Assembly: GCA_002269645.1 (NCBI GenBank) | Contig: NIVC01000268.1 | Location: forward strand, 248,001 to 312,000 | Length of the DNA stretch: 64,000 nt | Source: Macrostomum lignano | Lineage: Eukaryota | Direction: 5' to 3' | Shown: in pieces, positions 1 to 64,000 of the stretch | Layout: each line of letters starts with the position of its first letter | Position numbering within the stretch: position 1 is the stretch's first letter | Made by a program: the position numbers and the translations under genes | Notes under the pieces: model-generated | What the model saw: only the letters and a program-made list of their open reading frames with translations | What the model was told of the DNA's origin: nothing | The model's database searches: none

Positions 1-2
1 CC

Positions 3-296
3 CTGAAGTACAGTCGCAACAAGGGCGACAACTGCTGCTTCATAGGCGAGCGCTGCGTACTTCTAGACGATGTTTCTCTCGACGGCACAGTAACTGGCAG
101 AATCCTAATTCCAGTCGAGGATATTTACACCTACCCATACCCGAGTTTGCAACTTGGAATAGGGCTGTACCGCGCTTCAGCAGACTCTATCAGTGGTCGG
201 CCAAAGCGAAAGTGCTGGATGCTTCCAAAGCGGGGGGCGTCTGCCGACACATGTCAACTATTCTATGTGGTGCCGCTAACAGGAAACGACGACTAA
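3..296 (+). mobile_element. C-terminal fragment of an EnSpm/CACTA-like (animal-type) transposase, 5' part outside the window
   Basis: Frame from 3 reads LKYSRNKGDNCCFIGERCVLLDDV...EDIYTYPYPSLQLGIGLY...KRKCWMLP...FYVVPLTGNDD*. This resembles the DNCC...F/YxYPxxSxxLGI...KxKCxxLP...FxVxPL tail of invertebrate EnSpm-like transposases (recognised by eye). Confidence 0.45.
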
Positions 297-1328
297 GTCG
301 TGTTTAGGTAATTCAGGCAGATATGGATTGATGATAGATAGGTATAGCATAGGTATAAGGATATATAGATAGACTAGCACTAGCAGTGTATTTCTTCCTA
401 TCTGTGCGTGTGCATTGTTATTTGATATTCGTTCATAAATTCAAATAATTAACCATATGTTCTGTGATTCAGGCAGAATTCTGGTCTTAGAAGATAATGG
501 GCAGCAAGTCAGGAAATAGGCGGGCCGCGGGACAATCTTTTGCTTGTATCAAAAATACCAACAAAAACCATGCGTTGCAAAAAAACAGTTCCCACAGCTT
601 TTCTGCGCAACCCAGACAAAGATTTTTTATTGCCAAGACCAGGAAGGATTCTTAGAGCAGTTGTTCTATTGAATCATATAGATCGATACCCCCTCAGAAC
701 AAACAAAGAGGTTTCCCCATCCGGGTCTTCTATTTCTCCCCTCTCTCTTATCTTATCAGTCGCTGATTTGAAAGGAGTTGCAGCTGTAGGACAGTCTAGG
801 AATAGCATGGAATATCGTAAATAGGTGGCAACTGATGCCATTGAAAAGTTTTTTTTACTGTCACTGTGATTATATAGTTTGTTGTTTGAGTTGAATAGTT
901 GAATACGAAGGCTGTCAATGCAAGCTTGAATGTGCAGAGTAAATTTATGGTCAAAATTTTGCAGTCTTCTGATCTCTCCGCTCTTCAGATCAAAGCGAAG
1001 GAAAATCGGATCAGCCTAAAGGAAGAGAAATTCTCGAAGAAGAATGGAAGCTACCAACTTGAAGCAGGATGTACGCTCGTAGACCGCAACTGATACGAAA
1101 ATAGATGCCGGATTTGATCAAACAAGAGCAATGGACTCATACTGCTAGTGCGGCGTGTAATGACTTATTTCAATTGTCAAAGTCAAGACTTAGTCTAGAA
1201 TTCGAATTGGGAAGTTAGAAACCCCAGAAAGTAGCTGAAATCTGGGAGACCCGGTCATAAGTGAATAGTCCCGAGCCTCGGTCCCTAAAAAATTACTGGT
1301 TGCGCTACTGAAACAGGGTGCTTTTAAC

Positions 1329-1372
1329 CAGGGACTTCTCTATATATCATAGATGCTATATAGAGGTCCCTG
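1329..1372. mobile_element. 44-bp palindromic hAT-like mini-element with 8-bp TSD
   Basis: CAGGGACTTCTCTATATA...TATATAGAGGTCCCTG terminal inverted repeats, flanked by identical CTTTTAAC at 1321-1328 and 1373-1380. Confidence 0.8.
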
Positions 1373-1429
1373 CTTTTAACGAACCCAGCAACAAAAATTC
1401 TGAGTCACCATTTTTTCCATTAACAAGCT

Positions 1430-1982
1430 CAGTAAGGTCAGTAAACTCCGGATGCGGGCCTCTCTAACCGGCCCTCGGGTTTTTTGAAACTTCACAATAG
1501 CAATCCGGCCCGCTCAAGTTTTGTCTCTTCTCAGCTCTTTCTTCTTCCTCTTCTCTTTTCTCCCTTCTCTCCTTTCTCCTCTTCTCTCTCCTTTCCCCTC
1601 TCTCCCTTTTCTCCTCTCTCCTCTCTCACTTTTCTCTCTCTCCTCTTCTCTCCCTTTTTCCCCTCTCCTCTTCTCTTGCCTCTCCCCTCTCCTCTTCTCT
1701 CCCCTTTTCCCCTCTCCTCTTCTCTTGCCTCTCCCCTCTCCTCTTCTCTCCCCTTTTCCCCTCTCCTCTTCTCTTGCCTCTGCCCTCTCTCTTTCTCCTG
1801 TCTCATTTATTTTCTCTTATATCTTCTCTCATCCCATCTCCCTCATCGCCTCTCTTCTCTCATCTTTAATTTTCTATTCCTTATCCTTTCTACCCTCATC
1901 TGGCCTGCCGCCATGAGCTGAATTCTTCTCTACCTGGTCTTTAGGGTTTAGGGTTTTAGCCTTTAGGGTTTTCCAACCCCTG
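1430..1982 (+). mobile_element. hAT-like non-autonomous element with internal CT-rich tract
   Basis: Left end ...GGTCAGTAAACTCCGGATGCGGGCC; right end GTTTTCCAACCCCTG (rc CAGGGGTTGGAAAAC); CT-rich tract about 1520-1870; left end shared with 4491 and 22943(-). No clear TSD. Confidence 0.5.
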
Positions 1983-3388
1983 GGCCTGCATGGACTAGAG
2001 GTAAATTCTTTGCCTTTAATTGAACTTTTTGCCTTCAACTAAATTCCTACTCGTTGCTACGAGTATCAGTGACCTTTACTTTATAGAAATATAAAGTATA
2101 TTTCTTTTCTTCTTAACTTTATTTCAACTTTAACTTTATTTCAATAAAGAATTAGTAATAGATGCAACCCAGCTGTAGTGGAATCAATCAGCTGCTATGA
2201 TTTCTCGACTCCACCTCGCATGCATCTGCCGAAAAAACTTACTAGCTTGTAGCTTGTGCGACTGTGAACTGGCAATATCGGTACACAGACTGAAACCTCG
2301 AGAACGCTAGACTGTTTTTTTCTTTGTTCAGCTTTTCTCTCTGGGTTTTGCTTTGTTGAAGGCCTTTTTTAAGTATCAAAACCAAGATTTATAGCTGTAG
2401 CTTGCATACGCTCGTAGCTAAATATACATCGTAGAACTCATTCTATTCAAGGTCTGTGAACCCTGGCCTGGGCCAACGCCTGGATCAAACAAAGGGGCTC
2501 GAAATAAGCTTTTTTTCTTTTTTGGGTATGACCAGAGACAGCTGGTGTGGGTGGCCATAAAAACGTCAGAAGGAGAGGCTCGAGAGGCTTTAAGTCAGTT
2601 TGAAATAAAATTGATACATACTTCCCCACCAACACACTTGCCCGCTTCTTTGCTATTAACTATCAAACTGGCCTTTGAAATGGTTCCTTTTCTGTCCAAC
2701 TCAGTCTCCCATAAAGTAAACAATCATATAACTTTTAATCTAGTTTGTAGTTCAGTTCACTGCTTCCACCAATGAAACAGAAAAGTAACATTTTTGGCGC
2801 AGCCAGAAATTTGAATCCTTTGGGGAGTGGTGAAGGGTTTGGGCCAGTACAATATCGAAAATATCTATTTCCTTGCATTTCCTAGGTCTCCTGTCGCCCC
2901 TTTGCTGTGCCAACACCAAAACAAGGACTATGTTAGTGTGTTCAAGCCCAAGCCATTTTATATTCTATGTCATAAATTCCGCGTTGTCAAAGCCAACTTG
3001 CTTTAATACCAGCCTCCCCTCGTTCTCAAATATAAAGCTTTTGTCCGGCTCTGTTGAGTATTCATCTGCGAATATCATACAATAATTTTTGCCTGCACAA
3101 CTAGTGTATGCTAAGGTCACAACAGACTACTTCAGTACTTTACAGCCCAGGACGTTACTCGCGAATGGTAGAAATCCTAGAAAAGGCCGCTTGCTTTAGC
3201 TGTGTCTATGGCTTTTGAATAAGCCTTTTCAATAAAGAAGCAAGCGCTATTATGAATACGAATATATCTAGTGATAGATAATTATAGATAGTTAAATAGT
3301 CCTTGTACTTTGTACCTAAATAGAGAGACAAACTAAAATTCCCAAATTACACTACAGATAAATCGAACTTAATCAGCGCACCCTCAAG

Positions 3389-3565
3389 CAGGCGCGGATC
3401 CAGAAAATTTTTGAGGAGTGGGCCAAGCTATACCAAGCACTACAATCCCATATTGGAAAATATACCTGGCATAGTAGCAGGCCAAAAAAGTATGATCAAA
3501 ATTTCTTTGGCCGCGGCTGAGGGGGGGCTATGGCCCCCTTGGACCCCCCTCTGGATCCGCCCCTG
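3389..3565. mobile_element. MITE with 15-bp TIRs (Harbinger-like GGCGGATCCAG ends)
   Basis: CAGGCGCGGATCCAG at 3389-3403 vs CTGGATCCGCCCCTG at 3551-3565 (14/15 inverted match). No TSD found. Confidence 0.6.
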
Positions 3566-4490
3566 CCCCCAAGAGCTTTTTTCTGAAAACAAAATTCGTT
3601 CATTTCTTGTCATTGAGTTGGCTATATCAATAATTTCAGCATTAAACAGCTGTTAAATTGACCAAATTTGAGTTTTGAGAACTAGTTGATTGAATAATTA
3701 AATCTGATTTATTACATGTAACTCGTTACTAACTCAATATTTACTCTTTACGCCATCAATACCCATGTGAATGTTACAGTACTTTTTACAATTTAATTAC
3801 AAAGTTTAGCCTTTCAACAACGTCTATATGCTGTTTTGCATGCTTGTCCTGTCTTACATTTACAATTATAAACAAACTATCTGTTCGTATCAATCTGGGT
3901 AGTATCAATCTTTCTATACTTCGAAATTTGGATTTCTTCAGATTATCCTCTGAAACGAAAGGGTTGATATTTTTTAGCAAATGTATACTTTCTCATTACA
4001 ATGTTAAAAGAGCATTTAAAGACAGCGGGGATCGGGGAACCAGCAAAAACTAGAGAAAACAGATGGAGAGAGGAGGGGGGCAATTCTGGCAAGAGAGGGA
4101 GGATGGAATGACTATGAGGGAACAGCAGAAGAGAAGCCAGGAATAACATGCAGAGTGAGAATAGACCGAAGAAAGGGAGGACATAATGAACAAAGGGAGA
4201 GGGGCGTGTGGACAGATGGAGGGAGTGAGAGGAATAGTTAATAGATGGTGAGAGGACTGATGGAAGAGAAGAAAAGAAGAGAGGCAATACAATTCTGCTG
4301 AAATCAACGAACAGAATCAAATGGTGAACAAATTTGGTTTCTCTTAAATTCCCATCATTTAAATTCCCATCCCACTATTTAAACATATTTTTAAATCTAA
4401 GAAGCAGCAGAAATACAGTTCAAGCTAAAATTGGGGAGAGGTTGGAACTTGGAATGCTTCCTGTCCAATGTTCGAGGTTTCCGTCAATGC

Positions 4491-4640
4491 CAGGAGTAGG
4501 CAAACTCCGGTCCGAGGGCTTGTGAAACTTCACAATAGCAATCCGGCCAGCTCAATGCTCATAACTCTTCTCAGCTCTCCTCTCTCCTCTCATCTCTCTC
4601 TCCTCTTTCCTCTTTCCTTTCTCCTCTTCAGTCTCCTCTA
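4491..4640 (+). mobile_element. Partial copy of the hAT-like end plus CT-tract family
   Basis: CAGGAGTAGGCAAACTCCGGTCCGAGGGC followed by GAAACTTCACAATAGCAATCCGGCC, which is also at 1486-1510, then a CT-rich tract. Confidence 0.55.
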
Positions 4641-5308
4641 AATATGAGGGTAAGGGTTGAAGTGCTTGTATATTGAAAAATGTGATTCGACTGGCATAAC
4701 TTTGAAAATGGTACCGGAATTTATTCACACTGGTCAATATCTGATAAATCAAGTCTGAAAATCGATTAGCTTAAGACCAGTGTGACCTATGTGTGAAATG
4801 AGCACCCGATTAGCATCAGTCTGAGTCAGCTGTACGATGTGACGCAGTAACACTACGAGGCAAAATAATTTTCTATCATTGCTGCTCTACTATAAGTAGA
4901 AACTTGAAGAAAAAAACGAGGCAGATTTTCTGCAACAATTTTTTGTATTTCAGTGTAAAATCATGCATACACTATGTTACTAAAATAACTGCTTTTGATG
5001 CGTTAATAATAAACAAAGGACGTTAATATCATAAAAATATTGCTATGTGTGCAGTGCTGAACAATTGGCTTTCATTTTAACAAATAATTTCAATAAATTT
5101 GCACAGTCGCCCAATCAGTGCGCCCAAAGGATTGTGAAGCGTACTAAGCTGAGCAACATTTAAATATGATTTCTTTTATTTTAATTTTGTTTAAACATCC
5201 TGAAAATTAAGTTTTGAGGATAATCCACATAGCTTGACTAGAAAAAAGAACCTTTTAATATTTTTCAGGGCGCATCCCTGGCGTACCTTAGGCGTACTAC
5301 GCCCACAG

Positions 5309-5510
5309 TGCGCTCGATTTTTTTTCCCCACTGGGTAGCATTGTGCTTTCCAGGAATCAGTTTGTCCATTTCCCGCCCGGCGGCCCGTCTCAGTTCACCA
5401 ACTGCCTATCAGTGGCTATGGATCACAACGAGATTGGTTCGATTCCTGTTGGCGTGTTCAGCACAGCCAGGCATCTCACTAAATTGGATCTTAATACTAA
5501 CGATATACAG
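5309..5510 (+). CDS. SHOC2: SHOC2/Sur-8-like LRR protein, internal exon (5' boundary uncertain, 5292-5331)
   Basis: Reads LGSIVLSRNQFVHFPPGGPSQFTNCLSVAMDHNEIGSIPVGVFSTARHLTKLDLNTNDIQ, matching the SHOC2 signature (L.RN.F..YP.GGPSQF...MEHN.I..IP.GIFSRA..L.KL). Phase-0 donor CAG|GTGCGA at 5510/5511. Confidence 0.8.
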
Positions 5511-5689
5511 GTGCGACTGGTGCTTATTTGGGCTTATTAATTTACTTTACTGGGTCGAAATTATATTTTAAGTTAAATATATTTAGTTTAGTTCATATTC
5601 GTAGTTTGGGTCATATATAGGGTAGTTAAATTCATGAAGTCTAGGTCATAGACAGTTTTAATCATGGATAGTCTTGGTCATAGATTGTT

Positions 5690-6490
5690 TGGGTCATGGA
5701 TTGCTTGGGTCATGGATTGCTTGGGTCATGGATAGTTTGGTTTATGGATTGCTTGGGTCATGGATAGTTTGGTTTATGGATTGTTTGGGTCATGGATAGC
5801 TTGGATCATAGGAAGAGTCATGGATAGCTTGGATCATAGGAAGAGTCATGGATAGCTTAGATCATGGGAAGAGTCATGGATAGCTTGGATCATAGGAAGA
5901 GTCATGAATAGCTTAGATCATGGGAAGAGTCATGGATAGCTTCGGTCATAGGAAGAGTCATGGATAGCTTGGATCATGGAAAGAGTCATGGATAGCTTCG
6001 ATCATAGGAAGAGTCATGGATAGCTTCGGTCATAGGAAGAGTCATGGATAGCTTGGATCATAGGAAGAGTCATGGATAGCTTCGGTCATAGGAAGAGTCA
6101 TGGATAGCTTGGATCATAGGAAGAGTCATGGATAGCTTCGATCATAGGAAGAGTCATGGATAGCTTCGGTCATAGGAAGAGTCATGAATAGCTTAGATCA
6201 TGGGAAGAGTCATGGATAGCTTCGGTCATAGGAAGAGTCATGGATAGCTTGGATCATGGAAAGAGTCATGGATAGCTTCGATCATAGGAAGAGTCATGGA
6301 TAGCTTCGGTCATAGGAAGAGTCATGGATAGCTTGGATCATAGGAAGAGTCATGGATAGCTTCGATCATAGGAAGAGTCATGGATAGCTTCGGTCATAGG
6401 TAGAGTCATAGATAGCTTCGGTCATAGGTAGAGTCATAGATAGCTTCGGTCATAGGTAGAGTCATAGATAGCTTCGGTCATAGGTAGAGT
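5690..6490. repeat. Intronic minisatellite, 28-bp unit CATGGATAGCTTGGATCATAGGAAGAGT (16-bp precursor units at the 5' end)
   Basis: Tandem copies read directly; lies within the SHOC2-like intron 5511-6570. Confidence 0.95.
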
Positions 6491-6570
6491 CACGGATACA
6501 TTAGATATTTTGGTCATAGAAGTTCAGATTAAATGAAGTCACACAGAAATGCAATACCTGACTGCTGCAG

Positions 6571-7158
6571 GCCCTCGTACCGGAGGACATGATCAACATT
6601 CGCCAGCTAGTCGAGCTGGACCTTGGCAACAATCGTCTAACATGTATTCCGGACGAGATTGAACTGCTCCAACGATTGGAGACCCTTGTGCTCAGTCACA
6701 ATAGCATCAATAAATTGACAGAAAAGATTGGCGGCTGCGTCTGCCTGCGTAGATTAGAGTTGGAATATAACGAATTGGAAACTCTGCCAGCTGAGATCGG
6801 CCACCTGAGCGAGCTGCGGGAGATCAATCTGATCTCTAATAAGCTCGCCACCATACCGCTGGGCATCACCCTGTTGCCGTTGGTGGTGCTCCGCCTGAGC
6901 GAGAATTGCATACGCGAGGTGCCCAGAGAGATCGGTCACATGACCAATCTGAAAGAGCTCTACCTGAATGATAACAGAGATTTGGAGAACTTACCATCCA
7001 CTTTGTCGCTGTGCTCAAAGCTTGAACTGCTCAATATTGAGCACTGTCGGCTCAGTCTAATACCGACCGAGATTGTCTCATGCGGCTCCAATGTTGTCAT
7101 GCAGTTTCTCAAGCAGGTGTATAATTACGAGAAGAATTGTCACGTGCAAGAGTTGTGA
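6571..7158 (+). CDS. SHOC2: SHOC2/Sur-8-like LRR protein, last exon
   Basis: Acceptor CTGCAG|GCC at 6570/6571 is in phase with the previous exon. Consecutive LRRs end ...LYLNDNRDLENLPSTLSLCSKLELLNIEHCRLSLIPTEIVSCGSNVVMQFLK, matching the SHOC2 C-terminal cap. Stop at 7156-7158. Confidence 0.88.
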   Translation, partial: ALVPEDMINIRQLVELDLGNNRLTCIPDEIELLQRLETLVLSHNSINKLTEKIGGCVCLRRLELEYNELETLPAEIGHLSELREINLISNKLATIPLGITLLPLVVLRLSENCIREVPREIGHMTNLKELYLNDNRDLENLPSTLSLCSKLELLNIEHCRLSLIPTEIVSCGSNVVMQFLKQVYNYEKNCHVQEL

Positions 7159-7741
7159 CAATCTATTTGAGCTAAGCTGTCATTTGAGAACAGCTTCTAC
7201 GACAATATTTATGCTTTGTTTCAATTCATAACATTTATTCTGTTTTTGTAGATTCTAAAAAATAATACTCTACTTTATCTTGCTTACTATCAGTAGCAAG
7301 TAAAGAAACTTAGCGATTTTTTGCAAAAATTACTATAAAATCTACCGTAACCAAGAAAGTGGCACCGGCCTTGAAAATTTGTTAAACTATTTAACTTTTT
7401 GTTTACCGGTTATACACTAACTACATTACTTATATTTAGTAGTTTATTGCAGGCTTTTGTTTGACAATTTTTTTCCGCCGATTTACACTATAGAATTTTT
7501 ATTTTAGATGTGCAATCGCTTTAAGATGACTCTGTCGTCTTTGACTTGTGTCGTGAAATTAAGATTATAATCATTAGCGTAAGAAATTGCTCTGAAATTT
7601 ATGCATGCAGTTTATTAATTAAGCTATGCTTATACCTGTCTGTTAAACTTTAAACACTGTTTTTTAATCGATTGCATCAATTCTTTAGAAGCTGGTTGAA
7701 ATAAACCATTACACTTTGTTAAGTATTGGACAAGTCGATAG

Positions 7742-7955
7742 GACAGACACTGAAAAACAGACACTGGCAGGCAGACATTGACAGACAGACAGTGGCAGAC
7801 AGACACTGGCAGGCAGACATTGACAGACAGACAGTGGCAGACAGACACTGGCAGACAGACACTGGCAGACAGACACTGGCAGACAGACACTAGCAGACAG
7901 ACACTGGCAGACAGACACTGACAGACAGACACTGGCAGACACTAGAACTGACAGA
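7742..7955. repeat. 14-bp-unit minisatellite (GACAGACACTGGCA) with GACA microsatellite
   Basis: Tandem copies read directly. Confidence 0.9.
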
Positions 7956-8969
7956 CCCCGAGTCGTTGACCTAGTTCATTTTTGTTTGCGCAATGTTCAA
8001 CAGATTTATGGGCTATTCTCAATTCTTGTTTTTGGTTTTGGCACCTATATATTTATTAGTTGCTTCTGCTCATGCTAATTATTCTCAGATGTTTTCTATT
8101 ACGGAGAAGTTTATATTTTTAATCCTATCCTTAGGTTTATTTAGCTTGCTGAAAGCCTTTTTGTCCTGTTCCTTAGCTTTTTGTGCAAGGCGCAAAAGTC
8201 GGTAATAAATAAATACACTATTTATTGAAATATTTATTAATATTTAGCCTATATATAGCCTAATTGTCTCCATGTGACCTTGCACTATTTTTCTAAACTT
8301 ATCATGTATATATTAATAATTAATTGATAGATTTCTAATCCTGCACGTCAGGCTGCTACAATATTTAAATAATCATATAATCCTGAATAATTAATATTTT
8401 TACTAATGCTTGTACATATTTTATCGGAATTTATCTTCTTAAAATCTACTTTATAAGTTAGTTTCAATTTTTGAATGCAACAAAACAAAAAACAATTAGC
8501 GCTAGGCCTTTTCCTCGCTCGTTTTGCGCATCCGGAAAGTGACCGCCGAAACCCATTTTTACACAAACATTTTTTAAAAATTTATATAGCAGCAAAATGT
8601 ACTGGATAAAACTTGCAGATCAGTGCAATAGTAAATTAATATTAATTCACGTAGATAATTTTAATTTTTATTAGAACAGCCTCCTTGAGCGCTTGCTGTA
8701 TTAGGCGCCATTTATTTCTTTTTGCTGCTTTTGTCCTTTTGTCCACCTTGTAAATAAACTTTTCCCTAAAGTTTGAAAAAAATTAAATATATTTCATAAC
8801 TTTAAACTTTATCCTTATGGCAAACATTCTTGGCATTGTTTCTTAATGTTTTTTGTCTTTAAAGCTGTATTACACTTCAAGTGCACACCCGTTTGTCTTG
8901 TAATAAAATTATTGATGCATGTTTCGTCACTTCAGCCAACTGAACCTCCGCTAAGCAATTGCTAAAGCA

Positions 8970-9046
8970 ATGTCGGCTGGCAGAGCATCTACCGGAAAAT
9001 GCTACGAATGCGGCTGTGTGTGTCACAATTGTTCCAGTAGTCATGA
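8970..9046 (+). CDS. TJAP1: TJAP1/BEGAIN-like coiled-coil protein, exon 1
   Basis: ATG at 8970; reads MSAGRASTGKCYECGCVCHNCSSSH; phase-2 donor GA|GTGAGT at 9046/9047 joins in frame to exon 2 (GA+C = Asp). Confidence 0.7.
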
Positions 9047-9224
9047 GTGAGTTTTATTCACAAATTATATTAATTTTTATTTTCAACAATTACGAGCTCG
9101 TATCGCCAATTATCACCGGTTATTGTGAACTTTTTAAGAACCGCCATTCAATTATTTGATCTCTTAAAGACGTGTCATTCGGTTCATTTGATCTTTAAAA
9201 ACACCGTTTTTATGTTCCTTTGAT

Positions 9225-9765
9225 CTCTTATAATGCCGCCATTCAGTTCATTTGATCTTACATAATGCCGCCATTCAGTTCATTTGATCTTACATAATTC
9301 CGCCATTCAGTTCTTTTGATCTTACATAATGCCGCCATTCAGTTCCTTTGATCTTATATGATGCCGCCATTCATTTCATTTGATCTTACATAATGTCGCC
9401 ATTCAGTTCATTTGATCTTACATAATGCCGCCATTCAGTTCTTTTGATCTTACATAATGCCGCCATTCAGTTCATTTGATCTTACATAATTCCGCCATTC
9501 AGTTCTTTTGATCTTACATAATGCCGCCATTCAGTTCCTTTGATCTTATATGATGCCGCCATTCATTTCATTTGATCTTACATAATGTCGCCATTCAGTT
9601 CATTTGATCTTACATAATGCCGCCATTCAGTTCTTTTGATCTTACATAATGCCGCCATTCAGTTCTTTTGATCTTACATAATGCCGCCATTCAGTTCTTT
9701 TGATCTTACATAATGCCGCCATTCAGTTCGTTTGATCTTACATAATGCCGCCATTCAGTTTGAAT
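9225..9765. repeat. Intronic minisatellite, 32-bp unit CTTACATAATGCCGCCATTCAGTTCATTTGAT
   Basis: About 17 tandem copies in TJAP1-like intron 1. Confidence 0.95.
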
Positions 9766-9963
9766 CGTATTAGATACCAAATTAAGGTTCCTTTGATCTT
9801 TTATAAAGCCGCCGTTTCACTCAAATCATAGACCACTACCCATTTTTTATCTTGAAATCGTCAATTCCTTATCTAATTTCGCCAGCCGCCAGTCACTTTA
9901 TCAGTTGGTAAATTATGATTTAATTATCTAATTCAAGCTTGAACCGCCCTCCCCCAACCCCAG

Positions 9964-10435
9964 CCTGGACTATCACCATCAAATCGAAGAGCTGCAGCGC
10001 CGACTACGCGATCAACGCCAGTGCCTTAGCCGTCTAGAGTCTGACTTGGCCAGCGAGCGAGACTCGCGCCGCTCCGACTCGGAGCGCCAGACCGAGGACC
10101 TAGCCAGACTGCGCGATCGCTACGACCGCCTATTGGAGTCGCACAAACGGCTTAGCCGAGTCAACGCCGGCCTAGAAGAGAAACTCTTAGACTTAGCCGG
10201 CAAGTTCGATGCCGAGCAGCGAACTCTGCTAGATAAATTAGCCAGCTCAGAGACTAAACTGGCCGAGGCTGAGCAGACTGTCGAACGGCTCAAAATTGAT
10301 CGGGAACGATGCAAAACCGAATGCGAAATTGCTGTTAGAATGCTGCGAGCAAGGCCGGATGCTTATTTAACAGACGAGGATGCTGCAGCCGGAGGCACTC
10401 TGCTGGATGATGAATTACCGGCCAGTCGGGCTCAG
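9964..10435 (+). CDS. TJAP1: TJAP1/BEGAIN-like coiled-coil protein, exon 2
   Basis: Acceptor CCCCAG|C at 9963/9964. DLDYHHQIEELQRRL...RYDRLLESHKRLSRVNAGLEEKLL...ERCKTECEIAVRML resembles the TJAP1/BEGAIN coiled coil (..RRLQ.S......N..LEDKL...ERYRLDCNLAVQLL). Donor CAG|GTAAG at 10435/10436. Confidence 0.75.
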
Positions 10436-10469
10436 GTAAGGCTTATGCATACCGTTTATTAGGCTTTAT

Positions 10470-11340
10470 TATCGAGGGTTTAGAGTGACTCATTATCCAG
10501 GGTTTAAAGTGACTCAAATTATCTGAGTTTAGAATGACATTATCGAGGGTTTAGAGTGACTCATTATCAAGGGTTTAGAGTGACTCATTATCAATGGTTT
10601 AGAGTGACTCATTATCAATGGTTTAGAGTGACTTATTATCGAGGGTTTATAGTGACATTATCGAGGGTTTATAGTGACATTATCGAGGGTTTAGAGTGAC
10701 ATTATCGAGGGTTTATAGTGACATTATCGAGGGTTTAGAGTGACTCATTATCAATGGTTTAGAGTGACTCATTATCAATGGTTTAGAGTGACTTATTATC
10801 AATGGTTTAGAGTGACTTATTATCGAGGGTTTATAGTGACATTATCGAGGGTTTATAGTGACATTATCGAGGGTTTAGAGTGACATTATCGAGGGTTTAG
10901 AGTGACTCATTATCGAGGGTTTAGAGTGACTCATTATCTGGGTTTGGAGTGACTCATTATCGAGGGTTTAGAGTGACTTATTATCGAGGGTTTAGAGTGA
11001 CTCATTATCGAGGGTTTAGGGTGACTCATTATCTGGGTTTGGAGTGACTCATTATCGAGGGTTTAGAGTGACTTATTATCGAGGGTTTAGGGTGACTCAT
11101 TATCTGGGTTTGGAGTGACTCATTATCGAGGGTTTAGAGTGACTTATTATCGATGGTTTGGAGTGACTCATTATCGAGGGTTTAGAGTGACTCATTATCT
11201 GGGTTTGGAGTGACTCATTATCGAGGGTTTGGAGTGACTCATTATCTGGGTTTGGAGTGACTCATTATCGAGGGTTTAGAGTGACTTATTATCGATGGTT
11301 TGGAGTGACTCATTATCCAGGTTTTAGAGTGACTCATTGA
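10470..11340. repeat. Intronic minisatellite, 24/22-bp unit GAGTGA(CT)CATTATCGAGGGTTTA
   Basis: Tandem copies in TJAP1-like intron 2. Confidence 0.95.
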
Positions 11341-11467
11341 GAATCAAAGTCAAAGGTTTAGAGTGTATAGCGACTTTTAATTTCGATTTGGAGTGACCCA
11401 TTAGCGATGTTAGGTTCATAATGACTCTTGTTTAGAATAAATGATTGTTTAATTCATTCATTTTCAG

Positions 11468-11701
11468 ACGGTTTCAACCTCGTCCTACATGACGGTGCCG
11501 CTACCCACGTTTCCGCCTACATTTGCGCACTTCCCAACTCATAGCAATGTTTATAGCGGCACATCTGGCCAGCAGCGCCTGCAGATGCACAGAGCGGCCA
11601 GCGTAGGCGACACGAAATCTCTGGTGGCGGCTGCCGACGCGCTTAGAAACGGACCTGACGCGACCAGTGTGGCAATCAGGAGAGGCATATTCGATGTCTG
11701 A
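11468..11701 (+). CDS. TJAP1: TJAP1/BEGAIN-like protein, exon 3 (last)
   Basis: Acceptor TTTTCAG|ACG at 11467/11468, phase 0; contains VPLPTFPPT (family PTFPPT-like motif); stop at 11699-11701, followed by an AT-rich 3' region. Confidence 0.7.
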   Translation, partial: TVSTSSYMTVPLPTFPPTFAHFPTHSNVYSGTSGQQRLQMHRAASVGDTKSLVAAADALRNGPDATSVAIRRGIFDV

Positions 11702-12188
11702 GTGTTATATTTTAGTTTATTTCTGCAATATTATTAATTAATTTATCGGATTTACCTGCCATATATGTTTCTTTATTATTTTGTTGTTGTAAAACAGAAA
11801 AAGAAAGCATACACTTTAAACTCTACTTACTTGCAGTAGGTTTGTCTGTCTGTCTGTTTATTTGCAATTACTTTTGATTTCAGTTAATTATTTAATCAGT
11901 TCTCTTTTGCAAGGTTTGATATGATGACTATACATTTAGATATGATAATTTCTGCTTTCAAGTCCATGACTTCCTGCCTTCCTCGACCTGTTTAGTTAAT
12001 TATAAACTGTATTGGCCTCTTTCAAACAGCATTAAAAATGCAGCTGCAAAATTATTAATTTTTCGCGTTTGTTAATGTCGACATACTTTTTACCACAGAT
12101 AATTTATTTGGATTTAAAAACAAGAATTATTTTTGTTAATCACTTCCATGCCAAACTGATTTATTATATTTGAAATACAATTGGTACA

Positions 12189-12214
12189 GTGTGTGTGTGT
12201 GTGTGTGTGTGTGT
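12189..12214. repeat. (GT)n microsatellite
   Basis: Read directly. Confidence 0.95.
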
Positions 12215-13832
12215 TTGAGCTTATGTTTTATGGTATCGTGATTGGTGTCAGTAATTTAATATGACTTCTCGTTGCTTTGTTGTTTCTTTGCATTTAAAAA
12301 TTAACGAAATAAAAGAATCCAATTATAGAATCAAATATTATAGCTTCAGAAAAGACAGTAAATAATTCTATCGATTAAATCAAAGTAAAAATTTATTACT
12401 TATTGATACCTTTTGAATTTCCCCACTGCTAATAATTTTTAAACTAGTTAATAGCAAACCAGCAGCGCACTAATAAGAAATTTAGGAGAATAGCTATTTA
12501 ATTATCTGAGAGTTTATATTATTAGATATAGGCTTAGCTGACTGCAAAGTAATTCTTTATATATAGTAGCACATGCTAAAAAGCATTTTTTTAAATTTTT
12601 AATTGAAAAAAGTAGAGCTTACAAAAATGACTAAACAGCAGGAAAACTTAGCAAATGGTATAATTATATAATACAGCATATTTTATACAAATTTGTTACG
12701 AATAAACCAGAAGATTACAAACAAAGACAAGTAAAATAAAAACTATTTTTTATTATATAATAAATTCAAGCTACTCTACTGATGGCAAGTAGAAAGTAGC
12801 GCAAATAAACAAGTTGAAGCTGATATTAAAAACAAATAAAATTTACAATTCTTAGAATTCAAACTTAGATGCTTGATATTATGACTAATAATAATAGAAT
12901 TCAACTAAAAGCAAGGTAGGACGAAACAAAATATTCGAGATATAGTCCAACACAAAATATGAAACAAATCAGGGCTTATTTATTTCTAAGATAGAAATTA
13001 AATACTTTAAAGTCACGACTTAATTGCTATTGTTTGCACTTCCTGTGAGACTTAAAATAATTGAGAAATATATATATAATAATTTTATTATTGTAAAATT
13101 AAAGTGAGGTTAATTAAAGGAAAAACCCGCGAGTCACCTGCTTTCTACTACAAGTAGTACGGATTCGCGGCCATAAACGACATTTTTATAGTTAAAAGCG
13201 GAAGCAATTGGTGAAAACTATAAAAATATCGAAAAAAACAGAACAGTATAAAAACACATCATTCCCCAAAAGTGGAGGAAAACAAGCAGATTAAACAGCT
13301 TTAGAGAAAGCAGTAGTTATTTTCTATTTCTGACGACCACTGAGTGAGGGAACTTGAAATCAAATTGAAAAAAAACTTCAGCTAACCAGAAAACAAACAG
13401 AAATACCACTAGAGAGAAGTTCGATGTGTGCCGAACGAATTTAAACTTTCGGTTATAACGGATAGCTTAGTAAGGAGAGCAAAAATCTGGGCAACACAAA
13501 AAACACAACTAAGACTTGGAAGTAGACGGAACTATTTGGAATTTCACATTTTGCTTATCTGAATAGCCTACCTATAGTAGGCATTATCTAAATCTTTGTT
13601 AAACTATAAACGAATAACTAGATAAGGTAGATCAAGCAATCAATATTGTATTGTAATACGTTTTGTTCGTAAGACATGGATTATTCGCGAAAGATAGACA
13701 TACAGTCTAACTTACTGATGTGTGTGCATCATCTTAACAAGACTTGGTTTCCCTATAAATTCTCTCTAATCAAACTTTCCTAAATCGCATTAAATTCTAC
13801 TCTCATCCTGCTTAAGTCGATTCTCGAATTAG

Positions 13833-14040
13833 TTAGATAACAAACATTGCGTAGACAATGGACACTATCCCGCCCAGCAGCATGGTGCCCAGGTACATTC
13901 TTAAGCCGAAATCGGCCAGCCAAAAATTGCCAATCAGAGCCAAAATGAACGCCGTGGCGGGTAGAAGGCGGCTCAGCGGCAATCTTGACACCTTGGACGG
14001 ACCGGCAAAGCGGCCGGTTTCGTTGAATTCGGACATCATT
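13833..14040 (-). CDS. AGPAT5: AGPAT5 exon 5 (last)
   Basis: Acceptor CCCTGCAG|A restores frame; MMSEFNETGRFAGPSKVSRLPLSRLLP...hydrophobic tail...YAMFVI*. The five exons total 1095 nt = 364 aa. Confidence 0.9.
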
Positions 14041-14076
14041 CTGCAGGGAGTGGGGCTGATTGTTAGTGTGGACTGA

Positions 14077-17000
14077 CTAGGGGATGAGACAGTGAATGGG
14101 GGCGATGAGAGGCAGGGAATGGGGGGATGAGGGAATGGTGGGATGAGGGAATGGTGGGATGAGACAGGAAATGGGGGGATGAGACAGGGAATGGTGGGAT
14201 GAGACAGGGAATGGGGGATGAGACAGGGAATGGTGGGATGAGGGAATGGTGGGATGAGGGAATGGTGGGATGAGACAGGGAATGGGGGGATGAGACAGGG
14301 AATGGTGGGATGAGACAGGGAATGGGGGATGAGACAGGGAATGGTGGGATGAGACAGGGAATGGTGGGATGAGACAGGGAATGGTGGGATGAGGGAATGG
14401 TGGGATGAGACAGGGAATGGTGGGATGAGACAGGGAATGGTGGGATGAGACAGGGAATGGTGGGATGAGGGAATGGTGGGATGAGGGAATGGTGGGATGA
14501 GACAGGGAATGGGGGATGAGACAGGGAATGGTGGGATGAGACAGGGAATGGTGGGATGAGACAGGGAATGGTGGGATGAGACAGGGAATGGTGGGATGAG
14601 ACAGGGAATGGTGGGATGAGGGAATGGTGGGATGAGACAGGGAATGTTGGGATGAGACAGGGAATGGGGGATGAGGGAATGGTGGGATGAGACAGGGAAT
14701 GGTGGGATGAGACAGGGAATGGGGGATGAGACAGGGAATGGTGGGATGAGACAGGGAATGGTGGGATGAGGGAATGGTGGGATGAGGGAATGGTGGGATG
14801 AGACAGGGAATGGTGGGATGAGACAGGGAATGGTGGGATGAGACAGGGAATGGTGGGATGAGACAGGGAATGGTGGGATGAGACAGGGAATGGTGGGATG
14901 AGACAGGGAATGGTGGGATAAGACAGGGAATGGGGGATGAGACAGGGAATGGTGGGATGAGACAGGGAATGGTGGGATGGGACAGGGAATGGTGGGATGA
15001 GACAGGGAATGGTGGGATGAGACAGGGAATGGTGGGATGAGGGAATGGTGGGATGAGACAGGGAATGGTGGGATGAGGGAATGGTGGGATGAGACAGGGA
15101 ATGGGGATGAGACAGGGAATGGGAAATGGTGGGATGAGACAGGGAATAGTGGGATGAGACAGGGAATGGGGGGATGAGGGAATGGTGGGATGAGACAGGG
15201 AATAGTGGGATGAGACAGGGAATGGTGGGATGAGACAGGGAATGGTGGGATGAGACAGGGAATGGTGGGATGAGACAGGGAATGGTGGGATGAGACAGGG
15301 AATGTTGGGATGAGACAGGGAATGGGGGATGAGGGAATGGTGGGATGAGACAGGGAATGGTGGGATGAGACAGGGAATGGGGGATGAGACAGGGAATGGT
15401 GGGATGAGACAGGGAATGGTGGGATGAGGGAATGGTGGGATGAGGGAATGGTGGGATGAGACAGGGAATGGTGGGATGAGACAGGGAATGGTGGGATGAG
15501 ACAGGGAATGGTGGGATGAGACAGGGAATGGTGGGATGAGACAGGGAATGGTGGGATGAGACAGGGAATGGTGGGATGAGACAGGGAATGGTGGGATAAG
15601 ACAGGGAATGGGGGATGAGACAGGGAATGGTGGGATGAGACAGGGAATGGTGGGATGGGACAGGGAATGGTGGGATGAGACAGGGAATGGTGGGATGAGA
15701 CAGGGAATGGTGGGATGAGGGAATGGTGGGATGAGACAGGGAATGGGGGGATGAGGGAATGGTGGGATGAGACAGGGAATAGTGGGATGAGACAGGGAAT
15801 GGGGGGATGAGGGAATGGTGGGATGAGACAGGGAATAGTGGGATGAGACAGGGAATGGTGGGATGAGACAGGGAATGGTGGGATGAGACAGGGAATGGTG
15901 GGATGAGACAGGGAATGGTGGGATGAGACAGGGAATGGTGGGATGAGACAGGGAATGGGGGGATGAGGGAATGGTGGGATGAGACAGGGAATGGTGGGAT
16001 GAGGGAATGGTGGGATGAGGGAATGGTGGGATGAGACAGGGAATGGTGGGATGAGACAGGGAATGGTGGGATGAGACAGGGAATGGTGGGATGAGGGAAT
16101 GGTGGGATGAGACAGGGAATGTTGGGATGAGACAGGGAATGGGGGGATGAGGGAATGGTGGGATGAGACAGGGAATGGTGGGATGAGACAGGGAATGGGG
16201 GGATGAGGGAATGGTGGGATGAGACAGGGAATAGTGGGATGAGACAGGGAATGGGGGGATGAGGGAATGGTGGGATGAGACAGGGAATGGTGGGATGAGG
16301 GAATGGTGGGATGAGACAGGGAATGGTGGGATGAGACAGGGAATGGTGGGATGAGACAGGGAATGGTGGGATGAGACAGGGAATGGTGGGATGAGACAGG
16401 GAATGGTGGGATGAGACAGGGAATGGTGGGATGAGACAGGGAATGGTGGGATGAGACAGGGAATGGTGGGATGAGACAGGGAATGGTGGGATGAGACACA
16501 GGGAATGGGGGATGAGAGACAGGGAATGGGGGATGAGAGACAGGGAATGGGGGGGTGAGGGAATGGTGGGATGAGACAGGGAATGGGGGATGAGGGAATG
16601 GTGGGATGAGACGGAATGGGGGATGAGGGAATGGTGGGATGAGACGGAATGGGGAGATGAGTCACAGGGAATGGGGAGATGAGTCACAGGGAATGGGGAG
16701 ATGAGACACAGGGAATGGGGAGATGAGGGAATGGGGGGATGAGGGAATGGTGGGATGAGACGGAATGGGGAGATGAGTCACAGGGAATGGGGAGATGAGT
16801 CACAGGGAATGGGGAGATGGGTCACAGGGAATGGGGAGATGAGACACAGGGAATGGGTAGATGAGTCACAGGGAATGGGGAGATGAGTCACAGGGAATGG
16901 GGAGATGAGTCACAGGGAATGGGGAGATGAGACACAGGGAATGGGGAGATGAGACACAGGGAATGGGGAGATGAGACACAGGGAATGGGGAGATGAGACA

Positions 17001-17645
17001 CAGGGAATGGGGAGATGAGACACAGGGAATGGGGAGATGAGACACAGGGAATGGGGAGATGAGACACGGGGAATGGGGAGATGAGTCACAGGGAATGGGG
17101 AGATGGTACACACGGAATGGGGAGATGAGACAGGGAATGGGGAGATGAGACAGGGAATGGGGAGATGAGTCACAGGGAATGGGGAGATGAGACACGGGGA
17201 ATGGGGAGATGAGTCACAGGGAATGGGGAGATGGTACACACGGAATGGGGAGATGAGACAGGGAATGGGGAGATGAGACAGGGAATGGGGAGATGAGTCA
17301 CAGGGAATGGGGAGATGAGACAGGGAATGGGGAGATGAGACAGGGAATGGGGAGATGAGACACAGGGAATGGGGAGATGAGTCACAGGGAATGGGGAGAT
17401 GGTACAGGGAATGGGGAGATGAGACAGGGAATGGGGAGATGAGACACAGGGAATGGGGAGATGAGACACAGGGAATGGGGAGATGAGACACAGGGAATGG
17501 GGAGATGAGTCACAGGGAATGGGCAGATGGTACACACGGAATGGGGAGATGAGACAGGGAATGGGGAGATGAGACACAGGGAATGGGGAGATGAGACACA
17601 GGGAATGGGGAGATGAGTCACAGGGAATGGGGAGATGACACAGGA
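14077..17645. repeat. 3.5-kb G-rich intronic minisatellite: 20/16-bp units GATGAG(ACAG)GGAATGGTGG, then about 22-bp units GAGATGAGACACAGGGAATGGG
   Basis: Fills almost all of AGPAT5 intron 4 (14041-17662); source of the spurious 860-890 aa ORFs. Confidence 0.97.
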
Positions 17646-17662
17646 AATGAAATGAAACCAAC

Positions 17663-18114
17663 CTGTCTTTCTCAGCGAAGACTCCATGCAGCCAGCTGGC
17701 CACCTCCTCCTGATTTCGCCTGGGCACCAGATCCATAGGCAGTCTACGCAGATGAATATGCAGCGTGCGACGCCGTTTAAACCAGGAGAACAATTGTGGC
17801 ACGTTTTTACCACCGGTGAAGCCTTCATAAGCGATGGTGATGTCATACACTGCGTCAAAATAGTTAGCCAGAGTGTTGAGAGTCAGGTAGGTGCCTTTTA
17901 CTCGCGGAGTCAGGTGGTAGCGCAGCTGCTGCAGCCCGTGGCTGGTGGCGAACTCCTGAGACTTTTTAATCACCGCCGGTTTATCATAGTTAATCCGGGT
18001 GCCCTCGGGGAAAATGATCACCCAGGAATTGGTGTTGTTGGCTTCGAGCGATTTCAGCGAGCGGACAGCTTGATCGGCTTTGAATTCGCTGCGATTGACG
18101 AATATGCAGCCGTG
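17663..18114 (-). CDS. AGPAT5: AGPAT5 exon 4
   Basis: HGCIFVNR...IFPEGTR...HLTPRVKG...AVYDITIAYEG...LHGVFAEKDR (motifs II-IV); donor AG|GTTGGT, phase 2. Confidence 0.95.
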
Positions 18115-18154
18115 CTGCGAATTGGAATGGGGGCAGCGGGCTGTATGGGGGAAT

Positions 18155-18585
18155 GAGGCTGGCCTAGCAACTGGGGATCTGGGAGGCTGGCCTAGCAACT
18201 GGGGATCTGGGAGGCTGGCCTAGCAACTGGGGATCTGGGAGGCTGGCCTAGCAACTGGGGATCTGGGAGGCTGGCCCAGCAAATGAGGATCTGGGAGGCT
18301 GGCCTAGCAACTGGGGATATGGGAGGCTGGCCCAGCAACTGGGGATCTGGGAGGCTGGCCCAGCAACTGAAGCTCTGGGAGGCTGGCCCAGCAACTGAGA
18401 ATCAGGACTCAGGAGGCTGGCCTAGCAACTGGGGATTTAGGAGGCTGGCCTAGCAAATGGGGATTTAGGATGCTAGCTTAGAATTGGGGATCTGAGAGGC
18501 TGGCCTAGAAATTGGGGATCTGGGAGGCTGGCCGAGAATTGAGGATCTGGGAGGCTGGCCTAGCAACTGGGAATCTAGGAGGCTC
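18155..18585. repeat. Intronic minisatellite, 28-bp unit CTAGCAACTGGGGATCTGGGAGGCTGGC
   Basis: Tandem copies in AGPAT5 intron 3. Confidence 0.95.
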
Positions 18586-18665
18586 GTAGTCTAAACAGCT
18601 AATTCCACAAGTTCAATGCATTTAGCTCGTATGAAAACGATAGAATTGCAAGATAGTGCCCTCAC

Positions 18666-18781
18666 CTGATAGAAATAGTAGCCATAGTACGGTATGTACT
18701 TTAATTCGTTTTTAAGCAGATAGCGCGACCGCCCAATGCCACCCTGGCGAGCTATCAGCATGTCCGTGATGATCCAGTCGA
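18666..18781 (-). CDS. AGPAT5: AGPAT5 exon 3
   Basis: Acceptor TTTCAG|TC completes NHQSSVDW; reads RYLLKNELKYIPYYGYYFYQ; donor CAG|GTGAGG. Confidence 0.92.
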
Positions 18782-19072
18782 CTGAAAGAAATGAGTAATT
18801 ATAATTGAAAACTTTATTCAATGTCTGAACTTACGCTGAATCTAGCAAAAATTAGTCAAGTTTGAACAGTAAACTTTGCCTTTTGGAATTCAGAAAGAAA
18901 TTGATTAAATTGTTTTAAGTTCGAGTTGAAGTTCAAAGTTTTCTTAAAACAAAGTGCAAACATTTTAATGTAAAAAAACTTATCTATCAATGACAGTGTT
19001 AGGTAGGCAGACAGACAACACAAATAGAATACTATGTATAAAGCATAATATCATAAACAAATATTAACATAC

Positions 19073-19154
19073 CTGAAGACTGATGATTAGAAAAGTACAG
19101 TACTCGCTCCTTCTTCTTGAACAAATCATCAATGCTGTCGCCATAAAGAATTAT
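19073..19154 (-). CDS. AGPAT5: AGPAT5 exon 2
   Basis: Acceptor TTTCCCACAG|ATA; IILYGDSIDDLFKKKERVLYFSNHQSS (acyltransferase motif I NHQS); donor G|GTATGT, phase 1. Confidence 0.92.
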
Positions 19155-19233
19155 CTGTGGGAAAAAATAATAAAGTTTACAGTACAGTGATAATTGATCA
19201 ATACAATAAGGCCCAACTACAACAGATAGTTAC

Positions 19234-19470
19234 CTTAGTCTGAGCCAGATACTCATAAAAAAACAATACAGTCCATTGATAAGATGAGTACAACTTCTCA
19301 TCGAGGTAATTGTACAATTTGAATGGCATAAAGATTGACACCAGGCGAATGATGAACCATAGCAATAGAAATGGGGGTGCTGCAGGGATAAGAACTGCAA
19401 CAGCCAGCATCAAGAGGCAGAGAGATTTGGCGTCCCAAGTCTCTGCATCTGCTTTGCTTGATGACGACAT
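19234..19470 (-). CDS. AGPAT5: 1-acylglycerol-3-phosphate acyltransferase 5, exon 1
   Basis: MSSSSKAD...PAAPPFLLLWFIIRLVSIFMPFKLYNYLDEKLYSSYQWTVLFFYEY matches the AGPAT5 N-terminus; donor AAG|GTAACT, phase 0. Confidence 0.88.
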
Positions 19471-22393
19471 TGTGATTCGACTTAGAAACCAGGATTTGAG
19501 TTGCACATGCAAAAACAGAATTATGAATCATTAAACAAGGGTTTGACTTGTCTCTTATGTTCTCTGCCAAATTTTTCAGTTTATTACATTATTTTAACTT
19601 GCATATAAAATCATGGGCAACTATTAAAATGATACTAGGCCCTACCCCGCCCTAGGCTTCTATACATTTCAGTAACTGCCATTTTGCATATTTATGATAT
19701 TAAGAATATACTTTAAAATACAAAATAATTAAAGCTTTTGATATTGATTTGATATTAATTATTTGGCCTAACTTTGTAAAACTGTATTGCAAATTGTCTT
19801 TGTCTTTAGCATCAATTGATAATAGTGTCGGAGTATTTATAGAAATAGCAGCCATGTCTATTAATGTTGGAGCTTATAGGCAGGTCTGCCATATAAGCAC
19901 AAATGGTACCATTGCTTTAAGTTTTGGCAATAGACTGTCACTATCTTCAGTGTCAAATAAATTCTATATTAGAAACATGGCCACTCTTTGTCTTTAAGTG
20001 TGAACTCATTTAGTATTAATGACATGGCCTAACCATGTCTATAAATATAAACTTAGTCACTATTATGGACATGGCTACTATTTCTATAAGTTTTTAGATT
20101 ATAGACATGGCCATTGTGTCTTTAAGCATGGCTAGTGTTAATAGCTAGTTAACTAGCTAAGTGTAAATAGTATTGTATCTAATGTCAATGTGAGACATTT
20201 AAATTTCCAAATTGGTTCTTTAGAAAAACAATGTAAGCCTTCAAGAGCCTGTCATTAATGACAGCCCTATATACTAAATAAATAATAAATAAACTCTTAT
20301 TATTATTAAGTTTCAGGTATAAACTATAAAATCTATATTCTATACAGGTCTACTTTATCTTTGATCATTAGAATTAAAAAAGGAAGGGTTTACAACTGGA
20401 CCTACTTGTTTAGCAAGGCATTTTAAAGCTATATGCTAGTGGCATAAGCTTAATTTTAAGTATGATCAGTGGTCACATTAATTTGGGGCTAAATTAGAAT
20501 CTTGGTTTGGGTCTGCTTATGCAATTAGTGCCCTTGGGCTTAAGGGCCAACTCCTAAAATACAGTAAAATGTACCTGTCTATGCCTAAGATCTTTGAACT
20601 TATTAGCCAAGGCAAGGCTCTTCTTCTAAATGGCTCTATTAGTATTAGGCTTAGGAATTGAATTTTCTTGTCAGTCTGGATCTGGAATGGATCTAAAATG
20701 GTTTAGAAAATAATGCCTATGACATCATTAAGTAATTGATGACAATTTATATTGAGCCAAGTAGGCCTAGTAGCCTAAGCCTAGGACCCTAGGTCTACAT
20801 TAATACAATACGAGGCCGAGTAGCGTCCATTGAAGATGGTGGAGGACATGAGATCATGCGATTTAATGGGTAGGGATTTTTTAAGAATAGGCTTATAGGC
20901 CCAACACAAATTCTATCGACAAAGCCACCAAACAATGAATGTATACAGCTAACAATTCATTCACTTCAATTAATATCAATCACACCACCAGTAACACTTG
21001 AATCACGACAGATCGCGTGATACAGAAATTTTTAAATATTATTATTACATTTCCTGCTCCTTGCTTTATACGAAACAGTTAGCGATGTCTGTATATTTTC
21101 AGTAATCAATTAACGTAGTGTTTCCGCTTAATTTTCAGTTTTTAAATACCATTTGTTTTAATCTAAGAATACTTGAAATACGGCTGTAATAACGAAACAT
21201 GATGTTGATAAAATGCAAGTTTCAGGCGGCAATCGAGTCCTCCTATGATTGCGAAAATAAGAAAAACTAATGTGATTCAACAGTTGTATTTTTTCATTTT
21301 CTGTGACAAAATTAATAAAAATTGACCTACGTTATGTACATGTCACATGTAAAGAAAGGGGTTTCGGAACATATCCGGGATTTGGGAGGCAGGCAGCTGC
21401 TGGCCGGTGCATTGAGATAATTGAGGCATTGAGGCAATTGAGATAAAGCTCTCAGCTCAACTACGATGGAGATTCATCTATTAGAAGTCAAGGTTGGTCA
21501 AAGAACTCCAGAAAGAGCAAGTTCTTCTCCTTCAGTGCGACAAAATCTCTCCTACCAGAGAGCGGCGCTTTATACACACGTGCACATACGTATTGTTATA
21601 GCTGTATCGTATGCAAGGCGCTAAAAGATCGATCGTTTTTTTCATGATTTAACCAACGCCTAGCGACTGTGGAAGCTGTAATTGTATTGCCTAAACACAT
21701 ATCCTTACATGTACTCGTACATCATCTGCATTTTGTACATGTGTAGTTTACTACTAGTGAAAGATTTCAAATAATTTACAACAGCCATAAAATTGCGGTC
21801 ATTGCTGCAGCCATCATATTAAAATGTACTGATTAAACCTGCAGCAAACTGCACTGTGGGATTGTCTCTAAAACCTCTTTTCATACCAATGAGACCCCTC
21901 TCGAAGTAGTCACACGTACATTTACAAGCGTATATTTGCTTCACCGAGAAAATTATATTGCAATTTAAAAACCGGGACGAAAGCCGGGACGGCTAACGGG
22001 AATATATGGCGAAGGCACAAAGGTACACTATGGTTGAGAGAGCACGATCGGTATGGCGGAGCTGGCACAGCTGTATATGGGGGCCGAGGGCAACAGATCG
22101 AGGTATGGATCGAGGAGGGCACAGAGGTACATGTCGGGGAGGGCACAAAAGGGCAGTAAAAGCGAACACTTCTCTTTCATTTGATGGAGATGTAGAGCAA
22201 TAATTATGGCAAGTTCATTCACCTGCGATCGGCCTTAAATGAATTTATTACCTTGTTTGAGATTCGAGCTGAACCAAAAAGCGGACCGTAATAGATGCTT
22301 CAATGAAAAATGCGTCTAAAAATGTAAAAACGTAAAAAATGAGTTTTCAAGCTTAATATTCTTACATGTATTTCAAGAAATTCTATGCTACAA

Positions 22394-22715
22394 GGGGTTT
22401 TAGATTATAGTGGTTATAGAGAGCGTCGGACTCACGACTTGAAAAGGTCGGGGGTTCGATCCCCGATCCACTCGAAACAATATTTGTGTCCTTGAGCAAG
22501 ACACTTAACTCTCTGCATTGCTTCAGTTCACCCAGAGCTGTAAAATGGGTGCCAGCATTAGCTGGGGTAATTGAGGGTGTGTGTGGTGACCCTCCAGTCC
22601 CAGCCGTACGCATGCAGCCTTCAGATGCGCCGCGCAATAGCTGAGGCTGAGAGCTGTCGCGGTTGCACATCTGCCCATTATGACAGGTGTAATTGTGACT
22701 GTGACTGTTATTATT
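22394..22715 (+). mobile_element. tRNA-derived SINE with CORE-like central domain
   Basis: A-box-like TAGTGGTTATAGAG; B box GGTTCGATCCC (22453-22463); GTGTCCTTGAGCAAGACACTTAACTCTCTG...CTGTAAAATGGG (22486-22551) resembles the MIR/CORE consensus GTGACCTTGGGCAAGTCACTTAACCTCTCTG...CTGTAAAATGGG; tail (GTGACT)2 GTTATTATT. Confidence 0.75.
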
Positions 22716-22849
22716 CGGGAAATTCTATAATTTAACTGACGTGTAGAATCAAGTGAATTTTATTAGGTGGGTAAGGTTGGTACCAAGGATAAATAAGTAT
22801 TAACATGCGACTGGTATATACTGAATTAGTATTGGCGTGGGGCTGGGAG

Positions 22850-22943
22850 GAGAGGGAAGAGAGAGAGGAGAGAGAAGAGAGAGAAGAGGAGAGAAGTTTA
22901 AAAGGCCTCATTTGGCCCTCGGGCCGGAGTTTGCCCACCGTAG
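22850..22943 (-). mobile_element. Third copy of the hAT-like end plus CT-tract family
   Basis: Reverse complement reads CTACGGTGGGCAAACTCCGGCCCGAGGGCC...CTTCTCTCCTCTTCTCTC. Confidence 0.55.
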
Positions 22944-23289
22944 GAGATGACAAACACTAGCTATGGCGCTTCCACAATGCGGCCCTTGGCCCTGATCCTC
23001 GCGAAAAAATCCCTGGCCTAGCATGGTAGTCCTTGGTTGGTAATTATTTGGCAGAAAAGGCTGCGAACGAGTCTTCAGAGTTTGATCTGTTAGTTGAAAG
23101 TCTTGTAGCGACACCAAGATAATGCTGATGCCGCTTTGTATAAAAGCTAGCTGTCACTCCATATACAGTTCAGGTGGAAGTACAGCATGTGCTACAAAAA
23201 GAATTTTAAAGTGCTTCAAAAATTGGACTAACTTGAGTTTGCTGCACTGAAGTACGAGTACAGTACGAAGCTAATTTTTTGCAGATTCT

Positions 23290-24465
23290 TGCAATGCTTT
23301 GACTCCGTCAGCCGGGCGGCCATTGTGGCTCCTGCAGCAGCATGGAGTTCCTCAGCTGCTGGTCCAGGCGATCATGCATGGACCTCTACAGCTCGCCCAA
23401 GGCTATTTGTCCAGACTGACCACACTGCACGGCCCTATACATCTGAATTTGTCACTACCTCCAGGGTCCTGCAAGGCGACACATTATCCCCCGTTTCTAT
23501 TTGTCGATCATCCATATCGACTACGTCATGCGGCTGGCTCTGCGCGACGAAGACGGCTATTAAGTGGTGCCTCGCCGTAGCTCCCGCTTCTAGCTGTGTC
23601 AAGCTGATCGACCTGCCTCGCCTACGCCGACGACCTGGCGCTGACCTGCTGCAGCCCCGAAGCTGCGCAGAGGGTGGTAAGTCGGCTGACGCCCACATCA
23701 ACTACGGCAAGACAGAGGTGCTGCATGTTGTTGGCATTGCCAGCTCGATCCTCCGCTGCTTCTGCCAGATGGCAACGCTATCGCCCCGTGCAACCAGTTC
23801 AATGGGCGTCCTGGTGACAAATGACAAATGACAAATGACCCGGATGCCATTGTCAACAACCGCAAGCAGCTGGATGGCGTGGCGGGCCTCCGACCTTCTC
23901 CGCGATCCATCTTCAACTGCAATATATGAAGGTCGCCCTATTCCGCTCGGCAGTTGAGACGTTGCTGACCTAAGAGCTGGAGGCTGTTCCCATGACTGCC
24001 ACTCGTGAGGCGAGCTTGGAGGCCTGCCATCGCCACCTCTTCCACAATGCCCTGGGCATCCGGTTCCCCGAGCGCGTGAGCAACGCCGAGCTGGTAATAA
24101 TAATTCGTTGAGCAGAAAAGCTCAGCTCACTGACGTCGCTCCTGAGTCCCCCCCCGCACCCGCGTACCCCGCCCCCCCCCTCGGTCGCACTCTGCAGAGG
24201 CGACGCCAGATGTTGGTCGGCCACTGCCTGCGTGCCCACACACGGGGCACCGGGCCCCGCTCGCCGACCTGCTGCTCAGCCCGGCTTGTGGGAGACTCCG
24301 CCCGGGCCAGGCTTGCTGCACCACCCTGACTGACACTGAATTCTCACTGACTTGCAGGCTCTGGGCCTTAGCCCTCAGTCTGCAGCTAAAGCTAGCTCGA
24401 CTTAGCTGTTTTCCACAAGCGGTGCTTCACTGACCGGCCCCTGTGCCAGCATCTGCTGAATAATG

Positions 24466-24517
<52 letters not shown>
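23290..24517 (+). mobile_element. Degraded RTE-like LINE 3' fragment with (TAA)n tail
   Basis: Remnants of AFDSVSRAAI, TTSRVLQGDTLSP, INYGKTEVLHV, RRRQMLVGHCLR and a poly(TAA) tail at about 24459-24517; many frameshifts. Confidence 0.8.
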
Positions 24518-26121
24518 GTACGAGCGTTACTATAACTATAGCCTGCATTTATTAAGAGAAGAATAGCTGGGGTAAGAATAGACAGCAATTATCTGCTTTT
24601 GAGAACAAACAAAAGCGTAGTGCTGTGAATTGTTTCGCAGAGCATTAGGCAGTATAACTGTCAATTTATTCTGACTGAGTGACACTTATTCACCTGCTTG
24701 GCAAATTACAGTGTACGCAGGCAGTAAAAAAAACAAAACAGCGTTTTGCTTAGCAACGGTGAAGATGTACATTTGGCACCGTGCAGCCGTTTCTTTGCGC
24801 TCATTTTTGTTTACCACTTGTTGATATACTCGGAGTTCGTACAGTAGCACATAGCTATCATCAAAAATACTTGAGTTCAGAAAAGAGAACTTCCATTTTT
24901 AAAACAGTTTTCTCTGTGCTTATATATATGCACGGGAGCAAGCATGAGAAACGCCTCACAAAAAGAGAACTTCAATTCTATACCTATTAAAGAAAACGTG
25001 TGATTTATCGATGGAATAATTTTTATATATTCACGTGAAGCGTTGGTAAGCACTATCGAATATGAATGACTTTTTCTACTGCTAAGCGATCGTGTTTGAT
25101 AATTTCTAGAATATTTTCATGGCTTATTTATCCTGATACTTATTCTAAGTTGATGTTAGAATACTCATGGACAGCTAAAAACAGTCAGACGCTACATGCA
25201 CTTGCAAATCCGGAAATTTTCACCCTGAGGTCGATTTTGTTTCAATACCATTCAGACTGTGCGTTATGACACAACTGCGTTCCCAGTGTGTTGCGAGCTA
25301 AAAATTTCAAAGCGTTGGTTACAAGACTAAGATCATACAAATCAGTTCTGTTATTCCGAATCCATGGAGAATTTCGCCATTAATTTTCCGGGAAAGTAGA
25401 TTGACTAAAAATCTCCTAATTATTAGTTCAATAACTTATGTACAGATAGTTTTGTAGTATTGACCGCGTGGTATACTACAACTTCGACAAAAATACACTA
25501 CAGAGATAAGATAAAAATACATTTATCATTAATATTTGCAGGAGGGTTGTGGGAAACCTGGCGAAACGCAACGCATCACACGGCAACCCCAATTAATCCA
25601 ACAATAGTTTCGTGCAAAAGCCCAATACATGTAAATGTGTTTGCGCACGGAATCGAACCAGGGGTCGTAGCGAGAGAGTTTGTCACTGAGCAGCAGCTCG
25701 GCCCTCTTACGAGACAGGATGAAGATCGACATTGAATAATGATTCTTGCATGGAAAATCAGCCGACAATGTTCAGACTAAGCTCGCGCATATTGTGTCAA
25801 TGGTTCAAGTCTAACTCCACACCCCAGCTCCACCCTTGTCTACTTTAGCCACACATGTTTGATCAAATAAGAATGGGAATCAAGAACTTTGACTTGTCAG
25901 CGTGCTAGATTCCTCCATTTTCTCTAAAAAGTTTCCAACTACCTACCAAATGGGAATTTTACCGCCCAATTTTCTAGATCATCAAGAATAATGATTGAAA
26001 AAATTCAAACTCGGAGAAAGTATGGTGTCTGGGTGAAAGTATACGTAGTTTTGTTTTAACGATGCACTTTGAGCCATTAGACAAACCGATCAGTTTAATT
26101 GCAAGCATAGATCCTATATTA

Positions 26122-26702
26122 TACTTTTTTGCGATTGAATTCGTCCAAACTGCAAAACCTTTCGTCCACAAATGCTTTCTTAATGGGAGCTAAATTTAGA
26201 TCATACCATAGACAACTGTGTTCACGCAAAACGGTTCATCCAGTTTGTAAAACATTTCGTCCCCTAGACTAGAGACCGAGTGTACTGTTCCTACCATAGT
26301 TAACACCCAATTGACAGTTCGCTTTTGCTACCACTACAGCTACAGCAACGCATATCTTCCATTCTGAACCTGGTAAAACAGTCGAAGATGAACCGAGGCC
26401 CCTACCATCCAGTGTCAAACAAAGAGCGCAGGCGATTAGCCTTGGCTGTTGAAGAAGGCTGCGATTGGAAACAACTGACACTGTTTTTGCTTTGTTCAAT
26501 ATCTCGTGATATCAAATAAAGTCGCTCCGTTTAGCTGTTAGCTGTTTGGACGAAGGGTTTAGACGAAATGTTTTACAAACTGGATGAACCGTTTTGCGTG
26601 AACACAGTTGTCTATGGTATAATCTAAATTTAGCTCCCATTAAGAAAGCGTTAGTGGACGAAAGGTTTTGCAGTTTGGACGAATTCAATCGCAAAAAAGT
26701 AT
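26122..26702. mobile_element. Tc1/mariner/IS630-like internal-deletion derivative with about 140-bp TIRs
   Basis: 26122-26261 is the reverse complement of 26562-26702 with about 3 mismatches and has TA-containing ends. The spacer holds ATG 26388 MNRGPYHPVSNKERRRLALAVEEGCDWKQL, like the N-terminal HTH of IS630/Tc1-type transposases. Confidence 0.7.
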
Positions 26703-27082
26703 ATTATATTATATTTTTATATAAGATCTATGATCGCGAGTAAATGAAAGGATTGATTTATCATCATCTTTGTTGCATTGAATTTGAATGTTCAATAAGC
26801 AAAATGATATTTTTTTAAAATTTATCACAATTATGGTATACAGCTTGTAACTCAACCGTAGACTCATTTAAACCTGCCAACAAATGAAGACAATATTGTC
26901 TGTTGAATTTTAGCGTCAATTCTGCGTTAACACACGACTTGTACATATCACACACTTCACTTTGCACATCAGCTGCGCGACGATGTAATTCTTTCATGGC
27001 TAGAAAAACTCAAAGTTGTATTTTTCAAAGATAAAAACAATATTTGAACAATTTCAGCTTACAAATCGGTTTGGAAACAAAG

Positions 27083-28537
27083 ATGACAACATCGAGCTCT
27101 CTCACCATTCCTGCGGTGGGCCATCCATTCACCCTTGGTGCACTGTACAACAGCAGGACCAGCCAAATCATCCCCGGAGTCAAGTTATTCACCGCTGAGC
27201 AGATGCAGACTATGCTGACCGAAACTAAGAACATCAGCATGGAGACCGATATCGTCACAGAAACGTCAGCGAACAGCAAAAACCTGAGCACAAAAGTGAC
27301 CGGAAATCTGTCGCTGTCAATTCTATCGGGACTGGTGTCCGCTAGCGGCTCCGGGAACTACCAGACTACCTTAAAAGAGAAGAAAGAGACGGAGAGCGCC
27401 ATATATCGACTGCAAGTTCAAGGAAAGTATTGGGAACTTGTTGTCCCACCGGATTTGAAGCTGAAGAGCTCAGCGAGCTACAAAGATGCCACTCACGTAG
27501 TAATGGGAATTCAGTACGGCGGAGCCGCTCTGTTCTTTTTCGAGCGGGACAAAGAAGACTCCGCAACGAGCGACAAAACCGGAGGCGGTCTAAAAGCTCA
27601 GATTGGCAAGTTTGCATCGTTGGTCAGCATCTCTGGAGCTGCCTCGCTTGACATGACGTCGGAGGAAACGAAAGTCGTGCAGAAGATCCGAGTTGCCTAC
27701 AAGGGAGACTTCCACCTGGCCAGCCCACCGACCAACTTCATTGAAGCCATGAAGTGCATTCAAACAATCCAAGCTGCTGAAGCTAGATCGCCACTGACGG
27801 TCAACCTGCTTCCTCTGTCACTGCTGGTTGAAGACACTCCACCAGCGCCCCTGCCACTACCGCCCACGTGCATCTGCAAAACTGTTCGCTGCTACGAAGT
27901 GCTGAAAGAAGCTCTGACTACTCTGGAGGAAATTATTTACAAGCTGAGACCGACAGCGTGGACTCACGTGGTGAAGAAGCTGGAAGCGGAAGTTCGGGAG
28001 CTCGAATCATTCAAGTCTTCCCTTGATGATGCTGTGAGGGAAGCTGTTCTAGATCACACGACTGAGCCTTCCAATCAAGCGAGCAAAATCGGGTTGAAAA
28101 CGGACCTTTTCGACGCTGGAAAAAAGTACGCTCACCTACAGGAATGGGCCACCGCAGTCGCCGATACCGGTGACGTTCTGGTTGTGATTTCCAATAAGTT
28201 CCGAGAGGCTGGCGCCCAGATAATTAAAAGCCAGGCCCAGAGAGCCGAATTCATCATGAGGAGCATGACAGAACCAAACCAAAAGATGTACTGCCTGTCT
28301 TGCCCGATGAAATTGTTTGAACTGCAAAAGTTCGAGCACCAAGTTGAATTGAAACTCTGGAACAACAAACAGCTCGAGAAGAAATTTTACAAAAAGTTAG
28401 TAGAATATTGCCCCACGCCAGGGAATCAAAAGCTCAAATTGGTGCAACCTCTAGTAGCTGTTGAGCAATCCGAGGTTCCTGATTCTGACGCATCCGGAGT
28501 GCAGGTGACCTTCCGGAACCTCTCATCGGATTCCTGA
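27083..28537 (+). CDS. Stonustoxin/verrucotoxin-like MACPF/CDC pore-forming-domain protein A (484 aa, intronless CDS, no signal peptide)
   Basis: LTIPAVGHPFTLGALYNSRTSQIIPG, LSLSILSGLVSASGSGNY, ATHVVMGIQYGGAALF, YKGDFHLASPPTNFIEAMK and PLTVNLLPL align with SNTX hallmarks (MPALGRPFTLGMLYD, LGVSFLGGLVEVGGSAKY, ATHVVTSILYGANAFF, FHGDFLLESLPTTFEDAVK, PMKVWLAPL). Confidence 0.88.
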   Translation: MTTSSSLTIPAVGHPFTLGALYNSRTSQIIPGVKLFTAEQMQTMLTETKNISMETDIVTETSANSKNLSTKVTGNLSLSILSGLVSASGSGNYQTTLKEKKETESAIYRLQVQGKYWELVVPPDLKLKSSASYKDATHVVMGIQYGGAALFFFERDKEDSATSDKTGGGLKAQIGKFASLVSISGAASLDMTSEETKVVQKIRVAYKGDFHLASPPTNFIEAMKCIQTIQAAEARSPLTVNLLPLSLLVEDTPPAPLPLPPTCICKTVRCYEVLKEALTTLEEIIYKLRPTAWTHVVKKLEAEVRELESFKSSLDDAVREAVLDHTTEPSNQASKIGLKTDLFDAGKKYAHLQEWATAVADTGDVLVVISNKFREAGAQIIKSQAQRAEFIMRSMTEPNQKMYCLSCPMKLFELQKFEHQVELKLWNNKQLEKKFYKKLVEYCPTPGNQKLKLVQPLVAVEQSEVPDSDASGVQVTFRNLSSDS

Positions 28538-29559
28538 ATTAGATTGACGGCACCCTTGTTTGTGAGTATCGACAATATTCGATTGTGAAAACGTGAACTG
28601 GCGAAATTTTGCTATTTCTAATTGACGAAACTGTAGAGTCGAGACGTAGATTTTTTGCCTTGGAATTTTCACATTCACAAGTTTTTATATCAAGTGTTTA
28701 CAGCTTGTTAAATTTTCAACTAGCTAAAGCTACTTGACTTGCCGTGGATTTTTTACAACATTTATTTTTCGCGACAGCAAGTTGAGCAGAATAAGCCGCG
28801 GTTAGTACACATATTCTACTACTGCTAATATACATTTACGCTAATAACCCAGAACATTATTGAGTTGTTAAATCAATAAAGTTTATTTTATTCGCACCTA
28901 TAAATAAGTGATTTTTATTTTTATTTTCACCATAGATTTTTTAGTACCTGTGCTTTTTACTAATTATTCTGATCCTTCTTGCTCAACTTACTCGCGTGTT
29001 TCTTATTCAGTAAATTGCATGCGTTCTACGAGCGTAATTAAATTTTAACTTTAAAAAAGTAAAAAAACAAAAAAACATGAACTTTCTTTGTTTAATAAAC
29101 AGTATACTCCAATTTATATTAACTATACGTGTGTGATGTGGGTTTAGTTTTTTAAGCAGGCATATTTTTTCACTGTCACTAACCTTTAAGCATGTAATCC
29201 AGATTCGTAGCAATTAAATATTTGCTCTCAGTAAGTATATTAATAAAAATACCGATTGTTGAACAAAACTTTGTTTTCTTCTTTTATATTTTTGATTGGC
29301 TAGTGCGCAAAGAATCATATTAGAAGAATAGCTACGTAGCATCTCCTTTGTATAAAACATATTTAGTTCCCTTAACCCAAGACACAACATCGACCCTTCC
29401 TGGAGAAATCGTTAGTGGGCATGTTAAAGCGGTAGAACTTTAAAAAGGATTTATTCCTATTACTTTATATAATTACATTTTCAAAAGATGCAAACCCTTT
29501 TCTCGCACTAACAATCATTTGCCAAACATTTCAGCACAATCCTGACGAACGACTTCAAC

Positions 29560-31584
29560 ATGCAGACTCAACCGGAGTGCATCCCGTCTCTGGGCCGGGC
29601 CTTTCAGCTCGGACAGATGTACGACATCCGACAGCACCGGATCATTGCACAGTCGGCCTGGCCCACAGATCGAATTCGGCGAATGACGACTCGGCTGGAT
29701 GATGCGCCCAGCGTGAGGTTTTCTCTGGACTACGAGTACAGCTCGAAGCGCCGAGCGGAACAGCTGGGGCTGAACGCCCAGCTGAGGTTTTGCATTGAGT
29801 TCAAATTGGCCTGGTGGAAACTCGGCGAGAAGTCAATGACAGGATCAGCAAAATACGTCACCGAGGCAAGCTCCAACGAGACCAGTGGAAGCGTCACTTT
29901 GCAGTACGACGTGAAGGGTCCGTTTGAAGAGCTTCAGTGCTGCAACGAGCCTGTAGACAATGAGAAGAAGTTACTAAGCACTGGTGCAACACACGTTGTG
30001 ACAGGAATCCGGTACGGAGGCAAGGCGTTCATTGTCTGCAAAGGCTGGTCCAATGCGTCCAGCTTCTTCGAGCGAGCAACATCTGACTGTCATGAACTGG
30101 TAGATTGGAAGGTGGAACAGTGGATCAGAGATGCTGGGCAGTCTGCCAGATCATTCGCTAAATTTGACTTGCCGAACCGCTCAAGTTCTGGCAGTTATCA
30201 GATCGAATGTCACACCGACTTCAAGCAGCCAAGGAAGACCATGAGAGAGCCACCAGATGTTTTAGAGTATTTTAAATCGTTAGATTCAAGGGATGCAAAC
30301 AAAGCAATGGAAATTCATCTCACTCCATTGCGCTACTTTTGCCCGTCGGTTCCAGCTTCAGTCCCAATGGCAAAAACGCAGCATCTGGAAGATGCCTGCC
30401 AGTACCTTCAAGCGTTGAAGGCCGGCTTTGAACAGTCCGAGGATCTTTTGGACAAGATCAGCCGGGAGGCAGAGTTGAACATTTCAATCGGAGAGACACT
30501 GCATGGCTACAAGAGAGAGCTGGACACTCATGTGAGCGAGTACACACAGCGGATGCAACAAAGTTTTGTGAATCATCGCACTTCGGACGAGTTTGCTGAA
30601 GCTCATCACGCCGGCAGTTTAGACAGCGTCTTCACCTACAGCAGCATGGACACCTCTTTGAACATGTTTGGTCGCCAAACTACCGACCTCTGCGATTTAA
30701 GTGCAAAGCTTCGACAGGGTATTGACGCTACAAGCGCGGAAGAACTTGAGACAAAAGCAGAAAGATTGGCAAAGGAAATCGAAGACCTGTTCAGCATACA
30801 CGACTCGAACAAGCAGCTCCAAGAGCAAATGTGCCCAGGACAGAGCCACTTTAGAATTAAGCGCACCAGAATCGAAGAAAGAAGTCGGGATGATCGGTCC
30901 TGCATCACTTGGTGCATCAGGTGTCGAAGTACGTGTCATGCAAACTGTGGCGTGCCGAATAATGAGGATAAAGCAAGGTGTGGTGCTATGAAACCTAATG
31001 GATACTGTAAAGAGTGCGACTGCCACTGGAGGCTTCACCGGAACACCAGCACCGAACAGAGAGAGGTTGAACACTACGAATTTGTTCCCATTGACAGAGT
31101 GAGCAAGAAGTATGGAGAAAATCCGAACCAGCGCGGTGCTGTGAGGCGTCTCAAGTATCACCTTGGAATGGACGCGAAGATGGCTTTGCAGAAAACGGCC
31201 TACGAACTCGTGAAAGCGCACAGGTGCTTGAAAGGCCTGCACCAGGACGTCAACTTGGATCAGTTCATTAGAGACAAGCTTCGGTCCAAGCGGCTCGATC
31301 CAGAAGATTCCTCCAAGTTGATTCAGCTGACCAAAGCTATCGATGCACGAGTTGAGGATAGAACCGATTACGCTAGGTTTGAATGGCAGTCACGAAGGCA
31401 GGAACCTCCGACAACGCCGCCGACATTTGGTGCAGTAGGAGTAGTCGCCGGTGATGTACATGGACGCCTCTCTGCAGGTTTTCCTGGTGTCGGTGCATTC
31501 GGTTCTGCTTGGCACGAAAGGCCCACCAGGCGACAAAATCGGGATTCAAATCCTCAGTCTGATTCGGAGTGCGTTATTAGTTGA
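29560..31584 (+). CDS. Stonustoxin-like MACPF/CDC protein B with Cys/His-rich module and C-terminal CaaX (674 aa, intronless CDS)
   Basis: IPSLGRAFQLGQMYD, TGSAKY, ATHVVTGIRYGGKAFIV and MEIHLTPL are SNTX hallmarks; helical region; CITWCIRCRSTCHANC...C...CKECDCHWRLHRN; ends ECVIS*. Confidence 0.85.
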   Translation: MQTQPECIPSLGRAFQLGQMYDIRQHRIIAQSAWPTDRIRRMTTRLDDAPSVRFSLDYEYSSKRRAEQLGLNAQLRFCIEFKLAWWKLGEKSMTGSAKYVTEASSNETSGSVTLQYDVKGPFEELQCCNEPVDNEKKLLSTGATHVVTGIRYGGKAFIVCKGWSNASSFFERATSDCHELVDWKVEQWIRDAGQSARSFAKFDLPNRSSSGSYQIECHTDFKQPRKTMREPPDVLEYFKSLDSRDANKAMEIHLTPLRYFCPSVPASVPMAKTQHLEDACQYLQALKAGFEQSEDLLDKISREAELNISIGETLHGYKRELDTHVSEYTQRMQQSFVNHRTSDEFAEAHHAGSLDSVFTYSSMDTSLNMFGRQTTDLCDLSAKLRQGIDATSAEELETKAERLAKEIEDLFSIHDSNKQLQEQMCPGQSHFRIKRTRIEERSRDDRSCITWCIRCRSTCHANCGVPNNEDKARCGAMKPNGYCKECDCHWRLHRNTSTEQREVEHYEFVPIDRVSKKYGENPNQRGAVRRLKYHLGMDAKMALQKTAYELVKAHRCLKGLHQDVNLDQFIRDKLRSKRLDPEDSSKLIQLTKAIDARVEDRTDYARFEWQSRRQEPPTTPPTFGAVGVVAGDVHGRLSAGFPGVGAFGSAWHERPTRRQNRDSNPQSDSECVIS

Positions 31585-34089
31585 ATTTTAAATACATTTA
31601 TTTCTGTACATGTACGAGATCCTGTCCTGTACATGTCGTATAATTTCCGTTAAAATTACGAGTATATTAAGTTGTAAATGAAGCACAAGGCAACAAAACT
31701 TGGCGTAACTTCCGAGTCCTAGCTAAGTGCATGCGAACTATGGCTAGAATCGAACAAAACAAGCTCAACTTGTAGTAACTTCACGTAGTACCTTGCTGTT
31801 TTACACAATTAATCTTAAATTAACTTTAGAAACCTGAGAGTTAATTTTGCACTAATTTTAATTCATACAAGTGCATATTGCTGAAAGTAGCTTGTTTGCA
31901 TCTTACGCTATTTTTTATTTCAGTTACGATACATTGAATAATCACAGTTTGGTAACCGACCCTTCCGGAATTTGGATTTCTAAAGATGGTCATTTTACTA
32001 GCAAATGTTTATGAGATCAACGATAGATAAAATTATATTTGATTCCACGCTTATTTACCATTCGACCCGATTTGTACAAAATAAGAACTCTGCCGTGTAT
32101 ATTTTGATGCGGTTTTTTAAGCGTACTTATTCAGTTACATATAATACATTATCCCGATTATGAGTGTTTCGCATCCGCATGATCGACACATGATTTAGCA
32201 GTTTACCTGGCTTATTAACTTGCGACCAGATTGGACCATTTCTTGCAGAGTCGCTTTGCTAAGAAAACCGGAAAAGCAGAGCTCGAGGAGTTGAGCACGT
32301 GCTGAAGAGCTGCATGCAAGCGCGACCCAACATTCTGATTGGTGCAGACTGGGCACTTTTTGTCGAGACAGAATAAGCACACGGTCACTGTACTATTTAC
32401 TACAAACGAACGAAAAAAGACAAGATTTATTACACCCTTCATTTAGACGGATCCATCACAATCACATCGGGTTGGTAGATCTTTAAAGCCATCGCCAGGA
32501 TGAAAACAGCCTCCGACTCCTGTCGCTCATAGCAGAAGACAGTCCATAAGAGCACAACCGCAGGAATCTCTATCATCGACGCTAATTCACGCCTTCCTAT
32601 AGCCGAAGCTGCATGGTCTGTCGCTCTCTTGAATGCAGCAGACATCGTAGCGTGCCGCGATTTCGACAAACCGATTAACCAACCGCTGAGAACACTTCGC
32701 CGAAGTGATCTTATATATTGCCAAAACTGCAAGTGATTTTGTCCGCGGAAAGTTATGCCTCGGCCTATTCCCCATGTCCCATAGGACCCCAGCAGCATGA
32801 GCCATAGAGCATAGACTAATTATATCGGAAAACTGCATTCAATTTTGTCAAAACTGCAAACCTAGTTTGCTTGCCTGAGAAAAATTTTTTGTTGTAATAT
32901 AAATTCAGTACATGGATGAACTGAACTGTAACACTGAGCAGTGAACATGCACAACATACAGTGTATCACAGCTCTCCGTTGTACATGCACCATGCAGCGT
33001 CGAGACGGCGGCTGCCGCCTTTCCCAGTGACTGGTGCAGCCAGACACTGGGATTGACATTTTTCGAAACAGCCAATTAGCACCGATCTAGCACATGTGTA
33101 CGAACGGATCAACCAACAAGTGCGACACCTTCAACGGCGTCGCCGGTGCCATCATCAGCCCCAACAGCTCCAGCTACTGACTACTGTCTCCTACAGTAGT
33201 CCGGCCGGAGCGGTAACCTCGCTAAGACAATTCGTAATTCAAATTCAAAGCTTGCTGATGAACTCGATCCACTTGTTGGCAGTAATTGGTTTCCATTAAA
33301 ATTTTAGCTTTTTGCAACCAGCGGATGTAATTTCTTCCACATCCTTCAGAAAAGATGCGGCGTTTCTCTGCACTTCAGACTCATCAGCTCCTCCTCATCC
33401 AGCAATAAAACCAATGACCATCTTGAGAGTTGCTAATTGCCCCTTAAAGTCACTTAAACCTAAAGGCCACAGAATATATTCTGTGCAGCTTACTGAAAAA
33501 TTCAATTGCTTCTCCATGGTGCATCGCTTGAGTCAAGGAAAAAAGCAAAACAGTCATTTATGTTAGGAAGAGTCACTTCGAATAGAATTTTGTTCGACAA
33601 ACTGTAGCTTTTCAAATTTTATTTTTGCTGCCTTTAAGCCCATGCATTGTGCAAAGTACAGAGAGCGCAGTCTCTACCATATTGTTTGTCAGCTGTTAGC
33701 GACCAAAGTCAGGTGACTGCCTCATTTGGTGCACCGTGCTCTGACAACTAGAGGTAAGAGGCTCGCCCAGCTTATTGGTGCCATATGCCTCGTATAAAAT
33801 TGGCTTTTTACTCTGTTCAAGCACTCGGGGAAGACGCGTCAGACATTGATTCCTGCAATCCACTGTAAGCATAACGAGTGATCGCTATATCACCCACTGT
33901 GCATGGTGTACTTGCAACATCCCAGCATGACTGGCCCAGATGTAATTCGATTGTCACTGTGCGGACGAACGCGTGTACTCTGCAGCTCTTCGACGGGCAG
34001 AGCTAGGGCGAACTCGAATATTGGTGAGCTCGATAGGCTAGAGTAACTGGCAGGTGTGAGGTACGGCGCCAGCACATCACGTGAAAGGG

Positions 34090-34680
34090 GGTACATGGGG
34101 GCACTATGGGGGAGAGCCCATTGGTGAGGGCACAGGGGCATTTGGGAGAGAGGTCAGAGAGCGCAGCGGTGAAGGAGGGCACGGGGGTATGGGGGAGGTC
34201 ATATGGGCAATGGGGAAAGTACAGGGATATGGGGATAGCTGATCACATAGATTTTGGGGGGGGGGAGGTCACATGGGTATTGGGGGAGGTCGGTTGGATG
34301 TGGAGGAGGGGGTTAAATGGGGGGTCACATGGATATGGTGTGGGGGCCGCATGGATATGGACGAGGGGTATTGGGGTCACATGGGTGAAGGAGGGTTATG
34401 GGGGAGGGGTCATATGGGTATGGAGGGGGGTTATGGGGGAGGGGTCATATGGGTATGGAGGGGGGTTATGGGGGAGGGGTCATATGGAAGAGGGGTCATA
34501 TGGAGGAGGGGTCATATGGGTATGGAGGGGGGTTATGGGGGAGTCATATGGGTATGGAGGAGGGTTATGGGGGAGGGGTCATATTGGTATGGGGAGGCCT
34601 ATGGGAGGAGGGGTCCCATTGGTATGGAGGGGGGTTATGGGGGGAGGGGTCACATGGATATGGAGGAGGACACAGCTAGA
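34090..34680. repeat. Degenerate G-rich minisatellite (about 33-35-bp unit GGTTATGGGGGAGGGGTCATATGGGTATGGAGG)
   Basis: Read directly; open in all three + frames with different low-complexity products. Confidence 0.85.
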
Positions 34681-35387
34681 GGTACAGATATAAATGCTAT
34701 TAATTAACTTGAGAAAGCGAATAGTTGATACGTACGAGTGTAGCCACTGTCTCATGCAAGGCAAGAAAACTGTACTGTGCGAATCGGTTATCTAATTCTA
34801 AATTAATTAGTTTAGCTCAAAATAGATCTTTACCAGTCGACACACTACTGGCTAGTAGCATATGTTAACTTTTGTTTCACTGGTGACGTCATAAATGTAG
34901 CTTCAGAACGCTATAATTAATTGCAACTAATGGTATAAACTGAAGCTTCTGTCGCCTATGGCGTGTAATATACTAAAACAACACTGTCAAAGAGGCTTGA
35001 AATTTAGTTACGAGTAGCTAAGATGTCTAGTGATATAAAATATACATCATGATTTTTAGCAACGCTATTTATTTTCATTAAAACTTTTTTATTTAAACAA
35101 AAGAATACCATTAAATGAATAGGATATCAAACTATGAAAGTTTAATGAAATAATTTATATAGATACAAGTAAGAGTTTCCCTAATAGGTTAAGAAAGTGT
35201 ATAGCTTTTTGAGTATATTCTCTTGCTACACAAAACTTGTACACAAAGCAAAGCCTGATTATTCCAAGTACTCGTAAAACATGTTAACAAAGTCTATACG
35301 AAAAATTCTTTTTTCCAAGAAGGTACAGAATGCTTACTAGGATAACTCGCTATTAGGAATGATCGCTACTAGAGAATGACTCAGAAC

Positions 35388-35407
35388 TGTCTGTCTATCT
35401 ATTCATT

Positions 35408-35443
<36 letters not shown>

Positions 35444-35663
35444 TATTAATCTATCAATCTATCAATCTATCAATCTATCTATCAATCTATCAATCAATCA
35501 ATCAATCTATCTATCTATCAATCTATCAATCAATCAATCAATCAATCTATCTATCTATCTATCTATCAATCAATCAATCTATCTATCAATCTATCTATCT
35601 ATCAATCTATCAATCAATCTATCTATCTATCTATCTATCAATCTATCTATCTATCTATCTATC
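35388..35663. repeat. Compound (ATCA)n/(ATCT)n microsatellite
   Basis: Read directly; just downstream of the PLGRKT stop. Confidence 0.95.
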
Positions 35664-35788
35664 TTACCATCATTACCATTCAATTTCTTCGTCATATTCT
35701 CTTAAAAATCGTGGACATTCTTAATACTACACACGAATCAATGGCAAGCAGACACAGAAGTTGTCGGCTTCAAATCGACAATGGACAT

Positions 35789-35904
35789 TTATTTGGCCGG
35801 TGATTGGCTAGCCAAACGCCTGCGGTCGATTTCGTCAAGAGTCACCATGCCGTTCGGCATGCTAGTCAGGTCGAATTCGTCAGCCAGAATATTCTCCGCC
35901 ATGC
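35789..35904 (-). CDS. PLGRKT: PLGRKT exon 3 (last)
   Basis: Acceptor CTCAAG|GC restores frame: RMAENILADEFDLTSMPNGMVTLDEIDRRRLASQSPAK*. Total 144 aa. Confidence 0.85.
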
Positions 35905-36039
35905 CTTGAGTTGGACAATTTTAACAAAAGCAAATTGATTTTTGTAGTGAAACGATGCCTAATGATTTCGGCAATCATTATGGATTGGTGAAAAGGCGCC
36001 CGGTCACATATTGATAAAAGTCTAAACTAGGACCTATTA

Positions 36040-37040
36040 AATATGGTGAACGGGAGCCCAAATGATGAAATGGTGAATCGGTGCCTAATTAATTATGAAA
36101 TGGTAAATTGACGCCTAACTGATGATAAATTGTGAACCGGCGCCTGACTGATGATGAAATGGTGAATCGGCGCCTAATTAATGATAAAATGGTGAATCGG
36201 CGCCTAATTAATGATAAAATGGTGAATCGGCGCTTAATTAATGATAAAATGGTGAATCGGCGCCTAATTAATGATAAAATGGTGAATCGGGGCCTAATTA
36301 ATGATAAAATGGTGAATCGGGGCCTAATTAATGATAAAATGGTGAATCGGGGCCTAATTAATGATAAAATGGTGAATCTGGGCCTAATTAATGATAAAAT
36401 GGTGAATCGGGGCCTAATTAATGATAAAATGGTGAATCGGGGCCTAATTAATGATGAAATGGTGAATCGGGGCTTAATTAATGATAAAATGGTGAATCGG
36501 CGCCTAATTAATGATAAAATGGTGAATCGGCGCCTAATTAATGATAAAATGGTGAATCGGCGCTTAATTAATGATAAAATGGTGAATCGGCGCCTAATTA
36601 ATGATAAAATGGTGAATCGGGGCCTAATTAATGATAAAATGGTGAATCGGGGCCTAATTAATGATAAAATGGTGAATCGGGGCCTAATTAATGATAAAAT
36701 GGTGAATCTGGGCCTAATTAATGATAAAATGGTGAATCGGGGCCTAATTAATGATAAAATGGTGAATCGGGGCCTAATTAATGATGAAATGGTGAATCGG
36801 GGCTTAATTAATGATAAAATGGTGAATCGGGGCCTAATTATTCATAAAATGGTGAATCGGGGCCTAATTAATGATAAAATGGTGAATCGGGGCCTAATTA
36901 ATGATAAAATGGTGAATCGGGGCTTAATTAATGATAAAATGGTGAATCGGGGCCTAATTATTCATAAAATGGTGAATCGGGGCTTAATTAATTATAAAAT
37001 AGTGAATCTGGGCCTAAGCAATGATGAAATAGTGAATTAG
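36040..37040. repeat. Intronic minisatellite, 30-bp unit ATGATAAAATGGTGAATCGGGGCCTAATTA
   Basis: About 30 copies inside PLGRKT intron 2. Confidence 0.97.
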
Positions 37041-37220
37041 CGCTTAAGTAATGATAATGATAAAATGAATCAACTGAGTCATCATTATTAGGCCCATCTA
37101 AAATTCTATCTCCAACAGAATGCCTTTTTACCATGTCTTGTAGGCCCATGCAGCACGCATACAATGACATGTACGCTATGCATAAACAATAACTCCAGGA
37201 TATTTTTACAAGCAACTCAC

Positions 37221-37458
37221 GTCGAATTCGCTGCATCTTAGACCCATAGCACAGGTCATACTGGTAGGCAATGATAAAGGTGAACGGCACGATTGGGGCC
37301 ATGGCGACTTTCTTGCCATGCCTGGCTGCTGCGGCGGCGCCAACAAAAGCCAGGGCATAAAAACTGGCCGTCCAATTGAACAGCTCGCGGCCTCGAGCAA
37401 TCTGGGCGGCCATCATGCGCTCTCGCATAGCGTTTTGCATCTCCAATTGACGGCACAA
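37221..37458 (-). CDS. PLGRKT: PLGRKT exon 2
   Basis: LCRQLEMQNAMRERMMAAQIARGRELFNWTASFY...PIVPFTFIIAYQYDLCYGSKMQRIR matches the family motif MQ..MRER.MA.QIA..RE...PIVP..F...YQYDL.YG; donor C|GTGAGT, phase 1. Confidence 0.93.
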
Positions 37459-37773
37459 CTGATTGAATTTGGTATACAACATTGAGTCAATAAAACGGCC
37501 CTTTTCAGGCACTTTTTAAATAACAGACTTACTTATCAATTTTAGGTGTAATATTCTGATGTTTCTACTGTAAGTAAAATATCTTGAAAATTGTATCTAC
37601 AGTAATTGTACAGTTTGTACTTTTGCTCTTAATTTAGCAATTAAACAAGTGTAGACTATAGTCAACAAATTTATAATTGCAATTTGTTTATATTTTAAAA
37701 GATTTTTCATGGCAGCCAATTATTAATCACTTAATAACTAACTACTGAACACAGAATTACAACAAGAACTTAC

Positions 37774-37854
37774 TGTTAGCTTTTGCATTTCAGCCATGGT
37801 TTCTTGGTTCTTCTTAGAGAAACTATCCATTATTTTTGACACTGGATTGCCCAT
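37774..37854 (-). CDS. PLGRKT: Plasminogen receptor (KT) homologue, exon 1
   Basis: MGNPVSKIMDSFSKKNQETMAEMQKLT (27 aa, like MGFIFSKSMNESMKNQKEFM..); donor ACA|GTAAGT, phase 0. Confidence 0.85.
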
Positions 37855-38339
37855 TTCTATGCTGTGATTATGAAATTAATTCTAGTCTGAATCTGAAATT
37901 ATTTTGAAGAAAGTTGCATGAATACATGCATTTAGGATGAAGGGTGGTACATAAAATATTAATAGATAGCCTAAGAACATAAAAAGTTATATTGTTTCAC
38001 TTGCTTGCTGTTGTGTTTGAATTGAGCTTCAATGATTTGTTAGTAGAGGAGAGTTGCAATTTGAGTTTCTTGCAATTTGCTATATATTTATACTTGTGTA
38101 CTGGTACTGCACATTAACAAGTTGGCACATTGAAATCGCATACAAGAGAAATAACCCAATACTGTACGATAAGAGATGAGTCAGTAGCTGATGCAATCAG
38201 ACTGAGAGTGACTGACAATTAGATGGGTGACACATAGCATACTTTAAATTAACCCCCTAAGAACTGACATGCACCTACCTCAAACACTTGCTTAAAGTAT
38301 AGTCCTAAACTTATGCACAGCCAGGCTGAATGTTTGCAT

Positions 38340-38960
38340 GGGAGCACAAGACTTGCCTGCTGAGATTTGCCTGCAGTGCAATTTGCTTGTGAGTGAATTG
38401 CCCACGAGCAAATTGCCCACAAGCAAATTGCCCGCCAAGATTTGCCTGCAATGCTTTTTTCCTGCAGCACATTTGGCAGCTAGATTCTGTCTACATTTCC
38501 TCCCCCCAAAAAATGTTTTGATGGTGTAAATCTCTTTATTCAGACTTACTAAGCATTGGGAAGGCAATGCAGACAAAACCTGCCATGTGGCCAAATGCGC
38601 TGCAGGAAAAAAGCATTGCGGGCAAATCTCGGTGGGCAATTCGCTTGCAGGAAATTCACTTGCGGGCAAATTGCACTGCAGGCAAATCTCGGCTGGCAAT
38701 TCGCTTGCAGGAAATTCACTTGCGGGCAAATTGCACTGCAGGCAAATCTCGGCTGGCAATTCGCTTGCAGGAAATTCACTTGCGGGCAAATTGCACTGCA
38801 GGCAAATCTCGGCTGGCAATTCGCTTGCAGGAAATTCACTTGCGGGCAAATTGCACTGTGGGCAAATCTTGGCTGGCAATTTTCAGCAGGCAAATCTCCA
38901 TGGGCAATTTGCTGTCAGGCAAAATGCACTACAGGCAAATCTTGGCAGGCAAATCTTGAT
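38340..38960. repeat. Foldback-like inverted structure with 60-bp tandem unit
   Basis: Four near-identical 60-mers at 38641-38880; 38340-38480 is an inverted, diverged version of about 38588-38720. Confidence 0.75.
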
Positions 38961-41354
38961 GGGCAATTTGTCTGCAAGCTATTCTTATGGACCCTGTTTG
39001 CACACAAGCTTTAGTACACTTGGCTAGTGGGGTTAATCTAGCCAACTTGACATGTCTGGAGCAAATGACTTATCACTATCTGTGCATCTCTTTATGCCTT
39101 GCTCCCCATTATTGTATCACACTATTATGAGAAATAAATGCCTAATAAATAAATTTTAGGCTGAGTCATATAGGAAAAATCAATGTAGTAAAACAGTTCT
39201 GGTTAGCTTTCAAGCTGTCTAAATTTTTATATATGTAGTATTGGCAGACAGATACCAAGGATAACTTTTATAGCTAAAAAACATACATAGGCCTAGTAAG
39301 AAATTTTTTAAGATTTTTCATTACTACTTTTTATAACTTTAAGTGCATATTATTCATCTCATAGACAAAATATTAAATTTAGGGTTATGGTTAGGGTTAG
39401 GGTTAGAAGTTTGACAGGAGATTTTTTTCAAGGCTATATGTAGCTTATTAAAAAATGTATATTGCATTTCTTTGGCTCCCCAACGGGAGGCGTAGATTGC
39501 TAGTCATGATTCTGAAGCTGCACATATGCTTGCCATCTATCAATGATTCTATATTATATGGCGATTATATATATATATCCCCATCCATCACATGTGTGCC
39601 AGAGAGAACATGGCAATATTTCAGCAGTAGCATTGCAGTTATGACTGGCACCTGGCCCATGCTCAACTATACCAAGTACCCATTGATTAGGCTAGTGTGC
39701 ACCTTGGTAATACTTTTGATAAAAGAAGTAAGAGTCATTTTTATTTACTTCTTTGCCAGGAGCACTAGATGATCAATGAGGTACTAGGCACATATATCTT
39801 TAATAGTTTTGTTAGTCAACAATGGTATTATGGCCAATGTTGCACTGCTATTGGCACTGACCCTGCTTTGCTTCTGCAGTCTACCACCAAATTAGCTCTA
39901 ATGTAACAACTGGTGCAATGAGATGGCTAGCTTTAAAAATGAGCCTTATCTAATTGATACCTGGGCATGATAGTTGATATATGCCCATGCAAGTTGATCA
40001 TACATGTCTAACCTCAAGATTTCACTTGTCTGGTGCAACTTAGTTTTGTCCAGATTTGCAACTTATTTTCTCCTGATTGCAACTTAATTTTCACTTTGTA
40101 TATGAATTTTCTTGCTTTTTTCTCTTTTCTTCTCTTTCTCTCTCTCTACTTTTCCACCCTCTCTTTTCTTCTCCTTTTTTCTTTCTACAATTTTTTGTTT
40201 TTTGCATTTTCAATTTTGCGACTTACCTCGGCTAGTGGCCATTTCACCCATCCAGTTTGGATGGGTTGGACAAGTGTTGGGTATATATGAAGTTGATCTA
40301 AGAATCAGTCACTAATTTGCCACTGAAAAATGCATTGCTATTTGACATATCCCCGTTGCCACCTAGAGGTCATAATGAGCATAACCATTAGTTTGCAATA
40401 AGATAGTAAGTTGCCATATAGTTAACTATGCCTTGAGATGTTGTGATAATGGCAAGCTCTTGCATGCCAATGAAATGAAATAGGCTTCATTTATTAATAA
40501 AACACTTTCCTAGAAATATCCCATTTTAAAATTATGCCATCTGTTACACTGTACAAATTTTAGAAATATTTTGCATACTCTATATATTCTATATATCATC
40601 ATTTTGTTTTAAACAGCAAGAAAATTTTAGTATAAATAGGAGGCAGCTAGAGACCAAACCAAATAAATTGTGTTGACTTTTCCTTGTTATTCTTTTTGCC
40701 TTTGAGCTTTAAAGTTAGAACTAGAAGTCAATCAGCCTCAAGGCTTGTATTCACTTATGTTACTTATTTTGAGTAGTAGATAGCAACTTAGGAATAGCCC
40801 TAAGATTGGAAGAATTCAATCCATTCTTAGAGAACAAGATATCTAGATTTAGAATCTGATAAATTGCCTTAAGAAGGCAGAAATCCTACCACAAGGTAGA
40901 ATAGTCCAGACTCAGGAGTCTGGGAAACCCATCTCAGGGCAGAAAACCCAGCAAGCAAGCTGTGACCCTCTGATCCTGGGAATGTCCAGGATAGGACTAA
41001 GAGAATAAAATTCCTTAGAGGAAAATAAGGATATAGTAAACAGTGCCATTAGACTGCTCATGCCAAAAGTGCAGTATATATACATATGTTACCAGTAAAT
41101 AAATTCATGCATTACCAATAAAAATATACTGGTAATAAATAATACTAATAGCAATAAGATCATCTAAGAGGATAGAAATAAAGCCCTGGGACAGCTTTTG
41201 GTAGGATTGAAGTCAGCCCTATAACAGCTTTGGGTGACAGCCATGGAATTATTCTAGAAGGCAGAAGTAACCCCTACATTAGTAAAGTGAAGGTTGCATA
41301 GCTGCATGGCAAGGTTGCATAGCAAATGTAAGACATTTAACTAATGGCTCTAAA

Positions 41355-41660
41355 AGAGCCACCATGCCAAACATAAAAGAGCCACCATGTCAAACAAAAA
41401 AGAGCTACTATGTCGAACATAAAAGAGCCACCATGTCAAACATACAAGAGCCACCATGTCAAACAAAAAAGAGCCACTATATCAAGCATAAAAGAGCTAC
41501 TATGTTGAACATAAAGGAGCCACTATGTCAAACATTAATAAGCCCAGGCTGAATATAAAAGAGCCACCATGTCAAACATAAAACAGCCACCATGTCAAAC
41601 ATAAAAGAGACATCATTTCAAATGTAAAAAGAAGCATCATGTCAAATATAAAGGAGCCAC
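41355..41660. repeat. 23-bp-unit minisatellite AAAAGAGCCACCATGTCAAACAT
   Basis: Read directly. Confidence 0.85.
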
Positions 41661-41699
41661 TATAAAGCTAAGGAAATTTTTGCATTAGCTACTTGTCGT

Positions 41700-43095
41700 C
41701 TGGTGGATGCTTGCTATTTAAGGATAGATAATTGCTATCAGAGGGATGCTTGCTATCTAAAGCATGCTCACTATCTGATTGATGCTTGCTATTGGGGAGA
41801 TGCTTGCTTGTTGCTATTGAAAGGATGCTTGCTATCTGGGGTAACTTGCTCTTGGGGGGTAGAGGGTACTTGCTATCTGAGAGGGGGTTGCTAGCTATCT
41901 ATAAGGCAAGGTTGGCAAACTTTTTTCAGTGTGGGTTGGATTGGAAGACTGGCCAGAAAAAAATGCACAACAAATTGAGGCTAAATGATCGTTTGGTATC
42001 CTATAGAATTGTTCATTAAATTATTTTCTTGCTTGAGTTTGATTCCTTTCTATTTTTAGAGTCCAAAATATGAAACAAGTGAACAAAATAATAGTTTAAC
42101 ATGCACTGGCTAGCAGCTAAATTGTTTGTTATAGTCAACTGCCATATAATGACACGAGGGTACTACTTGAAAGTTAAACAGTGGCATAATCCAACCTGAG
42201 GCTGCAGGTCGTCCAGCTATCCAGAAAGCAGTAGTCCAAAATCAGAAAATTAAGCAATGGCTTGACTTGAATCTCAGTATTGGTAGCTTGGCAGCTAATT
42301 TTTTAATCTCAAAAACATCTCCCTTTAAGGTCCCCTTGTGCACTATTACAGTTTTTTTACCATAGACACATTCTTATACTTTGTGTGCACAAAACTGATA
42401 CTATTTTTAGAATTCCTGAAATCAACACACAAACTCAAATGTGGAGAGATGTGTAGATAAAATAACCTAGTCACACTATTACCTAACATTAAAGCAGTAC
42501 CTTCATGTTGTGATGTGACAATTGACTATAACAAGCAATTTAGCTACCAGAACATGTTAAACTATTAATTTGTTCATTTGTTTAATATTTTTGGACTCTA
42601 AAAATAGAAAGGAAATGAATTCAAGTGACAAAATTATTCAAGGAATGGTTCTATAGGATAGTCAACAATTTTAGATGATAGAACAAATATAACCAACAAC
42701 CCCTCAATTAAGATTGATGCAGGAATGATGGGGTAAAAGCTAATTTTGCTTGTAAAGTTGAATGTTTCAACAAAAAATTGGTTTGCGGGCCACTTTTACA
42801 TTGTTAGATGGTAAGAGTGCTGCAGGCTGGACTTGAAGATGTTGTAATCCAGATCTGGCCCGCAGGCCACAGTTTGCCGACCCCTGCTATAAGGATTCTT
42901 TGTATCTAGGGATGCTTGCTATCTGCTAGGGTTGCTTGCTATTGCTATTGGGAGATGCTTTTTATCTAGGGTATGCTTGCTATCTGGGATTGCTTGCTAT
43001 TAGGGGATACTTGCTATCTGAGGGATGCTTACTATCTAGGGGATGCTTGCATGCTATCTGGGAATGCTTGATATTGGGGGATGCTTGATATTGGA
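41700..43095. repeat. Degenerate GGGATGCTTGCTATCT array, split by a hAT insertion
   Basis: Units at about 41700-41898 and 42900-43095 on either side of the element. Confidence 0.8.
41907..42886. mobile_element. 980-bp non-autonomous hAT element with perfect 8-bp TSD
   Basis: Ends CAAGGTTGGCAAAC / GTTTGCCGACCCCTG; TSD CTATAAGG at 41899-41906 and 42887-42894. Confidence 0.88.
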
Positions 43096-43721
43096 GAGGC
43101 AAGAGGCTTTTTAGAGAGAATGTCTATTGTCTTTGTGAAGGCTTTATTTTGCTATCTTTTTGTTGCTTGTAGAGAACAGAGATTTTATCCAGATGTCTCC
43201 CATCAAGAGGGGGGGGCAAAGATTGCTAGTTTTTACTAATGCTGCTTTTGGTGACTTTGCTAATTGTAGGGACTCTTGTGCCATAATCAAGAAAGAAAGT
43301 AGCATGTGTACACTGGAATTAAATTCAGAAGAAGGTCCTTATATATACCAACTTTGTATACATATACCAATATTAGCAATTGTCAAATTCCATTTATTAA
43401 ATTATTTTGACTCTGGAAGAAAAAAGTAATGCACAAATTATTTTAAGTATAAATAACTGACTAACTGCTTGAAATAGCTATTTTCAAGTTCTATTCATTA
43501 AATTATTTTGACTCTAGAAAAGTACTGTATGAACTATTTTAAGTACAAATAACTATGACTAACTGCTTAGAATAGCAGGCAATATAAGGCTTACACCATG
43601 CTCTATATTCTATATAGGGCTTGTGAAGTCCTATGCATGGTGCAAAGCATAGCGTTGCTAAATTTAGGACTTTATTTTTAGTTATTTGCTATTTGTCAAT
43701 CTGTTGAAGATCATTTATATT

Positions 43722-44852
43722 CAGTATTGGGCAAAGTTTCGGCACTTCTGGCACTTTTAGTACTGGAAATTACTTTTTTTAAGCGGCACTTTTTCCAGTT
43801 CTTTTTTTTAGAATGTCAGACTTCAGTAACAGAAGTTACTTTTTGATAAGTCCAGTCCTCCTGTACTTAAACATGAAATTTTAGGTGCCAAACAGTCAAT
43901 TTAGCACTAAATAACAACTCCTTTACAAGTTTTCTAATAAGCATAACTAGCAGTACACAAGGATACTACACTTGTGATTTGTGGAACATCTTTTAAAGGC
44001 CAATTTCTTCATTTCAATGTTTGTGCAGGATGACACAAGTCACAAGTGATGCATTCTAAGGTTTTGAGTTTTAATTCTTTTGAGGCTAATTTTCATTTTC
44101 TATTTGCAGCGCAAAGACATTATAATCAAGTTATTTTAAAGTATTGCGCATTGGTCTATCTATCAAATTCCAGCCATAATTTGTTGTCTAGTATCTTTTT
44201 TTAAAGTGATAACTGGCATTTCTAAGGCTCCCAGAATATTATTATTGATTCTAAATGAGTCAACAGTATAAAAGTATAATTACACTACTGTAAAAGTACA
44301 ATACTATACAAGCACAATACTATATATAAGTAGGGCGACAAGAGAATGGCCCACACAAACTGAGTTGCCTGAAATATTCTATACTGATCATTGTGATACA
44401 TATATTGGATAAAAATTATCTCCATACATATTTCTAAAGAGTCAGAATCAATATTTGAAAATCAGCCTCCTAATTTTTTATGTGAATTGACGAATTGTCC
44501 TGGTGTACAGTTAATTTTTGTTTTGTAAAGGTGTTATTTATTCATTCAAATTTAGACGCGATAATAACAAAAAACTTTATAGAGCATCTTTATTTGAGAA
44601 ATGACATGTTATGTTTAACTCCGGACCAACACATGTTTTTGTTTTTTTCATGAAGACATGTTTAAATACTTTTTAATTGGCAGTTCTTTAAAATTAGAAA
44701 GGACCAGTAATGGAAGTACCGGAAGGCGGAAGTTACTTTTCTTTGAAAGTACTGGTATTGGAACAAGTGTCAGAAGTTACTTTCCTTGGAGGCTTGGAAC
44801 CAGAAGTTACTTAACCAGAAGTTACTTTTTCAGAGAAACTTGCCTAATACTG
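43722..44852. mobile_element. 1.1-kb non-autonomous hAT-like element
   Basis: Ends CAGTATTGGGCAAAGTT / AAACTTGCCTAATACTG; flanks TTTATATT and TTAATATT (7/8 TSD match); subterminal AGTTACTTT motifs. Confidence 0.7.
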
Positions 44853-45209
44853 TTAATATTTAAACTGGACCACAGACCTTTTTTCAAGTTGAAAATGTTC
44901 AAATGTTCTGGCTATAGACTATTGCAGCTTTCTGGTATCAGATATATTATAAGTTTTGAAGCATAGAATTAGTACTTAATCAGGCTTAGATCTCTTTAAA
45001 GTATTTATTTGTATTTAAAATAGTTCATAGATTACTTTTCTAGAATCAAAATAATTTAATAAACAAAACTTGACAATTTCCCTAATGGGCATAGTTCTAG
45101 TTTACTTCGTTATATTATTCTGCCTTTCGTTAAATTATTTTACCCTGTTTTTCTATCAATTTCAGGTTCAATGTCAAGTCAAGTACTAAACAGGATAATA
45201 AACAGAGGC

Positions 45210-45485
45210 CTAGTACAGCATGGCGCCAAAGGGAAAGGGTTTATTATGGTACATGCAGCGCCAGATGTACTCCTCGAGATGGGCCTTGAAAAGCACGTCA
45301 CTCATTCCGTGCATGGCGCGCAGGCACCTCTTGGCCAGGGCCCACATCCCTTCAATGCGGTTTGTGTACACTGTTAGGTCAGCCAGATCCACAAAGTATA
45401 GATGGTGGTTTACCACTGCATGATTCTGTAGCCTGGCATAGCCTAGGCCAGCCAGCCATTGGTGATGATATGGGTCCCTGGTAGT
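45210..45485 (-). mobile_element. Merlin (ISXO2/IS1595-like) transposase C-terminal remnant
   Basis: GTHIITNGW [frameshift] ...GLGY..NHAVVNHHLYFVD....VYTNRIEGMWALAKR...HLEEYIWR matches the Merlin pattern GT.I.SD.W..Y...H..VNH...FVD......TN.IE..W...K...YL.EF.WR. Confidence 0.75.
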
Positions 45486-46774
45486 ACATGGCGTTGCAAG
45501 AAAATACATGAAATTAATATAACGAAGTAAAGTAGAATTATGAAAAAATATAACGAAGTAAACTAGAACTATGCCCCCTAATGTCTTATGTATATGCAAC
45601 TATGCACCTGATATGCCAAGAAATGCATATTTTATAGGCCTATTCTTATTATTGAAGCATACTACCAATATTATTACAATATCCAACATGAGCCATATGA
45701 TGCAAATAATATATAATAGGTACCTACACTTTTTGGCTTATGCTAATGTCCTGTGTAGTGACATGACATGTGCACACCACAGAACCTGAACGAATATGCA
45801 CACCATGTGCCCATGTACACAGTATATACACACCATGTACATGGTGTACAGTACAGCAAATGTAGACCATAGGCTAAAAATCCTGGCCATGACCATTCGT
45901 AGCCAATATTTGAAATAAACACTTATTTTTGTTTGTAAGCATAACTTGCTTACTTAAATGGTCATATATTTATTATATACACTTATAAGTTTCTGAGGAT
46001 ATCATCATTGGCCTTATCACAGTTAGGGCCTAACTGTGTATATAATTACATTTTTAATTTTAATCAATCCATCAAACTCAAACATTCCTGTCCAGACGAT
46101 AATTCTCATCTCATCTGATTGGCCTTGGCCATTAGCCTTAGAAATTGAACCGAAATTTTTTAAAACAAATGAGCACAGTTTTCAGAACAGAAAGGTAGAG
46201 TATGCATGAAGCAAAAAAAATTATGCGCGCAAGATTCCTTGCACAAAGTTGCATAGTTGTCTTGTCGGATTTCCTGGAACCGTATAGGCCCTACTTTGCG
46301 AGAATTTTCCTAGAATATTCAAAATCAAATAATAAACAGTGTTTCTACGACCAGCTCGATTGCTCGAAAAACAAAACTGCTACGGATCATAATAATATAT
46401 ATATAACGAAAGCATTTACAGTCAGTCATATCTGCTAATCATGGAGTAGAGATCTGCAAACCATAGAAAATTCGTGTAATCAGCAGGCATAGACAACTTA
46501 GCACTGCACACTACACTGCACAGTAGGTTAAAATAGGCCAACTCCTGTTCACGAACTAGGAACTTGCTCAGCACTGATGAGCGTAGAAGTAAACGGTCAT
46601 AGCTATTTTTGTAACATTTCAGTACAGCTTACTTGAACTCACCTTTTTATACAGCTTCATACATTCTGTTGAAATATACGAAAACGAAAAATTGATCCAG
46701 CTTTTTTACATACGATCGAGTCTTCAACCATTCGAGAGCTTTGGAAACTGCGAATCAGATAACCTTAACCTATA

Positions 46775-49215
46775 CTAAAGCCAATTGACGCTATGGAGAT
46801 TGACCCACCCACAATCCGTACCCAACGCCAACTCCGCCCTCCTGGAGACCTTCATCCAGTCTAGGAACCTCGTCGGAGTGAATGGCTCTCTACGGCAGCG
46901 GCTCGCGAAGCTTCTAACTTTCTTCGGCCCAAACGGCAGAACGACAAGGCTGGACTGGATCCTCTGCCCTTTTCCGTTGCGTTCTAGAGTGCGCAAAGTG
47001 ATCAACATCCGCCCCAGATGCGTCGCTTCCGACCACAGCTTGGTTGCCTGCGAACTGAACCTCTCGTGGACGAGATTCAGACGCCCCCCGCCGAAGCCTC
47101 TCTGGGCAGACCTGAGGAACCCAGAGACTCGCACTGACTTCCTGACCGAGCTCTCCAACGCGAGCCCCGCCATCACCGAGACAGCTGAGGCCTTTGCGAA
47201 TGCCGTCGGGTCGGCAGCGTCAGTTCTGCCTAGACAAATAGGACACCAGCCAAGGGCACTTTGGGACTGCGACGCCGTGATCGCCACTACCAGACGCTCT
47301 GCACAGAGCGCCGCTGCGCGTCACGGCGAGGACAGCGACCAGGCTAGACTCGCCAGAGACAACCTGCAGGCGACGTACGCCCAACGCACTGAATTATTTA
47401 TTGAGGAGGCGGTCCAGGAGATCCAGGCCGCCACCGACAACTGCCGGCACACCGCTGCCTGGCGAGCAATCAACCGCCTCACAGGACGAAGACCCCGTCC
47501 GACCACAGTCGTTGGCGCTGAGTCCATAGAGCAAAGAAAGAGCCTGCTTGTCGACCACTACCGGCAAGTTTTAAATGCCCCCTCCCCGACGTCTCCCCTT
47601 CTCCCGGCCGCCGGCTTCACCCCAGCTCAGCATGGCGACTTCTACACCGGCCCGATCACCGCCGCGGAAGCTACCAAGGCGCTGAAGAGCATGCGCGCTG
47701 ACGCTGCCTCTGGAGTCGACCGAGTGCCTCCCAGGGTTCTGAAGTTGCCAGAGCTTACAGACAGCATTACTAGCATCCTGAACAAGTACTGCTGTCTCGG
47801 CGGCGACCCAGCTGCTATGGCCGCCCCCCTCTGGCGTACTTCAAGAATTGTCTCCATCCCGAAGAAGGACGCCTCCACGAGCCTTGACAACCAACGCGGT
47901 ATCGCACTGGAGTGCACGCTGCCAAAGCTGCTGAACGCAGTGTTGTGCAATCGGCTCCTCCCTGTCCTGAACTCGCTGCTACTCGAGCTTCAAAGTGGCT
48001 TCAGGCCAGGAAGATCCACTACGGAGCAGATTGTGGCCATTCGGTGCATTGTCGAAACCTGCAAGACTCGTCTTCGAGCCGTGTCTATCGTCTTCGTTGA
48101 CTTCCGGAAGGCCTTCGACTCTGTCAGCAGGACGGCCTTAGCCTGGCTCCTGGCTCAGTACGGCGTCCCCGACACCCTGGTGACGGCAGTTATGGACCTG
48201 TGCCACAACTCCAAGGCGTTTGTCGACTCCAGCGATGGCCCTACGGACGAGTTTGATACCACTTCCGGGGTGCTGCAAGGGGACACGCTATCTCCCCTGC
48301 TTTTCATTCTGGCTGTTGACTACATCTTGCGCCGCTGCCTTTGAGACGACGACAGCTTTGTCCTCGCGCCTCAGCGTAGCTCCCGCCACACTGCCGTGAC
48401 GCTCCCAGCCCTCGCCTATGCTGATGACATCGCGCTGCTGTGCCGAGACCCTGTAGCAGCCCAGCACGCTCTTACTCGACTCTCCGAGGAAGGCGCCCGG
48501 ATCGGCTTGCAGATTAACACAGGCAAGACGGAGGTGCTGCACGTGGGTGCTGACAATGCCCCACCGCTGACCCTGCCCAACGGCGAGGCCATTTCAACGT
48601 GCAGCGACTTCCGCTACCTAGGCACCCTCGTAATGAGCCCAGAGGCGATCATCGCGGACAGGAGGACCCAGGCCTGGCGCGCCATGCACCACCTCAGGCC
48701 GATCTTCACCTCCGGAGGGCGGGACGACCTGAAGATCCACCTGTTCCGCGCCGCTGTAGAGCCGATCCTTCTCCACGGCATGGAGGCTGTCCCGATGACA
48801 ACCACGCGAGAACGGGCCCTGGACGCGATGCACCGCAACCTGCTGCGCAAGGCGCTGGGCGTGCGCTACCCGACCGTCCTCTCGACGGCCCAGCTGATGG
48901 CGAGATCGAAATCACCGTCCCTCAGCGCCACCCTCCGCCGGCGCCGCCAGGCCCTGCTGGGACACTGCCTGCGGCGGTTCGCCCGCGGCGACGACAACCC
49001 GCTTGGACTGGCCATTCTGCATCCGCCGACCGAACGGTTCCGCCGCGGCCAAGGGCGGACCCAGACGCTCCGGGAGACTCTTGTCGCCGACCTGGAGGCA
49101 ATTGGACTGACCCCCCAGACTGCTGCGACCTGCCCTGCCCCTCTTTTTTGCAATCGTGTGCGCTTGTACCCCCCGACCCTAGCGTCGTTGTAATGTAATG
49201 TAATGTAATGTAATG
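46775..49215 (+). mobile_element. 5'-truncated RTE-like LINE (APE C-terminus + RT), nearly intact, one internal stop, (TGTAA)n tail
   Basis: TFFGPNGRTTRLDWIL...SDH (endonuclease), NQRGIAL, QSGFRPGRST, FVDFRKAFDSV, GVLQGDTLSP, LAYADD, RRRRQALLGHCLRR. TGA at 48342-48344 lies between two same-frame ORFs. Tail at 49189-49215. Confidence 0.92.
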
Positions 49216-49954
49216 TGTGAAGTTACTAGTGTGGCGGCCTCGAGAAATATCAGCGAAGGCAAATAAAGGCAGCAGAGGCAAATTTGTAGCGGTAGCACTT
49301 GGCAATAATATCAGTTAATGTTAATGCGATCGATGGCTGCAGACTTGGTTTATTGGAACAGTTATTAATGTCAACAAAAATACAAGTTGGATTCGTAACG
49401 ATGCACTGGCGGCTACACAACAATGAGTTAGATAGCTTAGGTAGTAGAAGTGGCGTGGCTGAGAGTGGCAGAGGCGTTGCTAGAACTGAGTGAGGCGGAG
49501 AGAGAAGGCAAGTAAACAAGTAAAGGCGGGGCCGGCGTGCGAGGGTCTAACCGGGTCGCAAGGATCGCAAGGGAGCAAAGGGCTCTAAACGGGTCTAAAC
49601 CCCGAGCGCACGGCCAGACAAACTGATAAGGAGCGGGCTGGGGGTGGGCGCGCGAGGAGAAATTAGTATAATTAATGCGCGGCTTTATCATTGGCCGGCT
49701 GAGAAAAACAGAAACAGAAATTATCGATCGCGCGCTGTTTTACAAGTGTACGCAGCTGATTAAAATTCTTAGAGCACTACTTTTATAAGCAGACGCGAGA
49801 GAACGAAACTATTGATAGTAATATTATAGATTGGTACCGTATGTCAAAACGGCCCTTGGCGGGGCTACTTAAACTGACAACGTCACACATGTATTATGCT
49901 TCTAATTAAGCTTCTCAATTATACATGTACATGAAAAGCGCTTCAGCAAGCTTT

Positions 49955-51743
49955 CAACTTTCTCTGGCCCCAAAGGGCGAACCACTCGGCTGGACTGGAT
50001 TCTCTGCCCAACTGCTCTGAAGTCTAGGGTGAGCAGAGTCCTCAACATCCGCCCCGACTGCGTTCAATCTCCGGCCTGCGCCACCTCACCCGCTCTGGGC
50101 CGACCTGAGAAACCTGGACACGCGGCAGGTCTTCCTACGCAAGCTGCTTGTCGCCACTCCTGCTCCAGCCGACTTTCCATCACGCTGTCGAGGATGCTGC
50201 AGCGCTTCTCCCACGGAGACAGGCAAACCATCCAAAGGCCCTGCATGTGGGACCGCGATCTCATCATCTCCCAGGCAAGGCGGCATGTGCAGAGCCCTGC
50301 TGCACTCCACGGCCATGACAGCGGCCAGGCCAGTGCTGCCAGGGACGAGCTGCAGCGCATCTACGCCCAGACTGAAGCCTTCATCGAAGAGGCTGTGAGC
50401 GAAATCCAACTCGCCACTGACGCCATAGTGCTGCCTGGAGGGCCATCAACCAGCTGACTGACAGGAAGCCCAGGCCCAACACCATCGCTGGCGCTGATTC
50501 CACCGAGCACCGCAAGGCCCTGCAGGCCACCCACTACCGCGAGGTGCTCAACGCGCCCGCTCCAACTGCGCCAATCCCAGACTTCGCTCCAGCCTAGCTA
50601 TTCACTTCAACACCGGCCCCATCACTGCAGGCGAGGTTGATCGAGCACTGAGGACCATGCGAGCTGATGCCGCCGCTGGGGTGGACGCCATCCCTCCCAG
50701 GGTCCTGAAGCTGCCCGAGCTCACTTCGATCATCACCTGCTTGCTGAACAAGCACTGCAGCCTTGGAGGCAACGAGACCACTTCAGCTCCTCAGCAACGG
50801 CGCACCTCCAAGATTTTCTTCATCCCGAAGAAAGGTGCCTCCACCAGCTTGGACAACCAGCGGGGCATCGCTCTGGAAATGCACAACGCTGCAGAAGCTG
50901 CTGAACGCGATTCTGCGCAACCGCCTCCTGCCTTCCGCCCTTCCGCCCGGGCAGGTCCACCACCGAGCAGGTTGCCACCATCCGCTATGTCATCAAGGCC
51001 TGCAAGACCCGCCAGCGCTCCTCCGTGTCAATCATCTTTGTCGACTTTCGCAAGGCGTTTGACTCGGTGTCCAGGCCTGCGATCGCTAGGCTTTTATCTC
51101 ACTATGGTGTACCTGCTGCACCTGATGGACCTCTACCGCGACTCCAGGGCTTTTGTCATGTCGAGCGACGGCCCCGCTCTGCCGCGATCCAGCTACTGCC
51201 CAGCGCGCTCTCACAAGGCTCTGCGACGAAGTGAACGCTCGCAAAACGGAGGCGCTGCACGTGGGCGCGAATTCCGCCCCAACTCTAACGCTGCCCAATG
51301 GAGACCACATCGCGGTGTGCGAAGACTTTCGGTACCTCGGCGCCCTGGTGATGAGCCCCGATGCGATTTTCTCCGACATGAGGAACCAGGCCTGGCGCGC
51401 CGCGCACCTCCTCAGGAACGTTTTTAATTTAGCTGCTAGAGACGAACTGAAGGTGCGCCTGTTCCGCGCGGCCGTCGAGCCGATCCTGCTGTACGGCATG
51501 GTGGCGCTTTACCGAGCGCTGCTGCGCTACGCGCTGGGCGTGCACTACCCGGAGCGCCTGCCGACCAACGCTCTGACCGAGCAATTGCGCCGTGGCCAGG
51601 CCCGCACTGCCGCTCTAACGGACTGCCTCATCGCTGACTTGCAGGCGATTGAGCTGACCCCTCAGGCTGCTGCTGCCTGCCCCTCCCGCCTGTTCCGCGA
51701 GCGCGTGCGCGCAAGGGGCCTCCCCAATTGTTACAGCTGTTAA
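49955..51743 (+). mobile_element. Degraded RTE-like LINE copy of the same family
   Basis: FSGPKGRTTRLDWILC, MRADAAAGVDAIPPRVLKLPEL, FVDFRKAFDSVSR, DFRYLG and LFRAAVEPILLYG, colinear with 46775-49215 but with deletions and frameshifts. Confidence 0.88.
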
Positions 51744-53204
51744 AAATAATGAAAAACGAGGATAACCAATTTCAGTAAGTAAAATTTCGTTTCATTTTAT
51801 AACAAATTTCAGTAGCTAATGCCGTACTGTATGATCATATGTGCGCTCCATCATAAACGTAGTATAATGCTGTTTTAATTGGTTTAACTGTTCATTTAAG
51901 TTTAACTGACAATGCTGGATAAACAAAACACTGAGAGAGAAACTACCAGGAAATAATATATAGATCCTAATATATATAAATAGATTTAGCTCGATGTAAT
52001 TTCGATCATAGCCGAAAAGATCGTAGCAATTTAATTTTTGCTTTCTGCATGGTGTCAGCTATAAACTGTATCTGAATCGTTATATTAGCTATTCATGTTC
52101 CCGATATACGTTTCATTTTTTCTTTGTACTTAATTTTGCATATACTCATAGAGAAGAACTGTGGTAGGGCGAAGCCTCCCATTTTCCCGCACGGTAAACT
52201 TTTTCCCTTGAAGTACGAGTATTTTTTCTTTTAGTGTAACTCTTCTTACTACGTGTACTGAAGTCACTACTATTTTCCTGTGAGGAAGTCCCTGTTGCCA
52301 ATAGTGCAACTGTGGGTTCCCTACCGTCCATTTTACTTTTGTTTTCATGTATTTCGAATAGGTTTGCACCTGGTGTTTAGTCGTTACCACCCGGTGTAAC
52401 GGTTTCTTCCTTTGCGAAAAAACGCTCTTTCCTCAGGTTCATGAGAACCATCTTTAGGAGTCTGAAGCACGACCAACTCCTCACCCGTCTGCAGCTACTT
52501 CAGTGCTTATTTATTTTAACTTGCTGGCGTTAGGCGTCTTACAAATCAGGTAATAAACCAAGTGCTGAAGTTTTGCATATTTAAATGCGCGCTATTTATC
52601 GAAGCGCAGTAAGGTTAAGCTGTTGTTAAGACTATAAGGTACTTTTAAGACCTCGGAAGCAATTAACCGAACCTTAGCGATCTAAATTAAGAGAAATTCC
52701 TAGGCTAATGGTCAAACTATTAATTACGTCTCTGAGCTTTTCTCCGCTAATTACCGTGGTTGGTGGCAACCAGTATTATACTCAGCAAATCTATTTTATT
52801 TTACCAAGTTCTCCGTAGCGGCTAATCTGCAAGGTATACCGGTATTCTGAAAGACTACATTACGAGCAACTTGACCGCTCAGCAACCACCACAGCTACCC
52901 CCACCCCCTGAGCATAAGGAACTCAGCACCCGGATCTTCCGTTTGTTTAAATTGTTTTGAACTGCCGGAAATACAGCACAAATTTAAACGCAGCATTTAG
53001 AGACCCAAAAAAAACCCGGAGAAGAACGAGGTCATATTGCCAGCCCCTCGTTCTCAGACTGTTTAATTTAACAATGTCTTAATTTTTAAAATAAATTATT
53101 CATATTAAATTATAAGAGTAAATTGAAACTTACTATATAATTTAGCAGGCCCACATCACACGGTAGCCATTGCATGCTGTTACACTCTTAGTGTAGTTGA
53201 CTAT

Positions 53205-54200
53205 ATTAGCCTGAGATCGGACGAAGTCCGCCCCGTTGGCATTTTCGGGCGTCCCGGCGTCGGAGGCAGTCCACGTATCGACGGGTTCGGGCCTGACCCC
53301 GCCTGAACGGGCCCTGCAAAGTGACTAGAAGGAGCTGAACAGGTTGGGGGAAGTAGTCCTAGGCCCCGATCACGTGGCCCGACAGTTGAAGTCGCCGCCG
53401 GCGCAGGATGGTGGACCGATCGTACAGGGTCTCCGTCCCGACGCTCTCGTCAGCTCGAAAGGCCGCACAGAGAAGCTCTGAGTCCAACTTCCCCTCTAGC
53501 GTAGCTGTCAGCGTCCACGTCTCGGCGTTGTATATGTCAGGACAGTTTCGACCAATGCCTGCCACAGCCGAACTCTCTGGTGGTCGCAGACAGCGCTTCG
53601 GACTGGAGGACGGCTCGGATCGAACGGAAGGCCGCCCAGGCAAGTCCTCTGCGCCGCCGGAGGTCTTCCTCCATGTGAGGCACCAGACCGCTGAGGTAGG
53701 TGAACCGCTCGTCGCCGTTTGCCCGTCTGCGCCGCGGCACGTCAGGTCCTCTGGGATGTCGGCCAGCACAGTCAGCACCTGGGTCTTCAGCGTGTTGACA
53801 ACACTCGATGCCACCTAGACCAGCATGTCGATCTGGCGCTGGGCGCCTTCAACTGACGAGGAAGGAAGTACAAGGTCGTTGGGGTAGCCAAGCACGCTCA
53901 GGCGCTTTTCGCTGTGGCGGCGACCGATGCGTCTGCGCAGCAGGAAGCCGTCGTTAGCCGAGGGGAGTGCGGTCCGAAGCACCCAGTCCAGCAGCAGTAG
54001 CACGAAGAGGAACGGCACTAGCGTGTCGCCCTGCAAATCTTCTGATGATCTTCTGAGGAATCCGTTCTGCTCGTACCGCAGGTATGGGTCCAGCACCGAC
54101 TGCAGGCAATCGAGCAGCAGTCGGTTGAAGAGCTCCGCGGTGCATAACATCAGGAGATCCCGTTGTGGTCTTTCCGCGTTGTCCCTGCTTCCTTCGGGAT
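53205..54200 (-). mobile_element. Degraded RTE-like LINE 3' fragment (more distant subfamily)
   Basis: YEQNGF, LQGDTLVPFLFVL, LSVLGYPNDL, YNAETWTLT, RRRRLQLSGHV, RRGQARTRRYVD. Confidence 0.8.
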
Positions 54201-54459
54201 CAGCACGATGTGCGCGACGGTCCACTCGGTGAATGGCGAGCAAGCGGTTCATGACGCCTGTGACCTGGGAGGCCACACAGCGGAACCGCAACGATTCGAC
54301 CGGAACTTCCTGAACTATTTACAGCAAAATAAAGAAACTGATCACTCACTGACACGGATCACGCAGTTACCCCGATCCAAAACAACCGCAGGCATTCATA
54401 AACTATTTAACTGAGAAAATTTACGTAAATATTCAACATAATTAACGCTTTATGGACAC

Positions 54460-54870
54460 ACAGTTAGTGGACACACAAAAATCTGAGGATGACACACTAA
54501 TCTTGAACGGACATTAATCTTGAGCTGGACACACTAATCATGAGGTTGATACACTATTCCTTGACGTGGACACACTAATCCTGAGGTGGACACACTAATC
54601 CTGAGGTGGACACACTAATCATGAGGTTGACACGCTAGTCCTGAGGTGGACACACTAATCCTGAGGTTGACACGCTAATCCTGAGGTGGACACTCTAACC
54701 CTGAGGTTGACACGCTAATCCTGAGGTGGACATGCTAATACGAGGTGGACACACTGACCCTCTGGTGGACACGCTAATTCTGAGCTGGACAGGCTAATAT
54801 ACTTAAGTGGACACACTAATGCTGAGATAAATACGCTCGTACGTCACGACACTAATCCTAAAGTGGACAA
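54460..54870. repeat. 20-bp-unit minisatellite CTGAGGTGGACACACTAATC
   Basis: Read directly. Confidence 0.9.
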
Positions 54871-55976
54871 CACTCACATACATGTTTTCTTGTCCTCGGC
54901 TTGGATAGCGGCTGGATATCCCCCCCCCCCAGACAGACACTAAGTGATGCTCGATGGTGCTGGCCGCAGTTGCAGCAACGATCGATGGATCTACATATTG
55001 GGGCACTCGCTGCTCTGGTGATTGTATGTGCGCAGCGCTTGTATACGAGCTACTTGGAGACTGCTATGCCATCGGCTTGTGGGATAATTGGAGGCTTGGC
55101 AGTTCCACATTGTAGATAGCTCTGGCCGTGGGCTTTATTCTTGCTGACCTCCTAGCGATAGCTTGTGTATGGTGATGGTGATCCACTCGCAGACGCATTT
55201 GTCGACTCTCGTACTAGCTTTGTCGGTTGACAGGTGGCCCTGGCCACCGTGATGCGGTGCAGCCCTTTGATGGCCATTTGCTTGTCGTCCTAGAGGTGCT
55301 TCAGAGACTTTCCGGATTTGTTTCAAGCGACATTCCCAGATGACGAACGCAAGAGCCTTGGACGACGGTCAGGCGGGCACGTTGTCACCAATAAGGTGGT
55401 CGGAGCAACTCTGGAGCAACCCGATGATGACTTTGCCTCTGAAGTCGAGCATTTCGTCGTGGTCGTGGAGCAGATGTTGGTGGTCGCGGATCTCTGCTGC
55501 AGGAATATTGTGAATTCTACGGGGTCGGTGTCGTCTGGGTGGTCTGTTCAGCTCAGTTTTTCACTGTGCTTGAAGTTCGGAGTCGTCCTGTGGACACTGG
55601 AAGTGATTTCGCCGATGATGCTAATTGCCCAGTTAGCCTAGCTCTTATTCCTTGAGGACGCCGTTGGCATAGTCGTCTTCCCAAGGGTCGCCAGTTTTGT
55701 GGGCGTCGCCGCCTGTGTATGCTTCAGTCCCCACTACGGAGGTCACTGCAGTTGCAGTTTTTCTCACCTGCAGAGTCACCACCGGTGTACAGTGTAGTCG
55801 TACTCGCCAGATGTTTGGCCGGGGTCGCATCATGTCGCATCAGATCTTGGATGGCAACTCATGCGGGATACTGTAGGTCAGATTGCACGCGAAGGCGTAT
55901 TCAGCATGCCAGTGAAGTATGAGACAGACTAGGCCCATGGGCTAAGGTCTGCGATGCTTCACGCCTGCCCCTATCT

Positions 55977-58105
55977 TTGGCAGGTCAAGGCTGGTGGGAG
56001 GTCTGCACCCTCTATTTGCCTCTGGCAGCCGCAGACCCCCCCCCCACGCTGTCTCGCAAGTCGACCCAGGGTACTCGTCCCCGCGTGTGTTCAAGGCAGT
56101 CCCTAGGGCTGCTGGACAGACTGGGCTCCGGCGCTGGCGACCCTATCCAGTGGCTTCGGCCGAATTTGGGTTTGCGGGTCTGGCTGCTAGTGGACTGGTG
56201 TATCACCGCAAAGTCCGCAGGGGGAGACGGGCAACTCAATTGTCCTCGGCCTTTCCAGCACTTGGGCGAGTCGGTACCCTAATGGATCCTCTTTCCAGCT
56301 GGGTGCCCTCAAGCTCAAGATGCGCCGAGGAAAGTCTGCCAAAGGGAAGGCTACTGCCAACCCCGGCATCTCCGGCAAGAGCGGGGCGCAGTCTAAGGCA
56401 CAAGGAAAGGCGCAAGCCGATCCCAAAGCCAAAGCTGCGTCTCGCCCCTCTGCTAGCAGCAGTTCGGCGACCGCGGTAACGGCTCCGGCCAAGCCCCGGG
56501 AACCAAACCTGCCAGTCGAAGAAGGAGTTGAGGACGAGGCCGGGTCTTCGGAATCCGAGCTCTCCTCGGCCACCCTGGTGGGGTCTGAAGGTAAAGATGC
56601 AGATGAGGAAGCTTCCTCCATCCTGTCATCGGAGCCTGAGGACTCTGCTGGGGGGGGCGGTGGGGGTGAGGAGGCCATGGACGTCGACCAACTTTCATCT
56701 CCCAGTCAAGCCCCAGCGGCCTGGGACGAGGACGATCTGTTGTCCAAGTCTCCTTGATGGCCCTGGGCTCTAGCCAGACATTGCATTTAATACAGTATGA
56801 CTAAGCTCCACGCTGCCAAAGGAGCGACATTCTGTTTGCAAATAAATTTACAGCATTGCGTATCTGCGTCAGTAAATCTGATGAAGATTGCTGAGCTGTA
56901 CAGGCCAGGCCTCATCCTGATCCAGGAACCCTGGATGCGCAACGGTAAGTTGCCCAACATTCCCTCTGGCTACTCTGATTTTTATGTGTGTGGCCCGGGG
57001 AACAGCCGCCCTAGAGCGGCTATCCTCGCTGCTAGCCATCTCCAGGCTTGGCTGAGGACTGATCTCTCTGATGGAGACCTTTGAGTCATCCAATCTAATC
57101 ATTTCTCTCCGCGTACGTGTCTTGTTGCCTCGGTTTATATCCCAGGCGACAGAGACCCTGCTCCCAAGAGTTTACTGCGCCTCGCGCAGTATTGCGAGTC
57201 CCAGAACGCTGAGCTGTGCTTAGGGGGCGACCTCAACGCGCACCACAAGCACTGGGGCAGCAAAGATACCAACACTAGAGGAGAGGAGCTTCTGGCCCTC
57301 ATCTCTAACACAAACCTCATGCTCTGCAACCGCAGCAGCACTCCTACCTTTAATAATGGCAGATGGACCGAGGTCCTCGACGCCACACTCGTTACCCCAA
57401 GACTCTTTGACAGAGTTGAGGAGTGGAGAGTCTGGTCTGAGGAGCCCTCCCTGTCTGACCACTGCTTTATCGCCTTTAACATCGCGGACACTAAAACCCA
57501 GTCTCCGATCATTTCGGAGGCGCAATATCCGCAACACTGATTGGGCGGCCTACAAGGCTGCCCTTGATCTGCACCTGCAGGAACTCACGGACTTACGTCC
57601 GATTGAGACCTGCGAGGATGCGGATCCATATGGCTGAGACGCTGACAGGTTGCATTATTGCAGCCTACGTAGCGGCTTGTCCTGCTCGCGCCTACAAAGG
57701 CAAGACCTCGGCGCCGTGGTGGAACCCGGAGCTGGGGAAACTCAGGCGGAAGGCCAAAAGCCTTCATCGCCGTGCCATGAAGACCGGAAACCCGGAGGAC
57801 ATGGAGCTTTTCCGGCAAGCCTCCCGCAATTTCAAATCTGAAGTTCGTAAGGCCAAGGAATGTAAGTGGCGCCAATTCTGCAATGAATTGTATCAAGACA
57901 GACCTACTTCTAGGCTTGTCAAGGCCCTTACAATGGACAAAATGTCCAAATTAGCCATGATCAAAAAAGATTATGGCTCTCTTACTAAAGACCCTGAAGA
58001 AGTGCTTCAGCATATGCTCAGCACATTCTTCCCGAGGGTACCTACTGCTAGACCGGAGCCCAACCATTCGATGGATGGAGCCACCCTAGCGGCGGGCATT
58101 GTCAC
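55977..58105 (+). mobile_element. LOA/R1-group non-LTR retrotransposon (ORF1 remnant + APE endonuclease ORF2), cut before the RT domain by an LTR insertion
   Basis: ORF2 from about 56797: QINLQH, LIQEPW, RPRAAI, ASVYIP, GGDLNAHHKHWGSKDTNTRGEEL, PTF, LDAT, SDH, RNIRNTDW, APWWNPEL..LRRK, KAKECKWRQFC. One stop (57082-57084) and two frameshifts. Low-complexity ORF1 tail ends at 56757. Confidence 0.82.
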
Positions 58106-58371
58106 TGTTTAGGAGATGGCTTACATGTACTTTTCATTCATCTACGCGTAACATTCATATCAGAAATTTTTGGTATACGTACGTTTCAGCCCCAGCCCCC
58201 ATTTATAATGTTCAGTAGCACCCACCTCATTTAGTTAAAATTATTGCAATATATATTTATCAGTCTCTCCAGAGAGAGTGCGCATGCTGGTTTTTTTTGT
58301 TCGTTTGGCTAGTAGCCGAAAAATAGTCGCTTACTGCGAAGACTCAATTTATTGCATGAACCATCAAAACA
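58106..58371 (+). mobile_element. 5' LTR (266 bp) of a BEL/Pao retrotransposon
   Basis: TGTTT...AAACA terminal inverted repeat; starts exactly where the LINE ORF breaks; followed after 2 nt by the PBS. Confidence 0.85.
58315..58358 (+). other. Spliced-leader-exon-like sequence inside the LTR
   Basis: GCCGAAAAATAGTCGCTTACTGCGAAGACTCAATTTATTGCATG. The 29 nt at 58330-58358 match the 3' part of the Macrostomum lignano SL as I recall it (..CTCTTACTGCGAAGACTCAATTTATTGCATG). It ends in ATG, as flatworm SLs do. Confidence 0.72.
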
Positions 58372-58373
58372 TC

Positions 58374-58391
58374 TGGTAGCAGAGCGTGGTT
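58374..58391 (+). promoter_or_regulatory. Primer-binding site complementary to initiator tRNA-Met
   Basis: TGGTAGCAGAGCGTGGTT is the complement of AACCACGCTCTGCTACCA, matching the animal tRNA-iMet 3' end pattern ..CTCTGCTACCA. Confidence 0.88.
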
Positions 58392-58409
58392 CTACTTCAT
58401 TGGTAAAAA

Positions 58410-61400
58410 ATGTCTGATGAAGAAGCAGAGATGCAAGAACAAGTGCCGGAGGGAGACAGCCGTCTCATTTCGCTGAAGGCCAGAAAGGCGGTCGACAAGT
58501 GCGCGTTCACGAAGCAACGGAATCGTCTACTGAAGGTATTGGGCTCGGACGGAGCTACTTTGGCGGACGTGGAACCGCTGGCCGGCACTCTGGATGACCA
58601 CTACGAGCGAGTTAGTGCGGTGCTACAAGCGATTCTGCCCGAGGTCGTCGGGAATCTACCAGTGCAAGTCCAGACAGTAAAGGAATTGGAAAAGCTGGAG
58701 ACTGAGTACGGTGAGATTGTAAATTTGCTGAGAGAATTGCGCAAGAGGGAGCGAGAGGTACGACTAGAGTCGAGGGAGATCGAGCAAAAAGAGATGCGAC
58801 AGAAGGAGTTGGAGGCAGTCAGGCGGCAGCGGATAGAGATGGAGGAGGAGCAGCGCAGAATGCAGCAGGAGTTTGCAGAGAGGCAGCGCGAGTTAGATGT
58901 CAGATTGGATGCGCTAAGAGTGGCAGAGACGTCAGCGAGCGAAGAGGATCAATTGTACTCCTCTCAACTACGGGTAGAAGCGGCCGTCCAATCGCAAGCT
59001 GCGTATTCAGTACCAGTCGCCAACCCCATGGTTCAAGCCGACCCTTTAGTCAACCCCTTAATTGGGGGAGGGTCAGAGCTACTACGGAGCGCTGAACAAG
59101 GGGGTGAGAGAGTAAAGACCGGAGAAAAATCAATACCACCCACCCCAACTGGCGGCAAGTGTGACCACGCTGATTCTAACCAACCCCGCGGACAGCTAGG
59201 TATCCAAGCGATGTACGGTGGAGCTAATTCGCCAATTAGGGCTTCACAGGCCGCCGCCGCGGAATGTACAGCGAAAGCTTGGGCTGAGGAGAGAATCGGT
59301 CAAGATATGTGGAGGCAGTTGCAGAGAGTTGCAATACCGGTGTTTAGTGGAGACAAACGGGAGTTTGAAGGATGGCGGGCGGCTTTCTATGCCTGTGTGC
59401 ATGCCTCGCCATCTTCAGAGGCCTATAAGTTATTGCAATTGCGCCAGTCGCTGCGAGGAGAGGCATTAAAACTTGTTGCGAATCTTGGCTACTCGGAGTT
59501 CGCCTACAAAGCGGCTCTGGAAAGGCTTGAGCGGGAGTATGGTGGAGAGCGGCGTAGGTTGGTGTTAGCACTGGAGAAGCTGGATAATTTTCCACCGATC
59601 CAAGTAGAGAACCCGTCCCGGCTGAAGCAGCTGGCCGATTTGCTCGATGTCACCGTGGTGAATTTGAAGGCGGCAGGCAGGGAAGTGGAGCTTAATAGCA
59701 ACGGTTTGCTCTATTTGAGAGTGCAAAAGAAGCTCCCAGCCGACATGCTTGCACGATTCCATCGGTGGGTCGGAGAAGGGAGACGAGAAGACTCGCTGAG
59801 TGTACTGCACCAATGGTTGTTAGCTGAGGCAGAGTACCAGACGGTAGCCATGGAAGCAGTAAAAGGAGTTACTGGAGAGTCACAACCGAAAGCACGACAA
59901 GGCCGTGGAGAGCCGGGGCGCACGCACTTTGGCGGCAGTGTCAACGTGAGTGACAATAGAAGGGAGCAGAATGAGGAACGAAAAGGCTGCAGTTTGTGCA
60001 ATGAGAAGCATGGAGTGTGGAAGTGTCCGAAGTTTCTAAGAATGGATTCGCAGGCCAGGTGGGAAGTGGTAAAACAGAAGCGACTGTGTTTTAGCTGCCT
60101 GGGAACAAATAACTTGAGCGGTGCTTGCAAGCGTGGAATGAGCTGTGGAGTGGACAACTGCAAGGCGAGACACAGCAGGTTGCTGCATGAGACACGCAAT
60201 CATCCAATGGCGTTTAAGCACGAAGGGGGGCGATCAAGGGCGAGCGAGAAGCCCCAGAAGCCGGTCGATCAAGCGGGAGGTAAAGACAGCAAACAGCAGG
60301 AGTCCTGTACTTTGTTGGCGCAAGGTGCAGCACCTATCTCCTTGAGAACGGTACCAGTGATTCTGTCAAACGGTAATCGGGAGCTGCGAGTGAACGCCAT
60401 ACTTGACGACGCGAGTAGGCGTACCTACTTAAACTCGGATATAGCAGCGGAGCTCAACCTGGAAGGGAAAGTGGAGGTGATGATAGTAAAAGTGTTGAAT
60501 GGCCAAGTAAGCACTTTTCAAACAGCACCGGTGGAGGTCGGCATCCGGAGTTTAGATGGGACCTTTCGGGCGAGAGTGTCAGCGCACACAACGGAAAGAG
60601 TGACAGGTGATTTGAAAGCAGTCGATTGGAGCAATTTGGCCAGACAGTGGAGCCACTTGCGTGGCATTCCATTCGATAAGATTGAAGGCAAGCAGACTGT
60701 CGACATATTGATTGGAGTTGATCATGCAGATCTGCATTTCGCCTGTCGAGAAGTTGGAGGATTGCCCGGTGAACCGATTGCAAGGCTAACGCCAATCGGG
60801 TGGACCTGTGTTGGACAGTTGGATCAGGCGTCGGCGGACAACTTGGCGGAAAGTCAGCAATCATTCTTCAGTTTGGCGCACGAGGAAGATGCTGCTGAAG
60901 TGCTAAAGAAATTCTGGGAGGTTGAAGAGGTGCCGGATACATCGCCCCGAGCGTTGCTGTCAGAAGAAGAACGCAAGGCGGTGCAGATGGTTGAAGCAAA
61001 CCTGAAGTTTGAAGCTGGACGATATCAAGTGACGACTCCGTGGAAGGTGAATCCAACGGCATTGCCTAGCAACAGGAATGCAGCCCTGCATCGGTTAGAG
61101 TGCACTGAAAAGCGTTTGCGGAAAGATCCAGATCTGGCAAAGGTGTACCAGGAGGTGCTTGACGGACATCTGGTTAAAGGTTACATAGAAGAAGTCGACG
61201 GCACAGTGCCAGTGGCGGGTGAGTGGTACCTGCCGCACTTCGCAGTAGTGCGAGCGAACAAAGACACCACAAAGACGCGCATTGTCTTTGATGCATCAGC
61301 ACGCTGCAATGGAATCTGCTTGAACGATGCCATCTTTGCTGGCCCAAAACTGCAAAATGATCTCTTTAAGGTGCTGCTAAGATTCCGCATGCATGCAGTG

Positions 61401-64000
61401 GCACTGGCCTGTGACATAGAAGAAATGTATTTGAGAATCAGGTTGGCCGCTGAAGACAGGCGCTTCTTTCGGTTTCTTTGGCGACGACTTGAGGCAGATC
61501 GTGATGTGGAGCCTAAGGTGTACGAGTTCCGAAGCGTCGTCTTTGGTGTGAACTGTTCGCCATTCTTGGCCCAGTTTGTGACGCAAGAGAACGCACGCCG
61601 ACATCAGGAAGAACTGCCAATGGCGGCGAGGACTGTGTTGCGTTCTACGTACATGGACGATAGCTTAGATTCAGCAAAGGATGTGCCGCAAGCGATCCAA
61701 TTGTACGAACAGCTGACCGAGTTGTGGAGCCGAGCCGGGATGAGAGCACGCAAATGGATTTCCAACTCGGCGGAAGTGTTAGCAAGAGTTCCGGAGTCCG
61801 AGCGGGCCCCGCGGTCTGAGTTGCTGCTGACAGGCGAGTCACCAACCAGCAAAGCCCTGGGTGTCAATTGGCGGGCCAAGGAAGACGTGCTGTCAGTCAC
61901 CATGGATGAGTCGAATAGCAACGGAAAGATCACAACGAAGCGACAGCTGCTGCGAAGCATTGCCAGTGTGTTCGATCCATGCGGCTTCCTAGCTCCATGT
62001 GTCATTCGTGGAAAGATCATGCTTCAAGAGATTTGGCAGCACGGATGTGACTGGGACGAGCCGATCGATCCGGAGATGGCGGAGAAGGCATCCCAATGGA
62101 TGAGCGAACTTTCAGTTCTTCAGCAAGTTGCTGTGCCGCGATGTCTGAATCCGCAAGATGCGTACGGAGCTGTAGTCTACTTCCGGGGCCACAATATTGA
62201 TGAGGAAGTAACGGTGCGCTTTGTAGCGTCAAAGTCGAAGGTAGCCCCGCTATTGACTGTCAGCGTCCCGAGGCTTGAGTTGATGGCCGCAGTGCTCGGA
62301 GTTCGGCTGACCAAGACGATCGCGGAGGCTCTGGACATGGACATTAGAGTAGCAACCCTTTGGACCGATAGTCAAAACGTCCTGTGGTGGATACAGAACC
62401 GGAGTCGGGCGTTCAAGCCATTTGTTGCCAACCGAATCGCACAAATTCAGCAAGAGGTGAAGGTAAATCAGTGGAGATACGTGCCGACGAAGTTAAATCC
62501 AGCAGATATTGTCTCCAGAGGATGCAGCGCTTCTGAGTTGCCGAATTTGCGACTGTGGTTCCAGGGACCAGAGTTCCTGCAGCAGAAGGAAGAATTTTGG
62601 CCGGAGAGAAGGGTTCCATTAGTTCCGGAGGACGCAGAAGTTTCCAAGAAGCGTTAAGGGATGGTCGCCCTGGGTCCAAGTGAGCAGCGCCAGGAGCGGA
62701 CATTCGTCGCGGAAGCGGAGACAATGGGAAAAAGATGGCGGTTAGACCCAACTCGATTCTCTGACTTTAGAAGGCTGCAGCGAGTCATGGCTTATGTTCT
62801 GCGCTTCTTGAGGAACTGCCGGAAAAGTCCAGAGTTTCGAGAGATCGGCGAGTTGAAGGCGGACGAGTTGGAAGATGTAGAAGAGCGGCTTGTGAAATCC
62901 GCACAGGATGAAGCGTTCACTCGACAAAGCTGCGGTGACAAGAAGCTGCAGTGCTTGCAGCCCGTTAGGGATCCGTCTGGAGTGCTGAGGGTCGACGGTC
63001 GTCTGAAGTTCGGTCAGCAGTTACCGTTTCAAGCGAGACACCCAGCGATTCTGCCGAGAAAGCACTGGATCACTAAGCTACTCATCAAGAAATTTCATGA
63101 AGAGCGAGCACATGGAGGCACAAACGATGTCTTGGCCGCAATTGCATCGAAGTATTGGATCATCGGAGCCAGAGAGGCGATTCGTCAGTGGGAGCTCGAT
63201 TGTGCGGTTTGCAGGAAACGGCGAGCACGTCCCGCAACTCAGCAGATGGCACCGCTGCCAGAAGCGCGCCTCGCTTTCTCGCTCAAGGCATTCACGCATG
63301 TGGCGGTCGACATGGGCGGTCCGTTCATCACCATTCAAGGACGAGGAAAGCGACGCCAGAAGCGCTACATAGCTCTGTTCACGTGCCTAGAGACACGCGC
63401 GGTGCATTTAGAGATGACCTTCGGGCTCGACACTGACTCGTTTTTGAATGGTTCTACCGCATGGTCAACCGTCGAGGTCTGCCAAAGATCATGCACTCAG
63501 ACAACGGCGGAAACTTCGTAAAAGGAGCAGAAGAGCTCAAGCAACTGGAAAGTGTGAACAAGACCAAATGGCAAGAGAAGACAGCAGTGCACGGAGTGAG
63601 ATAGAGCTTTCAGCCGCCGGCAGCACCACATTTTGGTGGAGCGCATGAAATAATGATCCGCGCAGCGAAGCGGGCACTGAGCGCGATCCTCGGGAACGCG
63701 GATGTTAACGATGAGGAGTTGCATTCAGCGATCACCGGTGCAGAGGCGCTCCTTAACTCGCGCCCAATCACGTACCAGACGGCCAACCCGATGGACGAGG
63801 CACCGTTAACGCCCAATCATTTTCTTCACGGACAAGCCGGAGGGCAGTTTGCACCGGATGTATCGGAAGAGGTAGCGATCAGTCCAAGAAAGCGCTGGCA
63901 ACGGGTACAGGAGCTTGTGACGCATGTGTGGCGGCGATGGATGCGAGAGTGGCTACCCGGCCTGCAACCGAGGTCAAAATGGCCGACCAACAGAGAAACC
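58410..64000 (+). mobile_element. BEL/Pao gag-pol (Gag with 3 Zn knuckles, protease, RT, RNase H, integrase), defective, continues beyond the window
   Basis: IPVFSGDKREFEGW..AF, CSLCNEKHGVWKC, CGVDNCKARHSRLLH, LRTVPV, NAILDDAS, WYLPH, RIVFDAS, YMDD, SKSKVAPL..VSVPRLEL.AA, WTDSQ, HGG...C..C, AVDMGGP, RAVHLE, SDNG, PHFGG. ORF 58410-62657, in-frame TAA, then 62661 onward with a frameshift at about 63450 and TAG at 63602. Confidence 0.95.

Follow-up and report, generated by a model that had tools for sequence, protein, structure and literature searches.

The window analysed, a 64,000-nucleotide stretch of Macrostomum lignano contig NIVC01000268.1, carries two genes that lie head to tail with a gap of 1,022 nt between them; these genes and all features described below are on the + strand. 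Gene A (27083-28537) is a single exon coding for an SNTX-like MACPF protein of 484 aa plus stop. Gene B (29560-31584), likewise a single exon, has 674 codons before its stop; its product is again an SNTX-like MACPF protein, but a divergent one that also carries a Cys/His module and a CaaX box. An earlier note on this DNA had assigned both products to the SNTX-type MACPF/CDC proteins, and this was borne out by sequence as well as by predicted fold. Sequence matches to stonustoxin (4wvm) cover aa 4-300 of A (E 1.8e-32) and aa 8-348 of B (E 3.8e-12). With Foldseek, the predicted fold of A matched 4wvm at E 2.5e-19 over 389 columns (TMq 0.60; top match 4wvm_B); for B the match spans 386 columns (E 5e-13). 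Neither protein reached the gathering score of Pfam MACPF_SNTX (B, 21 bits versus 27; A, no match). The genes had also been described as intronless, which agrees with the collinear, uninterrupted alignment of both coding sequences with homologues and with the single-exon model of a second copy of B. Neither protein has a signal peptide or a TM-like segment (maximum KD(19) about 1.0), and the lack of an N-terminal hydrophobic stretch noted before was thus confirmed. So was the high divergence of the two proteins, which are 22% identical and differ in their C-termini.

In A, the MACPF/CDC domain with its ATHVVMGIQYGG signature occupies aa 1-250 (27083-27832; pLDDT mostly >90, Foldseek) and is closest to that of M. 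lignano members of the family described below (E ~1e-42 to 1e-46). TMH1 lies at about aa 56-92 and TMH2 at about aa 156-204; the 37-aa length of TMH1 is invariant in the family, and its beta-amphipathicity falls inside the family range. A helical bundle, the counterpart of the FAT-like helical domain of SNTX, follows at aa 261-396 (27863-28270), with AF2 helices at 261-288, 294-323, 329-344, 348-375 and 384-396, and the Foldseek alignment to 4wvm reaches into it. The C-terminal tail (aa 404-484, 28292-28534; pLDDT <50) ends in NLSSDS, has no CaaX box and gave neither a phmmer nor a THX match, so that no homology was detected for it; the region aa 251-484 is still conserved with the second copy of A (dN/dS 0.42). 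The first AATAAA 3' of the stop codon (28875-28880) is a candidate poly(A) signal by sequence match alone. The protein collection contains no A-like entry.

The divergent MACPF/CDC domain of B (aa 1-260, 29560-30339), recognised by sequence and fold, keeps an intact signature, ATHVVTGIRYGG. It sits alone on a long branch and its TMHs are changed in length, TMH1 bearing a 7-aa insertion relative to the otherwise invariant 37 aa, and this TMH1 is strongly beta-amphipathic. Next come a helical domain (aa 273-340) and a long helical stalk (aa 345-425), both seen as AF2 helices (30376-30834). Residues 366-546 align with aa 978-1160 of the long family protein P0006 (E 1.6e-23), and by this alignment the stalk is the counterpart of the one that follows the GTPase in the long proteins. 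The Cys/His-rich beta module (aa 430-510, 30847-31089; pLDDT 91-96) contains conserved C452, C455, C459, H460, C463, C474, C483, C486, C488, W490 and H493, columns that are invariant or nearly so throughout the family. Searches against Pfam and PDB sequences gave no match for the module, only a faint C1-like signal; it probably binds two zinc ions. C-terminal helices and a disordered Gly/Pro-rich linker (AF2; aa 511-670, 31090-31569) lead to a CaaX box, CVIS, at aa 671-674 (31570-31581), a predicted farnesylation site. The linker is the fastest-evolving part of the protein (dN/dS 0.70, aa 521-674). Beyond it, the box ends a conserved island, 14 of the last 17 residues being identical in the second copy of B, where the box reads CTIS. 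In the family, Cys at position -4 is enriched (10/107 members with complete ends, p 2e-4), but at only ~9% of such members prenylation is not a family-wide rule. Human GBP1 ends in the same CTIS box and is farnesylated there (PMC2903825, PMC2998424).

Upstream of each gene lies a putative splice acceptor. That of A, TTTCAG at 27052-27057, is the sole [T/C]TNCAG in the 200 nt upstream and would let the exon begin at 27058, which leaves 25 nt to the ATG; the motif is not preserved in front of the second copy of A. Before B, a conserved segment (29502-29534) consists of a CTAAC branch-point-like element and a TTTCAG acceptor (29529-29534); here the predicted exon begins at 29535, again 25 nt before the ATG. 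The last 58 nt 5' of the B start codon are 95% identical to the second locus, and the NCBI M. lignano model P0004 begins at the first whole codon past the AG of this acceptor. In the long M. lignano paralogue P0017 the acceptor lies ~24 nt before the ATG. Sites of SL trans-splicing in M. lignano are enriched for this very motif (PMC8629364), and the acceptor of B matches their consensus; A and B are probably SL trans-spliced. A non-coding block 5' of B (29154-29439), collinear with the second locus at ~70% identity, may be regulatory or outron sequence. The 1.2 kb 3' of B contain no canonical poly(A) signal.

This second locus lies on an M. lignano contig, so that the pair recurs as a unit, here A'-B'. 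Its flanks differ and no neighbouring genes are shared. Similarity is concentrated on the two ORFs (~91% DNA identity), the non-coding DNA reaching at most 70%. A and A' are 90% identical in the N-terminal and 82% in the C-terminal part of the protein; the 87% identity of B with BOX15_Mlig004669g4 of M. lignano places the source in Macrostomum, in line with the flatworm host of the first reading. The gene model of B' consists of one exon (2,052 nt, 683 aa). A' is unannotated and has a 1-nt deletion in an A-run, past which it stays open to the same region; the deletion may be an assembly error. Both ORFs are under purifying selection, with dN/dS 0.46 for A (Fisher p 2e-4) and 0.39 for B (Fisher p 2.5e-8); the constraint is strongest in the MACPF domain of B (0.22).

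Comparison with longer homologues indicated where the two genes come from. There is a family of proteins of ~1,200 aa, for which we found no published description or function, with an SNTX-MACPF domain followed by helical, thioredoxin-like and FN3 domains, a septin/AIG1-type GTPase, a stalk and a Cys/His module. It is spread over fish, tuatara, crab, tardigrade, rotifer, oyster and Macrostomum (for example M. lignano PAA80612, PAA60539 and PAA54514, Gouania XP_028328301 and Scylla KAK8378025). On the sequence evidence, A and B are shortened derivatives of this family: both lack FN3 and the GTPase P-loop, and a thioredoxin-like domain is undetectable in them. A retains the MACPF and helical domains only, plus its short unique tail. 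B lacks the thioredoxin-like domain, FN3 and the GTPase core but shares with the family the MACPF domain, the stalk and the Cys/His module, and it retains a CaaX box, as some family members likewise end in CaaX-like boxes. B and B' are the sole members with MACPF and Cys module that give no GTPase match. A does not group with B but with three long, GTPase-bearing M. lignano paralogues, P0017 (single exon), P0007 (spliced) and P0144; A and B are therefore not sister copies. The truncated origin of the pair had been missed in the first reading.

Taken together, these results can best be explained by two functional, probably trans-spliced genes for cytosolic perforin-like proteins of the stonustoxin branch, a reading to which, as a whole, we give a probability of about one half. 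A is predicted to be soluble. B, because it keeps the stalk, the Cys/His module and the CaaX box, is predicted to be farnesylated and anchored to a membrane on the side of the cytosol. From this side the MACPF domain would form oligomers and drive in its two TMH hairpins. The membrane attacked, in immunity or in regulated cell death, would be that of an organelle or of a pathogen-containing vacuole, or else the plasma membrane. A and B are inherited as one unit and may be co-transcribed. We infer co-expression and any contact between the two proteins, A possibly entering B-nucleated assemblies as second subunit. A cytosolic, membrane-directed role is well supported by inference; the intracellular location proposed before gains independent support from the conserved CaaX box of B and from the cytosolic-type GTPase and Cys/His module of the parent family. 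An asymmetry between a soluble and a targeted protein does exist, B having a predicted membrane anchor and a Cys/His module and A neither. The proposed division into an effector and a targeting subunit is not supported; both keep beta-amphipathic TMHs within the family range.

The fish SNTX-like cytolysins and the SNTX alpha/beta pair (4wvm) share with A and B the N-terminal MACPF/CDC signature, the TMH layout, the following helical domain, the lack of a signal peptide and the two neighbouring, different subunit-like genes. However, the SNTX subunits (~700 aa) are close duplicates with thioredoxin-like (THX) and PRYSPRY domains, both absent from A and B, and B has the stalk, Cys/His module and CaaX box instead. 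The analogy drawn earlier with the alpha/beta heterodimer is thus weak. A functional analogy only is offered by GBP1, GBP2 and GBP5, cytosolic immune proteins that a C-terminal CaaX box directs to the membranes of pathogens or organelles. GBP1 and B' have the box CTIS in common, and prenylated and non-prenylated GBPs hetero-oligomerise; yet GBPs are non-homologous dynamin-type GTPases without a pore-forming domain, and B has no GTPase. Gasdermins and MLKL, cytosolic pore-forming executioners, are likewise analogous in function only: they too lack a signal peptide and act on membranes from within the cytosol, but their folds are unrelated and their mode of activation is different, no cleavage or phosphorylation switch being evident in A or B.

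Another possibility, which we regard as a real though less probable one, is that A and B are independent paralogues that act, if at all, as homo-oligomers or with other members, their adjacency simply reflecting local duplication in a family whose genes often lie in tandem. The two are not sisters, and because A is nearer to the long paralogues than to B, its natural partners could be long proteins. Some vertebrate gene models of the family contain two or three MACPF domains, which points to frequent tandem arrays. In addition, the pair is known from two closely related loci only (dS ~0.15), which says little on long-term linkage. On the other hand, A-B recurs between different flanks, as if kept or moved as a unit, and has equal acceptor-to-ATG spacing in both genes; no second SNTX gene lies within 10 kb of the long paralogues of M. 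lignano, and pairs in tandem are therefore not general in this genome. It is unlikely that B, and perhaps A as well, serves the long proteins as a regulator or decoy devoid of GTPase, capping or seeding their oligomers through the stalk/Cys module or a MACPF face and forming no pore itself. Such a role would suit a protein with the post-GTPase stalk and module without the GTPase, whose MACPF domain is long-branched and altered in TMH length yet the most constrained of all, and prenylated and non-prenylated GBPs do show heterotypic control of localisation (PMC2998424). But nothing about the amphipathic TMH1 and intact signature of B indicates a lost ability to insert.

Somewhat less probable still is a secreted defensive or predatory toxin, released like SNTX by a holocrine or unconventional route. 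SNTX is a venom component though it has no signal peptide, and nemertean and cerianthid SNTX-like transcripts are listed as putative toxins. The PRYSPRY domain that A and B lack mediates the first contact of SNTX with target cells (PMC8704401), and a CaaX box with a zinc-type Cys/His module is typical of cytosolic proteins, as is consistent with the GTPase of the parent family. Decay of one or both ORFs into functionless pseudogenes of long family genes is disfavoured and seems very improbable. Both genes are indeed truncated, A' is frameshifted and has no gene model, and the protein collection has nothing like A; against this, both ORFs are intact over 484 and 674 codons, each with dN significantly lower than dS, conservation of the DNA is concentrated on them, A' stays open past its single homopolymer gap, and neither the Cys/His ligands nor the CaaX box has been lost. 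On this sequence analysis, the lipid-anchor motif at the end of B suggests that the flatworm would possess an unstudied kind of pore-former, one active inside the cell.

Two open reading frames lie head to tail on the forward strand of the window, ORF A at 27083-28537 (484 aa, counted from its first ATG) and ORF B at 29560-31584 (674 aa), with a gap of 1,022 nt between them. The earlier note had reported a stonustoxin (SNTX)-like pair at just these positions, and its observation was correct in all checked respects; the SNTX-type MACPF/CDC N-terminus that it read in both proteins is borne out by sequence matches to the SNTX structure (PDB 4wvm) as well as by the predicted fold. With phmmer, A was matched to 4wvm_B (E 1.8e-32, aa 4-300) and B to 4wvm (E 3.8e-12, aa 8-348), stonustoxin being the sole solved structure matched by the two sequences in the PDB sequence search. 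The significant similarity to the SNTX MACPF/CDC domain covers the N-terminal ~260 aa of each protein. On reading of the alignment, the signature ATHVV-G-I-x-YG(A/G)-x-A-F and an N-terminal LGRPFxLGxLYD motif were found in A and B; the T, the H and the second G of YGG in the signature are invariant or nearly so across the family. The gathering score of the Pfam model MACPF_SNTX (PF24674) was reached by neither protein (no match for A; 21 bits for B vs a cut-off of 27). Since undoubted members of the related long family (animal proteins of ~1,200 aa) score only 26-40 bits, this model is weak for invertebrate members.

AlphaFold2 models of A and B were built on family alignments. The mean pLDDT was 80 for A (pTM 0.75) and 69 for B, whose domains were well modelled and whose tail was disordered. 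In both models the MACPF/CDC fold was predicted, i.e. a bent central beta-sheet with two flanking helical clusters, TMH1 and TMH2. When the models were searched against the PDB with Foldseek, a comparison with SNTX that had been proposed earlier, 4wvm_B and 4wvm_A came out on top for A (E 2.5e-19, 389 columns, TMq 0.60) and for B (E 5e-13, 386 columns), followed in both cases by other MACPF/CDC structures. These alignments of 386-389 columns also cover the helical (FAT-like) domain behind the MACPF domain, a region in which the Pfam model Stonustoxin_helical gave no match in A or B. Homology and fold alike place A and B in the stonustoxin branch. Venom SNTX toxins, in contrast, have thioredoxin-like and PRYSPRY C-terminal domains, and A and B are without both: Pfam detected neither domain in them, a local profile of the thioredoxin-like domain was also empty, and tblastn of the window with fish SNTX-like proteins matched the MACPF parts only. 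No further SNTX-like exons were found in the window.

Protein A consists of a MACPF domain (aa 1-250), with the signature ATHVVMGIQYGG and a 37-aa TMH1, a length that is invariant in the family, of a helical bundle seen in the AlphaFold2 model (aa 261-396), and of a tail (aa 404-484) that was modelled with low confidence, yet is conserved with A', its counterpart on the M. lignano contig L001. No homology of this tail was detectable, the local family profile for a thioredoxin-like remnant being negative as well, and A has neither a Cys/His module nor a CaaX box. Protein B begins with a divergent MACPF domain (aa 1-260) with intact signature. Its TMH1 is 44 aa long owing to a 7-aa insertion and its TMH2 53 aa (family median 48), and the beta-amphipathicity of both regions is within or above the family range. 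A helical domain (aa 273-340) and a long helical stalk (aa 345-425) follow, the latter aligning with the stalk behind the GTPase of the long proteins; aa 366-546 of B match aa 978-1160 of the protein P0006 (HMMER). The local family profile found no thioredoxin-like remnant in the middle of B.

The stalk of B leads into a beta-rich Cys/His module (aa 430-510; pLDDT 91-96) with the pattern C-x2-C-x3-CH-x2-C-x10-C-x8-C-x2-C-x(1-3)-C-x-W-x2-H. All invariant ligands are present in B, where C452, C455, C459, H460, C463, C474, C483, C486, C488 and H493 occupy positions that are invariant, or almost so, across the family. Because these ten conserved Cys/His exceed the eight ligands needed by two sites, the pattern suggests two zinc sites. 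Pfam gave nothing above noise for the module, and in the PDB its profile brought up nothing but a faint match to a C1 domain and noise from coiled coils, so by sequence it has no solved relative. Further helices and a disordered Gly/Pro-rich linker are then followed by CVIS and the stop codon, i.e. by Cys at −4, an aliphatic residue at −2 and an X of the set S/M/Q/A for farnesyltransferase. B', the counterpart of B, ends in CTIS, the CaaX box that is farnesylated in human GBP1 (PMC2903825, PMC2998424); 14 of the last 17 residues are identical between B and B', and the preceding ~30 are barely alignable. Of the 107 family proteins whose C-terminus is complete, 10 show Cys at −4, vs ~2.3% expected from the Cys frequency (binomial p 2e-4), and their boxes include CVIM, CVIQ, CIIV, CFIF and CTIA. 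As had been claimed, then, the two proteins are strongly diverged (22% identity over ~445 aligned positions), they differ in their C-termini (a low-confidence tail without CaaX in A, a linker and CVIS in B), and neither has an N-terminal hydrophobic stretch that could be a signal peptide. A TM-like segment is likewise absent from both, and their N-termini align with SNTX residue 2-8.

The wider family came from an exhaustive HMMER search with B, which gave 546 relatives at E <= 1e-3. Word-indexed protein search was nearly blind to it (A and a Macrostomum-clade profile gave 3 matches each, B gave 2) and overlooked even the M. lignano paralogues; exact look-ups of A and B in the protein collection returned no record. 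Many of the best relatives are ~1,150-1,300 aa long and match B twice, in the N-terminal MACPF domain and at aa 430-560. The Pfam order in the long proteins is MACPF_SNTX, Stonustoxin_helical, Thioredoxin_11, fn3 and a weak Septin/AIG1/MMR_HSR1 GTPase, with a ~250-aa unannotated C-terminal stretch after the GTPase. They come, among other sources, from teleosts, bichir, sturgeon, tuatara, crab, tardigrade and rotifer, and three are from M. lignano: PAA80612 (P0017), PAA60539 (P0007) and PAA54514 (P0144). The nearest solved structures of the P0007 GTPase are septins and Toc34. Proteins with the GTPase and the Cys module and without a MACPF domain also exist, e.g. in oyster. Several vertebrate gene models of the family (P0055, P0034/P0155, P0057, P0008) contain two or three MACPF domains each; they are genuine multi-MACPF proteins or else tandem genes that annotation has joined. 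For the MACPF-GTPase architecture, the Cys/His module and these Macrostomum genes, literature searches (including Mlig004669, stonustoxin with GIMAP/GTPase, and MACPF with AIG1) found nothing relevant.

A and B share the SNTX-type MACPF and the helical domain with the long family and fail its FN3 and GTPase features: Pfam gave no match for either domain, and a P-loop motif, GxxxxGK[ST] or GK[ST], is absent from both. This makes A and B derived, truncated members of that family. In the HMMER search and related look-ups, MACPF domain and Cys module occurred together in 62 proteins, and B', which has the same architecture as B, is the only one of them without a GTPase match; MACPF, stalk, Cys/His module and CaaX without a GTPase are unique to the B architecture among the relatives examined here. 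The MACPF and early helical region of A is closer to P0017 and P0007 (E 1e-42 to 1e-46) than to B (1e-12), and in a neighbour-joining tree A clusters with the three long M. lignano paralogues, and B and B' lie together on a long, isolated branch of uncertain placement. Since A is nearer to the long paralogues than to B, A and B are not a recent duplicate pair, in contrast to SNTX alpha and beta. Judged by these comparisons, each is a member of the long family that was shortened independently of the other.

Whether such pairs recur had also been raised in the earlier note, and the same arrangement was indeed found again in M. lignano, on contig NIVC01004600.1 (L001), with A' at 7458-8893, B' at 10025-12052 and a gap of ~1.1 kb. 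B is 87% identical to B' (P0004, BOX15_Mlig004669g4). The DNA similarity of the two pairs (~91.5%) is concentrated on the ORFs; non-coding DNA is collinear and only 67-70% identical where alignable, except for the last 58 nt before the ATG of B (95%), and no flanking genes are common to the window and the L001 contig. By the Nei-Gojobori method, A has a dN/dS of 0.46 between the two loci and B one of 0.39, dS being 0.14-0.17, and dN is significantly lower than dS (Fisher p 2e-4 and 2.5e-8, respectively). B is most constrained in its MACPF domain (dN/dS 0.22) and least in its tail (0.70). A' lacks a gene model and has a single 1-nt gap in an A-run, which is either an assembly error or a recent lesion, and is otherwise open to the same region as A. 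Between window 27083-31584 and L001 7455-12052, dS (0.14-0.17) is far below the non-coding divergence of at least 30%; possible explanations are that gene conversion was confined to the coding sequences, that synonymous sites are under constraint, or that non-coding DNA turns over rapidly. The low dS with unshared flanks may go back to gene conversion between A-B cassettes or to the pair having moved as one. A ~200-nt repeat (84% identical), found upstream of A (window 22468-22672) and between A' and B' (L001 9267-9466), is probably a small mobile element that adds to spacer turnover. As for pairs in other collections, B-like relatives on Logan contigs were rejected as such, being ordinary long genes split by gene calling, and no second SNTX-like gene lies within 10 kb of the long M. 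lignano paralogues.

The coding sequences of A and B are uninterrupted, just as the claim of intronless genes had it, and the B' model has one exon. P0017 is likewise a single exon (3,636 nt), and P0007 is spliced. A TTTCAG ends exactly 25 nt before the ATG of both A and B and is in each case the sole [T/C]TNCAG in the 200 nt upstream (motif frequency in the window 0.0027 per nt); this motif is enriched at SL trans-splice acceptors of M. lignano (PMC8629364). The acceptor of B, with a CTAAC element, is conserved in L001, and the B' model, marked 'partial', starts with the first whole codon after the acceptor AG; SL trans-splicing of B is therefore likely on this sequence evidence. The acceptor of A is not conserved in L001. 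The gene of P0017 has its acceptor, TTGCAG, 24 nt upstream of the ATG (locus L002, 9976-10000). In Macrostomum, members of the family may share a short and fixed spacing between acceptor and ATG. From the stop codon of A to the acceptor of B the distance is ~1 kb (997 nt; ~650 nt from the first AATAAA), at the limit of the published operon criterion of same-strand neighbours with a repeat-adjusted intergenic distance <= 1 kb (PMC8629364). A may be SL trans-spliced as well, and the pair may be co-transcribed. A fusion of A and B by read-through, using the GT at 28505, was followed by hand in the sequence and rejected as out of frame with B.

Several other features were observed in the window. 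A 3.5-kb G-rich satellite at 14081-17649 (20-nt unit GGGATGAGACAGGGAATGGT, ~182 copies) causes extreme GC skew and long spurious minus-strand ORFs and is followed by a 28-nt array at 18155-18584; both abut or overlap a minus-strand ORF with acyltransferase Pfam matches (17170-18198). A 189-aa ORF at 6589-7158 with strong leucine-rich-repeat matches (LRR_8 1.7e-18) probably forms one exon in a larger LRR gene. The ORF at 34106-34693, which contains a G-rich 35-nt tandem array (34373-34669, ~8.6 copies) and has no Pfam match, is probably not a gene. Two adjoining ORFs with RVT_1 halves at 46785-49193, in a GC-rich block at 46-52 kb, are probably a second, broken retroelement. At 58410-63521 lies a Pao/BEL-type LTR retrotransposon that looks largely intact, with a 1,415-aa ORF (DUF1759, RVT_1, Peptidase_A17) and then an integrase zinc-binding-domain ORF; exact look-up of its polyprotein in the protein collection returned no record.

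The best-supported reading is that A and B would be cytosolic perforin-like proteins. B would probably carry a farnesyl group that keeps it at the cytosolic leaflet of a membrane; the stalk and the Cys/His module may take part in oligomerisation or in lipid or protein recognition. A would probably be soluble, and both keep what a MACPF domain needs for the insertion of two beta-hairpins. Identity, fold, selection, the conserved motifs and the second occurrence of the pair are shown by the data above, and farnesylation, zinc binding, pore formation, the target membrane, co-expression and contact between A and B are inferences from them. A cytosolic site would also fit the septin/AIG1-type GTPase, the zinc-type module and the occasional CaaX boxes of the parent family, features reminiscent of the immune GTPases assembling on the membranes of pathogens or organelles. 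The earlier note had called the pair a probably intracellular module or a toxin module. A heterodimer of A and B, also proposed there, is possible. Its intracellular alternative gains real support from the CaaX box, the zinc-type module and the parent-family GTPase, and these first two, together with the missing PRYSPRY domain, leave the view of A and B as a secreted toxin disfavoured. That they are decaying fragments is likewise disfavoured in the face of intact ORFs and of purifying selection on both genes.

A more specific proposal is that farnesyl-anchored B nucleates pores from the cytosolic face and soluble A joins them, making up a two-component intracellular MACPF system, a counterpart of gasdermin/MLKL executioners or of GBP-guided attack on pathogen compartments, and also a minimal GTPase-free offshoot of a GTPase-coupled MACPF family with a shared role in cell-autonomous immunity or cell death. 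For this whole chain, with its co-expression and A-B contact, we would put the probability at roughly 15%. A serious rival is that A and B are independent paralogues and their adjacency is incidental: the pair is documented at shallow divergence only, and the closest relatives of A are long proteins, against which stands the recurrence of the arrangement at L001. B, and perhaps A, may instead act as a GTPase-less regulator of the long paralogues, a role to be listed beside these for an architecture that keeps the stalk and module and has lost the GTPase.

Members of the perforin superfamily are known as effectors that are either secreted or lumenal. In the stonustoxin branch a signal peptide is missing, and we know of no explanation for this. 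Outside fish, its MACPF proteins have appeared only as database entries and as transcriptome 'toxin' matches in nemerteans and cerianthids. The present locus ties it to a family, widespread among animals, whose members join the MACPF domain to a GTPase of septin/AIG1 type and a zinc-type module, and some of them to a prenylation box as well, a combination that points to action inside the cytosol. The Macrostomum pair is a small version of it, a probably soluble and a probably lipid-anchored MACPF protein, GTPase-free. Macrostomum is a tractable model with transgenesis and RNAi, and the pair could directly test MACPF attack on membranes from the cytosolic side, and the role of the long family.

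Follow-up and report, generated by a model that had tools for sequence, protein, structure and literature searches.

Gene B, the downstream member of a tandem gene pair in a 64,000-nt stretch of Macrostomum lignano DNA (contig NIVC01000268.1; hereafter the window), encodes a stonustoxin (SNTX)-type MACPF-like protein whose last four residues, Cys-Val-Ile-Ser (CVIS), form a canonical farnesyltransferase (FTase)-type CaaX box, and comparison with related loci supports that the conserved coding sequence truly ends with this box. The last ~230 residues of the protein (B) make up an uncharacterised module, built from a Cys/His zinc knot followed by a helical hairpin and a tail predicted to be disordered; in other eukaryotes this module forms the C-terminal end of AIG1/GIMAP-like GTPases, some of them with SNTX-like N-termini. 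CaaX-type endings recur in this module family across eukaryotes, and the combination of SNTX-like domain, module and CaaX ending appears so far in Macrostomum alone. Judged from its sequence, B is probably a protein anchored on the cytoplasmic side of membranes, and overall it appears to be a real and plausible variant on known kinds of protein.

Gene structure and coding status

The features of the locus are as follows, all on the forward (+) strand:

27080..28537 (+), gene A, encoding a 485-aa SNTX-like protein; upstream tandem paralogue of B (ORF list)
29502..29559 (+), conserved leader upstream of gene B; blastn similarity to M. lignano begins at 29502
29560..31584 (+), coding sequence of gene B, 674 codons plus stop without interruption (direct reading and ORF list)
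29560..30354 (+), SNTX-type MACPF/CDC-like domain, residues 1-265 (match to PDB 4wvm_B; Pfam PF24674 below cut-off)
29986..30021 (+), MACPF-signature-like motif ATHVVTGIRYGG, residues 143-154, aligned with ATHVVIGILYGA of 4wvm_B
30355..30897 (+), helical region, residues 266-446, with a FAT-like start followed by a coiled-coil lead-in to the module
30898..31038 (+), Cys/His zinc knot, residues 447-493 (columns invariant or near-invariant among homologues)
31039..31395 (+), helical hairpin, residues 494-612 (HMMER matches, AF2 module model)
31396..31569 (+), Gly/Pro/Ala-rich disordered linker, residues 613-670 (pLDDT <50; Gly/Pro/Ser/Ala-rich composition)
31570..31581 (+), CaaX box Cys671-Val-Ile-Ser674, read directly as TGC GTT ATT AGT, followed by TGA
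31582..31584 (+), stop codon TGA of gene B (direct reading)

The nearest relative of B is M. lignano PAA47042.1, which is 87-88% identical, derives from a single-exon gene model and ends in CTIS; the M. lignano copies of gene B lie at three loci and all end in CTIS. Between the window and the M. lignano copy the overall dN/dS of gene B is 0.40; the folded domains span 0.23-0.45, the MACPF domain having 0.23, and these values support a conserved coding sequence under purifying selection. The possibility that gene B is a pseudogene or a non-coding ORF was ruled out by these folded-domain values and by the 674 codons being intact in two lineages. Its end is also placed by homology, since the PAA47042.1 model stops at the position equivalent to 31582..31584 and DNA similarity to the M. 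lignano locus ends at 31591, 7 nt beyond the stop codon. The statement of a preliminary description of this DNA that B closes with CVIS is confirmed by direct reading.

At the 5' side, the leader holds an in-frame TAA at 29509 and, further on, an acceptor-like ...tttcag whose AG lies at 29533-29534 (direct reading), and the "partial" coding sequence of PAA47042.1 starts with TILTNDFNM immediately past the equivalent AG. The AG at 29533-29534 is therefore a candidate splice acceptor.

A hydropathy scan, used as a heuristic, found neither a signal peptide in B, with no N-terminal hydrophobic core, nor a transmembrane (TM) segment, the 19-residue Kyte-Doolittle maximum being 0.93. Because there is no signal peptide or TM topology that would place it in a lumen, the C-terminus of B is predicted to be exposed to the cytosol.

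The upstream paralogue belongs to the same conserved unit, as the A-B unit including gene A is 91.7% conserved with the M. lignano loci. Protein A matches fish stonustoxin-beta-like proteins (E=2.4e-19) and shares 22% identity (E=1e-12) with B in the MACPF and helical region. It contains no zinc knot and no CaaX box, ending in ...LSSDS before its stop.

The N-terminal half is of the SNTX type

Residues 8-348 of B match stonustoxin beta (4wvm_B) with E=3.8e-12, the alignment stopping inside the helical region, and the alpha subunit (4wvm_A) matches with E=6.5e-7; hence, the label "SNTX-like" given to B beforehand was right. The Pfam profile MACPF_SNTX (PF24674) gave E=2e-4 and 21 bits, which is below its gathering cut-off of 27 bits. 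With full-length B as query, a word-indexed homologue search of a 5.8-billion-sequence database returned nothing beyond the M. lignano cluster and a single fish SNTX-like protein (E=1.6e-5). The MACPF signature was sought as the G-[TS]-H-x7-G-G region, to which ATHVVTGIRYGG of B corresponds, and T144 and V147 of this motif are near-invariant in the alignment of SNTX-like relatives. The domain limits in B (1-265) were set by the SNTX limits given in PMC8704401.

The four-domain architecture of SNTX (MACPF-FAT-thioredoxin-PRYSPRY) is not the one found in B, as Pfam searches with the protein gave no matches to Thioredoxin_11, PRY or SPRY. In the helical region, the full-length AF2 model places helices at 273-341 and 373-422 with low confidence, and residues ~393-446 align with the helix that precedes the knot in module-bearing GTPase proteins. 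With a pLDDT of 51.6, the full-length model is too poor for judging the MACPF fold, a bent beta-sheet with two helix bundles; the best Foldseek matches of this model are all MACPF/CDC pores, at non-significant values (E at least 2.5e-3, TM below 0.15). With this pLDDT and these non-significant matches, B counts as a putative pore former.

The C-terminal zinc-knot module

No Pfam family covers the C-terminal module of B. A word-indexed search with the module profile gave 7 proteins only and no further Macrostomum orthologues, which made an exhaustive HMMER search necessary; the latter returned 300 homologues at E of at most 1e-3. The knot of B is built of C452, C455, C459, H460, C463, C474, C483, C486, C488, W490 and H493, so that every invariant or near-invariant column of the family pattern C-x2-C-x3-C-H-x2-C...C...C-x2-C-x-C-x-W-x2-H is present. 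AF2 predicts the knot with a pLDDT of 92-98 in a model of the module. A Foldseek search of the PDB with this model yielded nothing significant, only weak rubredoxin-like knuckles (E at least 0.64), so the knot stays unclassified. Behind it, HMMER matches reach query positions ~130-180 of the 245-residue module query, and the module model shows helices at 82-136 and 141-173.

The module is always C-terminal, the distance from knot to end being 175-225 aa in the family and 228 aa in B (counted from residue 447). By Pfam, a GTPase domain was found in 36 of 68 module relatives. B itself gave no Pfam match to a P-loop (AIG1/septin-like) GTPase and is empty in the thioredoxin, fn3 and GTPase columns of the alignment with SNTX-like relatives.

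The CaaX box and its conservation

The protein ends with ...HERPTRRQNRDSNPQSDSECVIS, and the V-I-S of its box fits the FTase rule, by which a1 and a2 are small or aliphatic (a2 I/V/L) and X is among S/M/A/Q/C. AF2 predicts the last ~60 residues to be disordered (pLDDT <50), which corresponds to a flexible, exposed linker ahead of the box. In the last 30 residues there are 4 K/R and 4 D/E, giving a net charge of 0, and a single Cys; hence, neither a polybasic stretch nor a palmitoylatable Cys was found there as a second membrane signal near the box. The basic residues RPTRRQNR highlighted in the preliminary description are present, but they do not amount to a polybasic signal and are not kept in the M. 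lignano copy. Since such a second signal is missing, any anchoring of B would be weak or dependent on the avidity of oligomers.

The strongest competing explanation is that the ending is fortuitous or non-functional, a freely drifting disordered tail happening to spell a CaaX-like box in a recently diverged pair of lineages. The tail is indeed the fastest-evolving part of gene B, the disordered linker having a dN/dS of ~1 and codons 628-657 (~31440-31530) forming a hypervariable, nearly unalignable stretch with pS=0.57, pN=0.61 and in-frame indels relative to M. lignano. In the last 17 codons (51 nt), 4 non-synonymous changes stand beside 1 synonymous change, and only two independent lineages are available. 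As dS over the whole gene is 0.18 and a single pair of lineages is compared, the fact that Cys, Ile, Ser and the stop are retained is not statistically significant, and selection on the box cannot be proved from this comparison by itself; a dN/dS test of the CaaX box was dropped as evidence, since the 5 changes seen in these 17 codons give it no power. Against a fortuitous origin, conservation is much higher in the last 17 codons than in the ~30 codons that precede them, and the change between CVIS and CTIS, which takes two nucleotide substitutions, falls on a1 and leaves Cys, a2 and X the same. The a1 position is the most permissive one of the CaaX box for FTase.

The module family also speaks against it. 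Among 126 family representatives, 15 have Cys at position -4, compared with a Cys frequency of 0.9% over the remaining 19 terminal positions (binomial p=1e-12), from which it follows that the CaaX end recurs in the module; the excess is 13-fold and position-specific, and a2 is aliphatic in 12 of the 15. These ends are terminated by real stop codons, occur in proteins from toad, clam, mussel and marine protist-like contigs, and are scattered in the module phylogeny with at least 13 state changes (NJ tree). None of the roughly 12 proteins found elsewhere that combine SNTX-like domain, GTPase and module ends in CaaX, which would favour a chance origin in B and is the reason for confining the full combination to Macrostomum. 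Taking together the CTIS of the nearest relative, the enrichment of Cys(-4) in the family and the experimental farnesylation of both CVIS and CTIS in other proteins, we argue that the box of B is more than chance, and we consider a fortuitous box unlikely.

With respect to the origin of the hypervariable stretch at 31440-31530, a frameshifted or inverted M. lignano sequence was also considered and rejected, as a core of ~30 nt alone aligns; neither a reverse-strand match nor a further copy of the stretch was found.

Proposed function and alternatives

Our preferred reading, to which we assign a probability of about 0.55, is that B is a cytosolic SNTX-type MACPF-like protein that ends in the module, is farnesylated at CVIS and binds weakly and reversibly to the cytosolic face of membranes until it oligomerises. 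Its architecture would be a MACPF/CDC-like domain with helical region, a coiled-coil lead-in, a Cys/His knot for two zinc ions, a hairpin, a linker of ~60 residues and CVIS. Cys671 would be farnesylated by cytosolic FTase, after which Rce1- and ICMT-type enzymes at the ER would remove -VIS and carboxymethylate the Cys. A single lipid without a second signal would give weak, reversible binding at the cytoplasmic face of endomembranes, and strong binding would arise only upon oligomerisation of the MACPF-like domain, possibly together with paralogue A, as SNTX alpha and beta pair. Module and lipid tail would replace the targeting role of PRYSPRY, which like thioredoxin is absent from B. Lipidation of Cys671, a membrane location, oligomerisation, pore formation and any part in immunity, whether in cell-autonomous defence or in cell death, are what we infer for B from sequence.

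A variant of this scheme would have B farnesylated with the lipid serving chiefly in protein-protein contacts or autoinhibition, either buried in a pocket or in micelle-like self-assembly as known from resting GBP1, and not as a constitutive anchor. The single farnesyl without polybasic or palmitoyl second signal would suit such a role, as would the weak membrane association of ZAP-L and the behaviour of GBP1, whose farnesyl is buried until activation and which forms micellar oligomers afterwards; moreover, a hydrophobic groove might be provided by the helical hairpin, which adjoins the tail. On the other hand, no pocket could be identified in B and the disordered linker of ~60 residues favours a freely exposed end, so that we regard this variant, which overlaps with the preferred reading and is compatible with it, as quite unlikely to be the main role of the lipid.

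The preliminary description had also contrasted B with a secreted venom, and "not a secreted venom" is plausible for B. That A and B pair as a heterodimeric cytolysin, secreted or stored in glands as a true analogue of stonustoxin for predation or defence, released unconventionally and with the CaaX box irrelevant or used for packaging only, would be in keeping with a tandem of SNTX-like paralogues resembling SNTX alpha and beta and with stonustoxin being found in venom despite having no classical signal peptide, but we hold this to be very improbable, as B has no PRYSPRY surface-binding domain, its Cys/His zinc knot would be typical of reducing intracellular compartments, and the module is elsewhere joined to cytosolic-type P-loop GTPases.

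Significance

Proteins with a MACPF/CDC domain reach membranes by secretion, by a transmembrane anchor or by receptor- or lipid-binding domains, and to our knowledge all characterised members approach their target from the extracellular side or from a lumen. If B is delivered by a prenyl group to the cytosolic leaflet, it would represent a novel targeting mode for the MACPF fold, and a prenylated perforin-like B would tie this fold conceptually to inside-out executioners, GBP1 and ZAP-L. Literature searches found no paper joining stonustoxin with prenylation or with AIG1, and those for GIMAP and CaaX gave incidental matches only. In addition, a so far undescribed module outside Pfam is common to hundreds of AIG1/GIMAP-like GTPases and SNTX-GTPase fusions from fungi to fish, and the significant enrichment of CaaX at its extreme end provides a testable membrane-targeting hypothesis for many "uncharacterized" candidate immune GTPases. 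As RNAi and transgenesis are available in the laboratory model Macrostomum lignano, the prediction for B is directly testable.

A more far-reaching view would see A and B as a cytosolic, farnesyl-guided perforin-like executioner that perforates membranes from inside, and the module as the shared delivery device of a large, so far unrecognised, pan-eukaryotic family of immune effectors. Through its lipid tail, B would then gather SNTX-type MACPF oligomers on the cytoplasm-facing side of the plasma membrane, of organelles or of pathogen vacuoles, and the zinc-knot module with a CaaX or aromatic-basic tail would deliver both AIG1-like GTPase and perforin-like effectors to membranes. We regard this view as speculative and its likelihood as low.

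Comparison with known systems

SNTX alpha/beta (PDB 4WVM) and the fish SNTX-like proteins have, like B, a MACPF/CDC-like domain from residue ~8 followed by a helical domain. The SNTX motif ATHVV.GI.YG is kept in B, an N-terminal signal peptide is absent from both B (hydropathy scan) and SNTX, and SNTX consists of two divergent paralogues, as does the A-B tandem. Unlike SNTX, B has no thioredoxin-like or PRYSPRY domain and carries zinc knot, helical module and CaaX end instead. In SNTX, the PRYSPRY domain makes the first contact with the target membrane, and alpha and beta form a pre-pore (PMC8704401).

Proteins with an SNTX-like domain, in part fn3, an AIG1/septin-like GTPase and the module have their N-terminal domain and C-terminal module in the same order as B; examples are XP_028328301.1 (Gouania willdenowi), XP_028407935.1 (Dendronephthya gigantea), KAK8378025.1 (Scylla paramamosain) and KAL2148627.1 (Thermothelomyces). 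They differ from B by their size of ~900-1300 aa, by the thioredoxin, fn3 and P-loop GTPase domains that lie between the two and by the lack of a CaaX end. All of these proteins are annotated as "uncharacterized". In the CaaX-ended AIG1/GIMAP-like GTPases, a module homologous to that of B is followed by a variable tail of similar length with Cys at -4, as in XP_053571494.1 (Bombina, CNIL), XP_053388220.1 (Mercenaria, CSLS) and KAK3588166.1 (Potamilus, CQLC), and relatives on marine contigs end in CLIF, CFIF, CVIF, CTIA and other boxes. Their effector is a GTPase and not a MACPF-like domain, and F or L is the last residue in many of their boxes, a feature favouring geranylgeranylation.

With GBP1, the Macrostomum proteins share the box itself, human GBP1 ending in CTIS like the M. 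lignano copy and rabbit GBP1 in CVIS like B. The CTIS of human GBP1 is farnesylated, and the farnesyl is needed for membrane coating in cell-autonomous immunity. Both GBP1 and B have a helical region before the tail, whereas the dynamin-like GTPase domain is found in GBP1 only and there is no sequence homology. GBP1 has a polybasic patch close to its CaaX box, and B has none. Membership of B in the GBP family, which is defined by a dynamin-like large GTPase domain and a helical GED, was rejected, as no Pfam match to a GTPase or GBP domain was obtained and the likeness is limited to the CaaX box. The parallel to GBP-type immunity drawn in the preliminary description gains some circumstantial weight from the module, which usually follows AIG1/GIMAP-like GTPases, but it does not extend to mechanism, since B has no GTPase domain.

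Human ZAP-L (PARP13.1), an RNA-binding zinc-finger and PARP protein unrelated to B in its domains, shares the exact CVIS. Its box is farnesylated and needed for endomembrane localisation; S-farnesylation targets ZAP-L to the cytoplasmic endomembrane system, and membrane binding is weak. CVIS moved onto ZAP-S relocalises this protein, and the binding of ZAP-S+CVIS is lost on fractionation, which indicates that a single farnesyl alone gives weak binding. Ras-type two-signal anchors, which hold prenyl proteins stably at the plasma membrane, require a second signal, which B, with one Cys and 4 K/R vs 4 D/E, does not have. MPEG1/perforin-2 is a MACPF-family protein on intracellular membranes (PMC7593815); it is anchored by a TM helix, faces the lumen and uses the secretory pathway, whereas the lipid anchor proposed for B would hold it at the cytosolic side.

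Gene B and its stop codon

The gene under study, B, encodes a stonustoxin (SNTX)-like protein. Direct reading of positions 31570-31584 gave TGC GTT ATT AGT TGA, which closes a single ORF of 674 codons without interruption, so the preliminary description was accurate in letting the gene end in the CaaX box CVIS. The C-terminus of the protein is ...HERPTRRQNRDSNPQSDSECVIS*. The features of this region are:

27080-28537, + strand: gene A, 485 aa, tandem paralogue directly upstream of B, ending ...LSSDS
29509, + strand: in-frame TAA upstream of the B ATG
58 nt upstream of the B ATG, + strand: conserved stretch with a ...tttcag site inside
29560-31584, + strand: gene B

Among 5.8 billion proteins searched, the closest to B was PAA47042.1 (BOX15_Mlig004669g4, Macrostomum lignano) with 87-88% identity. 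A protein identical to B was absent from this collection, which points to a Macrostomum source for the window, be it a congener or a diverged paralogous locus. In the three M. lignano comparison loci (L001-L003), the gene model consists of one exon and reaches a stop codon at the equivalent place, which supports this terminus over the splicing upstream of it that had been considered before. By blastn, the window and these loci share two main blocks only, 27077-28599 and 29502-31591 (91% identity), the second ending 7 nt past the B stop codon; short weaker matches (69-84% identity) lie upstream and in the A-B spacer. Similarity starts 58 nt 5′ of the B ATG, and the 'partial' CDS of the M. lignano relative begins immediately past the AG of ...tttcag. 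Nei-Gojobori comparison of B with L001 gave a dS of 0.18 and a dN/dS of 0.40 overall, 0.23 for the MACPF-like domain and 0.24 for the helical region. Judged from the sequence, B is a functional coding gene with its natural stop at 31582-31584.

The SNTX-like half and gene A

Residues 8-348 of B match stonustoxin beta (4wvm_B; E=3.8e-12) and stonustoxin alpha (E=6.5e-7), which supports the earlier label 'SNTX-like'. The Pfam family MACPF_SNTX scored E=2e-4 and 21 bits, under the family cut-off of 27 bits. Residues 143-154 of B, ATHVVTGIRYGG, line up with the SNTX-beta motif, and T144 and V147 within them are almost invariant among SNTX-like relatives. The full-length AlphaFold2 model was poor (pLDDT 51.6), and its Foldseek matches to MACPF pores were non-significant. 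Homology over the first ~350 residues places B, as a divergent member, in the SNTX branch of MACPF/CDC proteins. Thioredoxin-like and PRYSPRY domains, the third and fourth domains of SNTX, were both absent from a Pfam scan of the B protein.

Across the MACPF and helical regions, gene A and gene B share 22% identity (E=1e-12). Gene A also matches fish stonustoxin-beta-like proteins (E=2.4e-19) and has no C-terminal module of the kind described below for B. The A-B pair is kept as a unit in the M. lignano loci, where the A orthologues are located as follows:

L001, 7455-8965: frame shifts after ~336 codons
L002, 7451-8969: single frame
L003, 1450-2965: frame shifts twice

The frame changes point to assembly indels or decaying copies. 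An A-like protein from M. lignano was not found in the protein collection.

Genomic context

Comparison of window positions 18000-44000 with L001-L003 showed in common the A-B pair, part of the spacer and a ~200-nt element (22468-22672), whose M. lignano counterpart is found between A and B. The other flanking DNA is not shared, including the downstream Ig/fn3/kinase gene of M. lignano, so the pair resides in a different genomic context. Further elements of the window are:

6589-7158: 189-aa ORF consisting of leucine-rich repeats (LRR_8, E=1.7e-18), likely one exon from a larger LRR gene
14081-17649: giant minisatellite, 20-nt unit GGGATGAGACAGGGAATGGT, ~182 copies, GC skew up to 0.83, yielding long spurious minus-strand ORFs (13833-16687)
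5789-6498, 9214-9760, 10468-11338, 34373-34669, 36061-37057, 38613-38881 and 54467-54826: further minisatellites, units of 20-60 nt, 4.5-37 copies
36132-37040: 302-aa 'ORF' caused by the 30-nt array 36061-37057; its weak TFIIA_gamma_N match is probably spurious
46785-49193: reverse-transcriptase domain over two adjoining ORFs (46785-48344 and 48396-49193), a decayed retroelement lying within a GC-richer block
58410-63521: BEL/Pao-type LTR retrotransposon polyprotein, a 1415-aa ORF (DUF1759, RVT_1, Peptidase_A17) and after it a 286-aa ORF (Integrase_H2C2)

The C-terminal module

With B residues 430-674 as query, an exhaustive HMMER search retrieved 300 proteins at E<=1e-3, many of them from metagenome contigs. 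They share a lead-in helix, a Cys/His knot, a helical hairpin and a variable tail, and no Pfam family covering this module was found. C452, C455, C474, C483, C486, C488, W490 and H493 of the knot are invariant, C459, H460 and C463 nearly so. The module forms the extreme C-terminus in all homologues, with mostly 175-225 residues from knot to end (228 in B). AlphaFold2 with a 31-sequence alignment modelled the knot at a pLDDT of 92-98 and the hairpin at 64-93, and the last ~60 residues stayed below 50; Foldseek against the PDB returned no significant match to this model, just weak rubredoxin-like knuckles.

The usual N-terminal partner is a P-loop GTPase of the AIG1/septin/MMR_HSR1 type (36 of 68 relatives scanned). 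About 12 relatives, from fish, soft coral, crab, ostracod and fungus, show the order SNTX-like MACPF/helical/thioredoxin, fn3, GTPase, module. B is a short relative of that old architecture, without its thioredoxin, fn3 and GTPase segments. The literature search found no paper joining stonustoxin with AIG1 or with prenylation. The fungal protein (P0145; KAL2148627.1, Thermothelomyces myriococcoides, 1288 aa) carries the full SNTX-like, GTPase and zinc-knot module arrangement, otherwise an animal architecture, for which ancient origin, horizontal transfer or contamination are possible reasons.

The CaaX box and the preceding tail

The M. lignano copies of B end in CTIS. The V-to-T exchange at a1 takes two nucleotide changes, while the stop and the other three box residues (Cys, Ile at a2, Ser at X) are the same; a1 is the most permissive CaaX position for farnesyltransferase (FTase). 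Human GBP1 is farnesylated at a CTIS box (bioRxiv 10.1101/2023.03.28.534355), and rabbit GBP1 ends in CVIS (PMC10859415). In human ZAP-L, CVIS is S-farnesylated, and both antiviral activity and localisation to endomembranes depend on it; appending it to ZAP-S relocalises that protein (PMC8568172). A hydropathy scan of B revealed neither signal peptide nor TM segment; this lack of a secretory signal and the predicted disordered linker of ~60 residues (AlphaFold2) provide the context that FTase needs to reach the box.

Within the module family, Cys occupies position -4 in 15 of 126 complete representatives, compared with 0.9% at the other 19 terminal positions (binomial p=1e-12), and a2 is aliphatic in 12 of these 15 (CIIV, CFIF, CNIL, CSLS, CTIA, CVIF, CYIL, CLIF, CSIF and others). 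The CaaX-ending members are AIG1-GTPase-plus-module proteins from toad, clam, mussel and marine eukaryote contigs, and the stop codons were genuine in both cases checked. Cys at -4, whose conservation was proposed earlier as a check, occurs in the M. lignano copies and in part of the module family; the SNTX-GTPase-module proteins all lack a CaaX end. The CaaX ends are dispersed over a crude NJ tree of the family, which needs no fewer than 13 state changes to account for them. Among the members without CaaX, about one in four finishes with a short aromatic-basic motif (WWPFGK, FFGFKK, LWTKFRK, FDFFQK); among the C-termini of P0005-P0153, such ends occur in 34 of 126 homologues, and a control window gave 8 of 126. 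This motif may be an alternative membrane-binding tail, and the module end may generally serve as a membrane-contact site.

The basic linker residues mentioned in the preliminary description do not amount to a polybasic patch, as the last 30 residues contain 4 K/R, 4 D/E and 1 Cys, and RPTRR is not kept in PAA47042.1. Codons 628-657 (31441-31530, ~90 nt) are barely alignable between the two lineages (pS 0.57, pN 0.61, in-frame indels) within a gene of 91% identity, while their Gly/Ala-rich composition is preserved. Their synonymous divergence is ~6x the gene average, an excess for which relaxed constraint does not by itself account. The last 17 codons, RQNRDSNPQSD[S/P][E/D]C[V/T]IS, again show ~90% identity. 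They contain 1 synonymous and 4 non-synonymous changes at a gene-wide dS of 0.18, so the M. lignano comparison alone, comprising two Macrostomum lineages, cannot show selection on the box. Taken together, we consider it somewhat probable (roughly 55%) that CVIS of B functions as a farnesylation and membrane signal.

Proposed mode of action and comparison with known systems

Cys671 of B would be farnesylated, then presumably trimmed and methylated, and the processed protein would bind endomembranes reversibly on their cytosolic side. Because the tail holds no second signal, binding would be weak, as it is for ZAP-L (PMC8568172). Avidity might come from oligomerised MACPF-like domains, possibly together with A; the tandem pair recalls the SNTX alpha/beta heterodimer, and initial binding to the cell surface has been ascribed to the PRYSPRY domain of SNTX (PMC8704401). 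The lipid tail of B might functionally stand in for this absent targeting domain. A role in immunity or pore formation at the cytosolic face is much less probable than the farnesylation signal and is considered unlikely. Neither a prenyl-tailed MACPF-like protein nor CaaX enrichment of the module was found in the literature searched.

Compared with known systems, B lacks the four-domain architecture of SNTX, and it has the module of the unnamed family tied to AIG1-like GTPases without the GTPase. The stretch before its box resembles, by analogy, the hypervariable region 5′ of CaaX in small GTPases. Like GBP1, which exposes its lipid on activation only (bioRxiv 10.1101/2023.03.28.534355), B may have a regulated lipid. 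The GBP parallel drawn before extends to the CVIS/CTIS boxes but not to family membership: lacking a GTPase or PARP domain, B is outside the GBP1 and ZAP-L families and is proposed to act as a CaaX-tailed effector of that type.

What the first reader, a model, noticed from the sequence alone, without database searches (positions are those of the whole stretch)
58315..58391. A BEL/Pao LTR that carries the host spliced-leader exon
Seen: the last 57 nt of the 5' LTR read GCCGAAAAATAGTCGCTTACTGCGAAGACTCAATTTATTGCATG-AACCATCAAAACA, then the tRNA-iMet PBS. Knowledge: flatworm SL exons end in AUG, and I recall the M. lignano SL as (GCCGTAAAGACG)GTCTCTTACTGCGAAGACTCAATTTATTGCATG (from memory, needs verifying). 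The LTR matches its 3' 29 nt exactly and its 5' part with a few changes. It is not followed by a GT donor or Sm site, so it is not an SL RNA gene. Inference: the element has hard-wired an SL into its R/U5. It could have captured it by reverse-transcribing a trans-spliced genomic RNA, or recruited an SL-RNA promoter plus exon. Its transcripts could then mimic trans-spliced mRNA 5' ends (translation advantage, self-disguise) without using host SL snRNP. I do not know of a description of this.
Basis: partly seen in the sequence, partly recalled or inferred. Interest (0 to 1): 0.92.

Follow-up and report, generated by a model that had tools for sequence, protein, structure and literature searches.

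The report
Host spliced-leader relic inside a retrotransposon LTR
A defective BEL/Pao retrotransposon of the flatworm Macrostomum lignano carries a copy of the host's spliced-leader exon 13 bases from the end of its 5' LTR, most likely a fossil of a trans-spliced element RNA that was reverse-transcribed; similar relics have been noted briefly in parasitic flatworms.

Summary
Window 58315-58358 is a 44-nt copy of the 45-nt Macrostomum SL exon. Its 3' 29 nt are identical. Its 5' 15 nt are homologous, with 4 substitutions and 1 deletion. Thirteen nt (AACCATCAAAACA) follow, then TC, a tRNA-iMet-type primer-binding site and a BEL/Pao gag-pol.

A LINE that is 97% identical to M. lignano proteins breaks off at 58104-58107. 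This fixes the LTR at about 58106-58371 (TGTTT...AAACA), so the SL lies inside the LTR.

Similarity to a genuine SL RNA gene (metagenome locus L007) starts and stops exactly at the exon borders. There is no GTAAG donor, no Sm site and no shared promoter. The copy therefore came from a spliced mRNA, not from an SL gene.

Best reading: an element RNA was trans-spliced 13 nt upstream of the U5 end and was then copied into strong-stop cDNA. An irregular first-strand transfer built the SL into the LTR.

Nothing supports a transcription start at 58315 or a mimicry function. This copy is defective. The 3' LTR and sister copies could not be reached.

Genome-encoded SLs in flatworm retrotransposons were already reported in passing (Schistosoma mansoni 2018; 24 parasitic species 2025). 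This is a new, better-resolved member of a known kind.

The parts
56833..58105 (+). 5' part of a LINE (endonuclease and linker, with frameshifts), cut off by the insertion. It serves as the marker for the LTR's 5' border.
   Evidence: P0024 (a 1235-aa LINE) residues 7-431 map to 56833-58103. P0023 (M. lignano UniRef A0A1I8HDL8) is 97.7% identical up to 58106 and then continues EDLIARAGG..., whereas the window reads V-stop.
58106..58371 (+). Inferred 5' LTR of the BEL/Pao element, 266 bp, with its start uncertain by 2 nt. It runs TGTTT...AAACA.
   Evidence: The LINE homology stops at 58104-58107. G+C drops there. The ends form a TG...CA, 5-bp terminal inverted repeat. The PBS starts 2 nt after the end, as in relatives L001 and L002. 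No second copy is in the window.
58233..58268 (+). AT-rich, TATA-like stretch (TAAAATTATTGCAATATATATTTA) followed by an Inr-like TCAGTCT. This is the candidate core promoter, and/or the AATATA poly(A) signal of the 3' copy.
   Evidence: Read from the sequence. Motif reading only; no transcript data.
58291..58314 (+). GGTTTTTTTTGTTCGTTTGGCTAGTA: a T-run plus (T)AG immediately upstream of the SL copy.
   Evidence: Read from the sequence. It resembles a pyrimidine tract plus AG, but it does not fit the M. lignano trans-splice acceptor motif [T/C]TNCAG. A similar T-run plus GTTCG occurs in the LTR of relative L001, but the LTR similarity is not significant.
58307..58317 (+). Palindrome GGCTAGTAGCC spanning the junction between the upstream LTR sequence and the first three bases of the SL copy.
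   Evidence: Read from the sequence and seen in the fold. The idea that GCC served as microhomology for strand transfer is inference.
58315..58358 (+). Copy of the host spliced-leader exon, 44 nt against the canonical 45. It sits at LTR positions 210-253.
   Evidence: The differences from the SL are: deletion of T5, G9>A, C11>T, G12>A, T16>G.
58330..58358 (+). The 29 nt identical to the SL's 3' end, finishing with the SL's AUG.
   Evidence: 29/29 match; unique in the window; 0 of 100 shuffles gave a match.
58359..58371 (+). AACCATCAAAACA: the last 13 nt of the LTR (U5 end). By inference, this is the 'exon' to which the SL was trans-spliced.
   Evidence: It follows the SL's last base directly, with no GT donor. 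It ends in the CA and AAACA that mirror the TGTTT at 58106.
58356..58379 (+). Seven-codon upstream ORF (MNHQNIW-stop). It opens at the SL's AUG and closes at the TAG inside the PBS. It is out of frame with gag.
   Evidence: Direct reading.
58374..58392 (+). Primer-binding site TGGTAGCAGAGCGTGGTTC, complementary to the 3' end of an initiator-tRNA-Met-type tRNA.
   Evidence: The same PBS sits 2-4 nt after the LTR in distant relatives L001 and L002. The assignment to tRNA-iMet rests on established knowledge of the AGCAGAG...CUCUGCUACCA acceptor stem. No tRNA gene is in the window.
58410..62657 (+). gag-pol ORF, 1415 aa, with DUF1759 gag, RT and the Pao peptidase family. It ends at an in-frame stop at 62655-62657. 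An in-frame deletion at about 62150-62160 removes a block around the '(V)DAS(Q)' motif that relatives carry; that this block holds an RNase H catalytic Asp is my reading from general knowledge, not a test.
62661..64000 (+). Integrase region (H2C2 zinc domain and core), broken by a frameshift at about 63452 and a TAG stop at 63602-63604. It is cut off by the end of the window.

Best explanation
The segment is a fossil of SL trans-splicing that reverse transcription fixed into the LTR of a BEL/Pao retrotransposon of Macrostomum lignano.

**Proposed sequence of events**
1. A transcript of the parent element was trans-spliced by the host at an acceptor 13 nt upstream of the end of U5. This gave an RNA reading SL-AACCATCAAAACA-TC-PBS-gag-pol.
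2. That RNA was packaged. Minus-strand strong-stop cDNA was primed from tRNA-iMet at the PBS and copied the 13 nt and the SL.
3. Trans-splicing had removed the 5' R, so the first strand transfer could not use normal R homology. It landed in the 3' copy of the LTR through little or imperfect homology. The GCC of the palindrome GGCTAGTAGCC at the junction is a candidate landing point.
4. The rest of reverse transcription then produced LTRs of the form U3-(part of R)-SL-13 nt. One of them is seen here.

**Two sub-versions remain open**
- (i) The whole SL was copied, and its 5' end was mutated at or near the irregular transfer, or it came from a variant SL.
- (ii) The jump happened before the SL's 5' end was reached. 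In that case only the 3' ~29-32 nt are SL-derived, and the SL-like 5' 15 nt are native LTR sequence that guided the jump.

**Function.** In this copy the SL is a passenger with no demonstrated function. It sits inside the leader or U5, its AUG opens only a 7-codon upstream ORF, and the copy is dead.

**Shown and inferred**
- Shown: the identity of the SL, the exact exon borders, the absence of SL-gene features, the position between the LINE breakpoint and the PBS, and the BEL/Pao coding content with its lesions.
- Inferred: the acceptor in the parent, the irregular strand transfer, and the presence of the SL in the 3' LTR.
For: **Identity of the SL**
- The match covers the whole exon. The 3' 29 nt are 29/29 and the 5' 15 nt are homologous (P about 4e-4).
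- The published SLs are quoted.

**Spliced configuration**
- A genuine SL RNA gene (L007 615-723) has the identical exon, followed by a GTAAG donor, an Sm-like AGTATTTTTAG and three hairpins (z = -3.3).
- The window has AACC after the exon and shares nothing upstream or downstream with that gene. The local alignment score is 16 against 18.5 +/- 2.5 for shuffles.
- Five metagenome contigs show the same SL joined to unrelated mRNAs right after ...GCATG.

**Inside an LTR**
- The LINE homology to M. lignano proteins stops at 58104-58107.
- The ends are TGTTT...AAACA, and the PBS follows 2 nt after the end, as in relatives.
- The element is BEL/Pao: DUF1759, RVT_1, Peptidase_A17 and Integrase_H2C2.

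**Not decay in place**
- All 5 differences lie in the first 16 of 45 positions (P = 0.0036).
- The probability of 5 or more changes in 16 nt is 1.4e-3 even at 5% divergence.
- The differences therefore date from the capture or before it.

**Literature.** The same explanation was proposed for SL-bearing retrotransposons in S. mansoni (PMC5832876) and in parasitic flatworms (PMC12582326). Trans-splicing of an LTR-retrotransposon mRNA is documented for Cer1 (PMC3315495).
Against: - No LTR pair, target-site duplication or sister copy could be examined. The 'LTR' status of 58106-58314 rests on its borders only.
- The acceptor AG in the parent is hypothetical.
- The concentration of all differences in the SL's 5' third, next to a perfectly kept 3' 29 nt, is what selection on the 3' part would also produce. 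A function therefore cannot be excluded.
- A first-strand transfer without R is a rare event. It is known from retroviral vector work, which I recall from memory and did not check here.
- The new LTR has no obvious AATAAA downstream of the likely start site, so it is unclear whether such an element could replicate further.
Confidence: 0.7

Rival explanations
1. Functional mimic. The SL is a selected, heritable part of R/U5 in an active BEL/Pao family. Transcription starts at or near 58315, so that element RNAs begin with an SL-like leader and gain translation or escape benefits without using the SL snRNP.
For: - The 3' 29 nt are perfectly kept, while all 5 differences sit in the 5' 16 nt.
- The copy starts exactly at the exon's first base.
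- In-place decay does not explain the pattern.
Against: - No TATA-like sequence lies 25-35 nt upstream of 58315. The AT-rich and Inr-like motifs lie 47-82 nt upstream.
- No similarity exists to the upstream region of a real SL RNA gene.
- A Pol II mRNA start would carry an m7G cap, not the trimethylguanosine cap of SL RNA (established knowledge, quoted in PMC8629364).
- The SL's AUG gives a 7-codon upstream ORF out of frame with gag.
- The only copy seen is defective.
- Folding of the leader is no better than shuffles.
Confidence: 0.12
2. The SL is not inside an LTR. The BEL/Pao sequence is a 5'-complete processed cDNA of a trans-spliced element mRNA (SL-13 nt-PBS-gag-pol...), inserted for instance by LINE machinery or at a break. 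The 209 bp at 58106-58314 are unrelated AT-rich DNA.
For: - The copy begins at the exact 5' end of the SL, as a full-length cDNA of a trans-spliced mRNA would.
- No second LTR is available to prove that 58106-58314 is U3.
Against: - It needs two separate insertions at one point of the LINE, or an unknown carrier.
- The block starts with TG exactly at the LINE breakpoint. Its TGTTT mirrors the AAACA that ends 2 nt before the PBS.
- The block has promoter-like AT-rich motifs, as a U3 would.
Confidence: 0.1
3. It is an SL RNA gene or pseudogene, or an SL promoter plus exon recruited at the DNA level. Either the element landed next to it, or it recombined into the LTR.
For: - The full-length exon is present.
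- Flatworm genomes hold SL pseudogenes (PMC12582326).
Against: - There is no GTAAG donor, no Sm-like site and no intron hairpins.
- There is no Rfam match.
- There is no upstream or downstream similarity to the SL RNA gene in L007.
- The exon is joined to the element's own U5 end and PBS.
Confidence: 0.03
4. Chance similarity, or an assembly or cDNA-contamination artefact.
For: - Boroni et al. raise chimeric assembly as a caveat for the S. mansoni cases.
Against: - A 29/29 match plus a homologous 5' part; 0 of 100 shuffles matched.
- The copy differs from the canonical SL at 5 positions, which contamination by real trans-spliced cDNA would not give.
- The junctions fit retroelement anatomy.
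Confidence: 0.02

Closest known systems
Genome-encoded SL exons in flatworm mobile elements: S. mansoni, 6 of 32 loci (Boroni et al. 2018, PMC5832876); 597 discarded candidate SL loci near LTR and LINE elements in 24 parasitic flatworms (MBE 2025, PMC12582326)
   Same: - A host SL exon sequence, without SL-gene features, is embedded in or next to retrotransposons.
[quoted passage not shown]
   Different: - Those reports are one-paragraph by-products of filtering. They give no anatomy: no position relative to LTR, U5 or PBS, and no mechanism for strand transfer.
- The 2025 loci are described as carrying only partial leaders.
- Here the host is a free-living macrostomid.
- The copy spans the whole exon and lies 13 nt from the LTR end, directly upstream of the PBS.
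Relict DinoSL sequences in dinoflagellate retrogenes (Slamovits & Keeling 2008; reviewed in PMC6050394, PMC5585692)
   Same: [quoted passage not shown]
   Different: - Those are host-gene retrocopies, often with tandem truncated relics from repeated cycles.
- Here there is a single relic inside the LTR of an autonomous LTR element. This raises the R-homology problem, which retrogenes do not have.
SL1 trans-splicing of the spliced 2.4-kb Cer1 mRNA in C. elegans (PMC3315495)
   Same: - It shows that transcripts of an LTR retrotransposon can receive the host SL.
   Different: - In Cer1 the SL is added to RNA only.
- The full-length 8-kb RNA is not trans-spliced.
- No SL is encoded in the element's DNA.
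SL-gene-specific non-LTR retrotransposons (SLACS/CZAR in trypanosomatids, NeSL-1 in nematodes; from my own knowledge)
   Same: - A physical association of a retroelement with SL sequence.
   Different: - Those elements insert into SL RNA genes by target-site choice, and the SL belongs to the target.
- Here the SL is in spliced form and is internal to the element.
Retroviral and LTR-element transduction and template-switch chimeras (LTR-mediated retroposition; minus-strand transfer with short or absent R homology; from my own knowledge)
   Same: - Host RNA sequence is built into a provirus by irregular strand transfers, with microhomology at the junctions.
   Different: - The captured piece here is not a co-packaged host mRNA fragment.
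- It is the leader that the spliceosome itself attached to the element's own RNA.

Membership tests
BEL/Pao LTR retrotransposon | gag-pol with a BEL/Pao-type gag (DUF1759), RT, the Pao peptidase family (PF05380) and integrase | tested here: met
   - PF03564 scores 1e-11, PF00078 1.7e-6, PF05380 2e-39 and PF17921 7e-8.
- The protein is 45-48% identical to full-length BEL/Pao polyproteins.
BEL/Pao LTR retrotransposon | Two direct LTRs (TG...CA) flanked by a 4-6 bp target-site duplication | not testable with these tools
   - The window ends inside integrase, and no M. lignano DNA could be fetched.
- Only the 5' block could be delimited. It runs TGTTT...AAACA, with its 5' border at the LINE breakpoint.
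- Relative L001 has 343-bp LTRs and a 5-bp duplication.
BEL/Pao LTR retrotransposon | A tRNA primer-binding site a few nt after the 5' LTR | tested here: met
   - TGGTAGCAGAGCGTGGTTC starts 2 nt after ...AAACA.
- The same PBS occurs in L001 and L002.
SL RNA gene | SL exon followed by a 5' splice donor (GTAAG in Macrostomum) | tested here: not met
   - The window has ATG|AACCA.
- L007 has ATG|GTAAG.
SL RNA gene | An Sm-like site between hairpins, and a ~109-nt RNA with three hairpins | tested here: not met
   - L007 615-723 folds into three hairpins (z = -3.3) with AGUAUUUUUAG.
- The same span of the window does not (z = -1.2) and has no Sm-like site.
- There is no Rfam match.
SL RNA gene | Shared upstream (promoter) sequence | tested here: not met
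   - The local alignment of 58106-58314 with the 250 nt upstream of the L007 exon scores below the shuffle mean.
- Caveat: L007 is from an unnamed Macrostomum-type worm in a metagenome, not certainly M. lignano.
Relict SL from reverse transcription of a trans-spliced RNA | The SL exon in DNA is joined directly, at its last base, to transcribed sequence without a donor | tested here: met
   - Both exon borders are exact.
- Trans-spliced mRNAs L003-L006 and L008 show the same ...GCATG|N junction.
Relict SL from reverse transcription of a trans-spliced RNA | The parent locus has a trans-splice acceptor (AG) at the junction | not testable with these tools
   - No SL-less parent or sister copy is available.
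Relict SL from reverse transcription of a trans-spliced RNA | The host uses this SL | tested here: met
   - The host is identified as M. lignano (or a very close relative) from 95-97% identical LINE proteins.
- The SL is published for M. lignano, M. cliftonense and M. hystrix.

The most novel reading that the evidence does not exclude
The SL copy is not a one-off scar. It is a conserved, working part of R/U5 in a BEL/Pao family that is or recently was active. Its 3' 29 nt would be held by selection, for example for SL-dependent translation or RNA handling. Alternatively the LTR-encoded SL in the 3' LTR could act as the landing site (R) for strong-stop cDNA made on SL-bearing RNAs. Either way, a retrotransposon would have adopted the host's trans-splicing leader as a replication or expression signal.
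Probability: 0.12. Interest if true: 0.8.

Novelty: new member of a known kind. Interest (0 to 1): 0.4.

Why it matters
- **Evidence for the pathway.** It is a clean, base-resolved example showing that a trans-spliced retrotransposon RNA can be packaged, primed from the PBS and carried through reverse transcription and integration, although trans-splicing removes the 5' R repeat. The earlier flatworm reports only guessed at this.
- **A mechanistic question.** How does first-strand transfer succeed without R? The junction here offers clues: a palindrome and GCC microhomology, and 5'-biased changes in the SL.
- **A practical warning.** LTR-encoded SL copies can be mistaken for SL RNA genes. They can also create false trans-splice sites when SL-containing reads are trimmed and mapped, as is done for M. 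lignano annotation.
- **If conserved.** If the SL proved conserved across an active family, it would be a new kind of host-signal capture by a transposon.

Tried and rejected
**1. Sister copies and the 3' LTR could not be found.**
- No second copy of the LTR, the SL or the BEL element is in the window.
- An exact look-up of the gag-pol ORF found nothing.
- Protein searches with gag-pol and with the gag N-terminus gave only relatives at 48% identity or less, from other hosts.
- The LINE query found nothing in that index, although the representative library holds M. lignano proteins.
- P0023 has no contig on record.
- Supplements of the M. lignano LTR paper are not held, and the Wasik 2015 paper is not held.

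**2. The LTRs of the distant relatives L001 and L002 were uninformative.** The PBS is shared, but LTR similarity is not significant: score 25 against 20 +/- 2.4, with 10 of 300 shuffles as good. I therefore dropped the idea of inferring the ancestral R/U5 from them.

**3. RNA structure of the leader or SL copy gave nothing.** Z-scores were +0.4 to -1.2, no better than shuffles. The U5-PBS stem GAACCA/TGGTTC is noted only.

**4. The T-run plus TAG upstream of the SL is not a convincing acceptor.** It does not fit the published [T/C]TNCAG motif and could equally be a native LTR motif or a U-rich poly(A) downstream element. I kept it as an observation only.

**5. An SL RNA gene reading was rejected**.

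**6. Decay in place as the cause of the 5' differences was rejected**.

**7. A scan of viral contigs for the SL gave no hits**.

Full report
**Observation**

Window 58315-58358 reads GCCGAAAAATAGTCGCTTACTGCGAAGACTCAATTTATTGCATG. It is followed by AACCATCAAAACA (58359-58371), TC, TGGTAGCAGAGCGTGGTTC (58374-58392) and an ATG at 58410.

The published versions are:
- M. lignano, 44 nt: CCGTAAAGACGGTCTCTTACTGCGAAGACTCAATTTATTGCATG (PMC5173321).
- The 35-nt core used by the Berezikov group (PMC8629364).
- M. cliftonense, 45 nt, starting GCCG, and M. hystrix, 43 nt (PMC10468722, Table S3).

The last 29 nt match 29/29. This is the only such match in the window, and none of 100 shuffles produced one.

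The first 15 nt align to the SL's first 16 nt with one deletion (T5) and four substitutions (G9>A, C11>T, G12>A, T16>G). Only 87 of 200,000 random 15-mers from the window align as well. The copy therefore represents the whole exon, from its first to its last base.

**Host**

The LINE fragment just upstream is 95-97% identical to Macrostomum lignano UniRef proteins. The window is therefore from M. lignano or a very close relative. The SL is conserved in the three Macrostomum species examined so far.

**What surrounds the SL copy**

The ORF at 58410-62657 (1415 aa) carries DUF1759, RVT_1 and the Pao peptidase family. The next ORF carries the integrase zinc domain. The best relatives are BEL/Pao polyproteins at 45-48% identity.

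This copy is dead. The lesions are:
- an in-frame stop at 62655-62657;
- an in-frame deletion near 62150-62160, which removes a block around the '(V)DAS(Q)' motif that relatives have (I read this as part of RNase H from general knowledge);
- a frameshift near 63452;
- a TAG stop at 63602-63604.

The window ends inside integrase, so the 3' LTR is not available.

**Is the SL really inside an LTR?**

There is no LTR pair to compare, but the 5' border can be fixed independently.
- A LINE (P0024 residues 7-431 of 1235) runs from 56833 to 58103.
- The M. lignano protein P0023 matches at 97.7% up to codon ACT (58104-58106). It then continues EDLIARAGG..., whereas the window reads GTT TAG.
- G+C drops at the same point.
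- The inserted block begins TGTTT (58106) and ends AAACA (58371), a TG...CA inverted terminal repeat.
- The PBS follows after 2 nt. In the distant relatives L001 (343-bp LTRs, 99.4% identical, 5-bp duplication CAAAC) and L002, the same PBS follows the LTR after 2-4 nt.

I therefore take 58106-58371 (266 bp, with the start uncertain by 2 nt) as the 5' LTR. The SL copy then occupies LTR positions 210-253.

**Origin: a spliced RNA, not an SL gene**

A scan of metagenome contigs for the SL returned two kinds of contig.
- Five contigs have the SL at their 5' end, joined to unrelated coding sequences right after ...GCATG. These are trans-spliced mRNAs.
- One contig, L007, is a genuine SL RNA gene. 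Its exon is 45/45 identical to the published SL. It then has a GTAAG donor, an Sm-like AGTATTTTTAG and three hairpins (z = -3.3), as described for M. lignano in PMC8629364.

The window shares with this gene only the exon.
- The LTR sequence upstream of 58315 scores 16 against the 250 nt upstream of the L007 exon. Shuffles give 18.5 +/- 2.5.
- The sequence downstream is equally unrelated.
- There is no donor, no Sm site and no Rfam match.

Similarity that begins at the cap site and ends at the splice donor is the signature of a mature, spliced leader. This rules out an SL gene or pseudogene.

**Mechanism**

The simplest account has three steps.
1. A parent element's RNA was trans-spliced at an acceptor 13 nt before the end of U5.
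2. tRNA-primed strong-stop cDNA copied those 13 nt and the SL.
3. The 5' R had been spliced away, so the first strand transfer landed in the 3' LTR region by little or imperfect homology. The resulting LTRs read U3-(part of R)-SL-13 nt.

Two details fit an irregular transfer.
- The palindrome GGCTAGTAGCC (58307-58317) bridges the junction, so GCC may be the microhomology used.
- All five differences from the SL lie in the 16 nt next to the junction (P = 0.0036 if placed at random).

These differences are not decay in place. The probability of five or more changes in 16 nt is 8e-7 at 1% divergence and 1.4e-3 at 5%. My own rough estimate, not a tool result, is that the copy's two stops and one frameshift in 5.6 kb suggest a divergence near 1%.

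Two sub-versions remain open.
- (i) The full SL was captured, and its 5' end was mutated at the transfer or came from a variant SL. Three of the four substitutions are transitions, as expected for descent from the SL.
- (ii) The jump occurred before the SL's 5' end was copied. It would have been guided by a native LTR stretch that happened to resemble the SL. By my rough estimate such a resemblance would arise with a probability of about 0.1 if the best of a few hundred landing positions is chosen.

SL-less sister LTRs would decide between them.

**What is not supported**

Nothing indicates that transcription starts at 58315.
- The -25 to -35 region is GC-rich.
- The AT-rich, TATA-like stretch (58233-58261) and an Inr-like TCAGTCT (58262-58268) lie 47-82 nt upstream of 58315. 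These are motif readings only.

The SL's AUG opens a 7-codon upstream ORF that ends at the TAG inside the PBS and is out of frame with gag.

The leader does not fold better than shuffles.

The T-run plus TAG just upstream of the SL looks like a splice acceptor but does not fit the M. lignano trans-splice motif [T/C]TNCAG.

A function in mimicry or translation is thus unsupported, though not excluded. The perfectly kept 3' 29 nt beside a changed 5' third is also what selection would produce. This is the basis of the novel case, to which I give a probability of about 0.12.

**Prior art**

The phenomenon as such has been reported.
- Boroni et al. 2018 found 32 genome-encoded SL exons in S. mansoni. 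Six were in transposable or retrotransposable elements, and the authors suggested 'trans-spliced retro-transcribed elements' (PMC5832876).
- The 2025 MBE survey of 24 parasitic flatworms discarded 597 candidate SL loci associated with LTR and LINE elements and gave the same explanation (PMC12582326).
- Dinoflagellate relict SLs are the classical parallel.
- Cer1 shows trans-splicing of an LTR-element mRNA.

Neither flatworm passage I read (the main text of the 2025 survey; the main text and Table S2 of the 2018 paper) says where in the element the SL sits or how an LTR element could complete reverse transcription from such an RNA. My full-text searches found no description for Macrostomum or of an SL within U5 next to the PBS.

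**Verdict**

Capture through a trans-spliced RNA is supported. Promoter recruitment, a start at 58315, mimicry and a family-wide 'hard-wiring' are not shown.
- This is a new and unusually well-resolved member of a known kind. Its interest is moderate. The interest would rise sharply if genome-wide copies proved the 29 nt to be conserved in an active family.

**Limits**

The main limit of this work is that no M. lignano DNA outside the window could be reached. The 3' LTR, the target-site duplication and the sister copies remain untested.

Noticed in passing
window 56833-58105 (LINE); proteins P0029-P0032: The LINE cut by the insertion is 95-97% identical to stretches inside long M. lignano UniRef gene models. 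These models are named after unrelated domains (for example A0A1I8JA99, 'Protein kinase domain-containing protein', 2108 aa). They look like chimeric gene models that swallowed LINE fragments.
   Followed up: partly
L007 590-723 (metagenome contig Ga0302322_100095745): This is a complete Macrostomum-type SL RNA gene in an environmental metagenome. Its exon is identical to the published SL, and a partial duplicate of the exon start (GCCGTAAAC) lies 20 nt upstream. Five contigs of another sample (Ga0316592; L003-L006, L008) are trans-spliced mRNAs with the same SL. Macrostomid worms are therefore present in these samples.
   Followed up: partly
window 58358-58363 and 58387-58392: GAACCA, made of the last G of the SL plus the first 5 nt of the 13-nt U5 end, is complementary to TGGTTC at the 3' end of the PBS. 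This gives a U5-PBS stem in every predicted fold. The overall fold is not better than shuffles.
   Followed up: partly
window 14081-17649; also 5789-6498, 9214-9760, 10468-11338, 36061-37057, 41351-41660, 54467-54826: The window is crowded with minisatellites. One array has a 20-nt unit repeated about 182 times, which creates spurious ORFs of 860-890 aa on the minus strand (13833-16687). This fits the repeat-rich M. lignano genome.
   Followed up: no
window 46785-49193 and repeats 46897/49937, 48516/51234: A second, different non-LTR-type reverse transcriptase lies here (RVT_1, 1e-19). It has internal 73-75% direct repeats spaced 2.7-3.0 kb apart, which suggests two diverged tandem or nested copies.
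   Followed up: no
window 6589-7158 and 29560-31584: These are possible host coding pieces. One is a leucine-rich-repeat ORF (LRR_8, 2e-18). The other is a 674-aa ORF with a weak, below-threshold MACPF/SNTX-like match.
   Followed up: no
window 57978-57986: A 9-mer of the SL (TCTCTTACT) occurs inside the LINE coding sequence. About 0.5 such matches are expected in 64 kb (my own estimate), so it is taken as chance.
   Followed up: yes
tools: The word-indexed protein search returned nothing for the LINE query. The representative library holds M. lignano proteins that are 95-97% identical to it. Absence of close hits in the indexed search is therefore not evidence that sister copies of the BEL element do not exist.
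   Followed up: yes
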